A stretch of 62,159 bases of DNA, the filler included. It is 8 parts of 8 records of this genome, joined end to end, with 100 filler letters (N's around TTAATTAATTAA, not from the genome) between each part and the next. Parts side by side here need not be neighbours in the genome. Positions count along the whole stretch, not along the records: positions 23,221 to 34,659 come from SRR31156797_37458; 7 more parts are not named here. One strand, 5' to 3'. The notes under the pieces were generated by a model. That model had not been told where the DNA came from. It did not search any database and worked only from the letters and a program-made list of their open reading frames with translations. Position 1 is the stretch's first letter. Every line of letters starts with the position of its first letter. Made by a program: the position numbers and the translations under genes. This document shows, piece after piece, positions 1 to 62,159 of the stretch.

Positions 1-47
1 GGGCTTTCAACATTCGCCCAGAATTGCTGCGTTTTATCTGAAAAGAT

Positions 48-1184
48 TCAATTCTTTTGAGGTTTTAAAGCGCGTGCATCGTGGTAGACCATTTGATCAG
101 ATTCATAATATTTATTTTTAAATTGTTTAATACTATTGTACATTGATAACAACCTGGCTTTCAGTGATTTATTATAGACAATTAGAGATTTATGCCTCCT
201 CAAACAGTCAGTCCATTGTCTTTCCCATTCATAAGGTTCACCGGGAAAATCGAATTTTTTAACCCCAATTGAAATTAGATGTTCAATTAATTTTGCCCTC
301 AATACTGTGGCTGGACTAACTTTTTTAAAAGTTTCAACATAACTGGTTTTAAGATAAAAATATATGTCATTTTTGATTAATCCCAAATTATAGGCAATGG
401 GCTCACGATTTAAATATAAGAAAACAAGATGCACCTCACCCTTTTCATGAGATGCTTTACAAAGTTGTCCATAAAAATTTTCTTGCTGTCTTATAACATT
501 AATTGATGTTCCATTATCGTTCTTCCAGCTTCTTTCTTCGATATATAGTAACTTATTAAAAGCTTCGGATATATTATTTTCCTGTCCAACCAAATGAAAT
601 TCAATATCACCTAACATATTCAATTTTCGGTCCATACGCTTCAAATAATTTCTAAACTTCCCAGACCGATTCATTAAGTAGTCGTTATAGGAACCTCTAA
701 ATTCAATAAAAAAGGACGGGAACGCTTTTTGCATTTCATATTTAATAGACATTTTTTGTAAAGAAGCTTCTAAACAGGAAAGAAGTGGATTGGTTTCAAT
801 AAAATGTCCAATTCTTAAGACGTCCCAATCATCTTTTAAACTGAACAAAGCTGCTAAAAGAGTTTGTGCGACTTCGTCTGAATTCGTAATCATGATATCG
901 CTATGAGTATTATAAAACTCAGATATCGGAGATAGACTAATTAAGGACAATCCATATTTTTTCGTTTTACTCAAAACCAAAGGAACGGCGCCGAGCATTT
1001 CGTCGGATTCTTTGATAATTATCAATAGAAAAGACTGATCAGCTTTGAGATGAGTCGATAAAAGGGAGTAAGTCCACTCAAAAGAAGTTGAGGGTTCATA
1101 TTCGCCGGATTCGAATATCCGGTTCCACGCTTCCTGATATTTAAAAATATCTTTCCGATCTTTTAAAATTTCGTAATGAATCAT
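48..1184 (-). CDS. GNAT-family (CelD/BcsL-like) acetyltransferase in EPS locus
   Basis: Motifs 'RSGKFRNYLKR', 'SPATVLRAKLIE' and 'FDFPG'; likely ATG at 1184 overlaps the stop of the upstream GT2 gene (ATGA). Confidence 0.75.
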   Translation of the reverse strand: MIHYEILKDRKDIFKYQEAWNRIFESGEYEPSTSFEWTYSLLSTHLKADQSFLLIIIKESDEMLGAVPLVLSKTKKYGLSLISLSPISEFYNTHSDIMITNSDEVAQTLLAALFSLKDDWDVLRIGHFIETNPLLSCLEASLQKMSIKYEMQKAFPSFFIEFRGSYNDYLMNRSGKFRNYLKRMDRKLNMLGDIEFHLVGQENNISEAFNKLLYIEERSWKNDNGTSINVIRQQENFYGQLCKASHEKGEVHLVFLYLNREPIAYNLGLIKNDIYFYLKTSYVETFKKVSPATVLRAKLIEHLISIGVKKFDFPGEPYEWERQWTDCLRRHKSLIVYNKSLKARLLSMYNSIKQFKNKYYESDQMVYHDARALKPQKN

Positions 1185-2227
1185 AGTTGTCTCAGTATTG
1201 TTAACGCCTTTAACGATATCCTTCGCAAAAAATAGGGAAAATAAGATAAAACCCACAAAAGACGTTCAGGCCGACCATAATCTTTACATTTTTTCAAATG
1301 ATATCGAGCAGTCTTGGGTTTATTTCCTTTGGCCAACAAGGGAACGACTAAGGCTTTATGTAAATGCCCCATTCTTTCATCAACATTTTTCCTATTTTTT
1401 TGATAATACTCGTTATTCTTTAAACCATGCTCCTCTCCAATTTTTAACAAATTCATTTGTTTTTCTATAACGATATTGATATCTGTTTTTTTATACACAC
1501 CTGATATCTGTTCTCCATGATATCTCAATTTATATGTTGGCACATCAATGAAGGCGGTTTTATTATTCCGGCAGCATCTGAGAAGAAATTCCAAGTCATG
1601 AAACAATCCAAATTTGCTATTCTGAAATCCGACTTCATCTAAAATGCCTTTTCTGAACATGATGCTGTTTGTAAAGACTATAATATTGCTAAAATAGAAG
1701 TCATAAATATTCCCCATATAGATTTTTCTATTCTTCCAGTTGCTATAGAGCATGTTGGCTTGCTCAAATGAAACATTCTCATCAAAAATATCATCATAGG
1801 TGACACCACCAGACTCGTAAGCGGAAGAATGATAAGTTTTCAAATGGAACTCATCAAAATATCCGAGGTCGTCGAATCCTGAAAATTCAGTATATACCAT
1901 TCCGACGTCAGGGAATTTATCAAGGACATTTGCCTGCAGTTCAATTTTATATGGATAATAAAGATCATCGGAATCAAGCCATGCGATGTAATCTCCTTGG
2001 GCCACTTTCATTCCTAGATTACGGGCGTGGGCCACACCTCTATTTTCTGAATACAAATACCTTATTTGCTCTCCATAAGGTTTCAGCAATTCGTTTGTGT
2101 TATCTGTAGATCCATCGTCTACAATAATTAGTTCACAATCGCTGATTGTCTGATTCAATACACTTTCTATAGCCTGGCAAATATATTGCCCTCTGTTAAA
2201 AGTCGGGATTATGACGCTTACTTTCAT
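1181..2227 (-). CDS. Glycosyltransferase family 2
   Basis: N-terminal VSVIIPTFNR, IIVDDGSTD and WLDSDD (DxD) motifs. Confidence 0.93.
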   Translation of the reverse strand: MKVSVIIPTFNRGQYICQAIESVLNQTISDCELIIVDDGSTDNTNELLKPYGEQIRYLYSENRGVAHARNLGMKVAQGDYIAWLDSDDLYYPYKIELQANVLDKFPDVGMVYTEFSGFDDLGYFDEFHLKTYHSSAYESGGVTYDDIFDENVSFEQANMLYSNWKNRKIYMGNIYDFYFSNIIVFTNSIMFRKGILDEVGFQNSKFGLFHDLEFLLRCCRNNKTAFIDVPTYKLRYHGEQISGVYKKTDINIVIEKQMNLLKIGEEHGLKNNEYYQKNRKNVDERMGHLHKALVVPLLAKGNKPKTARYHLKKCKDYGRPERLLWVLSYFPYFLRRISLKALTILRQL

Positions 2228-2228
2228 A

Positions 2229-3128
2229 TTAAAAATTTAAAATCCTTCCTGTTTTAATGCTTTCCCCACGACTTGAATTAAGTATATAAAATTCAAAGAG
2301 AAGAAAAACGAAACCGATCACGAACAGAACAACACCAGTAAATTCATGATAAAATCCCTGTGCTATTTGTTCACCATAAAAATTTGAAAGTATACCGGTT
2401 ATCGTGACTCTGAAAACATTTATACTGATGGCAAGGGGAATTGCGGAAAAAATCAATACACATCTTTTAACAAAGCCTTCGCTAAGCCATGCAAAAAGAT
2501 AACTCAGCATAAGATATGAATATAGGGATCTGATACCGCTACAGGCTTCAACAACTTCGAGACGAATATTGGGCATAAAAATCAGATTGCCTTCCTGATA
2601 AATGGGTATCTCAAGAAGCCGTATAATCAGTACGGATATTTTGGTGACAAAAAGCTTGAGGGGAGTTGTAAGCATAACATAATATGCGCTTGGAATAGGA
2701 AACATAAAAAACAAAAACAACAAAGGCCCAATCAATTCTCTCGTAACCTGCCAACCAGCAAGAAACAGCAAAAGCCCAAAAACTACAATAATCATCGAGA
2801 CATATGTAAGTGAGTGAAAATTAATCATAGAAGACATAAGATAGAGGAGAGAACCGCCTATTAAAACGGGCAAACCTCCCCATAAAGGATTAAGCCCCAA
2901 AGAGAACACCTTCTTTTTCTTGTTCCACACCATATATATAGAAATAGGGAGTATTAAGAAACCGTGTGAGTAATCACTATCTGAATTCCAGCACTTAACC
3001 AGCTCAATCATGACAGGGAGAAACAATAGTACAACAAAAATAGCAATGAACAATATGTGTATATATTCAAAGACTGCCGACTTGATATTTTTAAGTTCGG
3101 CTTTTGAAGTTTTTTTTACAAGTATCAC
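2229..3128 (-). CDS. Exosortase (EpsH/Xrt family)
   Basis: Multi-TM protein with YSHGFLI and the Cys-Arg-His triad (EACSGIR, NVFRV, FYHEF). Confidence 0.92.
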   Translation of the reverse strand: MILVKKTSKAELKNIKSAVFEYIHILFIAIFVVLLFLPVMIELVKCWNSDSDYSHGFLILPISIYMVWNKKKKVFSLGLNPLWGGLPVLIGGSLLYLMSSMINFHSLTYVSMIIVVFGLLLFLAGWQVTRELIGPLLFLFFMFPIPSAYYVMLTTPLKLFVTKISVLIIRLLEIPIYQEGNLIFMPNIRLEVVEACSGIRSLYSYLMLSYLFAWLSEGFVKRCVLIFSAIPLAISINVFRVTITGILSNFYGEQIAQGFYHEFTGVVLFVIGFVFLLFEFYILNSSRGESIKTGRILNF

Positions 3129-3778
3129 TTTATATACTCCTCCAAAACAGGTTGAAGTTTCTGTAAAAATGATTTCAATTGAGATGAGGCTTCCGTTATC
3201 TCCATATCTGGCGGAACCATAGTTGTTAGTCTCACAAAAGCGTTTGAATCAGACTTCCCCAATAGCCTGTTACCAAAGAGAACCAGTTTTTGTAGTCCTC
3301 TGTTTGTTATTGTTCCGTAAGTATTTTGAAACCAGTAAAACACAACCATCCTTTTTCCGCTCTGGACCTGAACAATTTCATTTACAGAAGCAAATGATTT
3401 CTTTTGATCAACATCCAGGGAGACTTTTACTGTATTATTTTCATTAATTTTCCATCCCTGACCTGTAAAACAAACTTCTGGCGAATGTGATTTATCCGCC
3501 TTTTCAAGAGTAGCATAATAAGCTATGAATAAAGTAATTTGAAGTTTATCCTCTTTGTTGTATAGATTGTAAACTATTCTATCGGGAGATAATATTGTTT
3601 GTACAACTGGATCATAATCCACTTTTCGAGAAGACCATCCAGCGATTTCCGGAAAAAGCTTACTCTCAATTTCAGTAGATTTATCATGAAATAGCAAATC
3701 GAAATACAAGACACCTGAACTTAATAACAGAATAGACATTGAGAGATAAATCTTTAAACGATTCGAAGGCTTAGGCAT
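3125..3778 (-). CDS. epsI: Exosortase-associated EpsI family protein
   Basis: HSPEVCFTGQGW, VFYWFQ and AFVRL motifs; N-terminal TM; overlaps the exosortase start. Confidence 0.88.
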   Translation of the reverse strand: MPKPSNRLKIYLSMSILLLSSGVLYFDLLFHDKSTEIESKLFPEIAGWSSRKVDYDPVVQTILSPDRIVYNLYNKEDKLQITLFIAYYATLEKADKSHSPEVCFTGQGWKINENNTVKVSLDVDQKKSFASVNEIVQVQSGKRMVVFYWFQNTYGTITNRGLQKLVLFGNRLLGKSDSNAFVRLTTMVPPDMEITEASSQLKSFLQKLQPVLEEYIK

Positions 3779-3963
3779 CAGGCCATCTCCAGAGCATTGA
3801 ATATTGCGTTAAGAATAACTATTTATTTCACTTACCATGGGTGGGACGGAGCATATATATAAATATATGCATCGGATTTTTCGCAGCCTTCGCTGCACAC
3901 CAACAGCAATCCTGACACATTTTATCGTATACTTCAATTCGCCTGACTTTGGAAGGCAATTGA

Positions 3964-4818
3964 TTATCCTCTCAAATAACCAATACAAGTTTTAAACTCC
4001 GTAAAGTCAAACGTTTGGATAATCGAGCTTAATTTCATTTCTGTACTTTGCAAATTTGTATAATGCCTGAATTTAAATCCTGATGAGGCTTGCTCCACCC
4101 GCGGTTGGTCCGGATCAAACTCCCAAGGATGAGAATAAAAAACGAATGCGTTTTCCTTTTTGAGAACATGTTTGATGCCTTGCTTGAATAAAAAATTTGG
4201 TATAATCCTAAAATATCCTCCCCCGCCTAAGGGAAAAACTATATTTTTAATTTGCAAATTGCTTACAGGAAGCTCGTAAAAATCATCTTGCATGATATAC
4301 CCCGTTCCATTTTTATTCATCCCCTTAAGATCAACGGTGCCATATCTTCCATGGATGGAAAATGAATTATAACTTGAATCGTACAAGTAACCGGCATTCC
4401 GGATAAGATAAAGGATATCATTATTTACTGCAAAACTTGGGGCACGATAACCATATACTGTTTCACCAATGAGATCCTCAAGTACTTTTTTACTTCTTTC
4501 AAGATCCTCTGAAAATTGTTTTGAAGACTGTTTTGTAGGAAGATGGTGATTAAACCCGTGGGATGCCACTTCATGCCCCCGCATTCTAATTTCTTTTATA
4601 AGCGAGGGCATTCTCACAGAAATCCACCCAAGCACAAAAAACGTCGCTTTAGGAGCAAATGGAAAAGAATCTAGCATATCTAGAATCTTATGGGTATTTT
4701 TTTCCACCCGAAAATCCAAGGAAGACCACGATGAAAAAGGAATATACTCCTTAAAATTTTCAACCTGAAACCAGTCTTCGACGTCAAAGGTCAGAAGAAT
4801 ATATTTCTTGTCTATTAT
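3964..4818 (-). CDS. Exosortase-system polysaccharide deacetylase (NodB/CE4)
   Basis: ATFFVLGW, HEVASHG, GYRAP and HPWEFDP motifs; the frame extends upstream of the ORF-track start through TFDVEDWFQ to an ATA at 4818. Confidence 0.88.
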   Translation of the reverse strand: MIDKKYILLTFDVEDWFQVENFKEYIPFSSWSSLDFRVEKNTHKILDMLDSFPFAPKATFFVLGWISVRMPSLIKEIRMRGHEVASHGFNHHLPTKQSSKQFSEDLERSKKVLEDLIGETVYGYRAPSFAVNNDILYLIRNAGYLYDSSYNSFSIHGRYGTVDLKGMNKNGTGYIMQDDFYELPVSNLQIKNIVFPLGGGGYFRIIPNFLFKQGIKHVLKKENAFVFYSHPWEFDPDQPRVEQASSGFKFRHYTNLQSTEMKLSSIIQTFDFTEFKTCIGYLRG

Positions 4819-5036
4819 AATATTGTCCTCTACAAGGTATTATCATTGCATCTGGTTACCAGCGGAAAATCTGTGCGGTTAGCCATAATGCGAAGGCAAA
4901 AGAGTTTGATCTATAAAGGTTTGAGAACTCTTTTTTCAAATTAGGGTACTCTATACCCGACATCATCATATTAAAAACAACGTTTTTTATAGAGTATGGC
5001 ACCCCATCACGGCCATGTTTTCCCTTTGAGCACTCA

Positions 5037-5651
5037 TCATTTTTTTAATTTATCCTTAAAAATTTCAAGCAAATGGGGTTTAACCGCTGCAATAATTTCT
5101 CGTTGAGATTCGCTATCATCCCAGTTTTGAACTTTTCGAAAGGGGAAATCAGGTGGTCTTTGAAGCTCCCAGTGTTCAATACACTTTTCTTTATATTTCT
5201 TTGTTGAACCAAACCTTCTTGCAGGAACCCCCATAACGATGGAATTCTCAGGCACATCAGAAATCACAACCGAATTTGCTGCAACAATCGAGTTTTTTCC
5301 AATTGTAACATTCGGCAAAATGATGGATTTCATTCCAATAAGACAATTATCTTCTATAACAATAGGGCCAAACATTCTTAGATCTGGTATCTCCTCTCTA
5401 AATATCCAAGTACCACCATCATGGGTTAAAAATGTAACGCCTTCGTTAATATTTACATGGTTACCAATTTTAATGAGATACGGTTCCGCCCCAAAACTTC
5501 TCGGCATTATAACGCAACCTTCACCAATTACAGCTCCCTGCTTACGGAAATATTCGGCAATAGTAAAATTGTTGTACTGGATCATTTCAAACCGACGTTT
5601 CATTTTTTTGACAAAATAAATAAAGAATTTTATGAGGTGTTTACTTTTCAT
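5037..5651 (-). CDS. Hexapeptide-repeat (LbH) acyltransferase
   Basis: IGNHVNI, THDGG, IEDNCLIG, IGKNSIV and GVPAR motifs. Confidence 0.88.
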   Translation of the reverse strand: MKSKHLIKFFIYFVKKMKRRFEMIQYNNFTIAEYFRKQGAVIGEGCVIMPRSFGAEPYLIKIGNHVNINEGVTFLTHDGGTWIFREEIPDLRMFGPIVIEDNCLIGMKSIILPNVTIGKNSIVAANSVVISDVPENSIVMGVPARRFGSTKKYKEKCIEHWELQRPPDFPFRKVQNWDDSESQREIIAAVKPHLLEIFKDKLKK

Positions 5652-5750
5652 ATTATCACTTACCTGAGTATAAGAAGAAAATATTCATTCACATCAAACG
5701 GGAATTGGCTATTTTAACAATTTTCCCAACCAAAAATCACGACATTCTAA

Positions 5751-6662
5751 TTAATTTATCATTTCATTCACAACGGGCATTACGATCTTGTCGAGGCAAT
5801 CGTCGTAAGCCTTTTGAACCAAATGATTGCCATCCGATTGTGCGTATTCTTCTTTAAGATGCCTATCTTCGTCACTAATCCGCAAGGCATATTCCAAATC
5901 GAGAACAGGTATTTTACAGTGTTTACCATACTGTCTGATAAAATCATTAAATTTCAAAATCGAAACAAATCTTCCTGGATTCTTAAAGTCGTGAGCTTTT
6001 GTTACCGGCACAACCGTAGCCAGAACAGGAGTTATTCCATTGGATTTCAACTTATCAACCCATACTTTTATCTGTTCCGTACTTGTTTGATAATTTCTTG
6101 GAAAATATGCAGAACATTCTTTAATTATGACACTTTTTATAGGCACATCAGCTTTTAAGCTAATCAATTCATCTATTATATTGCTTTTATTAAAATCATA
6201 AATTGTACGAGATCCAAAAATATAGTTATCTTCATCTCCCATACGTTCTGGTAACGCTTCAAAACGCCAGCGGCTTCCAATCGAGGCACCTATCAAAACG
6301 ATGTAATTTACGCTATCAGCATTCGGGATCACTTTTTTCACTTTTTTTTTATATAATAGCAAACCTTTAAAATCATTTCTGTTGATTTCAATTGTATATT
6401 GCATATCCGTGGAAAGGTTTTCAAACAAACACAAACCCAATTCATTATATTTTCCTTCTATCATATTGGAATCATGTAGCTTCAACCGCAAACTAATTTT
6501 ATCCTGATACCATTTCCCCGAATTAATTATAGCAATACCGCCATCGACCGGAACCACTTCTTGAAATGGTAAATCCCTTCTAATTGCAATCCCAATAGAA
6601 CAAAGAGCAAACAATGATGTTATAATAGCAACTGATGAAATGAGAACAACTTTGGAAAACAT
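5751..6662 (-). CDS. Membrane-anchored SGNH/GDSL-like hydrolase domain protein
   Basis: N-terminal TM, VLIGASIG block I-like motif and C-terminal DGNHL (DxxH). Confidence 0.6.
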   Translation of the reverse strand: MFSKVVLISSVAIITSLFALCSIGIAIRRDLPFQEVVPVDGGIAIINSGKWYQDKISLRLKLHDSNMIEGKYNELGLCLFENLSTDMQYTIEINRNDFKGLLLYKKKVKKVIPNADSVNYIVLIGASIGSRWRFEALPERMGDEDNYIFGSRTIYDFNKSNIIDELISLKADVPIKSVIIKECSAYFPRNYQTSTEQIKVWVDKLKSNGITPVLATVVPVTKAHDFKNPGRFVSILKFNDFIRQYGKHCKIPVLDLEYALRISDEDRHLKEEYAQSDGNHLVQKAYDDCLDKIVMPVVNEMIN

Positions 6663-6792
6663 CCATTTCTCCTTTAAGTAGTATTAGAATTCAAGCCATT
6701 ATTTGAAGAACGACTCAATCAAGGCGTACATCAGATCGCAACCGGTCCATGATGTTCATGCAACCCGCATTGGTGGGGTCAAGGTGCATATA

Positions 6793-8091
6793 TTAAGGTA
6801 CATATACAAAACGTATTGGACGATGAGGCGTCAAACTAATTGCCAATGTTCCACGGTTTTCCTGATAATCGTCCCTTTCTGAAGAGTCTGTATCAAAATC
6901 ATGAAAAAGATAATTAAGGCTAATATCCATCCACAAGTAAGGAGACCAGACAAGACCTATTCCGAACTCCCGGGAGTTGTCGTTTCTGTTGACATCTGGT
7001 TCGTCAAATTCATCTCGTCTGTACGAACCATTAAAATTGATCGTCAGCCTTCTTGTCAGCTGATAACTAAGCAGGCTGGAAACTTCATAATAGAGATTAA
7101 AACCAAGACTTGCAGCATCCGACTTGATATCACTATAGCCACTTGCACCAGTCAACATTAAGGAACCTCGCCGGCTGATTGGCAAATGCATATTAATATC
7201 AGCATCCAGGAAAAACTGACTTTCATTGTCTGAATTCTCCCATTCATTGACAAGATACCCTGTACCCAAGGAGATAACTGAATCTTCTGTCATATTCCAA
7301 TCAAATCCCAACGAAGGGTTATAGATGGTATGATCTCCGGAGTCCTGATCTGTAAAAGTTTGAGAATATCCAAAATATACCTGGAAGTGCCGGGTAATTT
7401 TCTTAATAACGCGTATACTTCCTGAAACAGTTTCTCGATCATCCTCTGAAAGATCATACGTCCTTCTGGCATGCGACATTGCTAAATCGAACCCGAACTG
7501 AGGTGTAATCCAGTAAGAAAGAGAGGCTATGGGGTTATAACTTTTATAATCTTCAGCGTCTAACTCTTCGGATTCATAAATTTCATAGATATAATCCAAC
7601 CGCAATGAGTTATTCAGACCCAATTGCCAAAGGATGCCTGCGGAGGTGGTATTGGTGTTTACCTCATGCCAACCACCGGTTCTTAATGCATGGGTTAAGT
7701 TTTTAGAGAATACCTGGGAAAATATCAAACTTGTTTGTCTGGAATTTTGATAGAAACCATCAATAGAGAAATCATGTTCCCAGAAATCATCATCGCTGTG
7801 ATTATCGTGAGCACGGTGGGATGCTGTATAACTCAAATCTATCTCGGTTTTTTTTTCAATAAATTTCAATGAAAACCCTGGGGACAAATAGGATATGTAC
7901 TCCTCTTCTTTATTTGTAGCTGTCCTGTCATAATTGTCAGTGTACTCTTCAGAGATCGATAGTCTCGGAACAAATTCAGTAACCATAGAAAATGCTGGGA
8001 CAGCAGAAAGAAAACAAAGCACTGAAAGTGTATAGATTTTCATTATCCATATCGCCATATCAACCTCCGCAGTATCATAGGAGCAGAACAA
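6793..8091 (-). CDS. Outer membrane beta-barrel protein of EPS export locus
   Basis: Signal peptide, 'PRLSISEEYTDN', amphipathic beta strands, YQENR near C-terminus; start uncertain. Confidence 0.8.
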   Translation of the reverse strand: MFCSYDTAEVDMAIWIMKIYTLSVLCFLSAVPAFSMVTEFVPRLSISEEYTDNYDRTATNKEEEYISYLSPGFSLKFIEKKTEIDLSYTASHRAHDNHSDDDFWEHDFSIDGFYQNSRQTSLIFSQVFSKNLTHALRTGGWHEVNTNTTSAGILWQLGLNNSLRLDYIYEIYESEELDAEDYKSYNPIASLSYWITPQFGFDLAMSHARRTYDLSEDDRETVSGSIRVIKKITRHFQVYFGYSQTFTDQDSGDHTIYNPSLGFDWNMTEDSVISLGTGYLVNEWENSDNESQFFLDADINMHLPISRRGSLMLTGASGYSDIKSDAASLGFNLYYEVSSLLSYQLTRRLTINFNGSYRRDEFDEPDVNRNDNSREFGIGLVWSPYLWMDISLNYLFHDFDTDSSERDDYQENRGTLAISLTPHRPIRFVYVP

Positions 8092-8095
8092 ACAA

Positions 8096-8695
8096 TTACG
8101 GCACGAGAATAGTATCGTCAGTTTTTATGGGCATATTATTGCGGAAATCACCTTTTAAAAAATCTTTATAGTTGATTTTGATTATCTTCTCTTTGCCTCC
8201 TTCCTTTCTAAAAAGAATGATCTCTTTTTTGGAAGCCCACTCTGTAAAGCCTCCGGCAACGGCAAAGGCCTGCATCACAGTTAGATTTTTGACCAAGGGA
8301 TATTCTCCAGTGTTAGCAACTTCTCCTATAATATAGAAACGTTGACTTACCGGATTGACAATCGAAACGGTTACATAAGGAGTATCCACATATTGAGCCA
8401 GACGTTTTTCTATATTAGCTTTGAGTTCCGTGGTTGTCGTTCCCGCAGCAAGAACATCATCAACAAGGGGAATGGTAATTTTACCGTCACTTCTGACCAT
8501 TGCCGCATCAATGGAAAAATCTGCTTCTTTCCAGGTAGAGATATTCAATATATCTCCAACACCGATGATGTAATCCTGTAGTTTCTCCGACAATTTTCTT
8601 TCTTCCTGGGCACAGACAACACCTGGCAATAAAACCAGATAAAATGCAAGAATAAGCACAGTCAAACCATTTTTCGATCGCTTGTCACAGAACAT
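8096..8695 (-). CDS. Polysaccharide export protein (Wza-like, SLBB domain)
   Basis: YIIGVGDILNI, VRSDGKITIPLV and AVAGGF motifs. Confidence 0.92.
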   Translation of the reverse strand: MFCDKRSKNGLTVLILAFYLVLLPGVVCAQEERKLSEKLQDYIIGVGDILNISTWKEADFSIDAAMVRSDGKITIPLVDDVLAAGTTTTELKANIEKRLAQYVDTPYVTVSIVNPVSQRFYIIGEVANTGEYPLVKNLTVMQAFAVAGGFTEWASKKEIILFRKEGGKEKIIKINYKDFLKGDFRNNMPIKTDDTILVP

Positions 8696-8760
8696 AGCTC
8701 CGCCCCTTGATTTACATCAAATATTATTTACAACAACCCGTTTTATTTAACAGCAAATAC

Positions 8761-10158
8761 CTACCTTGCACCTTTACCCAAAAGGACTGTTTTGATGGTG
8801 CGAAGGATAATCAAAATATCGAACATGGTGGACATGTTTTTTACATAAAACAAATCATAATTGAGTTTTTCAACAGCATCTTCCACGGAGGCCCCATAGT
8901 CGTAGGAGATCTGTGCCCATCCAGTAATTCCCGGTTTAACAACAAAACGCTGGGAATAGTATGGAATCAGCTCTTCAAGCTCATCGATAAAATGCTTCCG
9001 CTCCGGCCTTGGGCCTACAATACTCATTTTCCCCATTAACACATCCCAGAACTGAGGAAACTCATCAATGCGGTATTTTCGGATGATTACTCCGACCCGG
9101 GTGATTCTGGTATCATTATCCTGGGCCCAAACCGGTCCGCTGAGCTCCTCGGCGTTATCAACCATGGAACGAAACTTATGCACCAAAAACTCATTTTTTC
9201 TCTGTCCGACCCTATCCTGGGAGAAAAAAATTGGTCCCTTGGAATCAAGTTTGATTGCAATAGCGACCAAGGCAAACAGGGGGGATAATAATATCAACAC
9301 ACACACTGACATGACAATATCCTCCAGGCGCTTCAAAACCGTTCTGAATTTCGACTTTCTGAACCCCTCAGAAAAAATAAGCCATGCCGGATTAATTTTC
9401 TTCACAAGAAGCTTCCCTGTGAGCATTTCGTAAAAAGTATTCCCCTCGAGGACTTCGATTCCATGAACCCTGCACCGGATAAGGTCTTCTGCAGGGAAAG
9501 AGCCTCTTCTTTCCGTCAAGGCCACTACGATTTTTTTCACACCAATATCAAGGGCGGTCTCACAAAGACTCCGCCCTGCTTTCAAAACAACCGACTTATC
9601 TGCGAGGACCGGATCAACACCCATTTCACTATCCAAATCAGGAACTATAGCAGAGACACTATAGCCACAGTCTATTTTTTGATCAATTGTTTTAAAAATG
9701 TCCAAAGCAAAACTGTTAGATCCGAGAATGATGATATTTTCATTAAAATAACCTCTGTTCAAGATTGAAATATATAAGAACCTCCACCCAATGATAATGA
9801 ACAAGAGAAACAGAATACTCAGACAAAAAATCGCCTGATCAATAATCAAAATCGGAAACACGAAATAAACACCGGCAAGGATAATTGCAGTAATCCCAAG
9901 GGCCTGCAGCAACCGAATTCCGGTTTCTGTTAGTGTGGTTGCGATCTGAAAATCATAGAGATCGTTATAGTAAAGACATATCTGACAAACAAGGGTAATA
10001 AAGGCGATTTTGAAACCCAACAACATATCAAAAGGAATCGACTCTGGCATAATCAAAAGAAGCGCAGCAAGAAGTACAGCTACAAAAATGACAGCCCCTT
10101 CACATATGAAAAAGATGATATTCCGAATGGGATAGTATTGTTTAAAAAGCCGCAGCAT
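8761..10158 (-). CDS. Priming sugar transferase (polyprenyl glycosylphosphotransferase), exosortase-system type
   Basis: KFRSM, RIDEFPQ, VGPRPE and VKPGITGWAQ motifs with N-terminal TMs. Confidence 0.93.
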   Translation of the reverse strand: MLRLFKQYYPIRNIIFFICEGAVIFVAVLLAALLLIMPESIPFDMLLGFKIAFITLVCQICLYYNDLYDFQIATTLTETGIRLLQALGITAIILAGVYFVFPILIIDQAIFCLSILFLLFIIIGWRFLYISILNRGYFNENIIILGSNSFALDIFKTIDQKIDCGYSVSAIVPDLDSEMGVDPVLADKSVVLKAGRSLCETALDIGVKKIVVALTERRGSFPAEDLIRCRVHGIEVLEGNTFYEMLTGKLLVKKINPAWLIFSEGFRKSKFRTVLKRLEDIVMSVCVLILLSPLFALVAIAIKLDSKGPIFFSQDRVGQRKNEFLVHKFRSMVDNAEELSGPVWAQDNDTRITRVGVIIRKYRIDEFPQFWDVLMGKMSIVGPRPERKHFIDELEELIPYYSQRFVVKPGITGWAQISYDYGASVEDAVEKLNYDLFYVKNMSTMFDILIILRTIKTVLLGKGAR

Positions 10159-10168
10159 TGTTTAAATA

Positions 10169-10993
10169 TTATCCTTTATTTCCCTTATAACGGTAATAAT
10201 TATTGTAACCATAACTTTTCGGTGTATCTGCAAAATTCATCACGACGCCTAAAATATTCTTTTTCCCATAGGCATCAATAATATCCTGGACATCCTGCTT
10301 CCGGGTACAGCCCGCCTTAACAACGAGAAGAATACCGTCCACAAGCCTTGCCAGTGCGCGGGATTCCGAAGTAAGGTGCGGTGGAGGCGAGTCGATGATA
10401 ATATACCTGTCCTCATAGCGGGATTTCAACTCATGGACCAGTCTTTTCATCTGCTCTGACGAAAGAAGTTCCGAAGGGTTTTCAGGAGGATATCCCGCCG
10501 GGAGTATGGTTAGCTTATTAATCGGGGTTTTCTGAAAAATTGAAGAAAGAGGTCTTGTTTTAGCAAGATATTCGCTCAAACCCGGCAACGTTTCAAAACC
10601 GAATTTCAAATGAATAGTGGGAGCCCTTAAATCGCTGTCCATTAATAGAACATATTCGTCAAGACTCTGGGCAATGCTCACAGCGAGATTTGCTGCCACG
10701 AAAGATTTACCCTCACCTGGAATTTTACTAGTCACCAAGACAACACGAGGCGGTTTACCGGTCTCTGGAAACAAAATACTGTTCTTTAAAATTCTGAATT
10801 GCTCTGCCTCTACAGAGTGGGGTTTGAGAGCGGAAACAATAATGGGATCAAGATTTTCAATATTGAAAGAATCATGACCACTCACCATTGAGACAGGCTC
10901 GCTATCACCCGGGACAACCTCATCGTTGTTATCGTCCCGAATCAGTGAATCGGTTTCCAATGTCTTTTCAAGAGCCTTAAATATTTTTCCCAA
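10169..10993 (-). CDS. BY-kinase (CpsD/CapB tyrosine autokinase)
   Basis: GEGKS Walker A, DSDLR, IIIDSPP and Tyr-rich C-terminus (YGYNNYYRY). Confidence 0.93.
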   Translation of the reverse strand: MGKIFKALEKTLETDSLIRDDNNDEVVPGDSEPVSMVSGHDSFNIENLDPIIVSALKPHSVEAEQFRILKNSILFPETGKPPRVVLVTSKIPGEGKSFVAANLAVSIAQSLDEYVLLMDSDLRAPTIHLKFGFETLPGLSEYLAKTRPLSSIFQKTPINKLTILPAGYPPENPSELLSSEQMKRLVHELKSRYEDRYIIIDSPPPHLTSESRALARLVDGILLVVKAGCTRKQDVQDIIDAYGKKNILGVVMNFADTPKSYGYNNYYRYKGNKG

Positions 10994-11010
10994 AACGTTT
11001 TCCTTTTTGA

Positions 11011-11888
11011 CTAAACGATCACATGCATCTTTATAAAAGTTAACGTTCTAACAACCCCGATAATATTTAATATACCAAAAAGAGATAATAACATTCCTGC
11101 ATACAAAGAAACGATCAAAAAAGCGGCCAATTCTAATTTCTTCCTCAAGGCATAACCATTTGCTTTGAGCGGAGGAATAAAGGCTAACACAGGTATCCCC
11201 AATTCATTTTCAATGACTTCTTCTTTTCTGATAGGCGGGTTCACAAATTCCAGAAGAAAAATGATGCAACCACTGAGTCCCAAGCCACCAGCGAGAGAAA
11301 GCATAAATAGTTTTTTCATATCGGGCGAAACAGGTTTCTCTGGCAGTCGTGCAGAGTCAAGGACCCGGAACTGCTCACTTTTCTGTTTTTTTTCCATGCT
11401 TACGGCAAGCTCGGCTTCGAGCTTTCTGTCCAGAAGCGAATTATAGGTCTGTTGTATATTATCATAATCCCGCTGCAGAGAAAGTAATTCCTGTTCACGC
11501 TTTGGTGTATCCGCGACAAGTCTCTGATAAGTTTGCATCTTTTTATCTGTTTTTTTTATGCTGCGGGTAATCAGTTTAACCTCTCTCATCAATTGATCGA
11601 GTTGTATCTGCTGCGGCATTGAACGAAGAGTTTCGTCATTGACGGTTGAGTTATCACTGATCTCGGTTTCAGATCCGGCCACTGCATTGGGTTCCTGATT
11701 TTTTCCGGGTATTACGATATTTTTTTCCGCTTTTTCTCTTAATTTGTCAATGTTTTTTTTCATTTTTACGACATCAGGATGATTGTCGGTATAAGTAAGC
11801 AGCATGCGATTAAGTTCCTGTTCCGCTTGATCAATTGTCATCTCACTGGTTTGAGGCAATATAGCTGCAACGGTAGAAGCATGATTGA
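11011..11888 (-). CDS. Polysaccharide chain-length determinant (GumC/Wzc-like), 5'-truncated
   Basis: YTDNHPDV, coiled coil, 'FRVLDSARLPEKPVSP' and TM; frame is open to the contig edge. Confidence 0.88.
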
Positions 11889-11988
11889 NNNNNNNNNNNN
11901 NNNNNNNNNNNNNNNNNNNNNNNNNNNNNNNNTTAATTAATTAANNNNNNNNNNNNNNNNNNNNNNNNNNNNNNNNNNNNNNNNNNNN
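11889..11988. other. Artificial contig spacer
   Basis: 44 N + TTAATTAATTAA (stops in six frames) + 44 N. Confidence 0.99.
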
Positions 11989-12284
<296 letters not shown>

Positions 12285-12287
12285 AAA

Positions 12288-12440
12288 ATGAAAAGTGATG
12301 TTCTAAACATCATCTTTTCGTTTTACTCTGCGTTGAAGTGAAAATTTTAATGCTCACGTACTTACGTGTATGCTCCGCTTAAAATTTTCACTTCGCCTTG
12401 ACTAAATCTAAAATCTAATACTTCTAACATCACTTTCCTA
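12288..12440. repeat. ~150-bp nested palindromic element (RPE/ERIC-like MITE)
   Basis: Terminal IR AAAGTGATGTT (12292-12302)/AACATCACTTT (12426-12436); perfect 16-bp inner IR 12335-12350/12379-12394; core GCTCACGTAC...GTATGCTCCGC. Confidence 0.75.
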
Positions 12441-12519
12441 TTTTATTACAATTAGTAATGTTTTTAATGGTAAATCTATTTTTTACATATACTTTCTAAA
12501 ATTTGTAAAGGAATATAAA

Positions 12520-12792
12520 ATGAATGAAAATGAATTAAAAAAACTTTGGAATTCAATAGAAGAGATAATTTATTCTCCTACTAAAAAAGATGCTAAACCA
12601 ATATTAAATAAAGTTAACTTAAAAATTAACGAATTAAAACCAAAAATTGAAGACCCCTATTTATTTAATAAATTAAAAGATGTAATAATCTATGCTCAAG
12701 AAGCTTCAGGAAGAGTCAGTAACAAAGAACATTGGAAAAATTGTGCTGAACAGTCATGGTATACATTTGAGTCTAGTATCAAAATCAGGTAA
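12520..12792 (+). CDS. Hypothetical protein
   Basis: 90-aa ORF preceded by AAGGA RBS. Confidence 0.65.
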   Translation: MNENELKKLWNSIEEIIYSPTKKDAKPILNKVNLKINELKPKIEDPYLFNKLKDVIIYAQEASGRVSNKEHWKNCAEQSWYTFESSIKIR

Positions 12793-12897
12793 TAGTATTT
12801 TTAAATGTATTGTAAATATTATTGAATGATATACTTAATAACTTAAAGCAAAATCGATATAATCACTTTTCAAAAAGTTTAATTAGGAAAATAATAT

Positions 12898-13245
12898 ATG
12901 AATGAAACGATAATCTATCCAATTCTTATAATAATAGCTTTCATACTTTATAAAAAATATACTCAATACAAGGTTCTAAAACTTGTGCCATCACTTTTAG
13001 AAGAGGGTGGGCAGATTATTGATGTACGAACAAAAGGTGAATTTACACAAGGCAATAAAGAAGGAAGTATCAATATACCTCTGGACTCTTTAAAAACAAG
13101 AATAGATGAGTTAGATAATAGTAAACCTATAATTGTTTGTTGTGCAAGTGGTAGTAGAAGTGCTTTAGCAAGACGACTATTGATTACAAAAGGCTTTGAA
13201 GATGTATATAATGCTGGCATTTGGAAGTCTCTTCTAAAGTTTTAA
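12898..13245 (+). CDS. Rhodanese-like domain protein
   Basis: IIDVRT, SINIPL and CCASGSRS loop; N-terminal TM. Confidence 0.9.
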   Translation: MNETIIYPILIIIAFILYKKYTQYKVLKLVPSLLEEGGQIIDVRTKGEFTQGNKEGSINIPLDSLKTRIDELDNSKPIIVCCASGSRSALARRLLITKGFEDVYNAGIWKSLLKF

Positions 13246-13255
13246 AAGAGAGGGA

Positions 13256-13867
13256 ATGATGAAACTAATATATGTAATGGATCCAATGTGTGCTTGGTGT
13301 TATGCTTTTACTAAAGAGTTAGAAGAGTTTTTAGAAAAACATCCATCTTTTGAAGTAGAGTATATCATGGGAGGTTTAGCTCCTGACAATGATACACCTA
13401 TGGATGAAAATATGAAAAAAACTATTTCTTCATATTGGGTAGATATAGAAAAGAAAACACAAGTGACTTTTAACCATGATTATTGGAAAGAAAATACACC
13501 TTATCGTTCTACTTATCCAGCTTGTCGAGCTGTAATTGCAGCTGAAACTTTATGGGCTAAAAGCTCTGCCAAGATGGCAAAAGCTATTCAATCAGTTTAT
13601 TACAAAGAAGCTAAGAATCCTTCTTTAAAAGAGATATTAGTACAGTGTGCTATTTCAATTGGATTAGATGAAACAAAGTTTTCTCAAACTTTTGAGTCAA
13701 AGAAGATAGAAGAAAAATTGCAAGAACATTTAAGTATCACTCAGCAATTACAAGTAAGAGGTTTTCCTGCACTTTTTTATATAAATGATAAGAATGAAGC
13801 TTATCCTTTAACTTTAGGATTTACTATAGCTTCAAACTTAGAAAATCAGTTACTGAGGATTTTGTGA
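13256..13867 (+). CDS. DsbA family (DSBA-like thioredoxin) protein
   Basis: DPMCAWCY CxxC motif and VRGFP cis-Pro loop. Confidence 0.88.
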   Translation: MMKLIYVMDPMCAWCYAFTKELEEFLEKHPSFEVEYIMGGLAPDNDTPMDENMKKTISSYWVDIEKKTQVTFNHDYWKENTPYRSTYPACRAVIAAETLWAKSSAKMAKAIQSVYYKEAKNPSLKEILVQCAISIGLDETKFSQTFESKKIEEKLQEHLSITQQLQVRGFPALFYINDKNEAYPLTLGFTIASNLENQLLRIL

Positions 13868-14137
13868 AAAGTCGTGAGTAACTGCAAAGTTGTTTAAGTG
13901 TTCTTCTAGGGCTAACTTATACTCATTTACAAAGTACTCCATTATCTTCTCTTTTTCTGCTAACATTTCTTCTGCATTATCAAATGAAGTACATGTCATA
14001 TACGTAGTAAATCTAGCTGAACCATACATAAGTGAAGCACTTACTTCACCTAGTGTTAATCCTCTTTCTAACTGTTTATTTGCAACTTCAATATGTTCAT
14101 CTGCTCTTTGTAAAAATTCGTTTGTTTTTTCGCTCAT
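13850..14137 (-). CDS. DUF3144-like protein
   Basis: 'FLQRADEHIEVAN...VSASLMYGSARF' pattern. Confidence 0.7.
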   Translation of the reverse strand: MSEKTNEFLQRADEHIEVANKQLERGLTLGEVSASLMYGSARFTTYMTCTSFDNAEEMLAEKEKIMEYFVNEYKLALEEHLNNFAVTHDFSQNPQ

Positions 14138-14282
14138 AAATTTTCCTATTTTTTATTTGAATTATAGTGAAAGAATATTTATAAAAAAGAATTTAGGTAA
14201 AATATTTTTTACCCATAGCTATTGAAGTAACTTTTATTAACTTTTCACTACAATACGAAACTCAAAAATCTAAGGCTAACAA

Positions 14283-14489
14283 ATGGCAAAAAGTCAAAAT
14301 ACTAACAGTGTAAAAAATTCAAAAGTTGATTTAATCAAACTAGGTAGTAACTCTACTCCAAAAGCTTTTTCAAAAGATACAACAGTAAAAGAGCAAGTAG
14401 TAAATGCAAGAAAAGCTTCAAGTCAAAATAAAGAAAAAGCTAAAAAGAAAGCTAAAATGGCAAAGGCTTCTAGAAAAAAAGCTAGATAA
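14283..14489 (+). CDS. Small basic hypothetical protein
   Basis: 68 aa, Lys-rich C-terminus KKKAKMAKASRKKAR. Confidence 0.6.
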   Translation: MAKSQNTNSVKNSKVDLIKLGSNSTPKAFSKDTTVKEQVVNARKASSQNKEKAKKKAKMAKASRKKAR

Positions 14490-14501
14490 TCAAAAGTCTT
14501 T

Positions 14502-14813
14502 CTAGCCTAAATCTATAGGCATGAAATTTTTTTGAAGTTCTATACTTGTATAAAGTTCATTTTCCTCTTCTAAAACTTTCTTTACCTTTTCTTCAATAGC
14601 AGCAAGAAACTCTTTTTTAGTATTGCAGTTTAACGTATCTACTTCTATAGCATTAGCTTTTTCTTTGATAATTTCTAAACTTTTATTTTCTAAATCACTT
14701 TTTACTTTTAAAGCTAAAATATCTTTTATGCAGTCTTTGTCGTAACCACAATCTTCAATATTAGCTCCAATTTTCTTGGCTTTTTCTTGTAATATTTCAA
14801 AATAAGCATCCAT
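14502..14813 (-). CDS. Hypothetical protein
   Basis: 103-aa ORF with AAGGA RBS on the minus strand. Confidence 0.65.
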   Translation of the reverse strand: MDAYFEILQEKAKKIGANIEDCGYDKDCIKDILALKVKSDLENKSLEIIKEKANAIEVDTLNCNTKKEFLAAIEEKVKKVLEEENELYTSIELQKNFMPIDLG

Positions 14814-14956
14814 AATAGTCCTTTAGAAAGAAGTAATTATAAACCAATAGTATAAAGAGTTTGTAAATAGCAATATAAGTGAATTTTTTAATAAAATTAA
14901 TAAAGCTTTTATTAAATTAGAAAACTCGCTATAATGCCTAAAATACAAGGACATAT

Positions 14957-15382
14957 ATGCCAAAAGGTAAAAAAACAGTTATTAAAGAAATTAAATTATT
15001 AGGGGACAATGAAATCCTAATAAATGGAAGAGAATACATTATTCTTGAAACTACAGAAGACATCGAAACTGCAAAGACAATGAAAGTATCTTCAAATGGA
15101 AATAGAATCCTAAGATTTGAAGATGAAACTAAAAAAGCTAGAATTGATTTAAAAAGGTCAATTGATATTATCAAAATAATTTTCAAAGATGAACAAAGAG
15201 CAAAGAAGTTCTTTAAAACAAAAGACAAAAAACTAATCTTACCAGAAGATACAAAAGAGATTATTGCAACAGCAAATTCATTTATTCAAGCTCGTTCTAT
15301 TGTTTCTGATTATCAAGATAAAAAGAGTAAAAATTATGATAGTCAAATAGGTGTTAATACTTTCTATTTATTTGAAGAGTAG
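14957..15382 (+). CDS. Hypothetical protein
   Basis: 141-aa ORF with AAGGA RBS and TATAAT at 14931-14936 region upstream. Confidence 0.7.
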   Translation: MPKGKKTVIKEIKLLGDNEILINGREYIILETTEDIETAKTMKVSSNGNRILRFEDETKKARIDLKRSIDIIKIIFKDEQRAKKFFKTKDKKLILPEDTKEIIATANSFIQARSIVSDYQDKKSKNYDSQIGVNTFYLFEE

Positions 15383-15476
15383 GTTTTATATCAATTCAAA
15401 TTGCAGTTTGTAATATTTTTAACTATTCACTTTTTTTTCTTATATACTTCATAAAATAAAATAGAGGTTTTACCTT

Positions 15477-15821
15477 ATGAAGGAAAAAATAGTGAATGGA
15501 AATATAGAAGTTACATACAAAATAGTAAATGACAAAGATTTAAATCTAACTCTTAGTTTGCAAGAGCTTTTAAAAAATGAGAAGATAGTAAAAACTATCA
15601 AATCGGAATTTGCAAAAGGCTATAGGAATATTGATATTAAAACTGACCAAGAGTTAAGTGATAAATTTAAATTAGAGACTATAAAAGAGCATCATAGTTT
15701 AGTTGTATCAAAAGATGATTTTGCAGATATTGTAACCTTTGCAGAAGATGATGCTACTACAAAAAAACTTCTAAAAAAAGACTCTTTTGTAGAACTTGTA
15801 GATATAAAGACTATAGAGTAA
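15477..15821 (+). CDS. Hypothetical protein
   Basis: 114-aa ORF with GAGG RBS and AT-rich codon use like its neighbours. Confidence 0.65.
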   Translation: MKEKIVNGNIEVTYKIVNDKDLNLTLSLQELLKNEKIVKTIKSEFAKGYRNIDIKTDQELSDKFKLETIKEHHSLVVSKDDFADIVTFAEDDATTKKLLKKDSFVELVDIKTIE

Positions 15822-15849
15822 AATTAAAAAAATACCTAGGAGTATATTG

Positions 15850-16110
15850 ATGTCTTATTTTGTATATATCTTAGAGTGTAGTGATAAGAGCTTATATACA
15901 GGTATTACAACTGATGTAAAAAAGCGTTTAGATGAACATAACACTTCAGAAAAAGGTGCAAAATATACAAAAGCTAGACGCCCAGTAACACTTATATATT
16001 TTGAAAAATCTGAAAATAGAAGTAGTGCTTCAAAAAGAGAATATGAAATAAAAAAACTATCACGAACAAGAAAGCTACAACTAGTAGAGAAATTTAAAGT
16101 AAACAATTAG
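15850..16110 (+). CDS. GIY-YIG nuclease (UPF0213/YhbQ-like)
   Basis: YFVYIL...LYTGIT, RLDEHN, GAKYT and REYEIK motifs. Confidence 0.92.
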   Translation: MSYFVYILECSDKSLYTGITTDVKKRLDEHNTSEKGAKYTKARRPVTLIYFEKSENRSSASKREYEIKKLSRTRKLQLVEKFKVNN

Positions 16111-16120
16111 GGAATCATTA

Positions 16121-16702
16121 GTGAATAATACAGATAATAACTCTACTAAACTATTAGCCTTAAATAAGCCAAAAGGTTATGTCGTAACAAGGTCAGATGA
16201 ACGTGGAAGAAAAACTGTTTATGATTTACTTCCTTCTTTAGTATTTGAAAATGAGTGGATGCCAATAGGTCGTCTTGATTTAGAGTCTAAAGGTTTACTT
16301 CTATTTACTCAAGATGGAAAAGTAGGAAATGCTCTAACTAAACCTGGAAATTGCAATAAAATATACGAAATCTGGGTAAGAGGTCATGTAACAGATGAGC
16401 ATATTTTAACTGCTAAAAAGGGTGTTGATAGTAAATATGGTTTACTAAAAGCCTTAAAAGTAGAGAAAATAGGTTCAGGTGGAGCAAAAACAAAATTAAG
16501 AGTGCAGATAGATGAGGGTAAAAATCGTCACATAAGACGTCTTTTTGGAAGTTTAAAAGACCCAAAGTTTGGAACACCTCTTAAAGTACTAAACCTAACT
16601 AGAGTATCAATTGGAAGTTTTAATCTAGATTTAGAGAGTGGAAAGTGGCGTTATCTAAGTCTTGAGGAAGAAAAGAACCTATTGGATAAACTCTCGTATT
16701 AG
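16121..16702 (+). CDS. Pseudouridine synthase (RsuA/RluE family)
   Basis: LNKPKGYV, GRLD catalytic motif and EGKNRHIRR. Confidence 0.92.
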   Translation: MNNTDNNSTKLLALNKPKGYVVTRSDERGRKTVYDLLPSLVFENEWMPIGRLDLESKGLLLFTQDGKVGNALTKPGNCNKIYEIWVRGHVTDEHILTAKKGVDSKYGLLKALKVEKIGSGGAKTKLRVQIDEGKNRHIRRLFGSLKDPKFGTPLKVLNLTRVSIGSFNLDLESGKWRYLSLEEEKNLLDKLSY

Positions 16703-16762
16703 CTGTTCTTAACGACTTTTTTTATACAATCACAACAACGAAACACACTAAGGAAATTGACT

Positions 16763-17374
16763 ATGAATTTAATGGTATTTGGTGCACCTGGTGCAGGAAA
16801 AGGTACACAAGCTAAATTTTTAATTGAAAAGTATGATATCCCACAAATCTCTACAGGTGATATTTTAAGAGCAGCAATCGCTGATAAAACTGAAATGGGT
16901 ATGGAAGCTAAGAAGTTTATGGATGAGGGGAAATTAGTTCCTGATTCAACAATCATTGGTATTATCAAAGATAGACTTGCAGAAGAAGACTGTAAAAAAG
17001 GTTTCATTCTTGATGGTTTCCCAAGAACTTTAGCTCAAGCAGAAGCTTTAAAGGAGTTAATGGCAAACATGAATATCTCTTTAGATAAAGTTATTTCATT
17101 AAACGTTCCAGATGAGCTAATTGTAGGAAGAATCACTGGAAGAAGAGTTTGCCCAGACTGTGGAGCTTCATTCCACGTTGACTTTAACCCATCAAAAGAA
17201 GAGGGTAAATGTGACTACTGTGGTGGAGAATTAGTTATCAGAAAAGATGACAATGCTGAAACTGTAAAAAGTAGACTTGGTGCATACCATGAGCAAACTG
17301 CACCACTAATCAAATTCTATACTGACATGGGTGTTATGGTAGAACTTGATGGTACAAAAGATGTATCAGAAGTA
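16763..17374 (+). CDS. adk: Adenylate kinase, 3'-truncated
   Basis: GAPGAGKGT, GFILDGFPRT and Cys4 zinc LID (CPDC...CDYC). Confidence 0.96.
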
Positions 17375-17474
17375 NNNNNNNNNNNNNNNNNNNNNNNNNN
17401 NNNNNNNNNNNNNNNNNNTTAATTAATTAANNNNNNNNNNNNNNNNNNNNNNNNNNNNNNNNNNNNNNNNNNNN
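17375..17474. other. Artificial contig spacer
   Basis: N run with TTAATTAATTAA. Confidence 0.99.
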
Positions 17475-18424
17475 TGCCGGGAATGGACGGATATGAGGTC
17501 TGCAAAAAAATCAAACAGGATGAAAAGACAAAACATGTGCTGATATTATTTGTAACAAGCCTGACCGAGGCCGTTGATGAGACCCGGGGATTTGAATTGG
17601 GAGCTGTCGATTACATTACCAAACCGTTCAACTTATCCGTCATCCGGGCCAGGATAAAAACCCACCTTGAACTTGCTTACGCTAGAAAAAAACTTGAAAG
17701 GCAAAACGAAATATTGCGGGAAAATCTTATGTTGCGGGAACAGGTTGAGCAAATCACCAGGCACGATCTGAGAAACCCGCTTCAGGTTATAATGGGGACG
17801 GCTGAAATGCTTGCTATGGATATGCCCCTTGAAAAAAATGGAATGAGCGAAATGATTCAAAACCAGGTAAAATCATGCGATACCATTTTAAACATGATAA
17901 ACCGTTCATTGAACCTTTATAAATTGGAAAACGGGTCCTACATTTTTGATGCCGGGCGAACCGATATCTTACCTGTGCTGGATCGGATTCTGTTTGGCCG
18001 GAATGACCTCATTGAATCCATGGACCTGAATGTGAAAGTGAGAATAAATGGGCATTCCAGAAGAACCGGTGACAGATTTGAGCTTTTCTGTGACGAACTG
18101 CTTTTTTACTCAATGATGAGCAATCTGATCAACAACGCCATGGAAGCATCCCCCAGGGGGGGATACGTTGGAATTTTCCTTGATAAAAATCCCAACGTGA
18201 CAATCACCATAGAAAACCAGGGGACGGTCATTCCTCATATCCGGGAGCGGTTCTTTGAAAAATTTGTGACCGCCGGTAAAGAAAATGGAACCGGATTAGG
18301 CACATATTCCGCCCGTCTGATGGCTGAAATACATGGCGCCGGCATACATCTTTTTACATCTGACGAAAAAAATATAACAACGGTGACCATCAAATGGGGG
18401 AAAAAAACAGAACAGAGTCATTAA
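17475..18424 (+). CDS. Hybrid response regulator/histidine kinase, 5'-truncated
   Basis: Receiver remnant (MDGYEVC...DYITKPF), H-box HDLRNPL, N-box and GTGLG. Confidence 0.9.
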
Positions 18425-18438
18425 CCGGCCCCGGATTA

Positions 18439-18478
18439 ATAATTCCGCCCCCGGCACGGTTACCGGGGGCGGAATTAT
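18439..18478. terminator. Strong hairpin between convergent genes
   Basis: ATAATTCCGCCCCCGG / CCGGGGGCGGAATTAT 16-bp inverted repeat. Confidence 0.8.
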
Positions 18479-18511
18479 GCACTTCAGGCAGCCCCACCGC
18501 TGCCATACCGT

Positions 18512-19549
18512 TTACAGGTATTCCATGCCTTCGCCCTCTTTGACCGTGCCGATCTTGAAGGCTTTTTCGCCGGTGCTTTCCACGGTTGCGATGATGGCGT
18601 CGGCCTGGGAGGGATCGGCGATAAGGACGAAACCGATGCCCATGTTGAAGGTTTTGTACATTTCAGCGGTTTCGATCTCTCCCAGGTTCTGAATCAGGGG
18701 AAAGAGCTTGTTCATTTCCCAGCTGTCCAGCTGAATAGTAGCCCCCAGGCCCTTGGGAAGAACCCGTGGGATATTTTCAGTGAACCCGCCGCCCGTGACG
18801 TGGACCATGCCGTTGACCGTGTGATTGGCCAAGATCTCCAGCACCTCTTTGACATAGATCTTTGTGGGGCAAAGCAGCGCTTCCCCCAGGGTCATGCCGA
18901 GCTCTTCAATGGGTCGGTCTATTTTGTAGTCAAGGATATCGAAGAACAGTTTCCTCACAAGGGAATACCCATTGGAGTGAATGCCCGTTGAGGGAAGGCC
19001 TATGAGAACATCACCGGATTTGATCTTGCTGCCGTCGATGATCTTCTCTTTCTCAACGATGCCCACGGTGAAACCGGCGATGTCGTATTCGTTCTCCTCG
19101 TAGAAGCCCGGCATCTCAGCGGTTTCCCCGCCGATGAGGGAGGCGCCGGCCTGCTTGCAGCCGTCGGCGATCCCTTTCACGATGTCGGCGGCCTTATCCG
19201 CGCTGAGTTTTCCCGTGGCGATGTAATCGAGAAAGAAAAGCGGTTTGGCCCCCTGGACAAGGATGTCGTTGACGCACATGGCCACAAGATCGATACCGGC
19301 GGAGTCATGCTTGTCCGTCATAAAGGCGATTTTCAGCTTTGTTCCCACTCCGTCGGTGCCGGAGACAAGGACGGGTTTTTTATAGCCTTCAAGATCCAGT
19401 TCAAAAAGCCCGCCGAATCCGCCGAGGCCGCCCAGGACACCTTTGGTGAATGTCTCCTTGACGTACTCTTTCATTTTCTCAACGGCGGCGGCGCCCTCGT
19501 CTATATCAACGCCGGCATCGGCGTATGTCAGTTTTTTACTTTCGCTCAT
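18512..19549 (-). CDS. purM: AIR synthetase
   Basis: [22 protein letters not shown] and HSNGYSL motifs. Confidence 0.97.
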
Positions 19550-19576
19550 TTTATTTATCCCCTTGAGGTACCCGGC

Positions 19577-22500
19577 CTACTTGAAGTAGTTCACGCCGGA
19601 CTCGAATATCTTCATGTCAGTATTGCCGGTAATGTTCTTGGCAATGTGGTTTCCAATTCTCTCACTGTGACCCATTTTACCCAGGATGCGTCCGTCGGCG
19701 CTGGTGATGCCCTCGATGGCGTAGATGGAGCCGTTGGGGTTGAAGGCGCCGTCATAGGTGGCATTACCCTGGTCATCCATGTACTGGGTGGCGATCTGTC
19801 CGTTTTCGATCAGGGTCTTGAGCACCTCTTCACCTGCGTAGAAACGGCCCTCTCCATGGGAAAGCGCGGTTTCATGAACATCCCCGAGGCTCGTACCGGC
19901 AAGCCAGGGAGAGAGGTTGGACGTTACCTTTGTTTTTGCGTACCTGGCGATGTGCCGCCCGATTTTGTTGTAGGTCAGTGTGGGGGAGGTCTCATCCAGG
20001 GTCCTGATTTCACCATAGGGCAAAAGGCCGAGTTTGACAAGGGCCTGGAAACCGTTACAGATACCGAGCATCAGGCCGTCCTTCTCTTTGAGCATGTAAT
20101 GGACGGCATCCTTGACCTTTTGATTCTTGAAAATGGAAGAGATGAATTTACCGGACCCCTCGGGCTCGTCTCCCGCGCTGAAACCGCCGGGAAGTGCGAT
20201 GATCTGGGCGTCCTTGATCTTTCCGGACAAAAGGTCGATGGACTCTTCGACCCAGGCGGCCTCGAGGTTCCTGAAGACAACCACCTCCACGTCGGCACCG
20301 GCGTTGGTGAATGCCCGCTGGGTGTCGATCTCACAGTTCGTTCCCGGGAAGGCGGGAATGATCACCTTGGGACGGGCCACCCGGTTTTTGGCAATATGGA
20401 TATTCTTGGCGTCGTACCGGATGTTTTCGATGGGGCCTTCATGGTCCTGCTTAATCTCGAATATGGAATCCAGGGGCGCTTCCCAGGCCTTGACCAGTTC
20501 ATCGAGGTCCAGTGTCATATCCCGGTACGCGATGGTCTCCTTGTCCGTCACCGTGCCAACCGCGATGTACGGCGTGGTGAAGAGGTCCCCCAGGTCGGCG
20601 GTGGCATTGACTTCCAGTAGGATGGAACCGATGGCTTCCTCTTTCAGAAGCGCTTCTTCGACATCCCCATTGATGGAGATGCCCAGCTTGTTGCCGAAGC
20701 ACATTTTTGAGATGGCCGCGACACAACCGCCTTTGCCAACGGTGTGGGCCGCCTGGACATGTCCCCCGGAGATGAGTTTTGTCACAAGGTCGTATTTTGC
20801 CTTGAGATCATCGAAATCCACCACCTCGTTGTCGTTTCTCTCCGACTTCACAAGCACCACCCGGGAACCGGCCTTTTTGAATTCCGGTGAGATCACCTTG
20901 TCCAGGTTAACGGCTTCCACGGCAAAGGAGATCAGTGTGGGAGGCACATCCAGATCCTTGAAGGTTCCGGACATGGAGTCCTTGCCGCCGATGGCGCCGA
21001 TTTTGAACTCCTTCTGGGCCCGGTATGCCCCGAGGATCGCGGCAAAGGGTTTTCCCCAGCGCAGCGCCTCGCCCCTCAGGCGCTCAAAATACTCCTGGAA
21101 GGACAGGTAGATGTCCTGGTAGTTGCCACCCATGGCAACGACCCTGGCAACACTCTCCACAACGGCGTACATGCCGCCGTGGAAGGGGGACCAGACGGCC
21201 ATGCCGGGGTTGTAGCCGTGGGTCATGAGGGTGCCGGTGTTTGTGTCCTTGCCCTCCACGGGGATCTTTGCCGCCATGCCTTCGGTGGGTGTCCGGTAGG
21301 TTTCACCGCCGAATGGCATCAGGGCCGAACCGGCGCCCACGGTGCTGTCAAAGAGCTCCACAAGCCCCTTCTGGCTGGCGCAGTTGAGGTCCTGGAGGGT
21401 TTCGACCCACGCGGTTTTCAGGTCCCTGCCCGCTTCCCTTTTAAACCAGCTGCCGGCCGGTTCGGGGGAGGCCACTTCCACCTTTGTTTTCTGGCTCACG
21501 CCGTTTGAATCCAGGAACTCCCTTGAGATGTCAAGGATCATCTTTCCCCGCCACTGGATCCTCAACCGGCCGCTGTCGGTGATGTTTGCAACCAGGGTGG
21601 CTTCGAGGTTTTCATCATTGGCAAGCCGGATGAATTCTTCAGCGTTTTCTTTTCTGACGACAACGGCCATGCGCTCCTGGGACTCGGAAATGGCAAGCTC
21701 GGTGCCGTCGAGGCCGTCATATTTTTTCTTGACGTTGTCCAGGGAGATATCGATGCTGTCGGCAAGCTCGCCCACGGCAACGGCCACCCCGCCCGCGCCA
21801 AAGTCGTTGCAGCGGATGATCATGCGGGAGACGGTCTCGTTCCGGAACAATCGCTGGATTTTTCTCTCCTCGGGGGCGTTCCCCTTCTGCACTTCCGCAC
21901 CGCAGGTGGTCAGGGACTCTTCCGTATGCTCCTTACTGGAGCCGGTGGCGCCGCCGCAACCGTCCCTGCCGGTCCGGCCGCCCACAAGGATCACCACGTC
22001 ACCGGGTTCGGGCACCTCACGAATCACCTGGTCCTTGGGGGTTGCCGCGATCACTGCCCCCACTTCCATGCGCTTGGCAAGGAAACGGTCATGGTAATAC
22101 TCCTTGACGTATCCCGTGCTCACGCCGATCTGGTTGCCGTAGGAGCTGTAACCATGGGCCGCCCGCCTGCAAATGGTTCTCTGGGGCAGTTTGCCGGAAA
22201 GGGTCTCCTCATAGGGGGTACGGGGATCCGCGGCCCCGGTGATCCGCATGGCCTGATACACATAGGACCTGCCGGACAGGGGATCCCGGATGGCGCCGCC
22301 CAGGCAGGTGGCCGCCCCGCCGAAGGGCTCTATCTCCGTGGGATGGTTGTGGGTCTCGTTCTTGAACATAACAAGGTAGGGAACCTTTTTGCCGTCCACG
22401 TCCACATCCACATTGATGCTGCACGCATTGATCTCTTCACTGACATCGATATCCTTGAGATAACCGTCTTTCTTCAGGGATTTGGAGGCAATGGTGCCAA

Positions 22501-23120
22501 GGTCCATGAGGGTCTCTTTTTTATCCCTGCCGTTATAGAGGGCTTTCCGGTCTTCCCGGTAGAGATCGTAGGTCTTCCGCATCTCATCGGCATAGGCCCC
22601 GTCATGGATCTTCACCTCTTCGATCTCGGTCATGAACGTGGTATGCCTGCAGTGGTCCGACCAGTAGGTGTCAATGGCCTTCATTTCCGTAACAGTGGGG
22701 TTCCGGTGCTCGGTGTTCTTGAAATAGTCCTGGCAGGAAAGAATATCCCCCATGCCCATGGCAAACCCCTGGGCCTCCTTGAACGCCTTCAGCTCCGCTT
22801 CGGAATAGTCCGTGAACCCGTCAAAAGCCATCACATCATCGGGAACCGCCGCATCCATCTCAATGGATTCGGGAAGGGCCAGGTCCAACTCACAGGACTC
22901 CACAACATTAATCAGGTGGCCCTTGATTTTTTCCCTGTCCCCTTCGGAGACATTACCGTTAATGGCGATCACCTTGGATGCCTTGATAAGCGGACGTTCC
23001 TTGGCTGTCAGCAGCTGGACGCACTGCATGGCGGAATCGGCCCGCTGATCGAACTGGCCGGGAAGCAGCCCCATCCTGAACACGAAATCGGCATTGATAA
23101 ACCGGCCCTCGTCTTCATAA
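19577..23120 (-). CDS. purL: Large single-chain FGAM synthase, 5'-truncated
   Basis: WSDHCRH, ETHNHPT and ESQERM plus fused glutaminase (FPGTNC, GGFS, GICNGFQ, MGHSER). Confidence 0.96.
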
Positions 23121-23220
23121 NNNNNNNNNNNNNNNNNNNNNNNNNNNNNNNNNNNNNNNNNNNNTTAATTAATTAANNNNNNNNNNNNNNNNNNNNNNNN
23201 NNNNNNNNNNNNNNNNNNNN
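23121..23220. other. Artificial contig spacer
   Basis: N run with TTAATTAATTAA. Confidence 0.99.
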
Positions 23221-23249
23221 ACCGAGGGTTCGAATCCCTCTCTCTCCGC
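23221..23249 (+). tRNA. 3' end of a tRNA (probably tRNA-Ser), truncated by contig edge
   Basis: GAGGG-TTCGAAT-CCCTC T-arm followed by TCTCTCCG acceptor strand and G discriminator. Confidence 0.8.
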
Positions 23250-23317
23250 TAATTTTGAATACTAACAATAATTAATAGAATAGAAACAAATTTAATTTTT
23301 AATCAACAAAGTAAACC

Positions 23318-24148
23318 ATGAAAAAATTATTTGCTTTTTTGACAATCGTTGTAATGATGTCCTTAGGCTTTGCCACTTCTGCAATTGCGCAGGATGGAGC
23401 TAACCCGGATGAGATGGGTCAAACAGATACTACCGCAATGGTAGAAGACAGCGCAGCCCAGGTGGCCGACGTTCCACCAACAACACTTGAGGAGCAGCCT
23501 GAAGAGCCTAAAGATTTCCAGCAAATATTGAAAGAAAAATTCATCGAAGGTGACTGGAAATTTATGGGTATCGTATTGCTAACACTGATTTTTGGTTTGG
23601 CACTGGCGATCGAAAGAATTATCTACCTCAACCTTTCAACAACCAACACGTCAAAACTACTCAACAAAGTTGAAGCTGCTCTGGAAACAGGTGGTGTGGA
23701 AAAAGCCAAGGAAGTGTGTAAAAACACCCGTGGCCCCGTTGCCGGTATTTTCTACCAGGGTCTCGACAGGTATAATGAAGGACTTGAAGTAGTTGAAAAA
23801 TCAATTGTTGGTTACGGTAGCGTTTTGATGGGCCGTCTTGAATCAGGCCTTTCATGGATTGCTCTGTTTATTGCACTTGCTCCGATGCTCGGATTTATGG
23901 GTACTGTTATTGGTATGATCCAGGCCTTTGATGATATCGCGGCTGCAGGTGACATTTCTCCAACCATTGTTGCTTCTGGTATTAAAGTAGCGCTGCTTAC
24001 AACCGTATTCGGTCTGATCGTAGCGATTATTTTGCAGATCTTCAACAACTATATCGTATCTAAAATCGATAGCCTTGTGAACAACATGGAAGACAGCTCC
24101 ATTTCGTTCATCGACATTCTTACAAAATACAAAGCATCTAACAAATAA
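23318..24148 (+). CDS. exbB: MotA/TolQ/ExbB proton channel protein
   Basis: APMLGFMGTVIGMI and GIKVALLTTVFGL TM motifs. Confidence 0.93.
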   Translation: MKKLFAFLTIVVMMSLGFATSAIAQDGANPDEMGQTDTTAMVEDSAAQVADVPPTTLEEQPEEPKDFQQILKEKFIEGDWKFMGIVLLTLIFGLALAIERIIYLNLSTTNTSKLLNKVEAALETGGVEKAKEVCKNTRGPVAGIFYQGLDRYNEGLEVVEKSIVGYGSVLMGRLESGLSWIALFIALAPMLGFMGTVIGMIQAFDDIAAAGDISPTIVASGIKVALLTTVFGLIVAIILQIFNNYIVSKIDSLVNNMEDSSISFIDILTKYKASNK

Positions 24149-24162
24149 GAAAAAGCACACCA

Positions 24163-24585
24163 ATGAAAGATAGAACAGCAACCATACTCAGGATTTTTCT
24201 TGCAGTTCTGCTGGTAATTTCAGCCGTGTTGTTTGTAATATTTTACTCCCAGGGTGAAAGTTTTACAGACACTGTGATGGTTTGGGCTTATATTTTACTT
24301 GGCATTACTGTAGTAATTACTATTTTGTTCCCGATATTTTTCTTCATCACCAACCCAAAGAAAGGCCTGACCGTTCTGATCGGATTGGCCGGATTTGCAC
24401 TTTTGTATGCCATTGCGCATTTTTCGCTGGCATCAGGAGCAACCCCAGGTGATGTTTATGAAAAATTTGACATTAACGAGTTAACTTCAAAATTTATCGG
24501 GTCAATCTTATACATGACCTATATTTTAGGCGGAATAGCAATACTTTCAATTTTTTATGCAGGTATTTCCAGTTTATTTAAATAA
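24163..24585 (+). CDS. Conserved 4-TM protein of Bacteroidota exbB-exbD operons
   Basis: Four hydrophobic segments; located between exbB and exbD. Confidence 0.8.
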   Translation: MKDRTATILRIFLAVLLVISAVLFVIFYSQGESFTDTVMVWAYILLGITVVITILFPIFFFITNPKKGLTVLIGLAGFALLYAIAHFSLASGATPGDVYEKFDINELTSKFIGSILYMTYILGGIAILSIFYAGISSLFK

Positions 24586-24599
24586 AAAGGAATATCTAT

Positions 24600-25178
24600 A
24601 TGGCTAAAAGACAAACACCAGAAATAAACGCAGGTTCGATGGCTGACATCGCCTTCCTGTTGCTGATATTCTTCCTGGTGACAACAACCATGGATGTGGA
24701 TACAGGTATCAGCCGGAAGTTGCCACCGCCACCAACCGGCGAAGAGGACGAATCTGATATCAACCAGCGGAATATTTTTACTATTTTGATCAATAGTAGG
24801 GATAAACTGCTTGTTGAGAACAAACCCGGAAATATCCAAATGCTGCGAAGCATGACAAAGGAATTTATGACCAATCCCCAGAACAGGGAAGATTTGCCGG
24901 AGATGACAATGAAAAATATTAAAGGAATCGGCAATGTGAGGGTGCCCGCAAAAAGTGCGGTAATTTCTTTGAAAAATGACCGGGGAACTTCTTATAAAAT
25001 GTACATAGCTGTTCAAAATGAGTTGACAGCTGCGGTAAATGAGCTCAGGGATGATTTATCTATGCAGAAGTTCGGCAAGAAATATAGCGAGCTTGATGAA
25101 GATAGAAGCAAGGCAATTCAAAAAGCGCTTCCTGTTCCAATCTCTGAGGCTGAACCAGAAGATATAGGAGGAAATTAA
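24600..25178 (+). CDS. exbD: ExbD/TolR family protein
   Basis: INAGSMADIAFLLLIFFLV motif. Confidence 0.92.
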   Translation: MAKRQTPEINAGSMADIAFLLLIFFLVTTTMDVDTGISRKLPPPPTGEEDESDINQRNIFTILINSRDKLLVENKPGNIQMLRSMTKEFMTNPQNREDLPEMTMKNIKGIGNVRVPAKSAVISLKNDRGTSYKMYIAVQNELTAAVNELRDDLSMQKFGKKYSELDEDRSKAIQKALPVPISEAEPEDIGGN

Positions 25179-25180
25179 TT

Positions 25181-25663
25181 ATGTCAAGATTTAAAAGAAA
25201 TAAAAAATCAGGCGTACAATCCATCAATACATCGTCACTTCCGGACATTATCTTCATGCTGCTTTTCTTCTTTATGGTTACAACCGTAATGCGTGAAGTT
25301 ACACTGATCGTGAAGATTCTTCCACCTGAAGCTACCGAAGTTCAAAAACTCGAGCGAAAATCACTTGTAAGTTACATCTATATTGGTGAACCCAAAAAAT
25401 CAAGTTTATTTGGTTCAAAGCCAAGGATCCAGCTTAATGACCAATTCGCGGATGTAAGCGATATCCAGGCATTTGTAACTTCGGAACGTCAGTCACGTGA
25501 TGAGGTAGACAGGAAATTTATCACCACTTCACTCAAGGTTGACCAGGATATTCAGATGGGTATTGTGACTGATGTGAAACAGGAACTTAGAAAATCAGGA
25601 GCTTTCAAGATTAATTATTCCACACGTAAAGTGGGAGACATTAATTTTGCTAAATTATATTGA
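25181..25663 (+). CDS. exbD: ExbD/TolR family protein
   Basis: SSLPDIIFMLLFFFMV motif. Confidence 0.92.
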   Translation: MSRFKRNKKSGVQSINTSSLPDIIFMLLFFFMVTTVMREVTLIVKILPPEATEVQKLERKSLVSYIYIGEPKKSSLFGSKPRIQLNDQFADVSDIQAFVTSERQSRDEVDRKFITTSLKVDQDIQMGIVTDVKQELRKSGAFKINYSTRKVGDINFAKLY

Positions 25664-25690
25664 TTTTTTGTTTTTATGGTTAATAGGTTG

Positions 25691-25724
25691 GAAGGAGCGC
25701 TGCTTAGTGCTCCTTTCTTTTTTT
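25691..25724 (+). terminator. Rho-independent terminator
   Basis: AAGGAGCGCT-GCTT-AGTGCTCCTT hairpin followed by a T run. Confidence 0.75.
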
Positions 25725-25789
25725 CCTCCCTTTTTATTATCACATCCTCTTCTTCATTAATAATCAAACACTTTGAATAACTAACTGAT

Positions 25790-26029
25790 TTGTTAGTTAC
25801 ATTTTTGTTAGTTAGAGTTTTGATGGGAGAAGATCAACTAAGCTCAAAGGACACTATAAAGAAATACTCCTTAGGCACATCAGCCAATATATCACGCACC
25901 AAAGGAGCATTAATCGAAAAAGAAATAATCGACCATCTGGAAGGAAATATCTACATTCTCGACCCTATTTACAAAGCCTGGCTGGATCGTGTATATTTCA
26001 AAAAGGAAAAACTGGTCCTGTCTGAATAA
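25790..26029 (+). pseudogene. Orphan C-terminal fragment of a Bacteroidota AAA-type ATPase
   Basis: 'KKYSLGTSANISRTKGALIEKEIID...DPIYKAWL' resembles the winged-helix tail of these ATPases; no Walker motifs and no good start. Confidence 0.55.
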
Positions 26030-26031
26030 AC

Positions 26032-27792
26032 CTACTCTTTAGCTAGTTTAAGAGCAAGGCCCAACTCATCCAGTTGATCTTCAGCAATAACAGATGGTGA
26101 ATCGATCATCACATCACGGCCTGCATTATTTTTGGGGAAAGCAATGAAATCACGGATGGAATCTGAACCTCCAAACAAGGAAACCAGCCTGTCGAAACCA
26201 AGGGCGATGCCACCATGTGGTGGAGCACCATATTCGAAAGCATTCATCAGAAAGCCAAACTGAGCCTGTGCTTCTTCATCAGTAAAGCCAAGTACTTCAA
26301 ACATTTTACCCTGAAGCTGCTTATTGTGAATCCGGATGGAACCCCCACCAATTTCAACACCATTGATCACCAGGTCGTAGGCATTGGCCCTAATCTTGCC
26401 GGGGTCGGAGTTCAGATAATCAACATCTTCTGTTTTTGGCGAAGTAAAAGGATGGTGCATGGCATAAAACCTTTGTGTATCATCATCCCATTCAAGCAGT
26501 GGGAAATCAACAACCCACAATGGGGCAAACTCTTCAGGGTTTCGGAGCCCTAAACGGTTGCCCATCTCAAGCCGAAGTTCATTGAGGGCTTTGCGTGTTT
26601 TATTGGCCTCTCCGGCAAGCACCAAAATCAGGTCGCCCGGTTTAGCATCAAATTTTGAAGCCCAGGCTTTAAAATCATCCTGACTAAAGAATTTATCTAC
26701 AGATGATTTAAATGAACCATCGTCATTACATTTAACATAAACCAAACCCCTGGCACCGATTTGCGGTTTCTTGACAAAATCAGTCAATTTATCAAGGTCT
26801 TTCCTTGAGTAGGCACCACAGCCTTCGGCATTGATACCAACCACAAGTTCAGCATCATCAAAAACTTTGAAACCTTTATTTTGAGCAACGTCATTCAATT
26901 TTACAAACTGCATCCCAAAACGGATATCGGGTTTGTCGCTACCATAAAATTTCATGGCTTCATCGTAGGGCATACGCGGAAAATCATAATCGAATTCCAC
27001 ATTTTTCACCAACTTGAAAAGGTGTTTTGTCATGCCTTCAAATGTGGTAAGTATATCATCCTGTTCAACAAATGACATCTCACAATCGATTTGCGTAAAT
27101 TCCGGCTGACGGTCAGCACGAAGATCCTCATCACGGAAACATTTTACAATCTGAAAATAGCGGTCGTAACCTGCCACCATCAAAAGTTGCTTAAAAGTTT
27201 GCGGGGATTGCGGCAACGCATAAAACTGACCCTGGTGCATCCGGGAAGGAACCACAAAATCACGGGCCCCTTCAGGTGTGGATTTAATCAAAACCGGGGT
27301 TTCGATCTCCATAAAGTCAACGCTATCGAGATACTTGCGGGTTTCGGTTGCCATGCGGTGGCGCAACTCCAGGTTTTTCTTTACGGGGTTACGGCGCAAA
27401 TCGATATAACGATATTTCATCCTGAGTTCTTCACCGCCGTCGGTTTCATCCTCAATGGTAAAAGGTGGGAGTATTGATTCGTTAAGGACTTCAAGCGATT
27501 TCAATTTGATTTCAATGTCTCCGGTAGGCAGATTTGGGTTTTTGGCAACCCGTTCGATAACCTCTCCACCAGCCTTTACAACAAACTCGCGGCCTAACTT
27601 TTCAGCAAGGGTAATGATTTTTGCATTGGTTACACCTTCTTCAAGCACCAGCTGGGTAATGCCATATCTATCGCGCAGGTCAATCCAGATCAGGCCACCC
27701 TTATTTCTTACGCGTTGTACCCAGCCTGTTAGCGTTACATTTTCTCCAATATGTTGCGATCTCAGTTCTCCGCAGGTATGTGTTCTCAACAT
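26032..27792 (-). CDS. aspS: Aspartate--tRNA ligase
   Basis: [35 protein letters not shown] and [12 protein letters not shown]. Confidence 0.98.
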
Positions 27793-27940
27793 GATTTGAT
27801 TGTTTTTGTGAATGAGGCGGCGAAAATATAAAAAAGCATCCATTTTAGCTGACTAACCTTGCCCGGATGAACATCTTTAATCAAAATTTAATGGATCAGG
27901 GAATTAACCTAAATTTGTTGATTATTAAAGGAAAGTATAA

Positions 27941-28393
27941 ATGGCATATTTTGAAATCGGTATCTATTATCCCAAAACAGCCGCCAATGTTGGTACCTTA
28001 TGGAGGACTGCCTACCAGCTTGGAGCATCAGGTGTGTTCACCATCGGTAAGCGTTATAAAAACCAGGCCAGCGATCCTTTTAAAGTTCCCCGGCACATCC
28101 CCTTGAGAAATTACCCTGATTTTGATGCTTTTCTGGAAAACAGGCCGTTGGGGTCATTGCTCATCGCCATTGAAGAAAACGGCACTTTATTATCCGGTTT
28201 CGATCATCCGCCCCAGGCAATTTATTTGCTGGGTGCAGAGGATTTTGGACTGCCAAATAATGTACTTGAAAAATGCCAGGCAACCGTTTCGCTTGAAGCC
28301 ATGATAAAACCGTCGTTTAATGTTGCCATAGCAGGAAGCATTGTGATGTACGACCGTGTTTTTGGAAACAAGGTGAAATATCCTGACAAGTAA
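27941..28393 (+). CDS. SpoU/TrmH family RNA methyltransferase
   Basis: NVGTLWRT, LLGAEDFGL and SFNVAIAGSIVMY; TAAATTTG Bacteroidota -7 box at 27910-27917. Confidence 0.88.
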   Translation: MAYFEIGIYYPKTAANVGTLWRTAYQLGASGVFTIGKRYKNQASDPFKVPRHIPLRNYPDFDAFLENRPLGSLLIAIEENGTLLSGFDHPPQAIYLLGAEDFGLPNNVLEKCQATVSLEAMIKPSFNVAIAGSIVMYDRVFGNKVKYPDK

Positions 28394-28408
28394 ATTCCAA
28401 CATCCATT

Positions 28409-29338
28409 TTGAAAGATAAAACCCAAATATCAGGTTGGATCAAACAAAAAGCCCGTGAACTGGGATTTGATCATTGTGGAATTGCCCGGGCGGAATTCCT
28501 GGAAGAGGAAGCTCCGGTTTTTGAAAAATGGTTAAATGCCGGGATGCACGGAAAAATGGTTTACATGGAAAACCATTTCGATAAAAGGCTGGACCCACGC
28601 AAACTGCTCGACGGCGCAAAATCAGTGATCATTTTTCTGAAAAATTATTCCCCCGAAAAAACGCTTCCTGAAAAAGATAATTATATCCTCTCCAAATACG
28701 CTTATGGCAAGGATTACCATTTTGTGATCAAGGATAACCTTAAGATACTCATTGAGGAATTGAAACATGAAGTTGGTGAAATTTCGGCCAGGCCTTTTGT
28801 GGATTCTGCACCAGTGCTGGAAAGAGCATGGGCACAGCGGGCCGGACTGGGATGGATCGGGAAAAATGCAAATTTCATTGTCCCCAGGGAAGGATCTTTC
28901 GTTTTTATTTCCGAAATCATCACCGACCTGGAACTGGATTATGACCCGCCCAAAATAAATGACCTTTGCGGTGCCTGTCGCAACTGCATCGATGCCTGCC
29001 CCACACAGGCTATCATGGCCCCGGGAGTTATCGATTCGAGAAACTGCATTTCTTACCTGACCATAGAGCTGAGAGATGAAATACCACAAGAATTCAAAGG
29101 GCAATTTAAGGATCGTGTATTTGGTTGTGATATCTGCCAGGATGTTTGTCCCTGGACACGTTTTGCCAAAGCACATCAGGAAGAGCAATTCAACCCTAAA
29201 CCAGAACTGCAAAAAATGAAAAAGCAGGATTGGGAAAATCTGGACCGTGACACGTTTAATGGGATTTTTAGGAATTCGGCAGTAAAACGTACGAAGTTTG
29301 AGGGGTTGATGAGGAATGTGAGGTTTTTGGAGAAGTGA
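28409..29338 (+). CDS. queG: Epoxyqueuosine reductase
   Basis: YAYGKDYH, VDSAPVLER, CGACRNCIDACPT and GCDICQDVCPW. Confidence 0.96.
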   Translation: MKDKTQISGWIKQKARELGFDHCGIARAEFLEEEAPVFEKWLNAGMHGKMVYMENHFDKRLDPRKLLDGAKSVIIFLKNYSPEKTLPEKDNYILSKYAYGKDYHFVIKDNLKILIEELKHEVGEISARPFVDSAPVLERAWAQRAGLGWIGKNANFIVPREGSFVFISEIITDLELDYDPPKINDLCGACRNCIDACPTQAIMAPGVIDSRNCISYLTIELRDEIPQEFKGQFKDRVFGCDICQDVCPWTRFAKAHQEEQFNPKPELQKMKKQDWENLDRDTFNGIFRNSAVKRTKFEGLMRNVRFLEK

Positions 29339-29354
29339 TGAGTTGGTAAGTGGA

Positions 29355-29444
29355 GCGACTGAAGCGAATGTAGAGACTTGCGAGAACGAAGGGACTTAAG
29401 CGAAGGAGGCGGCTTTAGAGACTGAAGAGACTATAGCGAAAATG
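29355..29444 (+). repeat. Degenerate 9-bp tandem repeat, 10 units
   Basis: GCGACTGAA GCGAATGTA GAGACTTGC GAGAACGAA GGGACTTAA GCGAAGGAG GCGGCTTTA GAGACTGAA GAGACTATA GCGAAAATG. Confidence 0.8.
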
Positions 29445-29473
29445 GTAACATAATGATCAATATCAATGACAAC

Positions 29474-29643
29474 AAATTACGTACGAAGTGCAAATTACGC
29501 CTAGCATAGCAAGGTAAATGACGTGCAAAGCACCAATGACGCTAAGCACAGCGAAGCAAATTACGTTCGAACGAAGTGAGAACAAATTACACCCAGAAGG
29601 CAAATTACGCCCGCAGGGCAAATTACACCGACCGCAGGGAGGC
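29474..29643 (+). repeat. Array of 8 conserved linker + variable mini-hairpin units
   Basis: Linkers AAATTAC/AAATGAC/CAATGAC at 29474, 29492, 29516, 29534, 29558, 29584, 29602 and 29620, each followed by an 11-19-nt hairpin. Confidence 0.88.
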
Positions 29644-29654
29644 ATTTCCACACA

Positions 29655-29721
29655 TTAACTTTTCCTTAACCTTTGTTAACCGCCCATTAACTATATTCCG
29701 ACACCAACCGATATAGTTTTG
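29655..29721 (+). promoter_or_regulatory. Phased TTAAC repeats and Bacteroidota -7 promoter box
   Basis: TTAAC at 29655, 29666, 29676 and 29687; TAGTTTTG at 29714-29721. Confidence 0.55.
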
Positions 29722-29774
29722 CATCATCACGAAAATACATTTAACAAACACAAAATATCCAAGGAGGAAATCTC

Positions 29775-30989
29775 ATGAAAAATCACAGATTTAATTTACA
29801 GTCGGCAGTAGCCATGCTATTCATTTTTATTCTTGTAGCTGTGGCAGTTACAACAGTGTTTGGACAGGAGAAGAAAGAACGCACCAAAATCGTCCAGCTA
29901 AAGATTACAGAAGATGAAAATGGCGAGGTTAAATCAATTGATACTACTTATGTGCTGGACCAGGATGAAGATTTTGACTTTGACTTTGGGCATGAATTTG
30001 ATGTTAAAATGGAACATCTGAACGATAGTATAAACGTACTTCTGCAGTTGAAAAATGGTGACATGAAAATGATGAACGTAGACTCAATTATGAAGCAAAT
30101 CACCGTTGAACTGGAAGACTTCGAAAATGGGCAAAAAATGATGTTCATTACCCATGATTTGGACGACATTATGGAGGAAATGGACGAGGAATTGAAATTT
30201 TTCTCCTATAATTTCAACAATGTAATGACAGACGGTGACAGCACCATGAAAATAATAGTGAAAACCTGTGTGGATAATGGTGATACCGTTGTGGAAAAGA
30301 AAATTGAAAAGTTTGGTGGCGATTCGGACGAAAAAAACATTTTCATTTTCAGTGATGGTGAAGAAGTGAAAATTGATGAGGATGGTGATGTAAAGGTGAT
30401 TAAACTTGGTGCCGGCAATGGCGTGAAGTGGACCGGAGATACCGTGATTGATAATGACGATGCAAAAATCATCATCAAAACCAAAAAAGATGGCGATGAA
30501 GCCGAACAAACCATTGAATATATTTCAGTAGTCACTGATGAAGACGGCGATATCGACAAGGATATTGAAAAGGAAGTGGTCGTCATCAAAAAGGGAGACG
30601 GCCAAAATGTATGGGTTGATTCGGATCATGAGGTTTATGTGCTTGGCGATGCCAAATACGAATTTCTTCCTGCAGAAGAAAACGACCTCGAAAAACTGAA
30701 AGATGCCGGTGTTAAAACCAAAAAGAAAGACCTGCAGGTTGAAAACCTGAAATTTTCACCCAATCCCAGCAATGGGAAATTCAACCTCAGTTTTACACTC
30801 AGGGAAAAGAAAAAAGTTACCATTAATATTTATGATTTGCAGGGAAACGTTATTTACACAGAAACCCTGAGGGATTTCCAGGGAGATTACAACAAGGAAA
30901 TCGACATATCAGACCAGGAAAGCGGACCCTTTTTTCTGCAAATCGTACAGGGATTGTACGACATTATCAAAAAGATCATCATTCAATAA
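29775..30989 (+). CDS. T9SS type A sorting domain protein with acidic low-complexity body
   Basis: Signal peptide; C-terminal FSPNPSNGKF...IYDLQG...KKIIIQ. Confidence 0.85.
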   Translation: MKNHRFNLQSAVAMLFIFILVAVAVTTVFGQEKKERTKIVQLKITEDENGEVKSIDTTYVLDQDEDFDFDFGHEFDVKMEHLNDSINVLLQLKNGDMKMMNVDSIMKQITVELEDFENGQKMMFITHDLDDIMEEMDEELKFFSYNFNNVMTDGDSTMKIIVKTCVDNGDTVVEKKIEKFGGDSDEKNIFIFSDGEEVKIDEDGDVKVIKLGAGNGVKWTGDTVIDNDDAKIIIKTKKDGDEAEQTIEYISVVTDEDGDIDKDIEKEVVVIKKGDGQNVWVDSDHEVYVLGDAKYEFLPAEENDLEKLKDAGVKTKKKDLQVENLKFSPNPSNGKFNLSFTLREKKKVTINIYDLQGNVIYTETLRDFQGDYNKEIDISDQESGPFFLQIVQGLYDIIKKIIIQ

Positions 30990-31015
30990 CCTCAGTATTC
31001 TATCCGGATTACATT

Positions 31016-31046
31016 GAAAGAGAGCTCCACCAGGGGCTCTTTTTTT
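31016..31046 (+). terminator. Rho-independent terminator
   Basis: AGAGCTCC-ACCA-GGGGCTCT hairpin followed by a T run. Confidence 0.8.
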
Positions 31047-31110
31047 GTGAAACACCTTTCAAACCATTAAAAAACAAAACCACCAAATCAGATAAATGAA
31101 TTGGTGGTTA

Positions 31111-31128
31111 GTAGCCTCACCAGGACTC
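31111..31128 (-). mobile_element. Putative att site (duplicated tRNA 3' end)
   Basis: Minus strand reads GAGTCCTGGTGAGGCTAC (T-loop end, T-stem, acceptor strand) with no tRNA 5' half; downstream hairpin 31078-31109; adjacent to integrase. Confidence 0.65.
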
Positions 31129-31301
31129 AATCAATCGATTTTCTGAACGATTCAATATGCCTCTGTAACCACTATTAATAGGGTTTTATGTCGATTTCAG
31201 GATTTATGAAATCAGATAAACACCTATCAGTAAACAAAATATTATTACCCTTATTATTACCCTTTTTTGTATCTTTGTTTCCAAAACAACAATTTGGATT
31301 T

Positions 31302-32621
31302 ATGGCAACACTCAAATTTTTTCTCAAGGAACCAGACAATAAAAACAAAACCCTGGTGAATTTGATTTACCAATACGGCTACAGCGAGGTAAACCCGAAG
31401 ACCGGCAGGCGACAATACAAATTCTTAAAAATGTCGTCGGGTGAAAGCATTGAACCGAAGTTCTGGAATCCTGATAAATGCAGGGCAAGAGAAACACGAG
31501 CATTTCCGCAATATCCTGAGTTTAACGCTCGGCTTAACTATCTGGAAAACGTTGTAATTAATACCTTTCGCCGATTGAACAATGACGGGGTATTTCCATC
31601 ACCGCCACAATTAAAAGAAGAAGTGCTCAAGAAGGTAAATGAGAAGAAACACGAGGTGGTCGGTAATCAGGAACGCATCGGCTTTTTTGATTTCATCCGG
31701 CAAATCATTGAAGAAAGCAGAAATGGTACCCGCCTGACCTCAAACGGTAAAAGATTCAGCTATCATACCATTAAAGGATATGTTACAACTTTAAAATACC
31801 TTGAAAACTTCCAAAAATACCGAAATGAACGCATAGACTTTGAATCCATAACCCTGGATTTTTATCATGATTGGGTAAAATGGTTTTACAGGATGGACAA
31901 GGCCAAAAACACCGTTGGGAAATATGTAAAAAACCTTAAGGTGTTCATGCGGGAGGCTTTCGACCGACAGATCACGAAGAATAACGAATTCATGAACAAG
32001 AAATTCAAAGTGCTTGAAGAAGAATCCGATGAGATTTACCTAACCAATGAAGAGCTGGATCGGATCCTTGCTCTGGATTTGTCTGATAAACACGGACTCG
32101 ATCTGGTGCGTGACAATTTCCTGCTCGATTGCTACATCGGTTTACGGATTGCCGATTACCGAAATCTGAAGGAGACCCACATCATTGAAATCGAAGGCAC
32201 GAAAATGATTAAGATCCGGTTGCAGAAAACCGGTAAAACGGCAGTGATTCCCCTGAGCAAAAAAGCCCTGGGGATACTCGAAAAACGAAATTTCAGCTTC
32301 TCCACCCATTCAGAACAGGATGTCAACCGCAAAATGAAGGTGATTGGAAAAATGGCAGAAATCGATGAACCGTTTACCAAAAACATCACTCTGGGAGGGA
32401 AAGTCGTTGAAAAGGTTTTTCATAAATACGAAAAGATCTCCAACCACACAGCACGACGCAGCTTTGCCACCAACCTTTACCTTGCAGGGGTACCGACCCT
32501 CGATATTATGCAAATGACGGGGCACAAAACCGAAAGGGCCTTCCTGAAATACATCCGTGTGACCCCGGAGCAAAACGCCATCCGGGTATCGAAGATGCAT
32601 AAATATTTTGCCGTGGATTAA
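31302..32621 (+). CDS. Tyrosine recombinase/integrase (Bacteroidota arm-binding + SAM-like type)
   Basis: GLRIAD, HTARRSFATN, MTGH and KYIR catalytic motifs; likely start MATLKFFLK. Confidence 0.95.
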   Translation: MATLKFFLKEPDNKNKTLVNLIYQYGYSEVNPKTGRRQYKFLKMSSGESIEPKFWNPDKCRARETRAFPQYPEFNARLNYLENVVINTFRRLNNDGVFPSPPQLKEEVLKKVNEKKHEVVGNQERIGFFDFIRQIIEESRNGTRLTSNGKRFSYHTIKGYVTTLKYLENFQKYRNERIDFESITLDFYHDWVKWFYRMDKAKNTVGKYVKNLKVFMREAFDRQITKNNEFMNKKFKVLEEESDEIYLTNEELDRILALDLSDKHGLDLVRDNFLLDCYIGLRIADYRNLKETHIIEIEGTKMIKIRLQKTGKTAVIPLSKKALGILEKRNFSFSTHSEQDVNRKMKVIGKMAEIDEPFTKNITLGGKVVEKVFHKYEKISNHTARRSFATNLYLAGVPTLDIMQMTGHKTERAFLKYIRVTPEQNAIRVSKMHKYFAVD

Positions 32622-32652
32622 GGAATCCTGATCTTTGTTAAAAAAATGAACT

Positions 32653-33606
32653 ATGGCAGAAAAAGCGAAGCAGTCAACACATAACAAAAAGAATAATCCA
32701 GAAAAACAACCACATTATCTCCGGGCTTATTTGAGAGAGCTCAGGCCGACCTGGAAAAAGAAACCTGAATTTGTGATCCCGATGATGGAGGACATGCTGG
32801 AGAAAAAGGCGGAATTTCTGATTGATAAGATTACAATATTGGAATTTGTTCAGCGCTTTATGCTGATTCACGAAAGCAGGATTCAAAAGGTTAAGCCTGA
32901 AATATTCGATGACGTTTTATCGTGGGTATTTTTCAGCAGGCTGCAAGCGCATGCTGACTTTTACAATTGGGTTCGGAAGAAGAAATATGAACAGAAGTTT
33001 TGGTTAACTGATCAGTTTCAGTTGGATTACCTGAACACGCAGATTAAGGAACGTACAGAAAAACTGTTTTATCATAATCCGGCAGATGAAAGAGAAACCA
33101 AACTTCATGATATATTGATGTGCTTTAGAGAAGGCGAGTTTCCTGACCTTAATAAATACAACCTCATTGAAGTAGGCATCGTCATTGGAGATATTGAATT
33201 CATTGAATACCTGGAATCGGAGCGGGACGAATTATTGCAAACAATGACTGAAACAACCGTAAAGGTTCCGGTTGAACTTAAAATCGCTGAAGACACCCGG
33301 CTTCATGAACTGATTGTTCAAATCCCGCCACAGTTTTTCGAAAGTCTTACCCAAAATCAGCAACCGGAAGAATCAGATACCAAAAGAACATCCGGTTCGA
33401 AACGAATTCCAGAACCAAAACTTTATACCCGCGAGCAAACAGCCAGGTTGATGAATCTTTCCATAAGCTCTGTTGATAATCTCACCAAAGATGGTACGCT
33501 AAAATGTCATCGAATTGCAGGAACCAGCATGAAACGCTACAAATGGGAAGATATCGATAATGCTTTGGAGGTGATGGAGATGAGGTTGAATTGGCGATTT
33601 CATTAA
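32653..33606 (+). CDS. Protein with C-terminal excisionase-like HTH domain
   Basis: 'LYTREQTARLMNLSISSVDNLTKDGTL...RYKWEDI'; directly downstream of the integrase. Confidence 0.75.
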   Translation: MAEKAKQSTHNKKNNPEKQPHYLRAYLRELRPTWKKKPEFVIPMMEDMLEKKAEFLIDKITILEFVQRFMLIHESRIQKVKPEIFDDVLSWVFFSRLQAHADFYNWVRKKKYEQKFWLTDQFQLDYLNTQIKERTEKLFYHNPADERETKLHDILMCFREGEFPDLNKYNLIEVGIVIGDIEFIEYLESERDELLQTMTETTVKVPVELKIAEDTRLHELIVQIPPQFFESLTQNQQPEESDTKRTSGSKRIPEPKLYTREQTARLMNLSISSVDNLTKDGTLKCHRIAGTSMKRYKWEDIDNALEVMEMRLNWRFH

Positions 33607-34211
33607 AACCCTTGATCAGACTTTTATTAAACTAAACCTGTAAATCAGCACACCTAATCAGTTCGCTTACTTTTAAATATCAGGGATTAACCATTCAGAA
33701 ATTTTCCAGATGGTTCTCAAGTTTGAACGTGCACCAACAATTTCAGGTAAATCACCCACAATGTTAATTTAATTTAACATAGTGTATTTTAGAAGTATTT
33801 TAAATAGAATTCCATCCCTTTGTTAAACAAGTAGATAAGGTTGCTTTTTCAATTAATTTTTTTCTGCCCCTAAAAAAAATCCTGACAAAAGCCATTCTCG
33901 TGGATCATAATAACAAATGATATCAGGAAGAAACCAGCAAAAGCGAATTGTACATCATTTTCACTTTGGAATTCTTCACGTTCATTTTTTAACTAAATCA
34001 AGTTAAGGGATTGAAATTTAGTTGTTTAAATTGTTGGCTATGTGAGTGACGTGGCGAAGCTGTATAAAAACCGAACGTCAGGACGTGCTAGTCGATCAGA
34101 TTTAAGGCAATCATGCAGAGGAAAAGAATTTTGATCAGTGCGACACAAAAAAATGTTGCCCCTTTTTGGTTTCATAAATAACCGGAGGTTCCCGGGTTAA
34201 TACTTCTGATC

Positions 34212-34574
34212 ATGGAAAATCCATCAAAAAAACAGCGCGTTATGGTGCATAAAAGAAACTGGGCGATCCCATTGATTCTAGGCGGGATATTGTTTTTTTC
34301 CTGTGTCGGATTTGTTCTGGCCTCAGAAAGGCTTAGTCTCAATTTGCACGCCAGGGTTTTGCTTGCCTATTGGTGTGTCGTATTTATATTTATAGCCCTG
34401 CTGTGTACCTACCTGATCGAAAACGATTTTCCTGGCAAACCCAAAGCAGGGAATTTGAGCAAAACAATTTCGCCAAATCACAAAATTTGCAATTCATTAT
34501 TTCAATACAAACAACAGCCAGGTTTCGCAGAGCCCCGACATTCATCATCAGGGTTAAAAGTGCTTGAGCCGTAG
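34212..34574 (+). CDS. Putative 2-TM hypothetical protein
   Basis: 120-aa ORF with two hydrophobic segments; weak RBS. Confidence 0.4.
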   Translation: MENPSKKQRVMVHKRNWAIPLILGGILFFSCVGFVLASERLSLNLHARVLLAYWCVVFIFIALLCTYLIENDFPGKPKAGNLSKTISPNHKICNSLFQYKQQPGFAEPRHSSSGLKVLEP

Positions 34575-34659
34575 CGCCTATGCTGAAGCTTCTCCTTCCT
34601 AGATTAACTTCGAAGAAGGAGCTTCGGCGTAAGCATATACCGGGAAACTGGCACTGCCT

Positions 34660-34759
34660 NNNNNNNNNNNNNNNNNNNNNNNNNNNNNNNNNNNNNNNNN
34701 NNNTTAATTAATTAANNNNNNNNNNNNNNNNNNNNNNNNNNNNNNNNNNNNNNNNNNNN
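34660..34759. other. Artificial contig spacer
   Basis: N run with TTAATTAATTAA. Confidence 0.99.
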
Positions 34760-34941
34760 CGGCTGATGGTTACCCGGCGCTGAATTTCCGATCGACCCCG
34801 ATTGATTTCATCGATGGGGCTCCCCATGACAAATTCACCGGCCGGGATCAAAACAAACGTCATCCCCAGGGAATTGGTGAAGGTCTTCTCCTGAGCGTTC
34901 GCAGGATAGACAGAAAAAAGAACGATGAAAAGGAGTACCAT
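34760..34941 (-). CDS. FGE-sulfatase (SUMF1/PvdO) family protein, 3'-truncated; start uncertain
   Basis: Signal peptide followed by 'FTNSLGMTFVLIPAGEFVMGSP...RRVTIS'. Confidence 0.8.
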
Positions 34942-35084
34942 CGGCGACAGAAGCCGATGAATCCGTCTCAACCCTCGCTGCGTTGTTTGCTCCAAACAGG
35001 TTTTGAAGATAAGGGCAACTCGAAGCTCCTGCATCAGCTTTACCCTCCAGTCATTTTCCGGCAATCCGCCTTTTCCCCCGAATG

Positions 35085-36545
35085 TTACAAACTTTTTAAA
35101 GGGGTGGGGCAGAGAGACTGAATCCAATCATCCAGCAACGCTCTGTCCGCCTGGTCCATATAAGTCACATGAAGTTTGAGCAATTGCGACGTTTCCGTTT
35201 CCTCTACGTCCACCACCTTTGCATAGATATCCGAAAAGCAATGGGCATCCTGGCAAAAAATGATGGAGAGTTTAACATCCGTCAATACACGGACGGTTTC
35301 CGGGATTTGGATCCAGATCGTTTTGCCGTTGAGTTTTTTGGTTTCGCCCCGAATCGGTTTGGATACAACTTTTTTTCCCTCCAACTGCCTGAGTTCAAAG
35401 GGAATTTGAAATTCGACCAGCGGATTCGGCGATTTCGATTCAAGTCGGATATCAAATGGATCCCCCACTGCAATCACCGGATAACAGATGAGAGGTTTTT
35501 TCAACCCCTTCATCGTTACTGTCATTGGAGATTGTGCCGTCACCAGGTCGTTTACTATTTCATACGTATCTTCGCCAATCAGAACCTGTCCACCGACAGT
35601 ATTGGATTCGATTCGGGATGCGATGTTGACCGCACCTCCAACAATTCCATATTTTGTCCTGGCCTCGGAACCAAGATTGCCGACCACCACAGGGCCGGTA
35701 TTGATACCGATTCCCATCTCCAAAAGAGGGAGACCATCAGCCTCGAAACCTTTATTTAAAGCCTCCAATCGTTTCTGCATGGCCAAGGCACAGGCCACAG
35801 CCCGCGCCGGGTCGTCTTTTTTTTCTTCGGGGATACCGAAAACGGTAAGAATGGCGTCTCCAATGAACTCATCGATCACACCGCCATACCCTTCGATGAT
35901 GCGGGTCATGGATTCAAGGTACCGGTTGAGGATTTGGACCATGTCCTCCGGATCGCTGGCATCGGATATATCTGAAAACCCCCTGAGATCGGACATAAGA
36001 ACAGTCACGATCTGCCGTCTTCCGCCAATTTGTCTTCCTTGCGGAGATTCCAGGATTTCGTTGACGACCGTATGCCCCAAATACCGGCCGAAGGTCTCTT
36101 TGATAAAGTTAACGAGTTGAAGCCTTTGATCGGAAACCTTCAGGATCCTTTCAAGCATCCGTTTTCGTGTGGTTACGAGTTCACTGATTTCCACGGCGGT
36201 ATCGGCTTCCAGCAGTACACGCTCGATTTTCGGATCGTCGACATTCAACCTGCGATTGGCTTCCGCGACAGCCTCCATGGGCTGGATGATCTTTTTTTCA
36301 AGGAACCGCCGCAGGGTCACCATCATGAAAACAAGGATCACTCCCACCAGCAACATAATCCGCAACGAATACCAGAACAACGCCAGCGTGCCCGGGTTTT
36401 CCGTAATCATTTTGTACCCCACGGACCATACCAGCAAAATCAATTCAATAATGAGAATTCGCCAGAAAACACCCGACAGAAGGATTTTGCGGATTCCCCT
36501 GCCTCGCCGTGAGGGGTGAGATGACGTGGATGATTTTGTTCTCAT
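35085..36545 (-). CDS. Membrane class III adenylate/guanylate cyclase
   Basis: Two TMs, HAMP-like linker, SDLRGF, DEFIGDAIL, GIGINTG and VNIASRIE. Confidence 0.93.
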   Translation of the reverse strand: MRTKSSTSSHPSRRGRGIRKILLSGVFWRILIIELILLVWSVGYKMITENPGTLALFWYSLRIMLLVGVILVFMMVTLRRFLEKKIIQPMEAVAEANRRLNVDDPKIERVLLEADTAVEISELVTTRKRMLERILKVSDQRLQLVNFIKETFGRYLGHTVVNEILESPQGRQIGGRRQIVTVLMSDLRGFSDISDASDPEDMVQILNRYLESMTRIIEGYGGVIDEFIGDAILTVFGIPEEKKDDPARAVACALAMQKRLEALNKGFEADGLPLLEMGIGINTGPVVVGNLGSEARTKYGIVGGAVNIASRIESNTVGGQVLIGEDTYEIVNDLVTAQSPMTVTMKGLKKPLICYPVIAVGDPFDIRLESKSPNPLVEFQIPFELRQLEGKKVVSKPIRGETKKLNGKTIWIQIPETVRVLTDVKLSIIFCQDAHCFSDIYAKVVDVEETETSQLLKLHVTYMDQADRALLDDWIQSLCPTPLKSL

Positions 36546-36622
36546 GGTCGATGGAACCGTGTCAAAAGGGTTAAATTGTAAATGTAAGACACCATGGCTG
36601 TTAGGGCAAGGAGCACAATCGA

Positions 36623-37600
36623 TCAGAAAAGAAAACAGGAAACATGATGATCCGCCCCTATTTTTTTAAAAACGGGTACACCCGAATCGCACATATTCTC
36701 CATTGCTGATCGACAGCGCGGATAAAACGGGCAATGGGCGATTGTTGGTCGAGGACGTTCATTCTCCCGCAAGGTGTTATACCTTCTCCGGCTGCTGCTC
36801 CCGAATTGGGGATGGGCGTCGAGCAGTGCTTTTGTATAGGGATGGTACGGATCCATAATGGTTTGCGAGGCCGTTCCCTGTTCTACCAGCTGACCACGGT
36901 AGATGACGCCGACACGATCGCAAAGATTGCGGGCTGCGGCCAGGCTGTGTGTAATAAAGAGCATGGTTACCCCGAAGTCTGTTCGCAGCTGATTTAGAAG
37001 CTGGAAGATTTGAAAGGAGATGGAGGTGTCCAACATGGAGGTGGGCTCGTCTGCGATCAAAAACCTGGGTTCGAGTACCATGGCCCTGGCGATAGCCACG
37101 CGTTGGCGCTGTCCTCCCGACAACTGGTGAGGGTATCTTTCAAGGTAGGTTTCCGGGGGGGTGAGACCGGCTGTTTCGAGCGCCTCACACACTTTTTCCA
37201 ACCGGGAGCGGGGGTCACCGATCCCGTGGATGACCAACGGTTCGCAAACGGTTTCGAAAATGGATAGGTGGGCGTTGAGACTCTGATAAGGATCCTGAAA
37301 AATAACCTGAACCTTTTTTGTAAACGCTTTTCTTTTTTTCCCTTTAAGGCCAACGATATCTTGACCGTCAAACCCAATGGTACCGGAATCTGCCGTCTCC
37401 AAGCCGAGGATCATCCGACTGACCGTCGTTTTTCCGCTTCCACTTTCTCCAACCAGACCGTATATTTCACCGGAATTAATGGAGAGGGAAAATGAATTTA
37501 GGGCAACGACGGTTCGACCGGATTTACCGAAAAGGGACTCCTTTACACGATAGATCTTGGTTACGTCGGCCATGGCCAGCAGGGGGGCACGAATGGTCAT
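36623..37600 (-). CDS. Peptide ABC transporter ATP-binding protein (OppF/DppF-like)
   Basis: GESGSGKT, LSGGQRQR and HPYT motifs. Confidence 0.94.
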   Translation of the reverse strand: MTIRAPLLAMADVTKIYRVKESLFGKSGRTVVALNSFSLSINSGEIYGLVGESGSGKTTVSRMILGLETADSGTIGFDGQDIVGLKGKKRKAFTKKVQVIFQDPYQSLNAHLSIFETVCEPLVIHGIGDPRSRLEKVCEALETAGLTPPETYLERYPHQLSGGQRQRVAIARAMVLEPRFLIADEPTSMLDTSISFQIFQLLNQLRTDFGVTMLFITHSLAAARNLCDRVGVIYRGQLVEQGTASQTIMDPYHPYTKALLDAHPQFGSSSRRRYNTLRENERPRPTIAHCPFYPRCRSAMENMCDSGVPVFKKIGADHHVSCFLF

Positions 37601-38580
37601 TGTCCTCTACCTTCCCCCCCGTGAACACATCGAATCCGATGAGATTCAGACAACTCGATCCACCCCGCCTTTCCTTTTTCACAGGCTGAAGAGGCCTCAT
37701 TGCACCCTGTACTGAAGGGGCAGCCGATAATGGTTGAGTCGGTAAACTCAGGATCGACAGTACAGGCAACCCGGGACAGGTCGGTCGGTTCATCAGACAG
37801 GGAGAGCAGGCTGCCCACCAGCAACCGGGTGTAAGGGTGTCCGGGACAATGAAAGACATCTTCCGTTGGTCCCAGCTCAACCAGATTTCCACCGTACATG
37901 ACACCAATGTGGGAACAGACATCCGCAACAACGGCAATGTCATGGGAAATAAAAACCATGCCGATATTCGTTTCCTTTTGAAAAGTACCGATCGATTTTA
38001 AAATCTGATCCTGAACGATTACATCTAAAGCAGTGGTCGGTTCATCTGCAATGATCAACGAGGGGTTGCAGGCAAGCGCCATGGCAATGATCACTCGCTG
38101 CCGCATTCCACCAGAAAATTGATGAGGATAGTCCTTTAGACGATCCTCCGGTATCTTTACCAGCTCGAACAATGCGCGCGTGCGATGGGCGACCGCGTGT
38201 GGAGAAAGATCGGGTTCATGCGTGACGATGGCTTCTGCAATCTGATCCTGCACCCGACGGACCGGATTCAAAGCATTCATGGCCGCCTGAAAGATCATGG
38301 ATATGCCACGCCACCGAATTTCTCTCATCCGGGAATCGCTGATTGCCATGAGGTCTTCCCCCTCAAACAGTGCTTGGCCGGATATCACACTGGCGTTGGG
38401 AGGCAACAGTCCCATCAGCGCCATACCGATGGTCGTCTTCCCGCAGCCGGACTCCCCGACCAGCCCCAAAGCACTCCCCCGCTCCACACAAAAAGAGACG
38501 CTGTCCACCGCCAATTGCGTTCCGGACCCGGTGCGATACCCTACGCTTAAATTGTCCACAGCCAAAAGCGGCGTTGTCAC
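37597..38580 (-). CDS. Peptide ABC transporter ATP-binding protein (OppD/DppD-like)
   Basis: [16 protein letters not shown] and DEPTTALD motifs. Confidence 0.94.
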
Positions 38581-39533
38581 CGTTTATTCTCCTCTTTGCG
38601 AAGTCGTGGATCCAGCACGTCGTCCATCGCCCGTCCCGTCATGTAAAATGCCATGGTGATCAGTGAAATACAGATTCCGGGGGGCAACAGCCAGTATGGG
38701 GCCTGAAACATGTGCCCCGTTTTCCACACCCACTGCAGCATCATCCCCCAACTCACAGTCCCCGGGTCGCCAAACCCCAGAAACGCCAGGGATGCTTCGA
38801 TAATAATCGCCGAAGTGACCCTGAAGGTCATGTAGAGAAGCGCTATAGGCATCACGTTGGGCAGGATGTGTCTGAATATAATGCGATAATGGGAGGCGCC
38901 GGCGACTTTTGCCGCCTCCACGAAAGGCCTGTTCCGGAGTGAAAGGGTCTGCGACCGAATCACACGGGCCACACCGGGCCAGCGAAAAAGGGCAATCATC
39001 AGTACGATCACCCAGATATTGAGTTGGCCAAAGAGGGCAGAGAGAATCAGGACGACCAGCAACGTGGGCATCACCATGATCATATCCGCCAGCCTCATGA
39101 GAACCAGATCCACCGTTTTACCCGCGTATCCGGCAACCATTCCGATGGTTGTTCCGAAGATGATACTGATCAATGCGGATGAGATACCGACAATAAAAGC
39201 GATACGGGCGCCTGCCAGGAGCTGGCTGAAGATATCCCTGCCGATATTGTCTGTCCCCAACCAATGGCTCAAACTTGGACCGGTACTATAGGAGATGTTT
39301 GGATCGACGCCTGTCATGGGGTTATACATGGGATCCACCCACTGCGGGATGTAGCTGGCTGCGGCCATGATGGCAAACAGGCAAAGCAAGGCGATGCCGA
39401 TACGGCCGATCAGGTTCCTTTTGTAAACCGCCCAACCGTCAGAAAGTCGATTCAACCAATGGGCCCGGTACCTGTAGGCGGAACCATCCGGCGATGCTCC
39501 CGGTTTTGGGGATGTGGATAAAGACTGGCTCAT
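38577..39533 (-). CDS. Peptide ABC transporter permease (OppC/DppC-like)
   Basis: HWLGTDNIGRD and EAA loop (FVEAAKVAGA); start likely MSQSLS. Confidence 0.92.
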   Translation of the reverse strand: MSQSLSTSPKPGASPDGSAYRYRAHWLNRLSDGWAVYKRNLIGRIGIALLCLFAIMAAASYIPQWVDPMYNPMTGVDPNISYSTGPSLSHWLGTDNIGRDIFSQLLAGARIAFIVGISSALISIIFGTTIGMVAGYAGKTVDLVLMRLADMIMVMPTLLVVLILSALFGQLNIWVIVLMIALFRWPGVARVIRSQTLSLRNRPFVEAAKVAGASHYRIIFRHILPNVMPIALLYMTFRVTSAIIIEASLAFLGFGDPGTVSWGMMLQWVWKTGHMFQAPYWLLPPGICISLITMAFYMTGRAMDDVLDPRLRKEENKR

Positions 39534-39534
39534 A

Positions 39535-40512
39535 TCAATACCGTATCCTCGGATCCAAAAAAGCGTAAAGAACGTCCACCAGGAGATTGGCGAACAAGAC
39601 CACAATGGCAATCAGTAAAAAGGATGCCTGCGCCAACGGGTAGTCGCTGTGGCTGACGGCAAAAACAAGCTCACGCCCGATGCCCGGCCAGGTAAAAACC
39701 GTTTCCGTCAGGGCCCCGCCGTTTATGGAAAACGCCAGGCTGAGGCCGATGCTCGTCACCACGGGCAGAGCGGCATTGGGTGCGGCATGATGGTCACGAA
39801 TATCTTTTTCCTCGAGCCCTTTTGCCCTGGCGGTAATAATGTAATCATCCTTTAACGTATCGAGCATGCTGGAACGCATCACCAACAAGTAGCTGCCGAA
39901 ATGAATGACGATCAATGTCATCAGCGGAAGGGCCAGATGATGAATCACATCCAGGGTTTTGGAAATCCACCCGGCATCGGGATCGATCCACACTTCAGGA
40001 GAAACCATGCCGGTGATGGGAAACCACCCAATCCTGTAAGCGAAAAACCAGATCATAATCAATGCCATCCAGGGAAGAAAAAGGGTGTGAAAAAACAAAG
40101 CCCCGATGGTCATCCAGGTATCGGTTCGTTCACCTTGGTGCCAGGCTGCAATTTTTCCGAGAAAAACACCGATCAGGGCTGAAATGAGAATGGATGTGGT
40201 AAAAAGCAAAATCGTGTTGGGCAGGCGATTCATCAGGATCCGTGCCACTGGTTCCCCGTAATGGAAAGAGACGCCCATGTTTCCGGTAACCATATTTTTC
40301 AGGTAGTAGAGATATTGGGTCCCGATGCTCTGATCTAGCCCCATGCTTTCCATCAGAAGTTGCGCGTCCTCAGGCGTCATGGAGGGATCCACCATCCGCT
40401 CGACCGGATCACCGGGAGCCGCTCGAAACAAAATGAACAGGACCGTCATGATCACGAAAAAGATCACGGCAATCTCGATCGAACGCCTTATGACAAATCG
40501 TTTAAGTCCCAT
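39535..40512 (-). CDS. Peptide ABC transporter permease (OppB/DppB-like)
   Basis: PGDP, TARAKGL and DPRIR motifs. Confidence 0.94.
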   Translation of the reverse strand: MGLKRFVIRRSIEIAVIFFVIMTVLFILFRAAPGDPVERMVDPSMTPEDAQLLMESMGLDQSIGTQYLYYLKNMVTGNMGVSFHYGEPVARILMNRLPNTILLFTTSILISALIGVFLGKIAAWHQGERTDTWMTIGALFFHTLFLPWMALIMIWFFAYRIGWFPITGMVSPEVWIDPDAGWISKTLDVIHHLALPLMTLIVIHFGSYLLVMRSSMLDTLKDDYIITARAKGLEEKDIRDHHAAPNAALPVVTSIGLSLAFSINGGALTETVFTWPGIGRELVFAVSHSDYPLAQASFLLIAIVVLFANLLVDVLYAFLDPRIRY

Positions 40513-40521
40513 TTTTCATTT

Positions 40522-40884
40522 TCAGTTCTCAGTTATTGGTTTCACCTGGCAGATCGACCAAATATTCCCGATCCCCTCCAGCATCTCCACCCAGCCTTCG
40601 AACCTGTCCGTACGAACGGCTTCGACAACGGAAGGCTTGTATAAAGGGATATAAGGGAGATCGCGGGCGATCAGCCGCTGCATCGTATGAACCATTTTCT
40701 TTCGTTTGGCCGGGTCCATTTCCGACAGGGATTGATCGGATACCGTATCGAACTCCGGGTTGCGATAGCCGCTCATGTTCCATCCCCTGGGCTTATCGTT
40801 CTTCGAGTGGAAAAGGTTCCTTACATAAGCCGGATCCAACCGTAGTCGTCCATACCCCAAAACGAAAGCGTCAAAGTCGTGATT
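40522..40884 (-). CDS. Peptide ABC transporter substrate-binding protein, 3' part
   Basis: WNMSGYRNPEFD...DLPYIPLY family-5 SBP C-terminus. Confidence 0.88.
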   Translation of the reverse strand, partial: NHDFDAFVLGYGRLRLDPAYVRNLFHSKNDKPRGWNMSGYRNPEFDTVSDQSLSEMDPAKRKKMVHTMQRLIARDLPYIPLYKPSVVEAVRTDRFEGWVEMLEGIGNIWSICQVKPITEN

Positions 40885-40984
40885 NNNNNNNNNNNNNNNN
40901 NNNNNNNNNNNNNNNNNNNNNNNNNNNNTTAATTAATTAANNNNNNNNNNNNNNNNNNNNNNNNNNNNNNNNNNNNNNNNNNNN
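40885..40984. other. Artificial contig spacer
   Basis: N run with TTAATTAATTAA. Confidence 0.99.
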
Positions 40985-41160
40985 GAGTCTTCGACGAAGC
41001 GATCTCGTATAATTGGCCGAAATAGCCCAGCTTTTGCCTTCGACAGTTTTTTTGTGTCCTTTGGAATTAAAATATAACCTTATTTCAGTATGTTGATATG
41101 ATGTCGGGAAAAAATGCTTAAGACTCTGTTATACTGATTGATAGGTAATTAGGGCGCTGG

Positions 41161-41922
41161 ATGGAAGAAATAACAAATTTGGATATGAACAAGATGCCGC
41201 GGCATTTGGCTATTATCATGGACGGCAATGGGCGATGGGCCCAGGCCAGGGGCATGAAAAGGCTGGATGGACACCGGGCCGGGGCCGAAACCGTGCGGGA
41301 TATCACCCGGGCCTGCCGAAAACTGGGTATTGATTACCTGACTCTGTACGCATTTTCCACTGAAAATTGGCAGCGTCCGCGTCTCGAAGTCGAAGGCCTG
41401 ATGCTGCTCCTCAGAAACTACCTGCAAAATGAACTCGATGAAATGCTGAAAAATGGCATTCGTCTTAAAACCCTGGGGGATACAGGCCGGCTGCCCCGGG
41501 CCGTAAAAAGTCTTCTTACTGAAACCATTGCCAAAACCGCCGACAATTCCGAAATGGTTCTTTCCCTGGCGCTTTCCTACGGCGGCCGGTCCGAAATCGT
41601 CAATGCCTGCCGAAAGCTGGCCGGAGAATGCATCAAGGGTAATCTGAAACCAGAGGATATTGATGAAGAAGCATTCAGCCGACGATTGTTCACGGCCGAC
41701 ATGCCCGATCCCGATCTTCTGGTTCGTACGGGCGGGGATAAAAGGATAAGCAACTTTTTATTATGGCAGATCGCTTACGCCGAACTATATGTCACCAATA
41801 AGGCCTGGCCGGATTTTAAGGAAGACGAACTGAAAAAAGCCCTGTTGGATTACCAAAACAGGCAAAGGCGCTTCGGAAAAACCGGCGAACAAGTCCTTGG
41901 TATTGAAAAGGAAAACGACTGA
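41161..41922 (+). CDS. uppS: Undecaprenyl diphosphate synthase
   Basis: IIMDGNGRWA, YAFSTENW and RISNFLLWQ. Confidence 0.97.
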   Translation: MEEITNLDMNKMPRHLAIIMDGNGRWAQARGMKRLDGHRAGAETVRDITRACRKLGIDYLTLYAFSTENWQRPRLEVEGLMLLLRNYLQNELDEMLKNGIRLKTLGDTGRLPRAVKSLLTETIAKTADNSEMVLSLALSYGGRSEIVNACRKLAGECIKGNLKPEDIDEEAFSRRLFTADMPDPDLLVRTGGDKRISNFLLWQIAYAELYVTNKAWPDFKEDELKKALLDYQNRQRRFGKTGEQVLGIEKEND

Positions 41923-42734
41923 TGCCAATTTCCTCCCATGCCAGCCGCTATCTCATTGCAGCCATTGCCGCGCCTATAATACTAAGCGTCCTTTTTCTCG
42001 CTCCTCCTGTCGCCCTTTTCCTCCTGGTCGCCCTGGTCGGTTTGTGGGGCTGGTATGAATATTATTCCGCCTGCCTGGAACCCGGAAGGCCGGTCCTGCT
42101 GGTTGTTTCCTGTTTGGGCTGGCTATTCATTTCCTCGGGCGCCTATTTCCTCGGGGCGCCGGGTTTGGCGGCCGGCGTCGTTGCGGCCATGATGGCGGGC
42201 GCGCTGTATTTCCTTTTCAATTACACAAAAATCGAAGCCGTAATCGACCAACTCGGCCGCTTTGCCCTGGGGCACCTTTATTTAAGCCTTTTTCTGGCTT
42301 TTATCATTTTAATGTTCGCGCTTGAAAAAGGATCCCAATGGGTTCTGTTTTCTTTGCTCGTAACCATGCTCGGCGATACTTTCGCTTTTTATGCCGGCCG
42401 CACCTTTGGCCGTCGTCCCTTATATCCCGCGGTCAGCCCCAAAAAAACCTGGGAAGGCCTGGCCGGAGGCATTCTGGCCGCCGGGGTCTTTGCTTCCATC
42501 CTTTCCTGGCTCCTTTTGCCCGCGATTTGGTACGAAGCCGGACTTTTAGGCCTCTTTCTCGGCTTCTGGGGGGCGACCGGCGACTTGTTCGAATCCATGC
42601 TTAAAAGATCGGCCGGGGTCAAGGACAGCGGATCCCTGCTAATGGGTCATGGCGGCATTTGGGACCGTTTGGACGCTATTTTGTTCAACGTGCCGGTCGT
42701 CTATTTTTTTGCGCTTTTCAGGTGTGGAGGATAG
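41922..42734 (+). CDS. cdsA: Phosphatidate cytidylyltransferase
   Basis: SPKKTWEG and DLFESMLKR...KDSG...HGG.WDRLD. Confidence 0.95.
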   Translation: MPISSHASRYLIAAIAAPIILSVLFLAPPVALFLLVALVGLWGWYEYYSACLEPGRPVLLVVSCLGWLFISSGAYFLGAPGLAAGVVAAMMAGALYFLFNYTKIEAVIDQLGRFALGHLYLSLFLAFIILMFALEKGSQWVLFSLLVTMLGDTFAFYAGRTFGRRPLYPAVSPKKTWEGLAGGILAAGVFASILSWLLLPAIWYEAGLLGLFLGFWGATGDLFESMLKRSAGVKDSGSLLMGHGGIWDRLDAILFNVPVVYFFALFRCGG

Positions 42735-42739
42735 TCCGG

Positions 42740-43924
42740 GTGCAACCGGTTAAAAGAAACATTTCCCTTTTAGGATCAACCGGATCCATCGGCGTCAACA
42801 CCCTGGATATCGTTCGTCGTTTTCCTGATCTATTCAATATAGTCGGTCTTGCGGCCGGAAAAAAGGCCGCCCTGCTGGCCGAACAGATTATTGAGGCAAA
42901 ACCGGCCCTGGTATCGGTATTCGGTGAAAAGGAAGCTGTTGAATTAAAAAAACTGACAGGCCCCGATATTGACGTGGAAATCGTCTGGGGCGATCAGGGC
43001 CTGTGCCGGGTCGCGGCCATGCCCGAGGCCGACACCGTGGTTTCCGCGGTTGTGGGAGCGGCCGGACTCAAGCCGACCTGGGCCGCCGCACAGTCCGGCA
43101 AACGCATTGCCCTGGCCAACAAGGAAACCCTGGTTATGGCCGGGGAACTGGTCATGGCTGAAGCCGCCCGCAAAAAAGCGGAAATCCTGCCCGTCGACAG
43201 CGAACATTCCGCCATCTTTCAGGCCCTGTCCGGCCAGAACCTGCAAGACGTCCGGCGGCTTATCCTTACCGCTTCCGGCGGACCCTTTCGAGACATGGAC
43301 AAAAAAGACCTGGCCGTCGTCACCAGGAAGCAGGCCCTGGCCCATCCCAATTGGAATATGGGCCCCAAAATAAGCATTGATTCAGCCACTTTGATGAACA
43401 AGGGGCTGGAAGCCATAGAAGCCCGGTGGTTGTTCGGACTTAACTGGGACAAAATCGCCATTCATATACATCCTCAGAGCATCGTTCATTCCATGGTTGA
43501 ATTTGTCGACGGCGCCCTACTCGCTCAAATGGGCATCCCGGACATGCGCGTGCCCATTGCCTATGCCTTGTCTTATCCTAAGCGGCTGCCCCTGGATCTA
43601 CCTTTTTTAAACTTGTCGAACTCGCCCGCGTTAACGTTTGACGACCCCGATCTGCAAAGATTTCCCTGCCTGGCCCTGGCCCTGGAAGCCGGACGAAAGG
43701 GCGGGACAAGCCCGGCCGTTTTAAACGCAGCCAATGAAGTAGCCGTAAAAGCCTTTCTTGACGGCGAACTGTCGTTTCCCGACATCGCCGACGTGGTCCA
43801 AAAAACCCTTCTTAAAAACGGCGCCGGACCCCTGGAAAACCTGGAACAGGTTTTTGAGGCCGATAGGTCCGCCAGGGTGCTGGCGCATGAAATTGCCTTG
43901 AGTATTGGAGGAGGTCGGCCATAA
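42740..43924 (+). CDS. dxr: DXP reductoisomerase
   Basis: LGSTGSIG, LANKE, PVDSEH and HPNWNMG; GTG start after GGAGG. Confidence 0.97.
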   Translation: MQPVKRNISLLGSTGSIGVNTLDIVRRFPDLFNIVGLAAGKKAALLAEQIIEAKPALVSVFGEKEAVELKKLTGPDIDVEIVWGDQGLCRVAAMPEADTVVSAVVGAAGLKPTWAAAQSGKRIALANKETLVMAGELVMAEAARKKAEILPVDSEHSAIFQALSGQNLQDVRRLILTASGGPFRDMDKKDLAVVTRKQALAHPNWNMGPKISIDSATLMNKGLEAIEARWLFGLNWDKIAIHIHPQSIVHSMVEFVDGALLAQMGIPDMRVPIAYALSYPKRLPLDLPFLNLSNSPALTFDDPDLQRFPCLALALEAGRKGGTSPAVLNAANEVAVKAFLDGELSFPDIADVVQKTLLKNGAGPLENLEQVFEADRSARVLAHEIALSIGGGRP

Positions 43925-45345
43925 TGGTGACCATTATTTCTACAATTATTCTCCTTGGAATACTGATTTTCGTTCACGAACTCGGCCATTTTCTAATGGC
44001 TAAACTCCTGGGCGTTAAGGTTGAAAGATTTTCCCTCGGTTTCCCTCCCAAGATGATTGGGAAGAAGATAGGCGAAACCGAATACATGCTTTCATGGATA
44101 CCCCTGGGCGGGTACGTGAAAATGTTCGGAGAAAATCCGGATGAAGAAGAATACGTTCCCCCGGAAGAGGAGCACCGCTCCTTCTCCCATAAACCGGCCT
44201 GGGCCCGCTTTCTTATCGTGCTGGCCGGTCCCGGTTTTAACTTTCTGTTCGCCTTCCTGGTCCTGTGGGGGCTATTTGCCGTCAACGGCGTGGATCGCTT
44301 CAAACCAGAAGTCGGCCGCGTGGCCGAAGGGACGCCGGCTGCCGAAGCCGGACTCGAACCGGGCGACCGCATAGTCGCCCTGGACGGCCGACCCATCAAA
44401 TACTTTGAAGAAATTCTGGATAAAGTGATGGAAGGCGCCGGCCAAACCATGCAGGTAACCGTGGACCGCGGCGGCCGAACTTTTACCAAGCCCATTACTC
44501 CCGGCAAATCTTTTCATAAGAATCTATTCGGCGAGGATGTCGAGGTTTACGACATTGGCATAGAGCCATACATGAGTGCGTACGTGGCCGAAGTAAATCC
44601 CGATATGCCCGCGTTCGCCGCCGGAATTCAATCCGGAGACCTAATAACAACCATATCCGGAAAACAAGTTCGCGACTGGTACGACGTCCTCGACCTGATC
44701 CGCGCAAGCAAAGGCCGCCAGGTAACCATCGGCATTCAGAGAAACGGACGCGACCTGACAGTCGAAGTCACTCCAAAGCTTGTCTCCGGACAGGATTTGG
44801 CCGGCGAACAGATTCAAACGCCCATGATCGGTATAGGCGGCCGGGACGAAAGAATCCTGGAAGAAGTCGGGCCGATCAAAGCAATATATTACGGGGCCGC
44901 CAGAACCTGGGAACTTACGCGTCTCACGGTTATTTCCGTGGTCAAGCTGTTCCAGAGAAAAGTATCCGTAAAAACTCTGGGCGGGCCGATCTTCATTGCC
45001 GAATTGGCCGGCAAGCAGGCCAAGGCGGGCCTGGTTCATTTTATTTCCCTTATGGCCTATATCAGCCTCAGCCTGGGAATTCTCAACCTTCTGCCGATTC
45101 CCGTCCTGGACGGAGGACACCTGCTCTTTTTCCTCCTGGAAATGATATTCCGCCGCCCGGTCAGTCTGAATATCCGCGAAAAAGCCCAGCAGGCCGGCAT
45201 GCTCTTTTTACTGCTGTTCATGGTTTTTGTCTTTTATAATGATATAGCAAGGATAGCCACAAGGTGGTCCCAGGAGTCAAATCCGACCCCCATTACGGAA
45301 CAAAATGAAAGCACTGGCACTGGAAACGTCGACGCTGCGCGCTAG
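43924..45345 (+). CDS. rseP: RIP metalloprotease with two PDZ domains
   Basis: HELGH and NLLPIPVLDGGH motifs. Confidence 0.96.
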   Translation: MVTIISTIILLGILIFVHELGHFLMAKLLGVKVERFSLGFPPKMIGKKIGETEYMLSWIPLGGYVKMFGENPDEEEYVPPEEEHRSFSHKPAWARFLIVLAGPGFNFLFAFLVLWGLFAVNGVDRFKPEVGRVAEGTPAAEAGLEPGDRIVALDGRPIKYFEEILDKVMEGAGQTMQVTVDRGGRTFTKPITPGKSFHKNLFGEDVEVYDIGIEPYMSAYVAEVNPDMPAFAAGIQSGDLITTISGKQVRDWYDVLDLIRASKGRQVTIGIQRNGRDLTVEVTPKLVSGQDLAGEQIQTPMIGIGGRDERILEEVGPIKAIYYGAARTWELTRLTVISVVKLFQRKVSVKTLGGPIFIAELAGKQAKAGLVHFISLMAYISLSLGILNLLPIPVLDGGHLLFFLLEMIFRRPVSLNIREKAQQAGMLFLLLFMVFVFYNDIARIATRWSQESNPTPITEQNESTGTGNVDAAR

Positions 45346-46021
45346 TGTCGCGATTGTCGCATTTGAAGGGGAGGAATATGAAGTCCTGGCCGAATCCAAT
45401 ATGCCGGCCGGTGAAACCCACTCCAAAACCCTGCTGCCCGAAATCCAAAGGCTGCTTGACCTGACCGGCCTCAAAATCCAGGACTTTGACTTTCTATCAG
45501 CGAGCATCGGTCCGGGCAGCTTTACCGGACTCAGAATAGGACTTTCCGCGGCCAAGGGGCTTGCCTGGGCCGCGAAAAAACCGCTTGTGGGCGCGCCTTC
45601 CCTGGATGCGCTGGCCATGTCCGCTCCTTTGGGCGACAGTCAGGTTTGCCCGCTTATCGACGCCCGTAAAGGCCAGGTCTACACCGCTTTTTACACCCGT
45701 GACGCCGATGACCAAAGCGGCCGCGCCATCCATAGGCAAACAGATTACCGGGCCTGCACGATTGAGGACGTCGTCTCTGAAATAAAAGCCAAAACCACCT
45801 TTTTCGGCGACGGCGCCCAAAAATATAATGACGATCTCGCGGCCGCACTGGGGCCGTTATATATCCGGGGCCCGGAAGAACTGGACTTCCCCCGGGCCGT
45901 ATTCACCGCCCTGGCCGGTTTCAACCTCTTTAAGAAAGGCGTGGAAACAAATCCCGCCCAAATAATCCCTCTTTACATCCGCCCGCCCGATATCAGAAAA
46001 CCAAAGCCGAAAACAGCCTAA
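45305..46021 (+). CDS. tsaB: t6A biosynthesis protein TsaB
   Basis: LALETS, GPGSFTGLRIG, IDARK and PLYIR. Confidence 0.95.
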   Translation: MKALALETSTLRASVAIVAFEGEEYEVLAESNMPAGETHSKTLLPEIQRLLDLTGLKIQDFDFLSASIGPGSFTGLRIGLSAAKGLAWAAKKPLVGAPSLDALAMSAPLGDSQVCPLIDARKGQVYTAFYTRDADDQSGRAIHRQTDYRACTIEDVVSEIKAKTTFFGDGAQKYNDDLAAALGPLYIRGPEELDFPRAVFTALAGFNLFKKGVETNPAQIIPLYIRPPDIRKPKPKTA

Positions 46022-46076
46022 GGGATGCATAATATTATAAAGAATGTATAAAAGGTATGGTCATTTCGAGCTACAC

Positions 46077-46176
46077 NNNNNNNNNNNNNNNNNNNNNNNN
46101 NNNNNNNNNNNNNNNNNNNNTTAATTAATTAANNNNNNNNNNNNNNNNNNNNNNNNNNNNNNNNNNNNNNNNNNNN
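46077..46176. other. Artificial contig spacer
   Basis: N run with TTAATTAATTAA. Confidence 0.99.
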
Positions 46177-46912
<736 letters not shown>

Positions 46913-46951
46913 TATTTAATGTCCCTTACGGGATGTTGATTTGAATATAAT

Positions 46952-46984
46952 ATTCCGCAGTGCTTCGGTGCTGCGGAATTTTTT
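46952..46984 (+). terminator. Rho-independent terminator after ahcY
   Basis: ATTCCGCAGTGC-TTCG-GTGCTGCGGAAT hairpin followed by a T run. Confidence 0.85.
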
Positions 46985-47214
46985 ATTTTAATACATTTCC
47001 CTTTACATTTGCCGCATAATAAGTCACTAACTCCCACCTCGGCGTGACTGGACGCATGCAAAGATCATATTCTTTTTATCTGGAAATCCACTTCGCTTTT
47101 CGAAGTTCTTATCCTCTACGTCCCAGAGATTATTAATATTCGGATTTATTTCCGCAGCACGGTTGCCGTCACGCGTGACCGTCAGATGCAGTCCTTTCAC
47201 CACTGGATATATTT

Positions 47215-48696
47215 GTGAGTTTTAAACAATTTTCTTTTGACCGGCGTATCATGGCCGGAATCAATGCTTGCGGCTATGAAACGCCGACCCCCATTCAGGC
47301 TAATGCCATTCCCGAAGTTCTCAAAGGTCGCGATGTAATGGGCCTTGCCCAGACCGGAACCGGTAAAACAGCGGCTTTTGCCCTGCCCATCATGCAACGT
47401 CTGCTGGATAATAAATTCTCAGGTCAGGGTCCGATTCGGGTATTGGTACTTGCGCCGACCCGTGAACTTGCCCTGCAGATTCATGAAAATTTCATGGAAC
47501 TCGGAGTTGAGGCTGGGATCCGCAGTGCCGCTGTCTTCGGCGGAGTTGGAGCCATGCCCCAGATTCAGGCTGCTCGCCGTTCATCCGTTATTGTGGCTTG
47601 TCCCGGACGTTTGCTGGACCTTATGAATCAGGGCGTAATTAAGCTGGACAAGGTAGACACCCTCGTTCTGGATGAGGCAGACCGCATGCTGGATATGGGC
47701 TTCCTGCCGGACATCCGCAGGATTATGTCCAAGCTTCCCAAGCGTCGCCAGAACCTGCTTTTTTCCGCAACCATGCCTGATGATATCCGCGACCTTGCAG
47801 ACAAAATTTTGTACCGCCCGGCAACCGTGCAGGTTGCGAATACCGCGCCGGCCAAGACGGTTGAGCATCTTTTTTACCCTGTCAGCCAGCACCTGAAAAA
47901 CAATCTGCTTTTTAGGGTTCTTGAGCAGACCGATTATGATAGCCTGTTGGTTTTTACCCGTACCAAGCATAAGGCCAAGAACCTTGCCCGCAGGCTTGCA
48001 GCACGCGGGCATAAGGCTACTTTTTTGCAGGGCAATATGAGCCAGAATCAGCGTCAACGCGCTTTGGACGGCTTCAGGGACGGTTCCTTCAAGGTTATGG
48101 TTGCTACTGATATTGCTGCCCGTGGTATTGACTGCGATCGCATCACTCACGTGGTCAACCTTGATGTCCCGGATACTGCAGAAACCTACACCCACCGCAT
48201 TGGCAGGACCGGGCGTGCAGGACGTAGCGGTAGTGCATTCTCATTTGTTACCCGCGATGATCTGCGACTCATGCGTGAGATTGAAAAGGCCGTAGGGTAT
48301 TCCATTGAGCATCGCACTCTGGAAGATTTTGATTATGATAAGCCCAACACCCATCCTGCCCCGGCAAAAAAAGGTGGCGGACGCAAACCTGCGGGAGATC
48401 GCAAACCTGCCGGAGAGCGTAGACCGGGAAGAGGACGTAAGCCTGCTGAAGCACGCAGTGGGGATGACGACCGCAAGACTGGAGAAGGCCGTAAAACCGG
48501 AGGCAGACGCAAGCCGGGTGGCGGACGCAAACCGAGCGGCGGTCCTGCAAAGCATTCGGATGAAAGACGTGATTCCCGTCCCGTCCCGAAACGTAAATCC
48601 GGTAATTCCAAAGGAAACACTGAAGATAATGCGAAACGCAAGACCGGAAGGCCTTCAAGGAGAAAACGCCGTCCGTCCCGCTTTTCTAAAGTATAA
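47215..48696 (+). CDS. DEAD-box RNA helicase (RhlE-like) with basic repetitive tail
   Basis: AQTGTGKT, PTRELA, DEAD, SAT and HRIGRTGR. Confidence 0.96.
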   Translation: MSFKQFSFDRRIMAGINACGYETPTPIQANAIPEVLKGRDVMGLAQTGTGKTAAFALPIMQRLLDNKFSGQGPIRVLVLAPTRELALQIHENFMELGVEAGIRSAAVFGGVGAMPQIQAARRSSVIVACPGRLLDLMNQGVIKLDKVDTLVLDEADRMLDMGFLPDIRRIMSKLPKRRQNLLFSATMPDDIRDLADKILYRPATVQVANTAPAKTVEHLFYPVSQHLKNNLLFRVLEQTDYDSLLVFTRTKHKAKNLARRLAARGHKATFLQGNMSQNQRQRALDGFRDGSFKVMVATDIAARGIDCDRITHVVNLDVPDTAETYTHRIGRTGRAGRSGSAFSFVTRDDLRLMREIEKAVGYSIEHRTLEDFDYDKPNTHPAPAKKGGGRKPAGDRKPAGERRPGRGRKPAEARSGDDDRKTGEGRKTGGRRKPGGGRKPSGGPAKHSDERRDSRPVPKRKSGNSKGNTEDNAKRKTGRPSRRKRRPSRFSKV

Positions 48697-48942
48697 TCAG
48701 GTGCTTTGCTTTTCGGACATGTGTTTTTTTATAGAGAAATAATTTATATTTGAAATATTTCCCTTGACTTTTGCATGGAAGTAGTAAAACTGTGTCTCTA
48801 GTTGCCAGCGGCCTCTTGGAAGGACGTTGGTTTTAGTTCAACAGGTATATCAAGGAGCAGGGTACGCATCTTGTACGCTGCCCTTTTTTTTATACCTGAC
48901 GCATTTGCGTGAAAGTTTATACATTTTTTAGGAGAATTTTTA

Positions 48943-49206
48943 ATGTCCAAGAACATCTATGTCGGTAACCTGCCCTGGTCTGCAACTGAAGACGAAGTCC
49001 GCGCTGCTTTCGAAGCTTTCGGTGAAGTTGTATCTGTTAAACTCATCGAAGACAGAGAAACCGGTCGTCCCCGTGGCTTCGGTTTTGTTGAAATGGAAGA
49101 CGCTGGCGCAATGGAAGCTATCGACAATCTGGATGGTAAAGACTTCGGCGGACGTAACCTCAAGGTTAACGAAGCGAAGCCCCGCGCACCTCGCCCCCGC
49201 TGGTAG
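48943..49206 (+). CDS. Single-RRM RNA-binding protein
   Basis: RNP2 IYVGNL and RNP1 RGFGFVEM. Confidence 0.96.
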   Translation: MSKNIYVGNLPWSATEDEVRAAFEAFGEVVSVKLIEDRETGRPRGFGFVEMEDAGAMEAIDNLDGKDFGGRNLKVNEAKPRAPRPRW

Positions 49207-49251
49207 TCAATATATAGTTTGACTGTCTTTTTTGAGCAGGCAACTGCTCTT

Positions 49252-49284
49252 AAGCCCGTTTTTCAGTTGGAAGACGGGCTTTTT
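49252..49284 (+). terminator. Rho-independent terminator
   Basis: AAGCCCGT...ACGGGCTT hairpin followed by a T run. Confidence 0.75.
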
Positions 49285-49376
49285 CTGTTTTCAGCCACAG
49301 TTCATTTCGTTATAACTTGCTTAGTTCCTTCATAAATATCATACGTATTCTAGCTGTGTTTTTCGGAGATTCTTTT

Positions 49377-50375
49377 ATGTTACGCAAGCTTATGCTGTTG
49401 TTTGTTTTATTTTGCTTACCGTCCACAGCTCTTGCCCAGTCTTTTCATGTGCGTGCATCATCTTTTGTGTCCATGGACGGTGAAACTGTTTTTGACGGCA
49501 AATATCTTACTGATGGCAACAGCACTACCGGGTGGATTGAAAATGGCGAGGGTAGCGGAGCCGGGGAATGGATTCAGTTCTTCTTCCCGGCGCAGGTTAT
49601 TGTTGATTCCGTACAGATTGTTAACGGTGTTGACGCCAGGGCTGAGTGGGGCAGGGTATGCCGGATTAAAGATGTTTCTATTTCATTTTCAGGCGGTCAG
49701 CGGCAGGAGTTTACCCTCCTGGATTCCGGCCAAAAGCAGAACCCCAGAATTCGTAAATTTCCTACAACCAGCCTCGGTTTGAATGTCCGCTCCGTATATA
49801 AGAGTGAAGGCGCTGGGCAGGCCGGAATTTCTGAAGTGCTTATCAAATATCACCGCATTACCCCGGATGAAATTGCGGCTGCTGCATCAGCGAAGAAGGG
49901 AAAGCTTGATACTTCCGCTATAGGCGAAGCCGTTGTGCTCAAGCCTCGTAAGATGAGCGTAAAAGAAAAGAAAGTCCTTTACGAGAAGATGAGTGAGCTT
50001 GAGAAAAAGCAGGTTGTGCTTGATGAAATGAAGGGCTTTTTTGATAAGTTTTATACAAATCTCGTGACCATTAATGAAGAGTATCCGCGCATGTTCACGC
50101 AGGATCAGTTTCTACTTGAAAGCTCTACTTTTGAAAGTTTTCGTTCCATGCTCAAAAAGCGTAAGGTGCTTGATAAATATGAGAGTGCTGTTGTTTCAAC
50201 TTCGGGCCTGCGGTTTAGTATCCGCACTTTGACTCCTACTCAGGTGGAGCTCTGGGTTAAGGGTGAATACACGGTCATTTTTGATCTGCAGTCCCATCAG
50301 ATTACAGAGAATTCCTTGTTCCATCTGAAAAAGGAATATGGAGAATGGAAGGTTAAGAATAAGACTGAGTTTTAA
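49377..50375 (+). CDS. Exported protein with discoidin-like (NADase-type glycan-binding) N-terminal domain
   Basis: Signal peptide; 'LTDGNSTTGWIENGEGSGAGEWIQF...IVNG...ISEV'. Confidence 0.7.
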   Translation: MLRKLMLLFVLFCLPSTALAQSFHVRASSFVSMDGETVFDGKYLTDGNSTTGWIENGEGSGAGEWIQFFFPAQVIVDSVQIVNGVDARAEWGRVCRIKDVSISFSGGQRQEFTLLDSGQKQNPRIRKFPTTSLGLNVRSVYKSEGAGQAGISEVLIKYHRITPDEIAAAASAKKGKLDTSAIGEAVVLKPRKMSVKEKKVLYEKMSELEKKQVVLDEMKGFFDKFYTNLVTINEEYPRMFTQDQFLLESSTFESFRSMLKKRKVLDKYESAVVSTSGLRFSIRTLTPTQVELWVKGEYTVIFDLQSHQITENSLFHLKKEYGEWKVKNKTEF

Positions 50376-50411
50376 TTTTGTGCGTGGAATTCACTTTCAT
50401 AGGAGTATGAG

Positions 50412-51218
50412 ATGGCTTTACTGAGGGTGGCTGGGGTGACCTTTTTGGGTTTTTGCCTGCTTTGGTCGGTTGCATTTGCGGATTCTATCGTTCTTGATAA
50501 GCGGCTTGCCGAGCCATTTAAAGATTGTGGTTACAAGGGCTGTTTTGTTTTGCTTGATGCTGAACGGAAAATCGTTTCTTCCAGCGACTTGCAACTGGCT
50601 AGTAAACCTTTGATGCCAGCTTCAACATTTAAAATTGCCCACAGCCTTATAGCCTTAAAAAGCGGAGTTCATAAGAATGTGGATTCAGTCCTGGAATGGG
50701 ATGGCAAAGATAGAGGATATAAACCTTGGAATCAGGATTTGAATCTTGCACAGGCTGTTAAGTATTCAGCGATATGGTATTTTGAGGAGACAGCTAAACG
50801 TATCGGCCGCGAGCGTATACATGAGGAGCTTTTACAGCTGGGCTATACTAACGCTGAGACCGAAGGCTCGACAATTGCTTTCTGGCTAGATGGAGATTTA
50901 AGGGTTACTCCCTTGGATCAGGTTGAATTCTTAGAGAAGTTGTATACTGGGCGTCTTCCTTTTTCACAGGAAAACCAGAAGGCGGTCAGAGATATTCTGC
51001 TCTTGGAAAAAAAGGATGATTATACTTTATGGGGCAAGACCGGATGGGCTCAGCGGGTTAGTCCGCAGGTCGGCTGGTTGGTCGGGGCGGTACAGCTTAA
51101 GGACAGCAGGATGTTCTATTATGCCACATATATTGAGTCTGCCGATCCGGGTCTAGATTTTTCAAAGTCACGTTTCAGGATTACTAAAAAGTGTTTGAAA
51201 TTGGCTGGAGTTATATAA
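50412..51218 (+). CDS. Class D beta-lactamase-like protein
   Basis: Signal peptide, PASTFK, SAI, YTN, FWLDG and KTG motifs. Confidence 0.88.
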   Translation: MALLRVAGVTFLGFCLLWSVAFADSIVLDKRLAEPFKDCGYKGCFVLLDAERKIVSSSDLQLASKPLMPASTFKIAHSLIALKSGVHKNVDSVLEWDGKDRGYKPWNQDLNLAQAVKYSAIWYFEETAKRIGRERIHEELLQLGYTNAETEGSTIAFWLDGDLRVTPLDQVEFLEKLYTGRLPFSQENQKAVRDILLLEKKDDYTLWGKTGWAQRVSPQVGWLVGAVQLKDSRMFYYATYIESADPGLDFSKSRFRITKKCLKLAGVI

Positions 51219-51219
51219 T

Positions 51220-51259
51220 AAAAAAAGGGGGATGGTCTCAGATCATCCCCCGCTTTTTT
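51220..51259. terminator. Bidirectional terminator
   Basis: GGGGGATG...CATCCCCC hairpin flanked by A and T runs between convergent genes. Confidence 0.8.
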
Positions 51260-51261
51260 GT

Positions 51262-52488
51262 TTATCTGGTATGATGGGTCCAGTATTCCACATTCGGGCT
51301 GAGGTGCAGCAGGCCGAACTCCTGACCCAGCTCAATTAGCAGAACTGCGGCGAAGCAGACGATGAGCGCCATGCCTGAATATTTACGGATGGAACCTTCC
51401 GGTGAGTATTTCCAGACAATGAATCCTGGCAGAATTCCGAAGATGATGCATTCACCGACCCCGCCTACGAGGTTGATGGCTACCAGAAAGATGTCCGGAT
51501 AGAGCAGGCCGACCAGCAGCGGGGGGATAAATGACAGGCACCAGACAACAACTTTATTTTCAATGCCGAAGTTGCTGGAGGTCAAATCGCGCATAAAGCT
51601 GAGCAGGGCTGTGCCGTTAGCCATGAATGCTGTGGACATGGCTACTACTGCGAATATCAGGGCTACATAGGTGAATACCGGGGTTTGGAGCAGTTGTTCC
51701 AGCGGGATGGTCGCCGGATCGTTCTTACCGAATGCAGTGATCAGGTCGATGTGGGTTTCGGGATTGGAAAGGGGCAATGCCCCGAGTACTACCAGCAGCC
51801 ACGTAATGTTCATTACCATGCCGATAGTTGTGCCGCCGATGATGGCAGTGCGGATTTTTTTGCGGTCATGACCCAGCGTACGGCAGATGCTGGGAATGAT
51901 ATTATGAAAATGAAAGGCCATGAGTAGTACCGGGAGACCTGCGGGGATATATGTCCAGTCAAAGGCTTCCAGATTCGGAGCGGAAACATCAGGGATAACC
52001 ATGAAGACCAGTGCACCGAAAGTGATCCACATGATGGTAACCATGTAAGGTGTGCACTTTTTCATCATCTTCATGCCGAAGGCGGTCATTCCGGTAACCA
52101 GTGCAAAATAAAGGACCATGACCACTGGTTGGGGCAAGGCTGATTGCAGGCTCATGATAATGGCCGAAATACCGCAGAGGTAAGCAACAAGAACACCGTA
52201 CAGAATGATCAGGTTGGCGACAATGGTTACCCATTTCCCGGCATTGCCCAGTTCATCGTGGAAAAATGTGGGCAGGTCCGCATTTTCGTTAGTAGTCAGG
52301 CTTTTCTGTTCTGAGTAAATCAGGGCGGTATAGGTCATAAGCACCCACATGAGCAGGGTGGCGGCAACAGAAGGATAAAACCCCGCTGCACAGAGGTTTA
52401 CCGGCAGGGCGAGGATTCCCGCGCCGAGCATGTTCCCTACAACCACGAACATCATGGACAGTGCGGAAGCTGATTTTTCCTGCGTCAT
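51262..52488 (-). CDS. Aromatic amino acid permease family (Mtr/TnaB/TyrP)
   Basis: GNMLGAGILALP and AFHFHNIIPS; about 11 TMs. Confidence 0.88.
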   Translation of the reverse strand: MTQEKSASALSMMFVVVGNMLGAGILALPVNLCAAGFYPSVAATLLMWVLMTYTALIYSEQKSLTTNENADLPTFFHDELGNAGKWVTIVANLIILYGVLVAYLCGISAIIMSLQSALPQPVVMVLYFALVTGMTAFGMKMMKKCTPYMVTIMWITFGALVFMVIPDVSAPNLEAFDWTYIPAGLPVLLMAFHFHNIIPSICRTLGHDRKKIRTAIIGGTTIGMVMNITWLLVVLGALPLSNPETHIDLITAFGKNDPATIPLEQLLQTPVFTYVALIFAVVAMSTAFMANGTALLSFMRDLTSSNFGIENKVVVWCLSFIPPLLVGLLYPDIFLVAINLVGGVGECIIFGILPGFIVWKYSPEGSIRKYSGMALIVCFAAVLLIELGQEFGLLHLSPNVEYWTHHTR

Positions 52489-52515
52489 TCGTATCTCCTG
52501 TTGCAAATCTGTTTG

Positions 52516-52551
52516 AAAAAAAGGCCGCAGAGCATAAGCTGTGCGGCCTTT
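52516..52551 (-). terminator. Terminator-like hairpin between aspA and the permease
   Basis: AAAGGCCGCA / TGCGGCCTTT inverted repeat with a T run on the minus strand. Confidence 0.65.
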
Positions 52552-52557
52552 GGAATG

Positions 52558-53028
52558 TTATTTCTTAGCGCTTTCAATAAGGTTCAATGGATGGGTGTGG
52601 ACCATGGCCTCGGGAGAGAGGGCTTTATCAAGGTCCTCTTTGGACATATATCCCTTCTCAATGACAATGTCATAAACCGAGCGTCCGGATTTTAAGGCCT
52701 CATTGGCTACTTCGGTCGATTTTTCATAACCGATGTAGGGGTTGAGCGCGGTTACCAGTCCGATACTGTTTTCCACATAGCCGCGGCAGACATCCTCGTT
52801 GGCGGTGATGCCGGAAATACAGCGGTCGGCAAGGGTGCGGAAGCCTCGGCGCATAATGGTCAGTGAATTGAGCAGGCTGGCGCCGATGGCTGGTTCCATT
52901 ACGTTCAATTCCAGCTGTCCTGCTTCGGCGGCCATGCTGACGGTAACGTCACTGCCGATGACGGTGAAAGCAATCTGGTTGACCACCTCCGGGATGATCG
53001 GATTGACCTTGCCGGGCATGATGGAAGA
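52558..53028 (-). CDS. aspA: Aspartate ammonia-lyase, 3' part
   Basis: SSIMPGKVNP signature, AGQLELNVMEP and SIGLVTALNPYIGY. Confidence 0.9.
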   Translation of the reverse strand, partial: SSIMPGKVNPIIPEVVNQIAFTVIGSDVTVSMAAEAGQLELNVMEPAIGASLLNSLTIMRRGFRTLADRCISGITANEDVCRGYVENSIGLVTALNPYIGYEKSTEVANEALKSGRSVYDIVIEKGYMSKEDLDKALSPEAMVHTHPLNLIESAKK

Positions 53029-53128
53029 NNNNNNNNNNNNNNNNNNNNNNNNNNNNNNNNNNNNNNNNNNNNTTAATTAATTAANNNNNNNNNNNNNNNN
53101 NNNNNNNNNNNNNNNNNNNNNNNNNNNN
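53029..53128. other. Artificial contig spacer
   Basis: N run with TTAATTAATTAA. Confidence 0.99.
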
Positions 53129-53377
53129 TTCAGCAAGATCTTCAAGGAAGAGATGAAGTGCAACTTCAACACCTATCTCAACCAGGTGAGGATCAACAAG
53201 AGCAAGAACCTTTTGATGAACAGCAAGTTCTCTCTGGTGGAGATAGCCGGCATGGTGGGCTATGAAGATCAGAGCTACTTCACCAAAGTCTTCAAGAAGA
53301 TGACAGGCCTCTCCCCCGGCAAGTACAGAGAGAAGAGGGGCAAAATCGATCTGAAAAACCAGGAAATCCATAACTGA
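53129..53377 (+). CDS. AraC family regulator, C-terminal HTH part
   Basis: EIAGMVGYEDQSYFTKVFKKMTGLSPGKYR. Confidence 0.92.
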   Translation, partial: FSKIFKEEMKCNFNTYLNQVRINKSKNLLMNSKFSLVEIAGMVGYEDQSYFTKVFKKMTGLSPGKYREKRGKIDLKNQEIHN

Positions 53378-53540
53378 AAACGAATTAGAGATCCCATAGC
53401 AAGATTTGGATGCTGGGATGTTTTTTCAAAAATCACTACCATTTTAATAGTAATCAGGGCCTCCCGTTTTTTCACATTTTTACCAAAATTGCCCGGAAAA
53501 ATCCAATACGATCCATCCCCCCCATAGGATACTTTTAGGC

Positions 53541-53688
53541 GTACAGGAACAAGGAAGCGGGGTGAAAAGCCCCCACGATCCCGTCACTGTGAGCAGGGAC
53601 GAACCTGAAATCATGTCACTGACCGTACAAGGCGGTTCGGGAAGGCTCAGGGGAGGTTGATCTGTAAGTCAGGATACTTGGCCCGTAC
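53541..53688 (+). ncRNA. Cobalamin riboswitch
   Basis: AGGAA-GCGGGGTGAAAAGCCCC, CCCGTCACTGTGA, GTCACTG...CGGGAAGG and AAGTCAGGATAC; upstream of a B12-binding gene. Confidence 0.88.
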
Positions 53689-53809
53689 CGGCAACCGGAA
53701 AGATTTCCCGGCCGTAAGTGAGCATTTCGCACTTCGTGGATTAAGTCGAATGTAAAAATCATTTTACTAAAGACGGAACCGCAGAAACCGGTTCCCCAAG
53801 GAGAAACAA

Positions 53810-54442
53810 ATGGCTGAACTCGAACAGATTTCCGAAATGATGCAGAAAGGCAAGGCAAAAGAGGTGAAAGAGCTCTGCCAGGAGGCCCTGGGCCAGGGCA
53901 TTGCCGCCCAGACCATTCTGGATGACGCCCTTCTGGCGGCCATGAGCATCGTAGGAGAGAAATTCAAGAACAATCAGGTTTTCGTTCCCGAAGTACTGAT
54001 CGCCGCGCGGGCCATGAACTCAGGTCTTGAGATCCTGAAGCCCGAACTGGAAGCGGGAGGAGCCGAAGCCAAGGGCAAGGTCGTGATCGGAACCGTAAAG
54101 GGAGACCTCCACGATATCGGAAAGAATCTGGTTAAGATCATGATCGAAGGCAAGGGACTCGAGGTCATCGACCTGGGCACCGATGTGGCCCCCGAAAAGT
54201 ATATTGAGACAGCAAAGGCCGAGGGAGCCCAGATCATTGCTCTTTCCGCCCTCCTGACCACCACCATGACCCAGATGGAGAACGTTGTGAAAGCCGCTAC
54301 CGACGCCGGCATCCGCGACGATGTGACCATCATGGTCGGCGGCGCGCCCGTAACCCAGTCTTTCTGCGAGTCCATCGGCGCCGACATCTACACCCCCGAC
54401 GCGGCCACCGCCGCCGAAAAAGCCATGGAAGTCGTAGCCTGA
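53810..54442 (+). CDS. Corrinoid (B12-binding) protein of a methyltransferase system
   Basis: FVPEV cap, GDLHDIGKNLV, SALLT and VGGA. Confidence 0.95.
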   Translation: MAELEQISEMMQKGKAKEVKELCQEALGQGIAAQTILDDALLAAMSIVGEKFKNNQVFVPEVLIAARAMNSGLEILKPELEAGGAEAKGKVVIGTVKGDLHDIGKNLVKIMIEGKGLEVIDLGTDVAPEKYIETAKAEGAQIIALSALLTTTMTQMENVVKAATDAGIRDDVTIMVGGAPVTQSFCESIGADIYTPDAATAAEKAMEVVA

Positions 54443-54518
54443 ATATCATGTATTCCCAGACCTGAAGACTGAAGTCTGGATCTCCGGCTTGGCCGGAACG
54501 ATATTTCGCAGTACAATG

Positions 54519-54549
54519 AACTCCGATGCCGGGCATCGGAGTTTTTTTT
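54519..54549 (+). terminator. Rho-independent terminator
   Basis: AACTCCGATGC / GCATCGGAGTT hairpin followed by a T run. Confidence 0.85.
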
Positions 54550-54607
54550 GCCCCTCCCGTTATCATCATCAGCATCAGTAGCAACCGCAGTATTCTAAGG
54601 AGCAGGT

Positions 54608-55648
54608 ATGGACATAAAGAAAGAGGATTTCGGCACCCTTCCCGACGGGACGAAGGCCGAGCTGTATACCCTGGAGGGAAATGAGGGCTTGAGCGTCCAG
54701 GTCACCAGTTTCGGTGGGATCGTCACCTCCATCCGCTGCCCTGATAAAAACGGCAGAGTCGAAGAGATCACCCTGGGATTCGAAACCCTTGAAGAGTACC
54801 TGGACAGCCGCTACTACTTCGGCGCCGCCATCGGCCGCTTCGGCAACCGTATCGCGGGGGGGCGCTTTTCCCTGGACGGACAGGAGTACGTCCTGCCCCG
54901 GAACAACGGACCCAACTGCCTGCACGGCGGCCTGGATAACGCCTTCGACCGGAAGAACTGGCAGCTGACCCCCTTCAGCAAATCCGACAGGGTCGGCCTT
55001 GTCCTGACCGGCTTCAGCCCCGACGGAGAGGAGGGGTTTCCCGGAAACCTGTCCGTCACCATGACCTACAGCCTGCGCTCCGACGGCACCCTCAGATTCG
55101 ACTACAAGGCGACAGCGGACAAGGCCACGCCGGTCAACCTGACCAACCACAGCTACTTCAATCTGGGCGGCATAAACAACGGCGATGTTCTGAATCACAG
55201 ACTGACGATGGACTGCCCCTGGTACATCCCCGTGAACGACGCACAGATCCCCACGGGCGAGATCCTCTCAGTGAAAGGCTCTGTTATGGACTTTACAAAA
55301 GAGGAGAGCCTGGGCGCCCGCATCGCCGATGTGGAGGGAGGCGGTTACGACCACTGCTACGTCCTGTCTCCGGGCAGGGGGATGAGGAACTACGCCGCCG
55401 TCTGCGATCCCGTATCGGGCCGCTGTATGGAAACGGCCACCGATCAGCCGGGCGTACAGCTCTACACGGGGAATTTCCTTGACGGCGTTCCCGGGCGGGG
55501 CGGACAGAAGTACGGAAAGCACTGGGGCTTCTGTCTGGAAACCCAGCACTACCCCGACTGCGTGAACCAGACACAATTCCCGGGCTGCGTACTCAGGCCC
55601 GGGGAGCTCTACACCCACAGCAGCAGCTACCGCTTCTTTATCCGCTGA
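54608..55648 (+). CDS. galM: Aldose 1-epimerase
   Basis: GRFGNRI, LHGG, NLTNHSYFNL, YDHCY and CLETQ. Confidence 0.96.
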   Translation: MDIKKEDFGTLPDGTKAELYTLEGNEGLSVQVTSFGGIVTSIRCPDKNGRVEEITLGFETLEEYLDSRYYFGAAIGRFGNRIAGGRFSLDGQEYVLPRNNGPNCLHGGLDNAFDRKNWQLTPFSKSDRVGLVLTGFSPDGEEGFPGNLSVTMTYSLRSDGTLRFDYKATADKATPVNLTNHSYFNLGGINNGDVLNHRLTMDCPWYIPVNDAQIPTGEILSVKGSVMDFTKEESLGARIADVEGGGYDHCYVLSPGRGMRNYAAVCDPVSGRCMETATDQPGVQLYTGNFLDGVPGRGGQKYGKHWGFCLETQHYPDCVNQTQFPGCVLRPGELYTHSSSYRFFIR

Positions 55649-55672
55649 TCCAGCGACTGAATACATCTAATG

Positions 55673-55710
55673 GGGCTTTTGCAGAAGGTAAATTGCAAAA
55701 GCCCTTTTTT
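55673..55710 (+). terminator. Rho-independent terminator
   Basis: GGGCTTTTGCA / TGCAAAAGCCC hairpin followed by a T run. Confidence 0.8.
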
Positions 55711-55746
55711 AATAAAAGCCCCGCATAAGATCTGCGAATGAACAGG

Positions 55747-55774
55747 CTTACAAAAATCTTACAAAGCTCTTACA
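55747..55774 (+). promoter_or_regulatory. Three CTTACA direct repeats at 11-bp period (OmpR-type site)
   Basis: CTTACA at 55747, 55758 and 55769 upstream of the VWA-HK-RR operon. Confidence 0.65.
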
Positions 55775-55847
55775 GGCAGCTGAACAATCGGACCCGACAG
55801 AGGGATATAGTTAAAATATATTCCTATAATAGAGGGAGGGAGGAGAG

Positions 55848-57173
55848 ATGAAATCTTCCGTACTGAAAATTGCGATTACGATTCTCGGACTTATTGTATC
55901 GACTGCTCAACTGTCCGCTCAAACCGTGGAACTCGATGTATCGGTGACGAACTCCTGGCTGATTGCCGATGAAAGCCAGAAAACCTATCTGAAGGTCGGA
56001 TTAACCGGTTTTGAACTGGCGGACACTGAAGAGAGAGCCCCTTCGAATATCGCCATCGTTCTGGACAGATCCGGCTCCATGGAGGGCGACAAGATTGAAA
56101 AAGCGATTGAGGCCGCCATGCTGGCAGTTGATATACTGAGTGAAAAAGACATTCTGTCTATCATTACCTACTCCGATTCGGTGGAAGTCCTTCTACCGGC
56201 TACGAGGGTGAGGGACAAACTCTCCATCAAGAGAAAGATTGCCTCCATTTTCGCCGATGGCAGTACGGCCCTTTTCGCCGGCGTCAGCAAAGGTGCTGAC
56301 GAGCTGCGGAAATTCTATGACAGAAACAGTGTGAACAGAGTTATACTGCTTTCCGACGGACTGGCTAATGTCGGGCCGGACAGCCCTGCGGCCCTTGGAG
56401 ACCTGGGAGCGTCCCTGAGAAGAACCGGCGTATCCGTCACAACCATTGGACTCGGTTTGGGGTATAATGAAGACCTTATGGTTCGCCTGGCCCGGAAAAG
56501 CGACGGGAACCATGCGTTTGTCGAGAACTCAAGAGATCTGGCCAGAATATTTGAATATGAGTTCGGGGATATCCTCTCGGTGGTCGCCCAGGATGTGAAT
56601 ATTGAGATACGGTGCAAAGAGGGCGTCCGTCCCGTAAGAATCCTCGGAAGGGAGGCCGATGTTATCGGCAACAGGGTGTATACTTCATTGAACCAGTTGT
56701 ACAGCAAACAGGAGAAATACCTTCTCCTGGAGGTGGAAGTGGATCCCTTCGGGGAGGATGAGTCGGTGCAGATCGCGGATGTCCAGATGAGCTACAGCAA
56801 TATGCTGACCAGGAAAACGGACAGCCTTGAGGGCTCCGGGTTCATCAGATTCACAAAAAGCCGGGAAGTGGTGGAAGAGAATATCGATAAGGAGTCCATG
56901 ATATCCGTTGTCACCCAGATAGCGGCGGAGAAGAGTGAAGAGGCGCTGCGCTTGAGGGACGAAGGGAATATAGATGAAGCCCGGGCCGTTCTCAGCGCGG
57001 GATCGGCATACCTGAACACCCAGGCCGAGCTGCTGGAAGCTCCGGAACTGGCCGGATACGGAGAGGAGTTCGAAGACGACGCCGCATCCATTGCCGATGA
57101 GGAGCAGTGGAATGCCACCAGAAAGAAGATGCGGGATGACCAGTTTGAGGTTCAGAATCAGCAGAGTTACTAA
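55848..57173 (+). CDS. Exported VWA domain protein (YfbK-like)
   Basis: Signal peptide, MIDAS DRSGSM, LLSDG and TIGLG. Confidence 0.9.
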   Translation: MKSSVLKIAITILGLIVSTAQLSAQTVELDVSVTNSWLIADESQKTYLKVGLTGFELADTEERAPSNIAIVLDRSGSMEGDKIEKAIEAAMLAVDILSEKDILSIITYSDSVEVLLPATRVRDKLSIKRKIASIFADGSTALFAGVSKGADELRKFYDRNSVNRVILLSDGLANVGPDSPAALGDLGASLRRTGVSVTTIGLGLGYNEDLMVRLARKSDGNHAFVENSRDLARIFEYEFGDILSVVAQDVNIEIRCKEGVRPVRILGREADVIGNRVYTSLNQLYSKQEKYLLLEVEVDPFGEDESVQIADVQMSYSNMLTRKTDSLEGSGFIRFTKSREVVEENIDKESMISVVTQIAAEKSEEALRLRDEGNIDEARAVLSAGSAYLNTQAELLEAPELAGYGEEFEDDAASIADEEQWNATRKKMRDDQFEVQNQQSY

Positions 57174-57182
57174 GGGAAGGCA

Positions 57183-58721
57183 GTGAAGAAAAGACTTCTT
57201 TTCATATTCATACTCATCACCCTGATGCCCATCACCGTTATGACGGTGATGGGTTTTTACACCTTTAAAGACAGCCAAAGGCAGGAAAGGGAAGAACAGA
57301 GAGAGAAAGCCGCTGCCGTTCTGCTCAGCCATGACAGGCTTATGCAAAACCTCTTGAAACAGATAGAGACGGAGCTGGATGAGCTGGAACTCGCCCCTGA
57401 GATCCCCCCCGGAGATTTGAGATCAGCTATGAACAGAGAGAGGCTTGTCAAACAGGCATTTATTCTGGACTCATCCAATACCTTTATCTATCCGTCCCCG
57501 GAGGGCGAGATCAGCGGAAGGGAAAGGGAGTTTATCCATGAGGCCCGGAGCATTGATCTTGCCTCCGCCCTGAGAGCCGGGATATCCCCGGGCGAGGGCG
57601 GCGCCGTTCGGTCTCACTGGTACACCTGGTTCATGGGGGACGGCATCAATTTTATCTATTACCGTGTGGAGGATGACATGCTCAAGGGCTTCCTCCTGGA
57701 ACGCTACGCCCTGGTTTCCGCTCTGATCAATGTCCTGCCCCCCTCGGTGGGAGAGGATGACAGCTTCCGCATACGCCTGACCGATGCCAGAGGAGACATC
57801 CTCTACCAATGGGGCCATTACAGAGTCCGTGAGTCCGAGGAGGCCCTGAGGGAGTACTCGCTCAAAGAGCCCCTGGGCTCATGGCGCTTATTCTACTACT
57901 ACAATGAAGACCATAAGCAAAACAGGGAGGCCCGGCGGAACAGCTTCTCTCTTCTTCCGGGACTGGCTCTGTTTACCCTTCTGATCATTATCCTTTCCCT
58001 CTATTTTTACACGGAGAACAGCAGGGAGATGAAAAGGGCGCAAAACCAGGTGAGCTTTGTGAATCAGGTTTCCCATGAACTGAAAACTCCCTTGACCAAC
58101 ATAAGGCTCTATTCCGAGCTGCTGCAGAACAGACTGAGTGATCCGGGAGAACTGGATCATCTGAATATCATCGTAAAGGAAGCGGGACGGCTGGGAAGGA
58201 TGATCAACAATGTCCTCACCTTCAGCCGCGGAGAACGGGGAGAACTGAAAAAGAGGATCGAAGCCGTAAACCTGAACGAACTGATACGGGAGACCCTCGG
58301 CAAATTCATTCCCCTCCTGGAAGAGAAGGGTATGGAATATGATTTTGAGGAGATTCCCCTTCCCCCTGTCGAAACGGACAGGGATATGACCGAACAGATC
58401 CTGGTAAACCTTATGGGAAACGCCGTAAAATACGGGGCGTCGGGAGGATACCTCGGGATTCAGACGGTAATGACGGAAGAGGCCTGCCTTATATACATAA
58501 GAGACAGGGGCCCCGGCATTGAATACTCTGAAAGGAATAAGATCTTCAGACCCTTCTACCGCATAGACGACTCCCTCTCTCAAAACAGTTCGGGTACGGG
58601 AATCGGCCTGTCCATAGCCAGAAGGCTGGCTGAGGAATCGGGCTCCCTTCTCAAGCTGGAGAAGTCTCGAGGAGGCGCCTGCTTTTCACTCACCATACCC
58701 GTTAAGGACAAAGGGCAATGA
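57183..58721 (+). CDS. Sensor histidine kinase
   Basis: Two TMs, SHELKTPL, NAVKY, DRGPG and GTGIGL. Confidence 0.94.
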   Translation: MKKRLLFIFILITLMPITVMTVMGFYTFKDSQRQEREEQREKAAAVLLSHDRLMQNLLKQIETELDELELAPEIPPGDLRSAMNRERLVKQAFILDSSNTFIYPSPEGEISGREREFIHEARSIDLASALRAGISPGEGGAVRSHWYTWFMGDGINFIYYRVEDDMLKGFLLERYALVSALINVLPPSVGEDDSFRIRLTDARGDILYQWGHYRVRESEEALREYSLKEPLGSWRLFYYYNEDHKQNREARRNSFSLLPGLALFTLLIIILSLYFYTENSREMKRAQNQVSFVNQVSHELKTPLTNIRLYSELLQNRLSDPGELDHLNIIVKEAGRLGRMINNVLTFSRGERGELKKRIEAVNLNELIRETLGKFIPLLEEKGMEYDFEEIPLPPVETDRDMTEQILVNLMGNAVKYGASGGYLGIQTVMTEEACLIYIRDRGPGIEYSERNKIFRPFYRIDDSLSQNSSGTGIGLSIARRLAEESGSLLKLEKSRGGACFSLTIPVKDKGQ

Positions 58722-59395
58722 AAATACTGATAGCCGAAGACGATCAATATACCAGGCAGGGGCTCCGGGAGATCTTTAAGACAGAGGGCTATGAGACGGT
58801 CTGTGCCGAAAACGGCGAGGAAGCTTACGAGTTATACCGTTCGGAAAATCCCGATCTGCTCTGCCTGGACATTATGATGCCCCTGCTGAACGGCTATGAT
58901 CTGTGTAAGAAGATCCGCAGGGAGAACAAGAAGATCCCTGTGATATTTATAAGCGCCAAAACAGAGGAGATCGACAAGGTCGTCGGTTTCGAACTGGGGG
59001 CGGACGATTATATCATAAAGCCCTTTGGAGTGAGGGAGGTCCTTGCCAGGGTAAAAGCGGTATGGAAGAGAAGCGCCCCCCCGACTGATTCCGAAGAGGA
59101 GTGTTTCCTATTCGGCCATATCCGGATCGATTCGGGCAAACTGCAGGGCCTGACTGAGGACGGGACGATCAGCTTCACCCCGCGGGAGATGAAAATCCTT
59201 CAGTTTTTCTATCACAACAGGGGGAATGTCCTTACCAGAGATCAATTGTATGACCACGGCTGGGGCCAGGCGTATCTTCCCACATCCCGCTCTCTGGACC
59301 AGTTTATCTCCCAGTTGAGAAAGAAGATTGAGATTGATCCGCTCCGCCCCAGCCTGATACAGACCGTTCCCACGGCCGGTTACAGATACCCTTAG
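58718..59395 (+). CDS. OmpR-family response regulator
   Basis: Receiver (AEDD, LDIMMP, KPF) plus winged helix (SRSLDQFISQLRKKIE). Confidence 0.95.
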   Translation: MKILIAEDDQYTRQGLREIFKTEGYETVCAENGEEAYELYRSENPDLLCLDIMMPLLNGYDLCKKIRRENKKIPVIFISAKTEEIDKVVGFELGADDYIIKPFGVREVLARVKAVWKRSAPPTDSEEECFLFGHIRIDSGKLQGLTEDGTISFTPREMKILQFFYHNRGNVLTRDQLYDHGWGQAYLPTSRSLDQFISQLRKKIEIDPLRPSLIQTVPTAGYRYP

Positions 59396-59443
59396 GAGGC
59401 TGACGGACTTCATCAGCTCCTAAACGCACAGTCCGGCAGCCTC

Positions 59444-61228
59444 CTAGTCCTTCAGAGACGAACTCTTCTTAGGCGGCTCCCCCGGCAGGGTTATGGTAAA
59501 GGTACAGCCCTCCCCCTCCCTGCTGTCCAGGGAGACCGTGCCTCCGTGAACCTGGGCGATATGCTTGACGATGGACAGTCCCAGTCCCGTACCGCCCATG
59601 TCGCGGCTGCGGGCCTTGTCGACCCTGTAAAAACGTTCGAAGATCCTCTCCTGGTCGGCAAGGGGAATCCCCTGTCCCTGGTCTGAAACCTCGATAATGA
59701 TCTGTCTGTCGCCGGTATAGCCCCTTACGGTGATCTTCGTGTTCTCAGGGGTATACTTGACCGCATTGCCTATCAGATTGGTGACGGCCTGTTCCAGCAG
59801 CACGGGGTGGGCCATGACCGAAGGCTCGGAGGAACAATCGATCTCTATCTCCATATTCTTTTTCCTGGCCTTCTGCCGGCACACGGACACGGCGCTGGAG
59901 AGAAGATCCAGCAGGGGGAAACGCTCCTTATGGAAGCGGCGCCGGCCGTCCTCCACCCGGGACAGGGTCAACAGATCGTCGATCAGGGCGGTCAGGTTGC
60001 GGGTCTGACGGTACATGACCTCCAGGAATTCTTCGGCCTTCTCAGGATAATTCAGGGCGCCTCCCCGGAGGGTCTCCACATAGCCCATGATGGAGGTTAC
60101 GGGCGTCTTCAGTTCATGGGAGACGTTGGCCACGAACTCCTTGCGCATCTCCTCCAGCTGCTTGATCCTGGTGATGTCGTTCATAACCAGCAGGACCGAA
60201 GGGGGCGTGTCCTCGTCCCTGTAGAGGAAGCTGCCGCAGACCTGGAGATAGAGGTCCTTGTCCAGGAAGTGGATGACACCCTCCTGGGGCATCTCGCTGT
60301 TCAGGGTCTTCTCCGCAAGCTCGCAGGTCTCGACCGAGCGCATGACCTGAAGGAAGCCCTTCCCCAGGTAGCGCAGCCCGTCCCCGGGCTCCAGCATGGC
60401 GATGGCCGCCGGATTCATCTCCTTCACCTCAAGGCGGTGGTTCAAAAGGATAACCGGCTCCCTCATGCTGTTGAGCATCCCCTGGAGTTCGTTCTTCTGG
60501 TATGTGATGGTACTGATCTTATCCTGGAGCTGACGGCCCATGGCGTTGATAGAGCGGGTCAGAGAGATAGCCTCCCGGGAACCGGTCACATCCAGCTCCA
60601 CATCGAAGTTCCCTCTGGCGAACTCACCGGCCACCTCCTGCACGGAGCGCATGGTGGCGCTCAGGCGGCGGGCGATGAGGACCGTGAACACCGAGCCCAA
60701 AAAGAGGACCAGGAAAAAGATCAGCAGGATCTGCTCATAGATCCTGTCCAGATCGTCCTGGATATGCTCCACAGACTGGGAGAGGCGAAAAACCATCTCA
60801 TGATCGGGTACATGGACGGCCGTATAAAGCATGGTCAGCTTCACGGTATTGCTGAAACGGGTGGAATAGCCTTTGCCTTCCAGAAAAGCCGCCCGGATCT
60901 CGGGACGATAGGCATGGTTGTCCATGGTCTGCCTGTCCTCGGCCGTATCCCCCAGGACGACGCCCTCCTTATCGACCACCGTCATGCGGACCTTCGTGCC
61001 GGCGATCAGTCTGTCGCAGAAGATCTGAATCTCCTCTTCGTCGGTGAATCCCCCGGCGGGGATCATATTGGCCGCCACGTCCGTCATGGCCATCTGCCGG
61101 CTCAGGGTCTCCCTGTACATCCCGTTTCTTACGACCCGGATGGTGACGGCGAAATAGAGAACCACCGTCAGAACCAGCAGTATAAATATCGTTACAAAAA
61201 GCTGTTGAAAGAAAGATCTACGAAACAC
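59444..61228 (-). CDS. phoR: PhoR-like sensor kinase (HAMP, PAS)
   Basis: MDNHAYRPE periplasmic motif, FVANVSHELKTP and FYRVDKARSR..GGTGLGL. Confidence 0.82.
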   Translation of the reverse strand: MFRRSFFQQLFVTIFILLVLTVVLYFAVTIRVVRNGMYRETLSRQMAMTDVAANMIPAGGFTDEEEIQIFCDRLIAGTKVRMTVVDKEGVVLGDTAEDRQTMDNHAYRPEIRAAFLEGKGYSTRFSNTVKLTMLYTAVHVPDHEMVFRLSQSVEHIQDDLDRIYEQILLIFFLVLFLGSVFTVLIARRLSATMRSVQEVAGEFARGNFDVELDVTGSREAISLTRSINAMGRQLQDKISTITYQKNELQGMLNSMREPVILLNHRLEVKEMNPAAIAMLEPGDGLRYLGKGFLQVMRSVETCELAEKTLNSEMPQEGVIHFLDKDLYLQVCGSFLYRDEDTPPSVLLVMNDITRIKQLEEMRKEFVANVSHELKTPVTSIMGYVETLRGGALNYPEKAEEFLEVMYRQTRNLTALIDDLLTLSRVEDGRRRFHKERFPLLDLLSSAVSVCRQKARKKNMEIEIDCSSEPSVMAHPVLLEQAVTNLIGNAVKYTPENTKITVRGYTGDRQIIIEVSDQGQGIPLADQERIFERFYRVDKARSRDMGGTGLGLSIVKHIAQVHGGTVSLDSREGEGCTFTITLPGEPPKKSSSLKD

Positions 61229-61914
61229 TATTCACCCTTTAACCGGTAACCGATCCCGCGGACGGTTTCCACCATATCCCCGAATTCGCCTAGCTTCTTG
61301 CGAATTCCCAGAATCTGAACATCCACGGACCTTGCCGTTACAGGATAGTCCTCCCCTTTCACGGAGTCAATGATCTGATTCCTGGAGAACACCCAACCCG
61401 GATTCTCCGCCAGAAAATAAAGGATCGAGAATTCGGTAGCCGAGAGCTTCACGGGATTTCCGGCCACCAGAGTCTCGTGCCTGGACGAGTCGATGACAAG
61501 CTCGTTCAGTACGATTCTCTTCTTTTCATCATCCCGGATCTCATGGCTGCTCCTTCTCAGGGCCGCGTTCACCCTGGCGATAAGGACCTTCGGGCTGAAG
61601 GGCTTTGTAATATAATCGTCAGCCCCCATCTCCAGCCCGGTGACGATGTCGTCATCCTCCGAACGGGCGGTCAGCATGAGCACGGGAATAGCCGACGTAC
61701 CCTTGTCCTTTTTCAGTTGGCCGCACACCTGAAACCCGTCCATGCCGGGCAGCATCAGGTCCAGCAGGATCAGATCGTAGTCCCCGGCCCAAACCATCTC
61801 AAGCCCTTCCTCTCCGTCCCTGGCTTTCGCCACTTCAAAGCCGCTCATCTCCAGGTTAAAGGAGATCAGTTCGCGGATATCCGCTTCATCCTCAATCACT
61901 AACAGTTTAGGCAT
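61228..61914 (-). CDS. phoB: PhoB/PhoP-like response regulator
   Basis: Receiver plus winged helix (RSVDVQI...ETVRGIGY); coupled to the PhoR-like gene. Confidence 0.8.
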   Translation of the reverse strand: MPKLLVIEDEADIRELISFNLEMSGFEVAKARDGEEGLEMVWAGDYDLILLDLMLPGMDGFQVCGQLKKDKGTSAIPVLMLTARSEDDDIVTGLEMGADDYITKPFSPKVLIARVNAALRRSSHEIRDDEKKRIVLNELVIDSSRHETLVAGNPVKLSATEFSILYFLAENPGWVFSRNQIIDSVKGEDYPVTARSVDVQILGIRKKLGEFGDMVETVRGIGYRLKGE

Positions 61915-61990
61915 ACACTCTTTTCCCAGTTAAAATTAAGTCTTTTATATTTGTCGCTCTAATAAGAAACATGCCCGAAAGAGATAATTC

Positions 61991-62018
61991 GTTAGGCTTC
62001 GGTTAGGGTTGTGTTAAA
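61991..62018 (-). promoter_or_regulatory. Pho-box-like direct repeats upstream of phoB
   Basis: Minus strand TTTAAC, CCTAAC, CCTAAC at exact 11-bp period (plus-strand GTTA at 61991, 62002, 62013). Confidence 0.6.
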
Positions 62019-62080
62019 TGGCTCGATCCGCTCCGATTCGGGGCCGGAAGCAAATCATAAGAAAAAGATGACAAAACGGG

Positions 62081-62109
62081 TTGACGAAAAAATGGCTCTT
62101 GGGTATTAT
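62081..62109 (+). promoter_or_regulatory. Sigma70 promoter of the tRNA gene
   Basis: TTGACG-17 bp-TATTAT. Confidence 0.75.
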
Positions 62110-62124
62110 CACACTCACCTAAAC

Positions 62125-62159
62125 GCGGTAGTGGTGGAATTGGTAGACACGCTAGCTTG
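62125..62159 (+). tRNA. 5' half of tRNA-Leu (anticodon cut off, probably GAG)
   Basis: GCGGTAGTGGTGGAATTGGTAGACACGCTAGCTTG with Leu-type D-arm; truncated by window end. Confidence 0.88.

Follow-up and report, generated by a model that had tools for sequence, protein, structure and literature searches.

We wondered what kind of element fills the space between queG and the next gene in the DNA analysed here, where a seven-nucleotide linker recurs nine times and alternates with eight small palindromes that all differ from one another in sequence. The window, that is, the whole stretch of 62,159 nt that was analysed, is composed of eight pieces with N-TTAATTAATTAA-N between them; the array lies on the piece at positions 23221-34659 (11.4 kb). 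This concatenation of contigs was not part of the earlier note on the same DNA. The features around and within the array are the following.

28409..29338, plus strand: queG (epoxyqueuosine reductase), the upstream gene, identified by Pfam and by NCBIfam TIGR00276 (343 bits, cut-off 200)
29345..29448, plus strand: another tandem array (family D1), rich in purines and repeating every 9 nt, about 11 AGMGACTKA-like units, right after the queG stop codon
29441..29463, plus strand: remnants of degenerate linker type (AAATGGT, TAATGAT), with 1-2 mismatches to the linker and no hairpins
29464..29643, plus strand: the whole array, with nine linkers (CAATGAC, six AAATTAC, AAATGAC, CAATGAC), a 3-nt spacer AAC and eight palindromic spacers
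29464..29470, plus strand: first linker, CAATGAC, which together with the 3-nt spacer AAC forms a standard module of the family described below
29481..29491, plus strand: unit 1, short hairpin GTAC-GAA-GTGC with one G-T pair
29499..29515, plus strand: unit 2, long hairpin GCCT-A-GC-ATA-GC-A-AGGT with a 1x1 A/A loop and a non-GNA triloop
29523..29533, plus strand: unit 3, short hairpin GTGC-AAA-GCAC with a non-GNA loop
29541..29557, plus strand: unit 4, long hairpin GCT-AA-GC-ACA-GC-GA-AGC
29565..29583, plus strand: unit 5, long hairpin GTTC-GA-AC-GAA-GT-GA-GAAC with tandem GA/GA
29591..29601, plus strand: unit 6, decayed short hairpin ACCC-AGA-AGGC with 2 of 4 pairs
29609..29619, plus strand: unit 7, GCCC-GCA-GGGC, a canonical unit of the family; the identical 11-mer occurs in loci L004 and L070
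29627..29643, plus strand: unit 8, long hairpin ACC-GA-CC-GCA-GG-GA-GGC with tandem GA/GA and a canonical CC-GCA-GG tip
29775..30989, plus strand: secreted protein with a T9SS C-terminal sorting domain, the downstream gene
31188..32621: tyrosine integrase, 1.5 kb downstream of the array, the sole recombinase seen

The linkers start at 29474, 29492, 29516, 29534, 29558, 29584, 29602 and 29620, in addition to the first one, and from 29474 on they are spaced by 18, 24, 18, 24, 26, 18 and 18 nt, with palindromic spacers of 11, 17, 11, 17, 19, 11, 11 and 17 nt in array order. The consensus of the nine copies (29464-29643, plus strand) is the A/T-rich heptamer WAATKAC. Coordinates, linkers, spacings and spacer sequences all match the earlier description. 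Its claim that 29441-29470 contains remnants applies to 29441-29463, whereas 29464-29470 is a true linker with which the array begins. The window has 26 copies of AAATKAC, much as in shuffles (mean 25.8), but seven of them lie on the plus strand within 153 nt at the array, a clustering well beyond chance. When the 62-kb window was scanned with model R1, whose training set included four of the window units, five matches were obtained (E 0.0003-0.53), all of them array units; the best hit elsewhere had an E of 0.8, and the array is the only one in the window.

The array is real and non-coding. Within the spacers 35 of the 45 mirror positions are paired (33 of them Watson-Crick), compared to 14.7 (sd 2.85) in per-spacer shuffles, none of which reached 35 in 20000 trials. 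The summed RNA minimum free energy of the spacers was -20.2 kcal/mol against -7.1 +/- 3.3 kcal/mol after shuffling (0 of 2000 as low). Pairwise identity within the array amounts to 90% for the linkers, 52-59% for the spacers and 44-53% for the outer stems. On the minus strand a frame is open over the whole array (29463-29651) and might encode a 62-aa Cys-rich hydrophobic protein, to which we assign next to no probability: it has no Pfam match, the 26-nt spacing shifts the repeat relative to the frame, the spacers of related arrays (0-30 nt) cannot keep a frame, and conservation lies in pairing, not in codons. We judged this ORF to be spurious.

Taken singly, the units are weak by nearest-neighbour energy (0 to -4.6 kcal/mol as RNA, 0 to -2.4 as DNA), and the sums for the two strands are small and nearly symmetric (RNA -20.2/-16.7, DNA -7.9/-7.3). 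Because nearest-neighbour models do not capture the stability of GNA triloops, these energies do not discriminate. Folding of the whole intergenic region was no better than that of shuffles (z 0.12 on the plus strand, 1.61 on the minus strand).

The hairpins of the family follow the grammar of the DNA mini-hairpins GCGNAGC and GCGNNAGC, which have a GC or CC stem, a GNA triloop and a C-G closing pair (PMC13037366). According to the same source, GNA is the only one of 64 triloops that gives mini-hairpins, stems of GC/GC or CC/GG are required, the DNA form melts at 70-76 C compared to 39 C for r(GCGAAAGC), and SSB binds mini-hairpin DNA poorly. The hairpin grammar that the earlier note had called ssDNA-type is the motif that experiments have tied to ssDNA stability (PMC13037366). 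In nature such hairpins serve as ssDNA priming sites and as N4 hairpin promoters; the known examples (G4 ori, RSF1010 ssiA, phage N4 promoters) work only in ssDNA, where they exclude SSB (PMC13037366). They differ from the elements described here in being single and located in phage or plasmid origins of replication or transcription (PMC13037366), whereas here we find chromosomal arrays with a conserved linker at many loci.

The window copy conforms to this motif in part. A count of seven C-(purine-N-A)-G loops in eight had been given, which is right as written, but only four are G-N-A loops (GAA and GCA, two each). The other four, ATA, AAA, ACA and AGA, are not of the type that gives stable DNA mini-hairpins (PMC13037366). 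At the sequence level, a CC/GG stem is combined with a GNA loop in units 7 and 8 only. Two-purine internal loops were correctly noted in three of the four long units (AA/GA, GA/GA and GA/GA, all 2x2), the fourth having a 1x1 A/A loop. The window copy is thus a diverged family member, half of whose loops have drifted off GNA, and any function that depends on GNA would be weakened there.

Similar arrays do exist in other genomes. Scanning genomes with a pattern that required only three linkers gave at least 123 loci, the window's own genome not among them; since the pattern fixed the linker, its identity across phyla is partly there by construction. Hairpin arrays of the same grammar occur in 22 of the 123 loci listed and belong to Bacteroidales, Lentimicrobiaceae, Calditrichaceae and delta-proteobacterial MAGs. 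Eighteen of these loci were chosen by a crude palindrome count and four were added by eye; L003, L016 and L068 were dropped, likewise by eye, as other repeats. The common grammar is a linker followed by a C-GNA-G mini-hairpin. Short units have 2-5 bp closed by C-GNA-G, long units carry tandem GA/GA loops, and the heptamers are otherwise separated by 3-4 nt of filler. Spacers range from 0 to 30 nt, with 3 nt (102 cases), 11 nt (57) and 4 nt (21) being frequent and 0 nt found in 4 of 285. Internal loops of tandem GA/GA are common to the window and to L062, L046, L105 and L031, and the largest arrays have up to 18 units. Applied to 100 loci, model R1 matched 77 units, which belong to 15 loci, and nothing in the remaining 85. 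Several arrays may lie on one contig (L004/L005, L017/L018, L080), and a head sequence of about 45 nt is common to the delta-proteobacterial MAGs.

Loci were selected partly for the presence of hairpins, which inflates the family statistics; with this limit, the stems of 34 distinct 18-nt units are paired in 92.6% of cells compared to 68.3 +/- 2.5% in shuffles (0 of 500), and changes on both sides of a pair number 36 against 13.4 (0 of 500). Control alignments in which the 18-nt units were slid gave 24-53% pairing. The combination of conserved structure and variable sequence that the earlier note had described is therefore genuine in the window as well as across the family. Among the 57 family 11-mers (27 distinct) the loops are GAA in 30, GCA in 21 and GTA and GGA in one each, with a C-G closing pair in 53. 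The proposed strand specificity was borne out, too: among the 116 odd-length spacers of at least 7 nt in the listed loci and the window, 90 carry C-GNA-G on the AAATKAC strand and none the reverse-complement type C-TNC-G, and without the window the counts are 87 and 0 of 109. G-T and A-C mismatch cells, counted by eye in alignment A1, are about 7 and 8 and pick no strand. These data show that the family exists, that its stems covary, and that there is conservation, bound to one strand, of loop, closing pair and linker. The window array is one diverged copy of this widespread, multi-phylum bacterial repeat family.

The arrays were also shown to be intergenic, to lie in both orientations among unrelated genes, and often to stand head-to-head with an inverted arm. 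The 24 arrays whose placement was assessed comprise seven co-directional sense, five antisense, four convergent, no divergent and eight incomplete cases, so that none of the 16 fully flanked arrays lies between divergent genes. In all 8 of 8 inverted pairs the reverse-complement arm is on the left and the forward arm on the right.

How does this compare to described repeats? We did not find AATGAC- or AATTAC-linked hairpin arrays, nor the unit strings GCGCGAAGCGC and GCCCGAAGGGC, in the literature searched. An Rfam 15 scan of the window at gathering thresholds returned only a cobalamin riboswitch on another piece, and in e-value scans (E up to 10) of 29100-29900 and seven related loci nothing rose above chance level, with plant miRNA models at E 0.15 as the best hits. 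Rfam does contain a tandem-hairpin motif, STAXI. BLAST of the array in distant mode yielded no match among 72,556 plasmids and 50,697 phage records, a search in which the low-complexity filter may hide such repeats. The description of the array as an inverse of CRISPR and as a modular binding or cleavage scaffold is best taken as metaphor. CRISPR arrays have repeats of about 23-50 nt, unique spacers of a comparable length and cas genes or a leader close by; here the repeat has 7 nt, the spacers are palindromes of 11-19 nt and the 11.4-kb piece has no cas domain. Neither does the array resemble the ends of IS200/IS605 elements, which are subterminal hairpins flanking tnpA/tnpB with a 4-5-nt cleavage site; tnpA and tnpB are absent from the piece and from the flanks of related loci. 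The TTAC in the linker presumably resembles the IS608 target. In Neisseria, NIMEs have the palindrome as the conserved element and an unstructured variable part, the reverse of the arrays here. The dRS3/RS mosaics of this genus are likewise intergenic and alternate a short conserved repeat with variable segments. Clustering is noted for CGTC-1/dRS3 elements (PMC3733652).

Close parallels are found with REP/BIME elements, which are also short palindromes outside genes, have stems that vary beside single-stranded flanking bases that are conserved, form head-to-head pairs and clusters and are thought to act as folded ssDNA (PMC3733652; PMC6006769), and which are dispersed in both orientations among unrelated genes and rare between divergent ones (PMC3733652). 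Classical RAYT-associated REPs carry GC-GAA-GC, GC-GCA-GC and GC-ATA-GC tips as seen here (PMC6006769 supplementary file 2), and a Y1 subclass particular to Bacteroidetes, 2.6, comes with REP-like structures that are termed 'atypical' (PMC6006769). A true REP/BIME family that owes its mobility to a RAYT (TnpA-REP) transposase would fit these tips, this subclass and the placement, with intergenic arrays in both orientations, head-to-head pairs and none between divergent genes. We nevertheless consider it very unlikely. A REP is an imperfect palindrome of 20-40 nt with a 7-16-bp stem and a sequence conserved within the genome (PMC3733652; PMC6006769), whereas the family units have 7-21 nt and stems of 2-5 bp. 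In place of the REP tag GT[AG]G or CGTC the flanks read WAATKAC/GTMATTW and the units stand in direct tandem; CGTC or TGTC arises only where the linker overlaps the last stem base, 4 nt from the next hairpin. The CGTC-tagged REPs of PMC3733652 are different. The subclass-2.6 structures have 8-10-bp stems and GCTAG- or CTGG-type feet and do not look like the family units (PMC6006769 supplementary file 2). One array in 62 kb also differs from REP densities. A full match to a REP/BIME family was not found in the available text of PMC3733652 and PMC6006769, nor any match in Rfam.

REP families have a cognate Y1-HUH gene in the genome that the repeats flank, the REPtron. Here a Y1/HUH transposase, of the HUH/RAYT kind that had been suggested, was found neither among the 66 ORFs scanned in the window nor among 58 ORFs from 21 related loci with 2 kb of flank, and the 11.4-kb piece and these flanks hold no candidate enzyme. 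The statement that the contig shows no cognate enzyme thus stands, but for the 11.4-kb piece, which is less DNA than had been assumed. Alternatively, the array might consist of recombination or arm-type sites of the mobile element to which the tyrosine integrase belongs. Behind the T9SS gene come this integrase and a 317-aa protein that ends in an HTH, and arm-type sites typically contain short motifs in direct repetition. We regard this as extremely unlikely and rejected it, since integrases are absent from the 58 flank ORFs of the 21 other loci and no second array copy or matching direct repeat was found in 28000-52000; the piece, which ends 2 kb past the integrase, has no tRNA gene.

A REP-like ssDNA element is our best reading of the array. 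We hold tentatively, at a little short of an even chance, that the array is a diverged copy of a dispersed intergenic mosaic-repeat family that acts as DNA via a trans-acting ssDNA enzyme. As we picture it, the arrays would act as DNA rather than as RNA or protein. The AAATKAC strand might become single-stranded in the lagging-strand template, in a transcription bubble or during transfer. Each spacer could then snap into a mini-hairpin resistant to nucleases and SSB, with 7-nt single-stranded linkers remaining in between like beads on a string. An enzyme encoded elsewhere in the genome may recognise this folded form and would probably spread it, comparable to REP/BIME and RAYT, while slippage at the hairpins may alter the number of units. 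A more far-reaching version, which we consider unlikely, is that the arrays are unrecognised, horizontally spread chromosomal ssDNA signals whose SSB-excluding hairpins present a 7-nt word to a dedicated enzyme. This enzyme, with its gene at another place in the genome, might be a nuclease of the Y1-HUH or GIY-YIG type or a protein akin to primases; the stems would be free to vary, and linker, loop and tandem G-A motif would be read. This would amount to a REP-RAYT-like partnership of new architecture in Bacteroidota, Calditrichota and Desulfobacterota.

The main competitor is self-expanding simple-sequence DNA that has neither trans partner nor function, a heptamer microsatellite that gained inserts able to form hairpins. 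Slippage may be favoured where stable GNA mini-hairpins arise in a nascent or template strand and may lead to over-replication of units, and template switching in quasi-palindromes could keep stems paired without selection, fast concerted change mimicking selection. In 58 of the 123 loci listed the same heptamer is strung in pure tandem (17 copies in L014); there are 10-nt repeats of the linker plus 3 nt in L027 and L094, and young higher-order repeats in L070 (29 nt x 9.3, 95% match), L045 (36 nt x 4.7, 93%), L088 (24 nt x 8.7) and L032 (38 nt x 5.9). The window array itself is an old 42-nt block (short plus long unit) repeated three times at 69-74% identity. Growth of family arrays by tandem duplication of multi-unit blocks is thus shown. 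Other tandem repeats adjoin the arrays (the 9-mer in the window, a 10-mer x 32 in L062), contigs often stop inside arrays (L046, L070, L105), no enzyme was found nearby, and heptamers are reported to be the commonest long SSR unit in bacteria (PMC4679880, introduction, citing Mrazek 2007). The earlier note mentions neither the heptanucleotide simple-sequence setting nor the growth by tandem duplication nor the divergence of the window copy.

The TAACTGA repeats of Beggiatoaceae, Cyanobacteria and Bacteroidetes are a described case of heptanucleotide tandem repeats; they, too, have an intergenic 7-nt unit and a patchy spread over several phyla, often lie just 5' of start codons, are mixed with other short repeats and break contigs (PMC4679880). 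They differ in sequence and in their head-to-tail arrangement, a lack of structure is predicted for them, and no hairpin modules are described in the available text of PMC4679880, the main text of which contains neither AATGAC nor AATTAC. In the window no two linkers are adjacent. Self-expansion alone also sits poorly with linkers that are 90% identical next to stems at 44-53% in the same array, with the recurrence of the tandem GA/GA loop, which fold-back copying would erase, with the absolute coupling of linker and loop orientation (90 versus 0), and with the fixed geometry of the inverted pairs and a composite grammar in several phyla. We therefore rate it as somewhat unlikely.

An RNA-level element, acting through hairpins or A-rich linkers in the queG 3' UTR or in the downstream leader, was considered as well, for example a platform for an RNA-binding protein, a leader that modulates translation or a processing or stability signal. 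A terminator scan of 29200-29900 detected none, so that none separates queG from the array and read-through is plausible. In about seven arrays (L004, two in L005, L032, L080, L094 and the window) the orientation is sense and a start codon follows within 150 nt. Tandem G-A pairs are stable in RNA, too. A role in regulating translation has been proposed for heptamer repeats that lie 5' of start codons (PMC4679880). On balance we find an RNA role quite improbable, given the mixed orientation of the 16 fully flanked arrays, the weak single units, the intergenic region that folds no better than shuffles and the lack of an Rfam match up to E 10. The triloops are moreover of the DNA-stable GNA type instead of GNRA or UNCG tetraloops, and the RNA mini-hairpin is much less stable (PMC13037366). 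A promoter scan of 29200-29900 gave a single weak candidate site, which lies within the downstream gene. Judged by eye, the sequence TAGTTTTG (29714-29721) presumably fits the Bacteroidota -7 consensus, from which we draw no conclusion; TTTG is missing at the usual distance from it.

For the window itself the consequence is modest. The best explanation is that this diverged copy sits passively in the spacer between queG and the T9SS-cargo gene, with no sign of a local function there. Should the family prove to be what we take it for, it would represent a new architecture among bacterial extragenic repeats (REP/BIME, NIME, heptamer SSRs) and the first bulk chromosomal use of the DNA mini-hairpin, which has so far been met in priming sites of phages and plasmids and in engineered aptamers. 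It makes testable whether selection acts on ssDNA structure in the chromosomes of bacteria, by what means identical short repeats spread between phyla, and whether an orphan family of ssDNA enzymes has the arrays as its substrate. In practical terms, the arrays break assemblies, and gene callers can take them for small ORFs. We also observed that the plus strand of 29339-29643 is rich in purines, which make up 64% compared to 53% for the piece.

The window consists of eight pieces and not of one contig, the pieces being separated by spacers of 44 N, TTAATTAATTAA and another 44 N (11889-11988, 17375-17474, 23121-23220, 34660-34759, 40885-40984, 46077-46176 and 53029-53128). As the GC content of the pieces spans 29.5 to 54.6%, they may derive from more than one organism, and gene neighbourhoods stop at the spacers. 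The piece that carries the array encodes ExbB/ExbD, aspS, a SpoU-type methyltransferase and queG upstream of it.

Features of the piece that carries the array
23221-34659, the piece itself, 11.4 kb, 40.7% GC
28409-29338, queG (TIGR00276, 343 bits)
29345-29448, purine-rich tandem repeat of 9-nt period, about 11 AGMGACTKA-like units, adjoining the array on the left
29464-29643, + strand, array with nine heptamer linkers (CAATGAC, six AAATTAC, AAATGAC, CAATGAC)
29655-29692, four TTAAC at about 10-11-nt spacing, between array and T9SS gene
29758-29777, strong Shine-Dalgarno-like AAGGAGG, 8 nt ahead of the start codon of the T9SS-cargo gene
29775-30989, secreted protein with T9SS sorting domain, downstream of the array
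31188-32621, tyrosine integrase with SAM-like N-terminal domain, after the T9SS gene
After the integrase, 317-aa protein with HTH-like C-terminal segment and without family match (both genes span 31188-33606)

The 9-nt-period repeat begins 7 nt past the queG stop codon and is unrelated in sequence to the heptamer array. Within the TTAAC region, CCACACATTAACT and CCGCCCATTAACT make up a direct repeat. For a classical member of the Bacteroidia, should the host be one, a strong Shine-Dalgarno before the T9SS-cargo gene is unusual. The integrase and the 317-aa protein are probably part of an integrative element, the ends of which are out of view because the piece stops at 34659. A scan of this piece found no tRNA genes, no terminator-like site was seen between queG and the array, and the scanned window proteins held no Y1/HUH domain.

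The earlier note had described linkers alternating with palindromic spacers, and this observation is borne out because linker layout, clustering and palindromy all hold. AAATKAC shows no overall excess across the window (26 matches vs 25.8 in shuffles), but seven of these matches fall on one strand of a single 153-nt stretch, in the array. The linkers alternate with a single 3-nt filler (AAC) and with eight spacers, whose lengths run 11, 17, 11, 17, 19, 11, 11 and 17 nt, all eight being small imperfect palindromes centred on 3 nt. Together these pair at 35 of 45 mirror positions (33 Watson-Crick) vs 14.7 ± 2.85 on shuffling spacer by spacer, where 35 was reached in none of 20000 shuffles. By nearest-neighbour rules single units are weak (0 to -4.6 kcal/mol as RNA, 0 to -2.4 as DNA), and neither strand of the intergenic region as a whole folds better than its shuffles. 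The distinction of the array is local repeated palindromy, not global structure. It represents an old duplication, with three copies of a 42-nt short-plus-long block at 69-74% identity; pairwise identity is 90% for linkers, 52-59% for spacers and 44-53% for outer-stem positions.

We scanned 185,579 species genomes with a pattern of only three linkers with R/Y flanks, which matched at least 123 loci; the window's own array is absent from the matches listed. Among these 123, 58 are pure head-to-tail heptamer arrays, mostly with cyanobacterial labels and also in Limibacterium (L014), and 22 carry the grammar of the window. The 22 were chosen by crude palindrome count (18) or by eye (4), with L003, L016 and L068 left out as other repeats, so that every count resting on them is biased toward hairpins.

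Scan loci with the grammar of the window, by genome label
Bacteroidales or Bacteroidia MAGs: L011, L017, L018, L046, L070, L080, L088, L094, L122
Lentimicrobiaceae: L031, L062
Bacteroidota: L033, L111
Calditrichaceae: L024
Delta-proteobacterial MAGs: L004, L005, L008, L030, L045
Unclassified 'bacterium' MAG: L100
Two small contigs binned as Clostridia and Acholeplasmataceae, bins possibly wrong: L032, L105

The window array is a diverged copy belonging to a widespread family of repeats, of which we found no description in full-text literature whose coverage left subscription journals largely outside. The grammar was tallied on 285 linker-plus-spacer units from 46 arrays. Spacer length peaks at 3 nt (102 units: CAT, AAC, TAT, AAT) and 11 nt (57), with minor peaks at 4, 7, 9, 13 and 17-21 nt. 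In the 57 11-mers, 27 of them distinct, 218 of 228 mirror positions pair; the loop is GAA in 30, GCA in 21, GTA in 1 and GGA in 1, and a C-G pair closes it in 53/57. Spacers of 7 nt read GCGAAGC or GCGCAGC, those of 9 nt are GGCGAAGCC-like, and long units follow the layout stem-GA-GC-GMA-GC-GA-stem, the tandem GA/GA loop being seen in the window and in L062, L046, L105 and L031. With loci chosen in a hairpin-favouring way, C-GNA-G stands on the AAATKAC strand in 90 of 116 odd-length spacers of at least 7 nt (87/109 with the window left out) and the reverse-complement type in none. Under the same hairpin-favouring choice, the four stem pairs of 34 distinct 18-nt units were 92.6% paired vs 68.3 ± 2.5 in shuffles (0/500), with 36 double-sided changes vs 13.4 (0/500); a slid-partner control gave 24-53% pairing. 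Built from these units, a covariance model matched only the array in the 62-kb window. On 100 loci it found 77 units, all confined to 15 loci already classed as true, with no match in the remaining 85; many of its matches were its own training sequences. The window copy has drifted from this consensus: four loops are non-GNA (ATA, AAA, ACA, AGA), two pairs are lost in one unit, and units 7 and 8 alone are of canonical form.

No Rfam 15 family matched the array region or the seven related loci scanned. REPs are described in PMC3733652 as palindromes of 20-40 nt that bear GTAG or CGTC tags and have stems of 8-9 bp or longer, and 'atypical' REP-like structures near the Bacteroidetes Y1 subclass 2.6 are described in PMC6006769 as having 8-10-bp stems and GCTAG- or CTGG-type feet. 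Neither description fits the family. Certain REPs listed in PMC6006769 have GC-GAA-GC, GC-GCA-GC or GC-ATA-GC tips, a tip module therefore common to the family and known Y1-transposase ssDNA substrates. At the repeat level, the nearest described phenomenon is the TAACTGA heptamer repeats that lie between genes in Beggiatoaceae, Cyanobacteria and Bacteroidetes (PMC4679880). Unlike the hairpin modules of the family, these are predicted to be unstructured, and the main text of that paper makes no mention of the family's heptamer or hairpin modules. The family belongs among extragenic palindromic or simple-sequence repeats, an already known kind, and the framing as an 'inverse CRISPR' finds no support.

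The genes that flank the arrays are unremarkable and have no relation to one another (thiolase, GcvT, AtuA, TetR, ABC and MacB/FtsX transporters, MreB, a beta-lactamase-fold protein, Wza-like exporters and others), and no transposase, integrase or HUH protein was found among flank ORFs of related loci (0/58). Arrays expand via tandem duplication of multi-unit blocks: 29 nt x9.3 in L070 (95% match), 36 nt x4.7 in L045, 24 nt x8.7 in L088, 38 nt x5.9 in L032 and 84 nt x1.9 in L062. A hairpin-driven minisatellite without a partner is one way to read the family, which we consider rather unlikely. In several genomes, multiple arrays lie no more than a few kb apart (L004/L005, L017/L018, L080). Delta-proteobacterial arrays share a non-repeat head of about 45 nt, TTTTAAGTGTTAGGTAAACCCC...AGCTATTAGCGGCAAT-like (L004, reverse strand; L005, 180-242 and 1950-2000; L008), preceded by GGTT-rich repeats, and terminate just 5' of a Shine-Dalgarno and start codon, so that they look like a dispersed leader cassette. 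The common head points to dispersal over independent birth.

Arrays adjoin other short tandem repeats. At eight loci, GTMATT repeats form an inverted arm at most 150 nt away, with identical geometry in 8/8 (reverse arm left, forward arm right). At 1616-1990 of L062, the inverted left arm of the hairpin array is a GTCATTGATNG-like 10-nt tandem repeat of about 32-35 copies with the reverse-complement linker inside. TTAACTGY octamers, which resemble the published TAACTGA repeats, TGGAATC heptamers and 8/16-nt TCGTACTC repeats are found next to heptamer arrays in L060 (2090-2140) and L080 (969-1203).

The family is very probably non-coding, DNA-level, dispersed and tandemly expanding. Its consensus exactly matches the grammar of mini-hairpin DNA as given in the review PMC13037366. 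There, among all 64 GCNNNGC sequences, only those with GNA loops form the mini-hairpin, which requires GC/GC or CC/GG stems; DNA 7-mers melt at 70-76 C and r(GCGAAAGC) at 39 C, a stability unexplained by standard thermodynamic models. The same review reports poor SSB binding and natural occurrences at ssDNA priming sites (G4 ori, RSF1010 ssiA) and phage N4 hairpin promoters. This DNA grammar, the absence of tetraloops and the mixed orientation with respect to genes (24 arrays whose flanks were usable: 7 sense, with co-directional genes, 5 antisense, 4 convergent, 0 divergent and 8 incomplete, flank ORFs being simple longest-ORF picks) weigh against an RNA role, which we regard as quite improbable. 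Because of these three features, a single-stranded-DNA element is preferred to one made of RNA. Our preferred mechanism, tentative and at just short of an even chance, is REP-RAYT-like: as strand-specific ssDNA the array would take the form of beads on a string, which a trans-acting enzyme would read.

Other pieces of the window carry a PEP-CTERM-type exopolysaccharide cluster (exosortase (EpsH), DUF3485, polysaccharide-export and sugar-transferase genes, 48-11859); a stand-alone 87-aa GIY-YIG nuclease-domain protein (15847-16110) on the 29.5%-GC piece, without linkage to the array's piece; a DEAD-box helicase followed by an 87-aa single-RRM RNA-binding protein (47215-49206); and a cobalamin riboswitch (53510-53699, 80 bits, E 4e-18) upstream of a B12-binding-domain protein (53810-54442).
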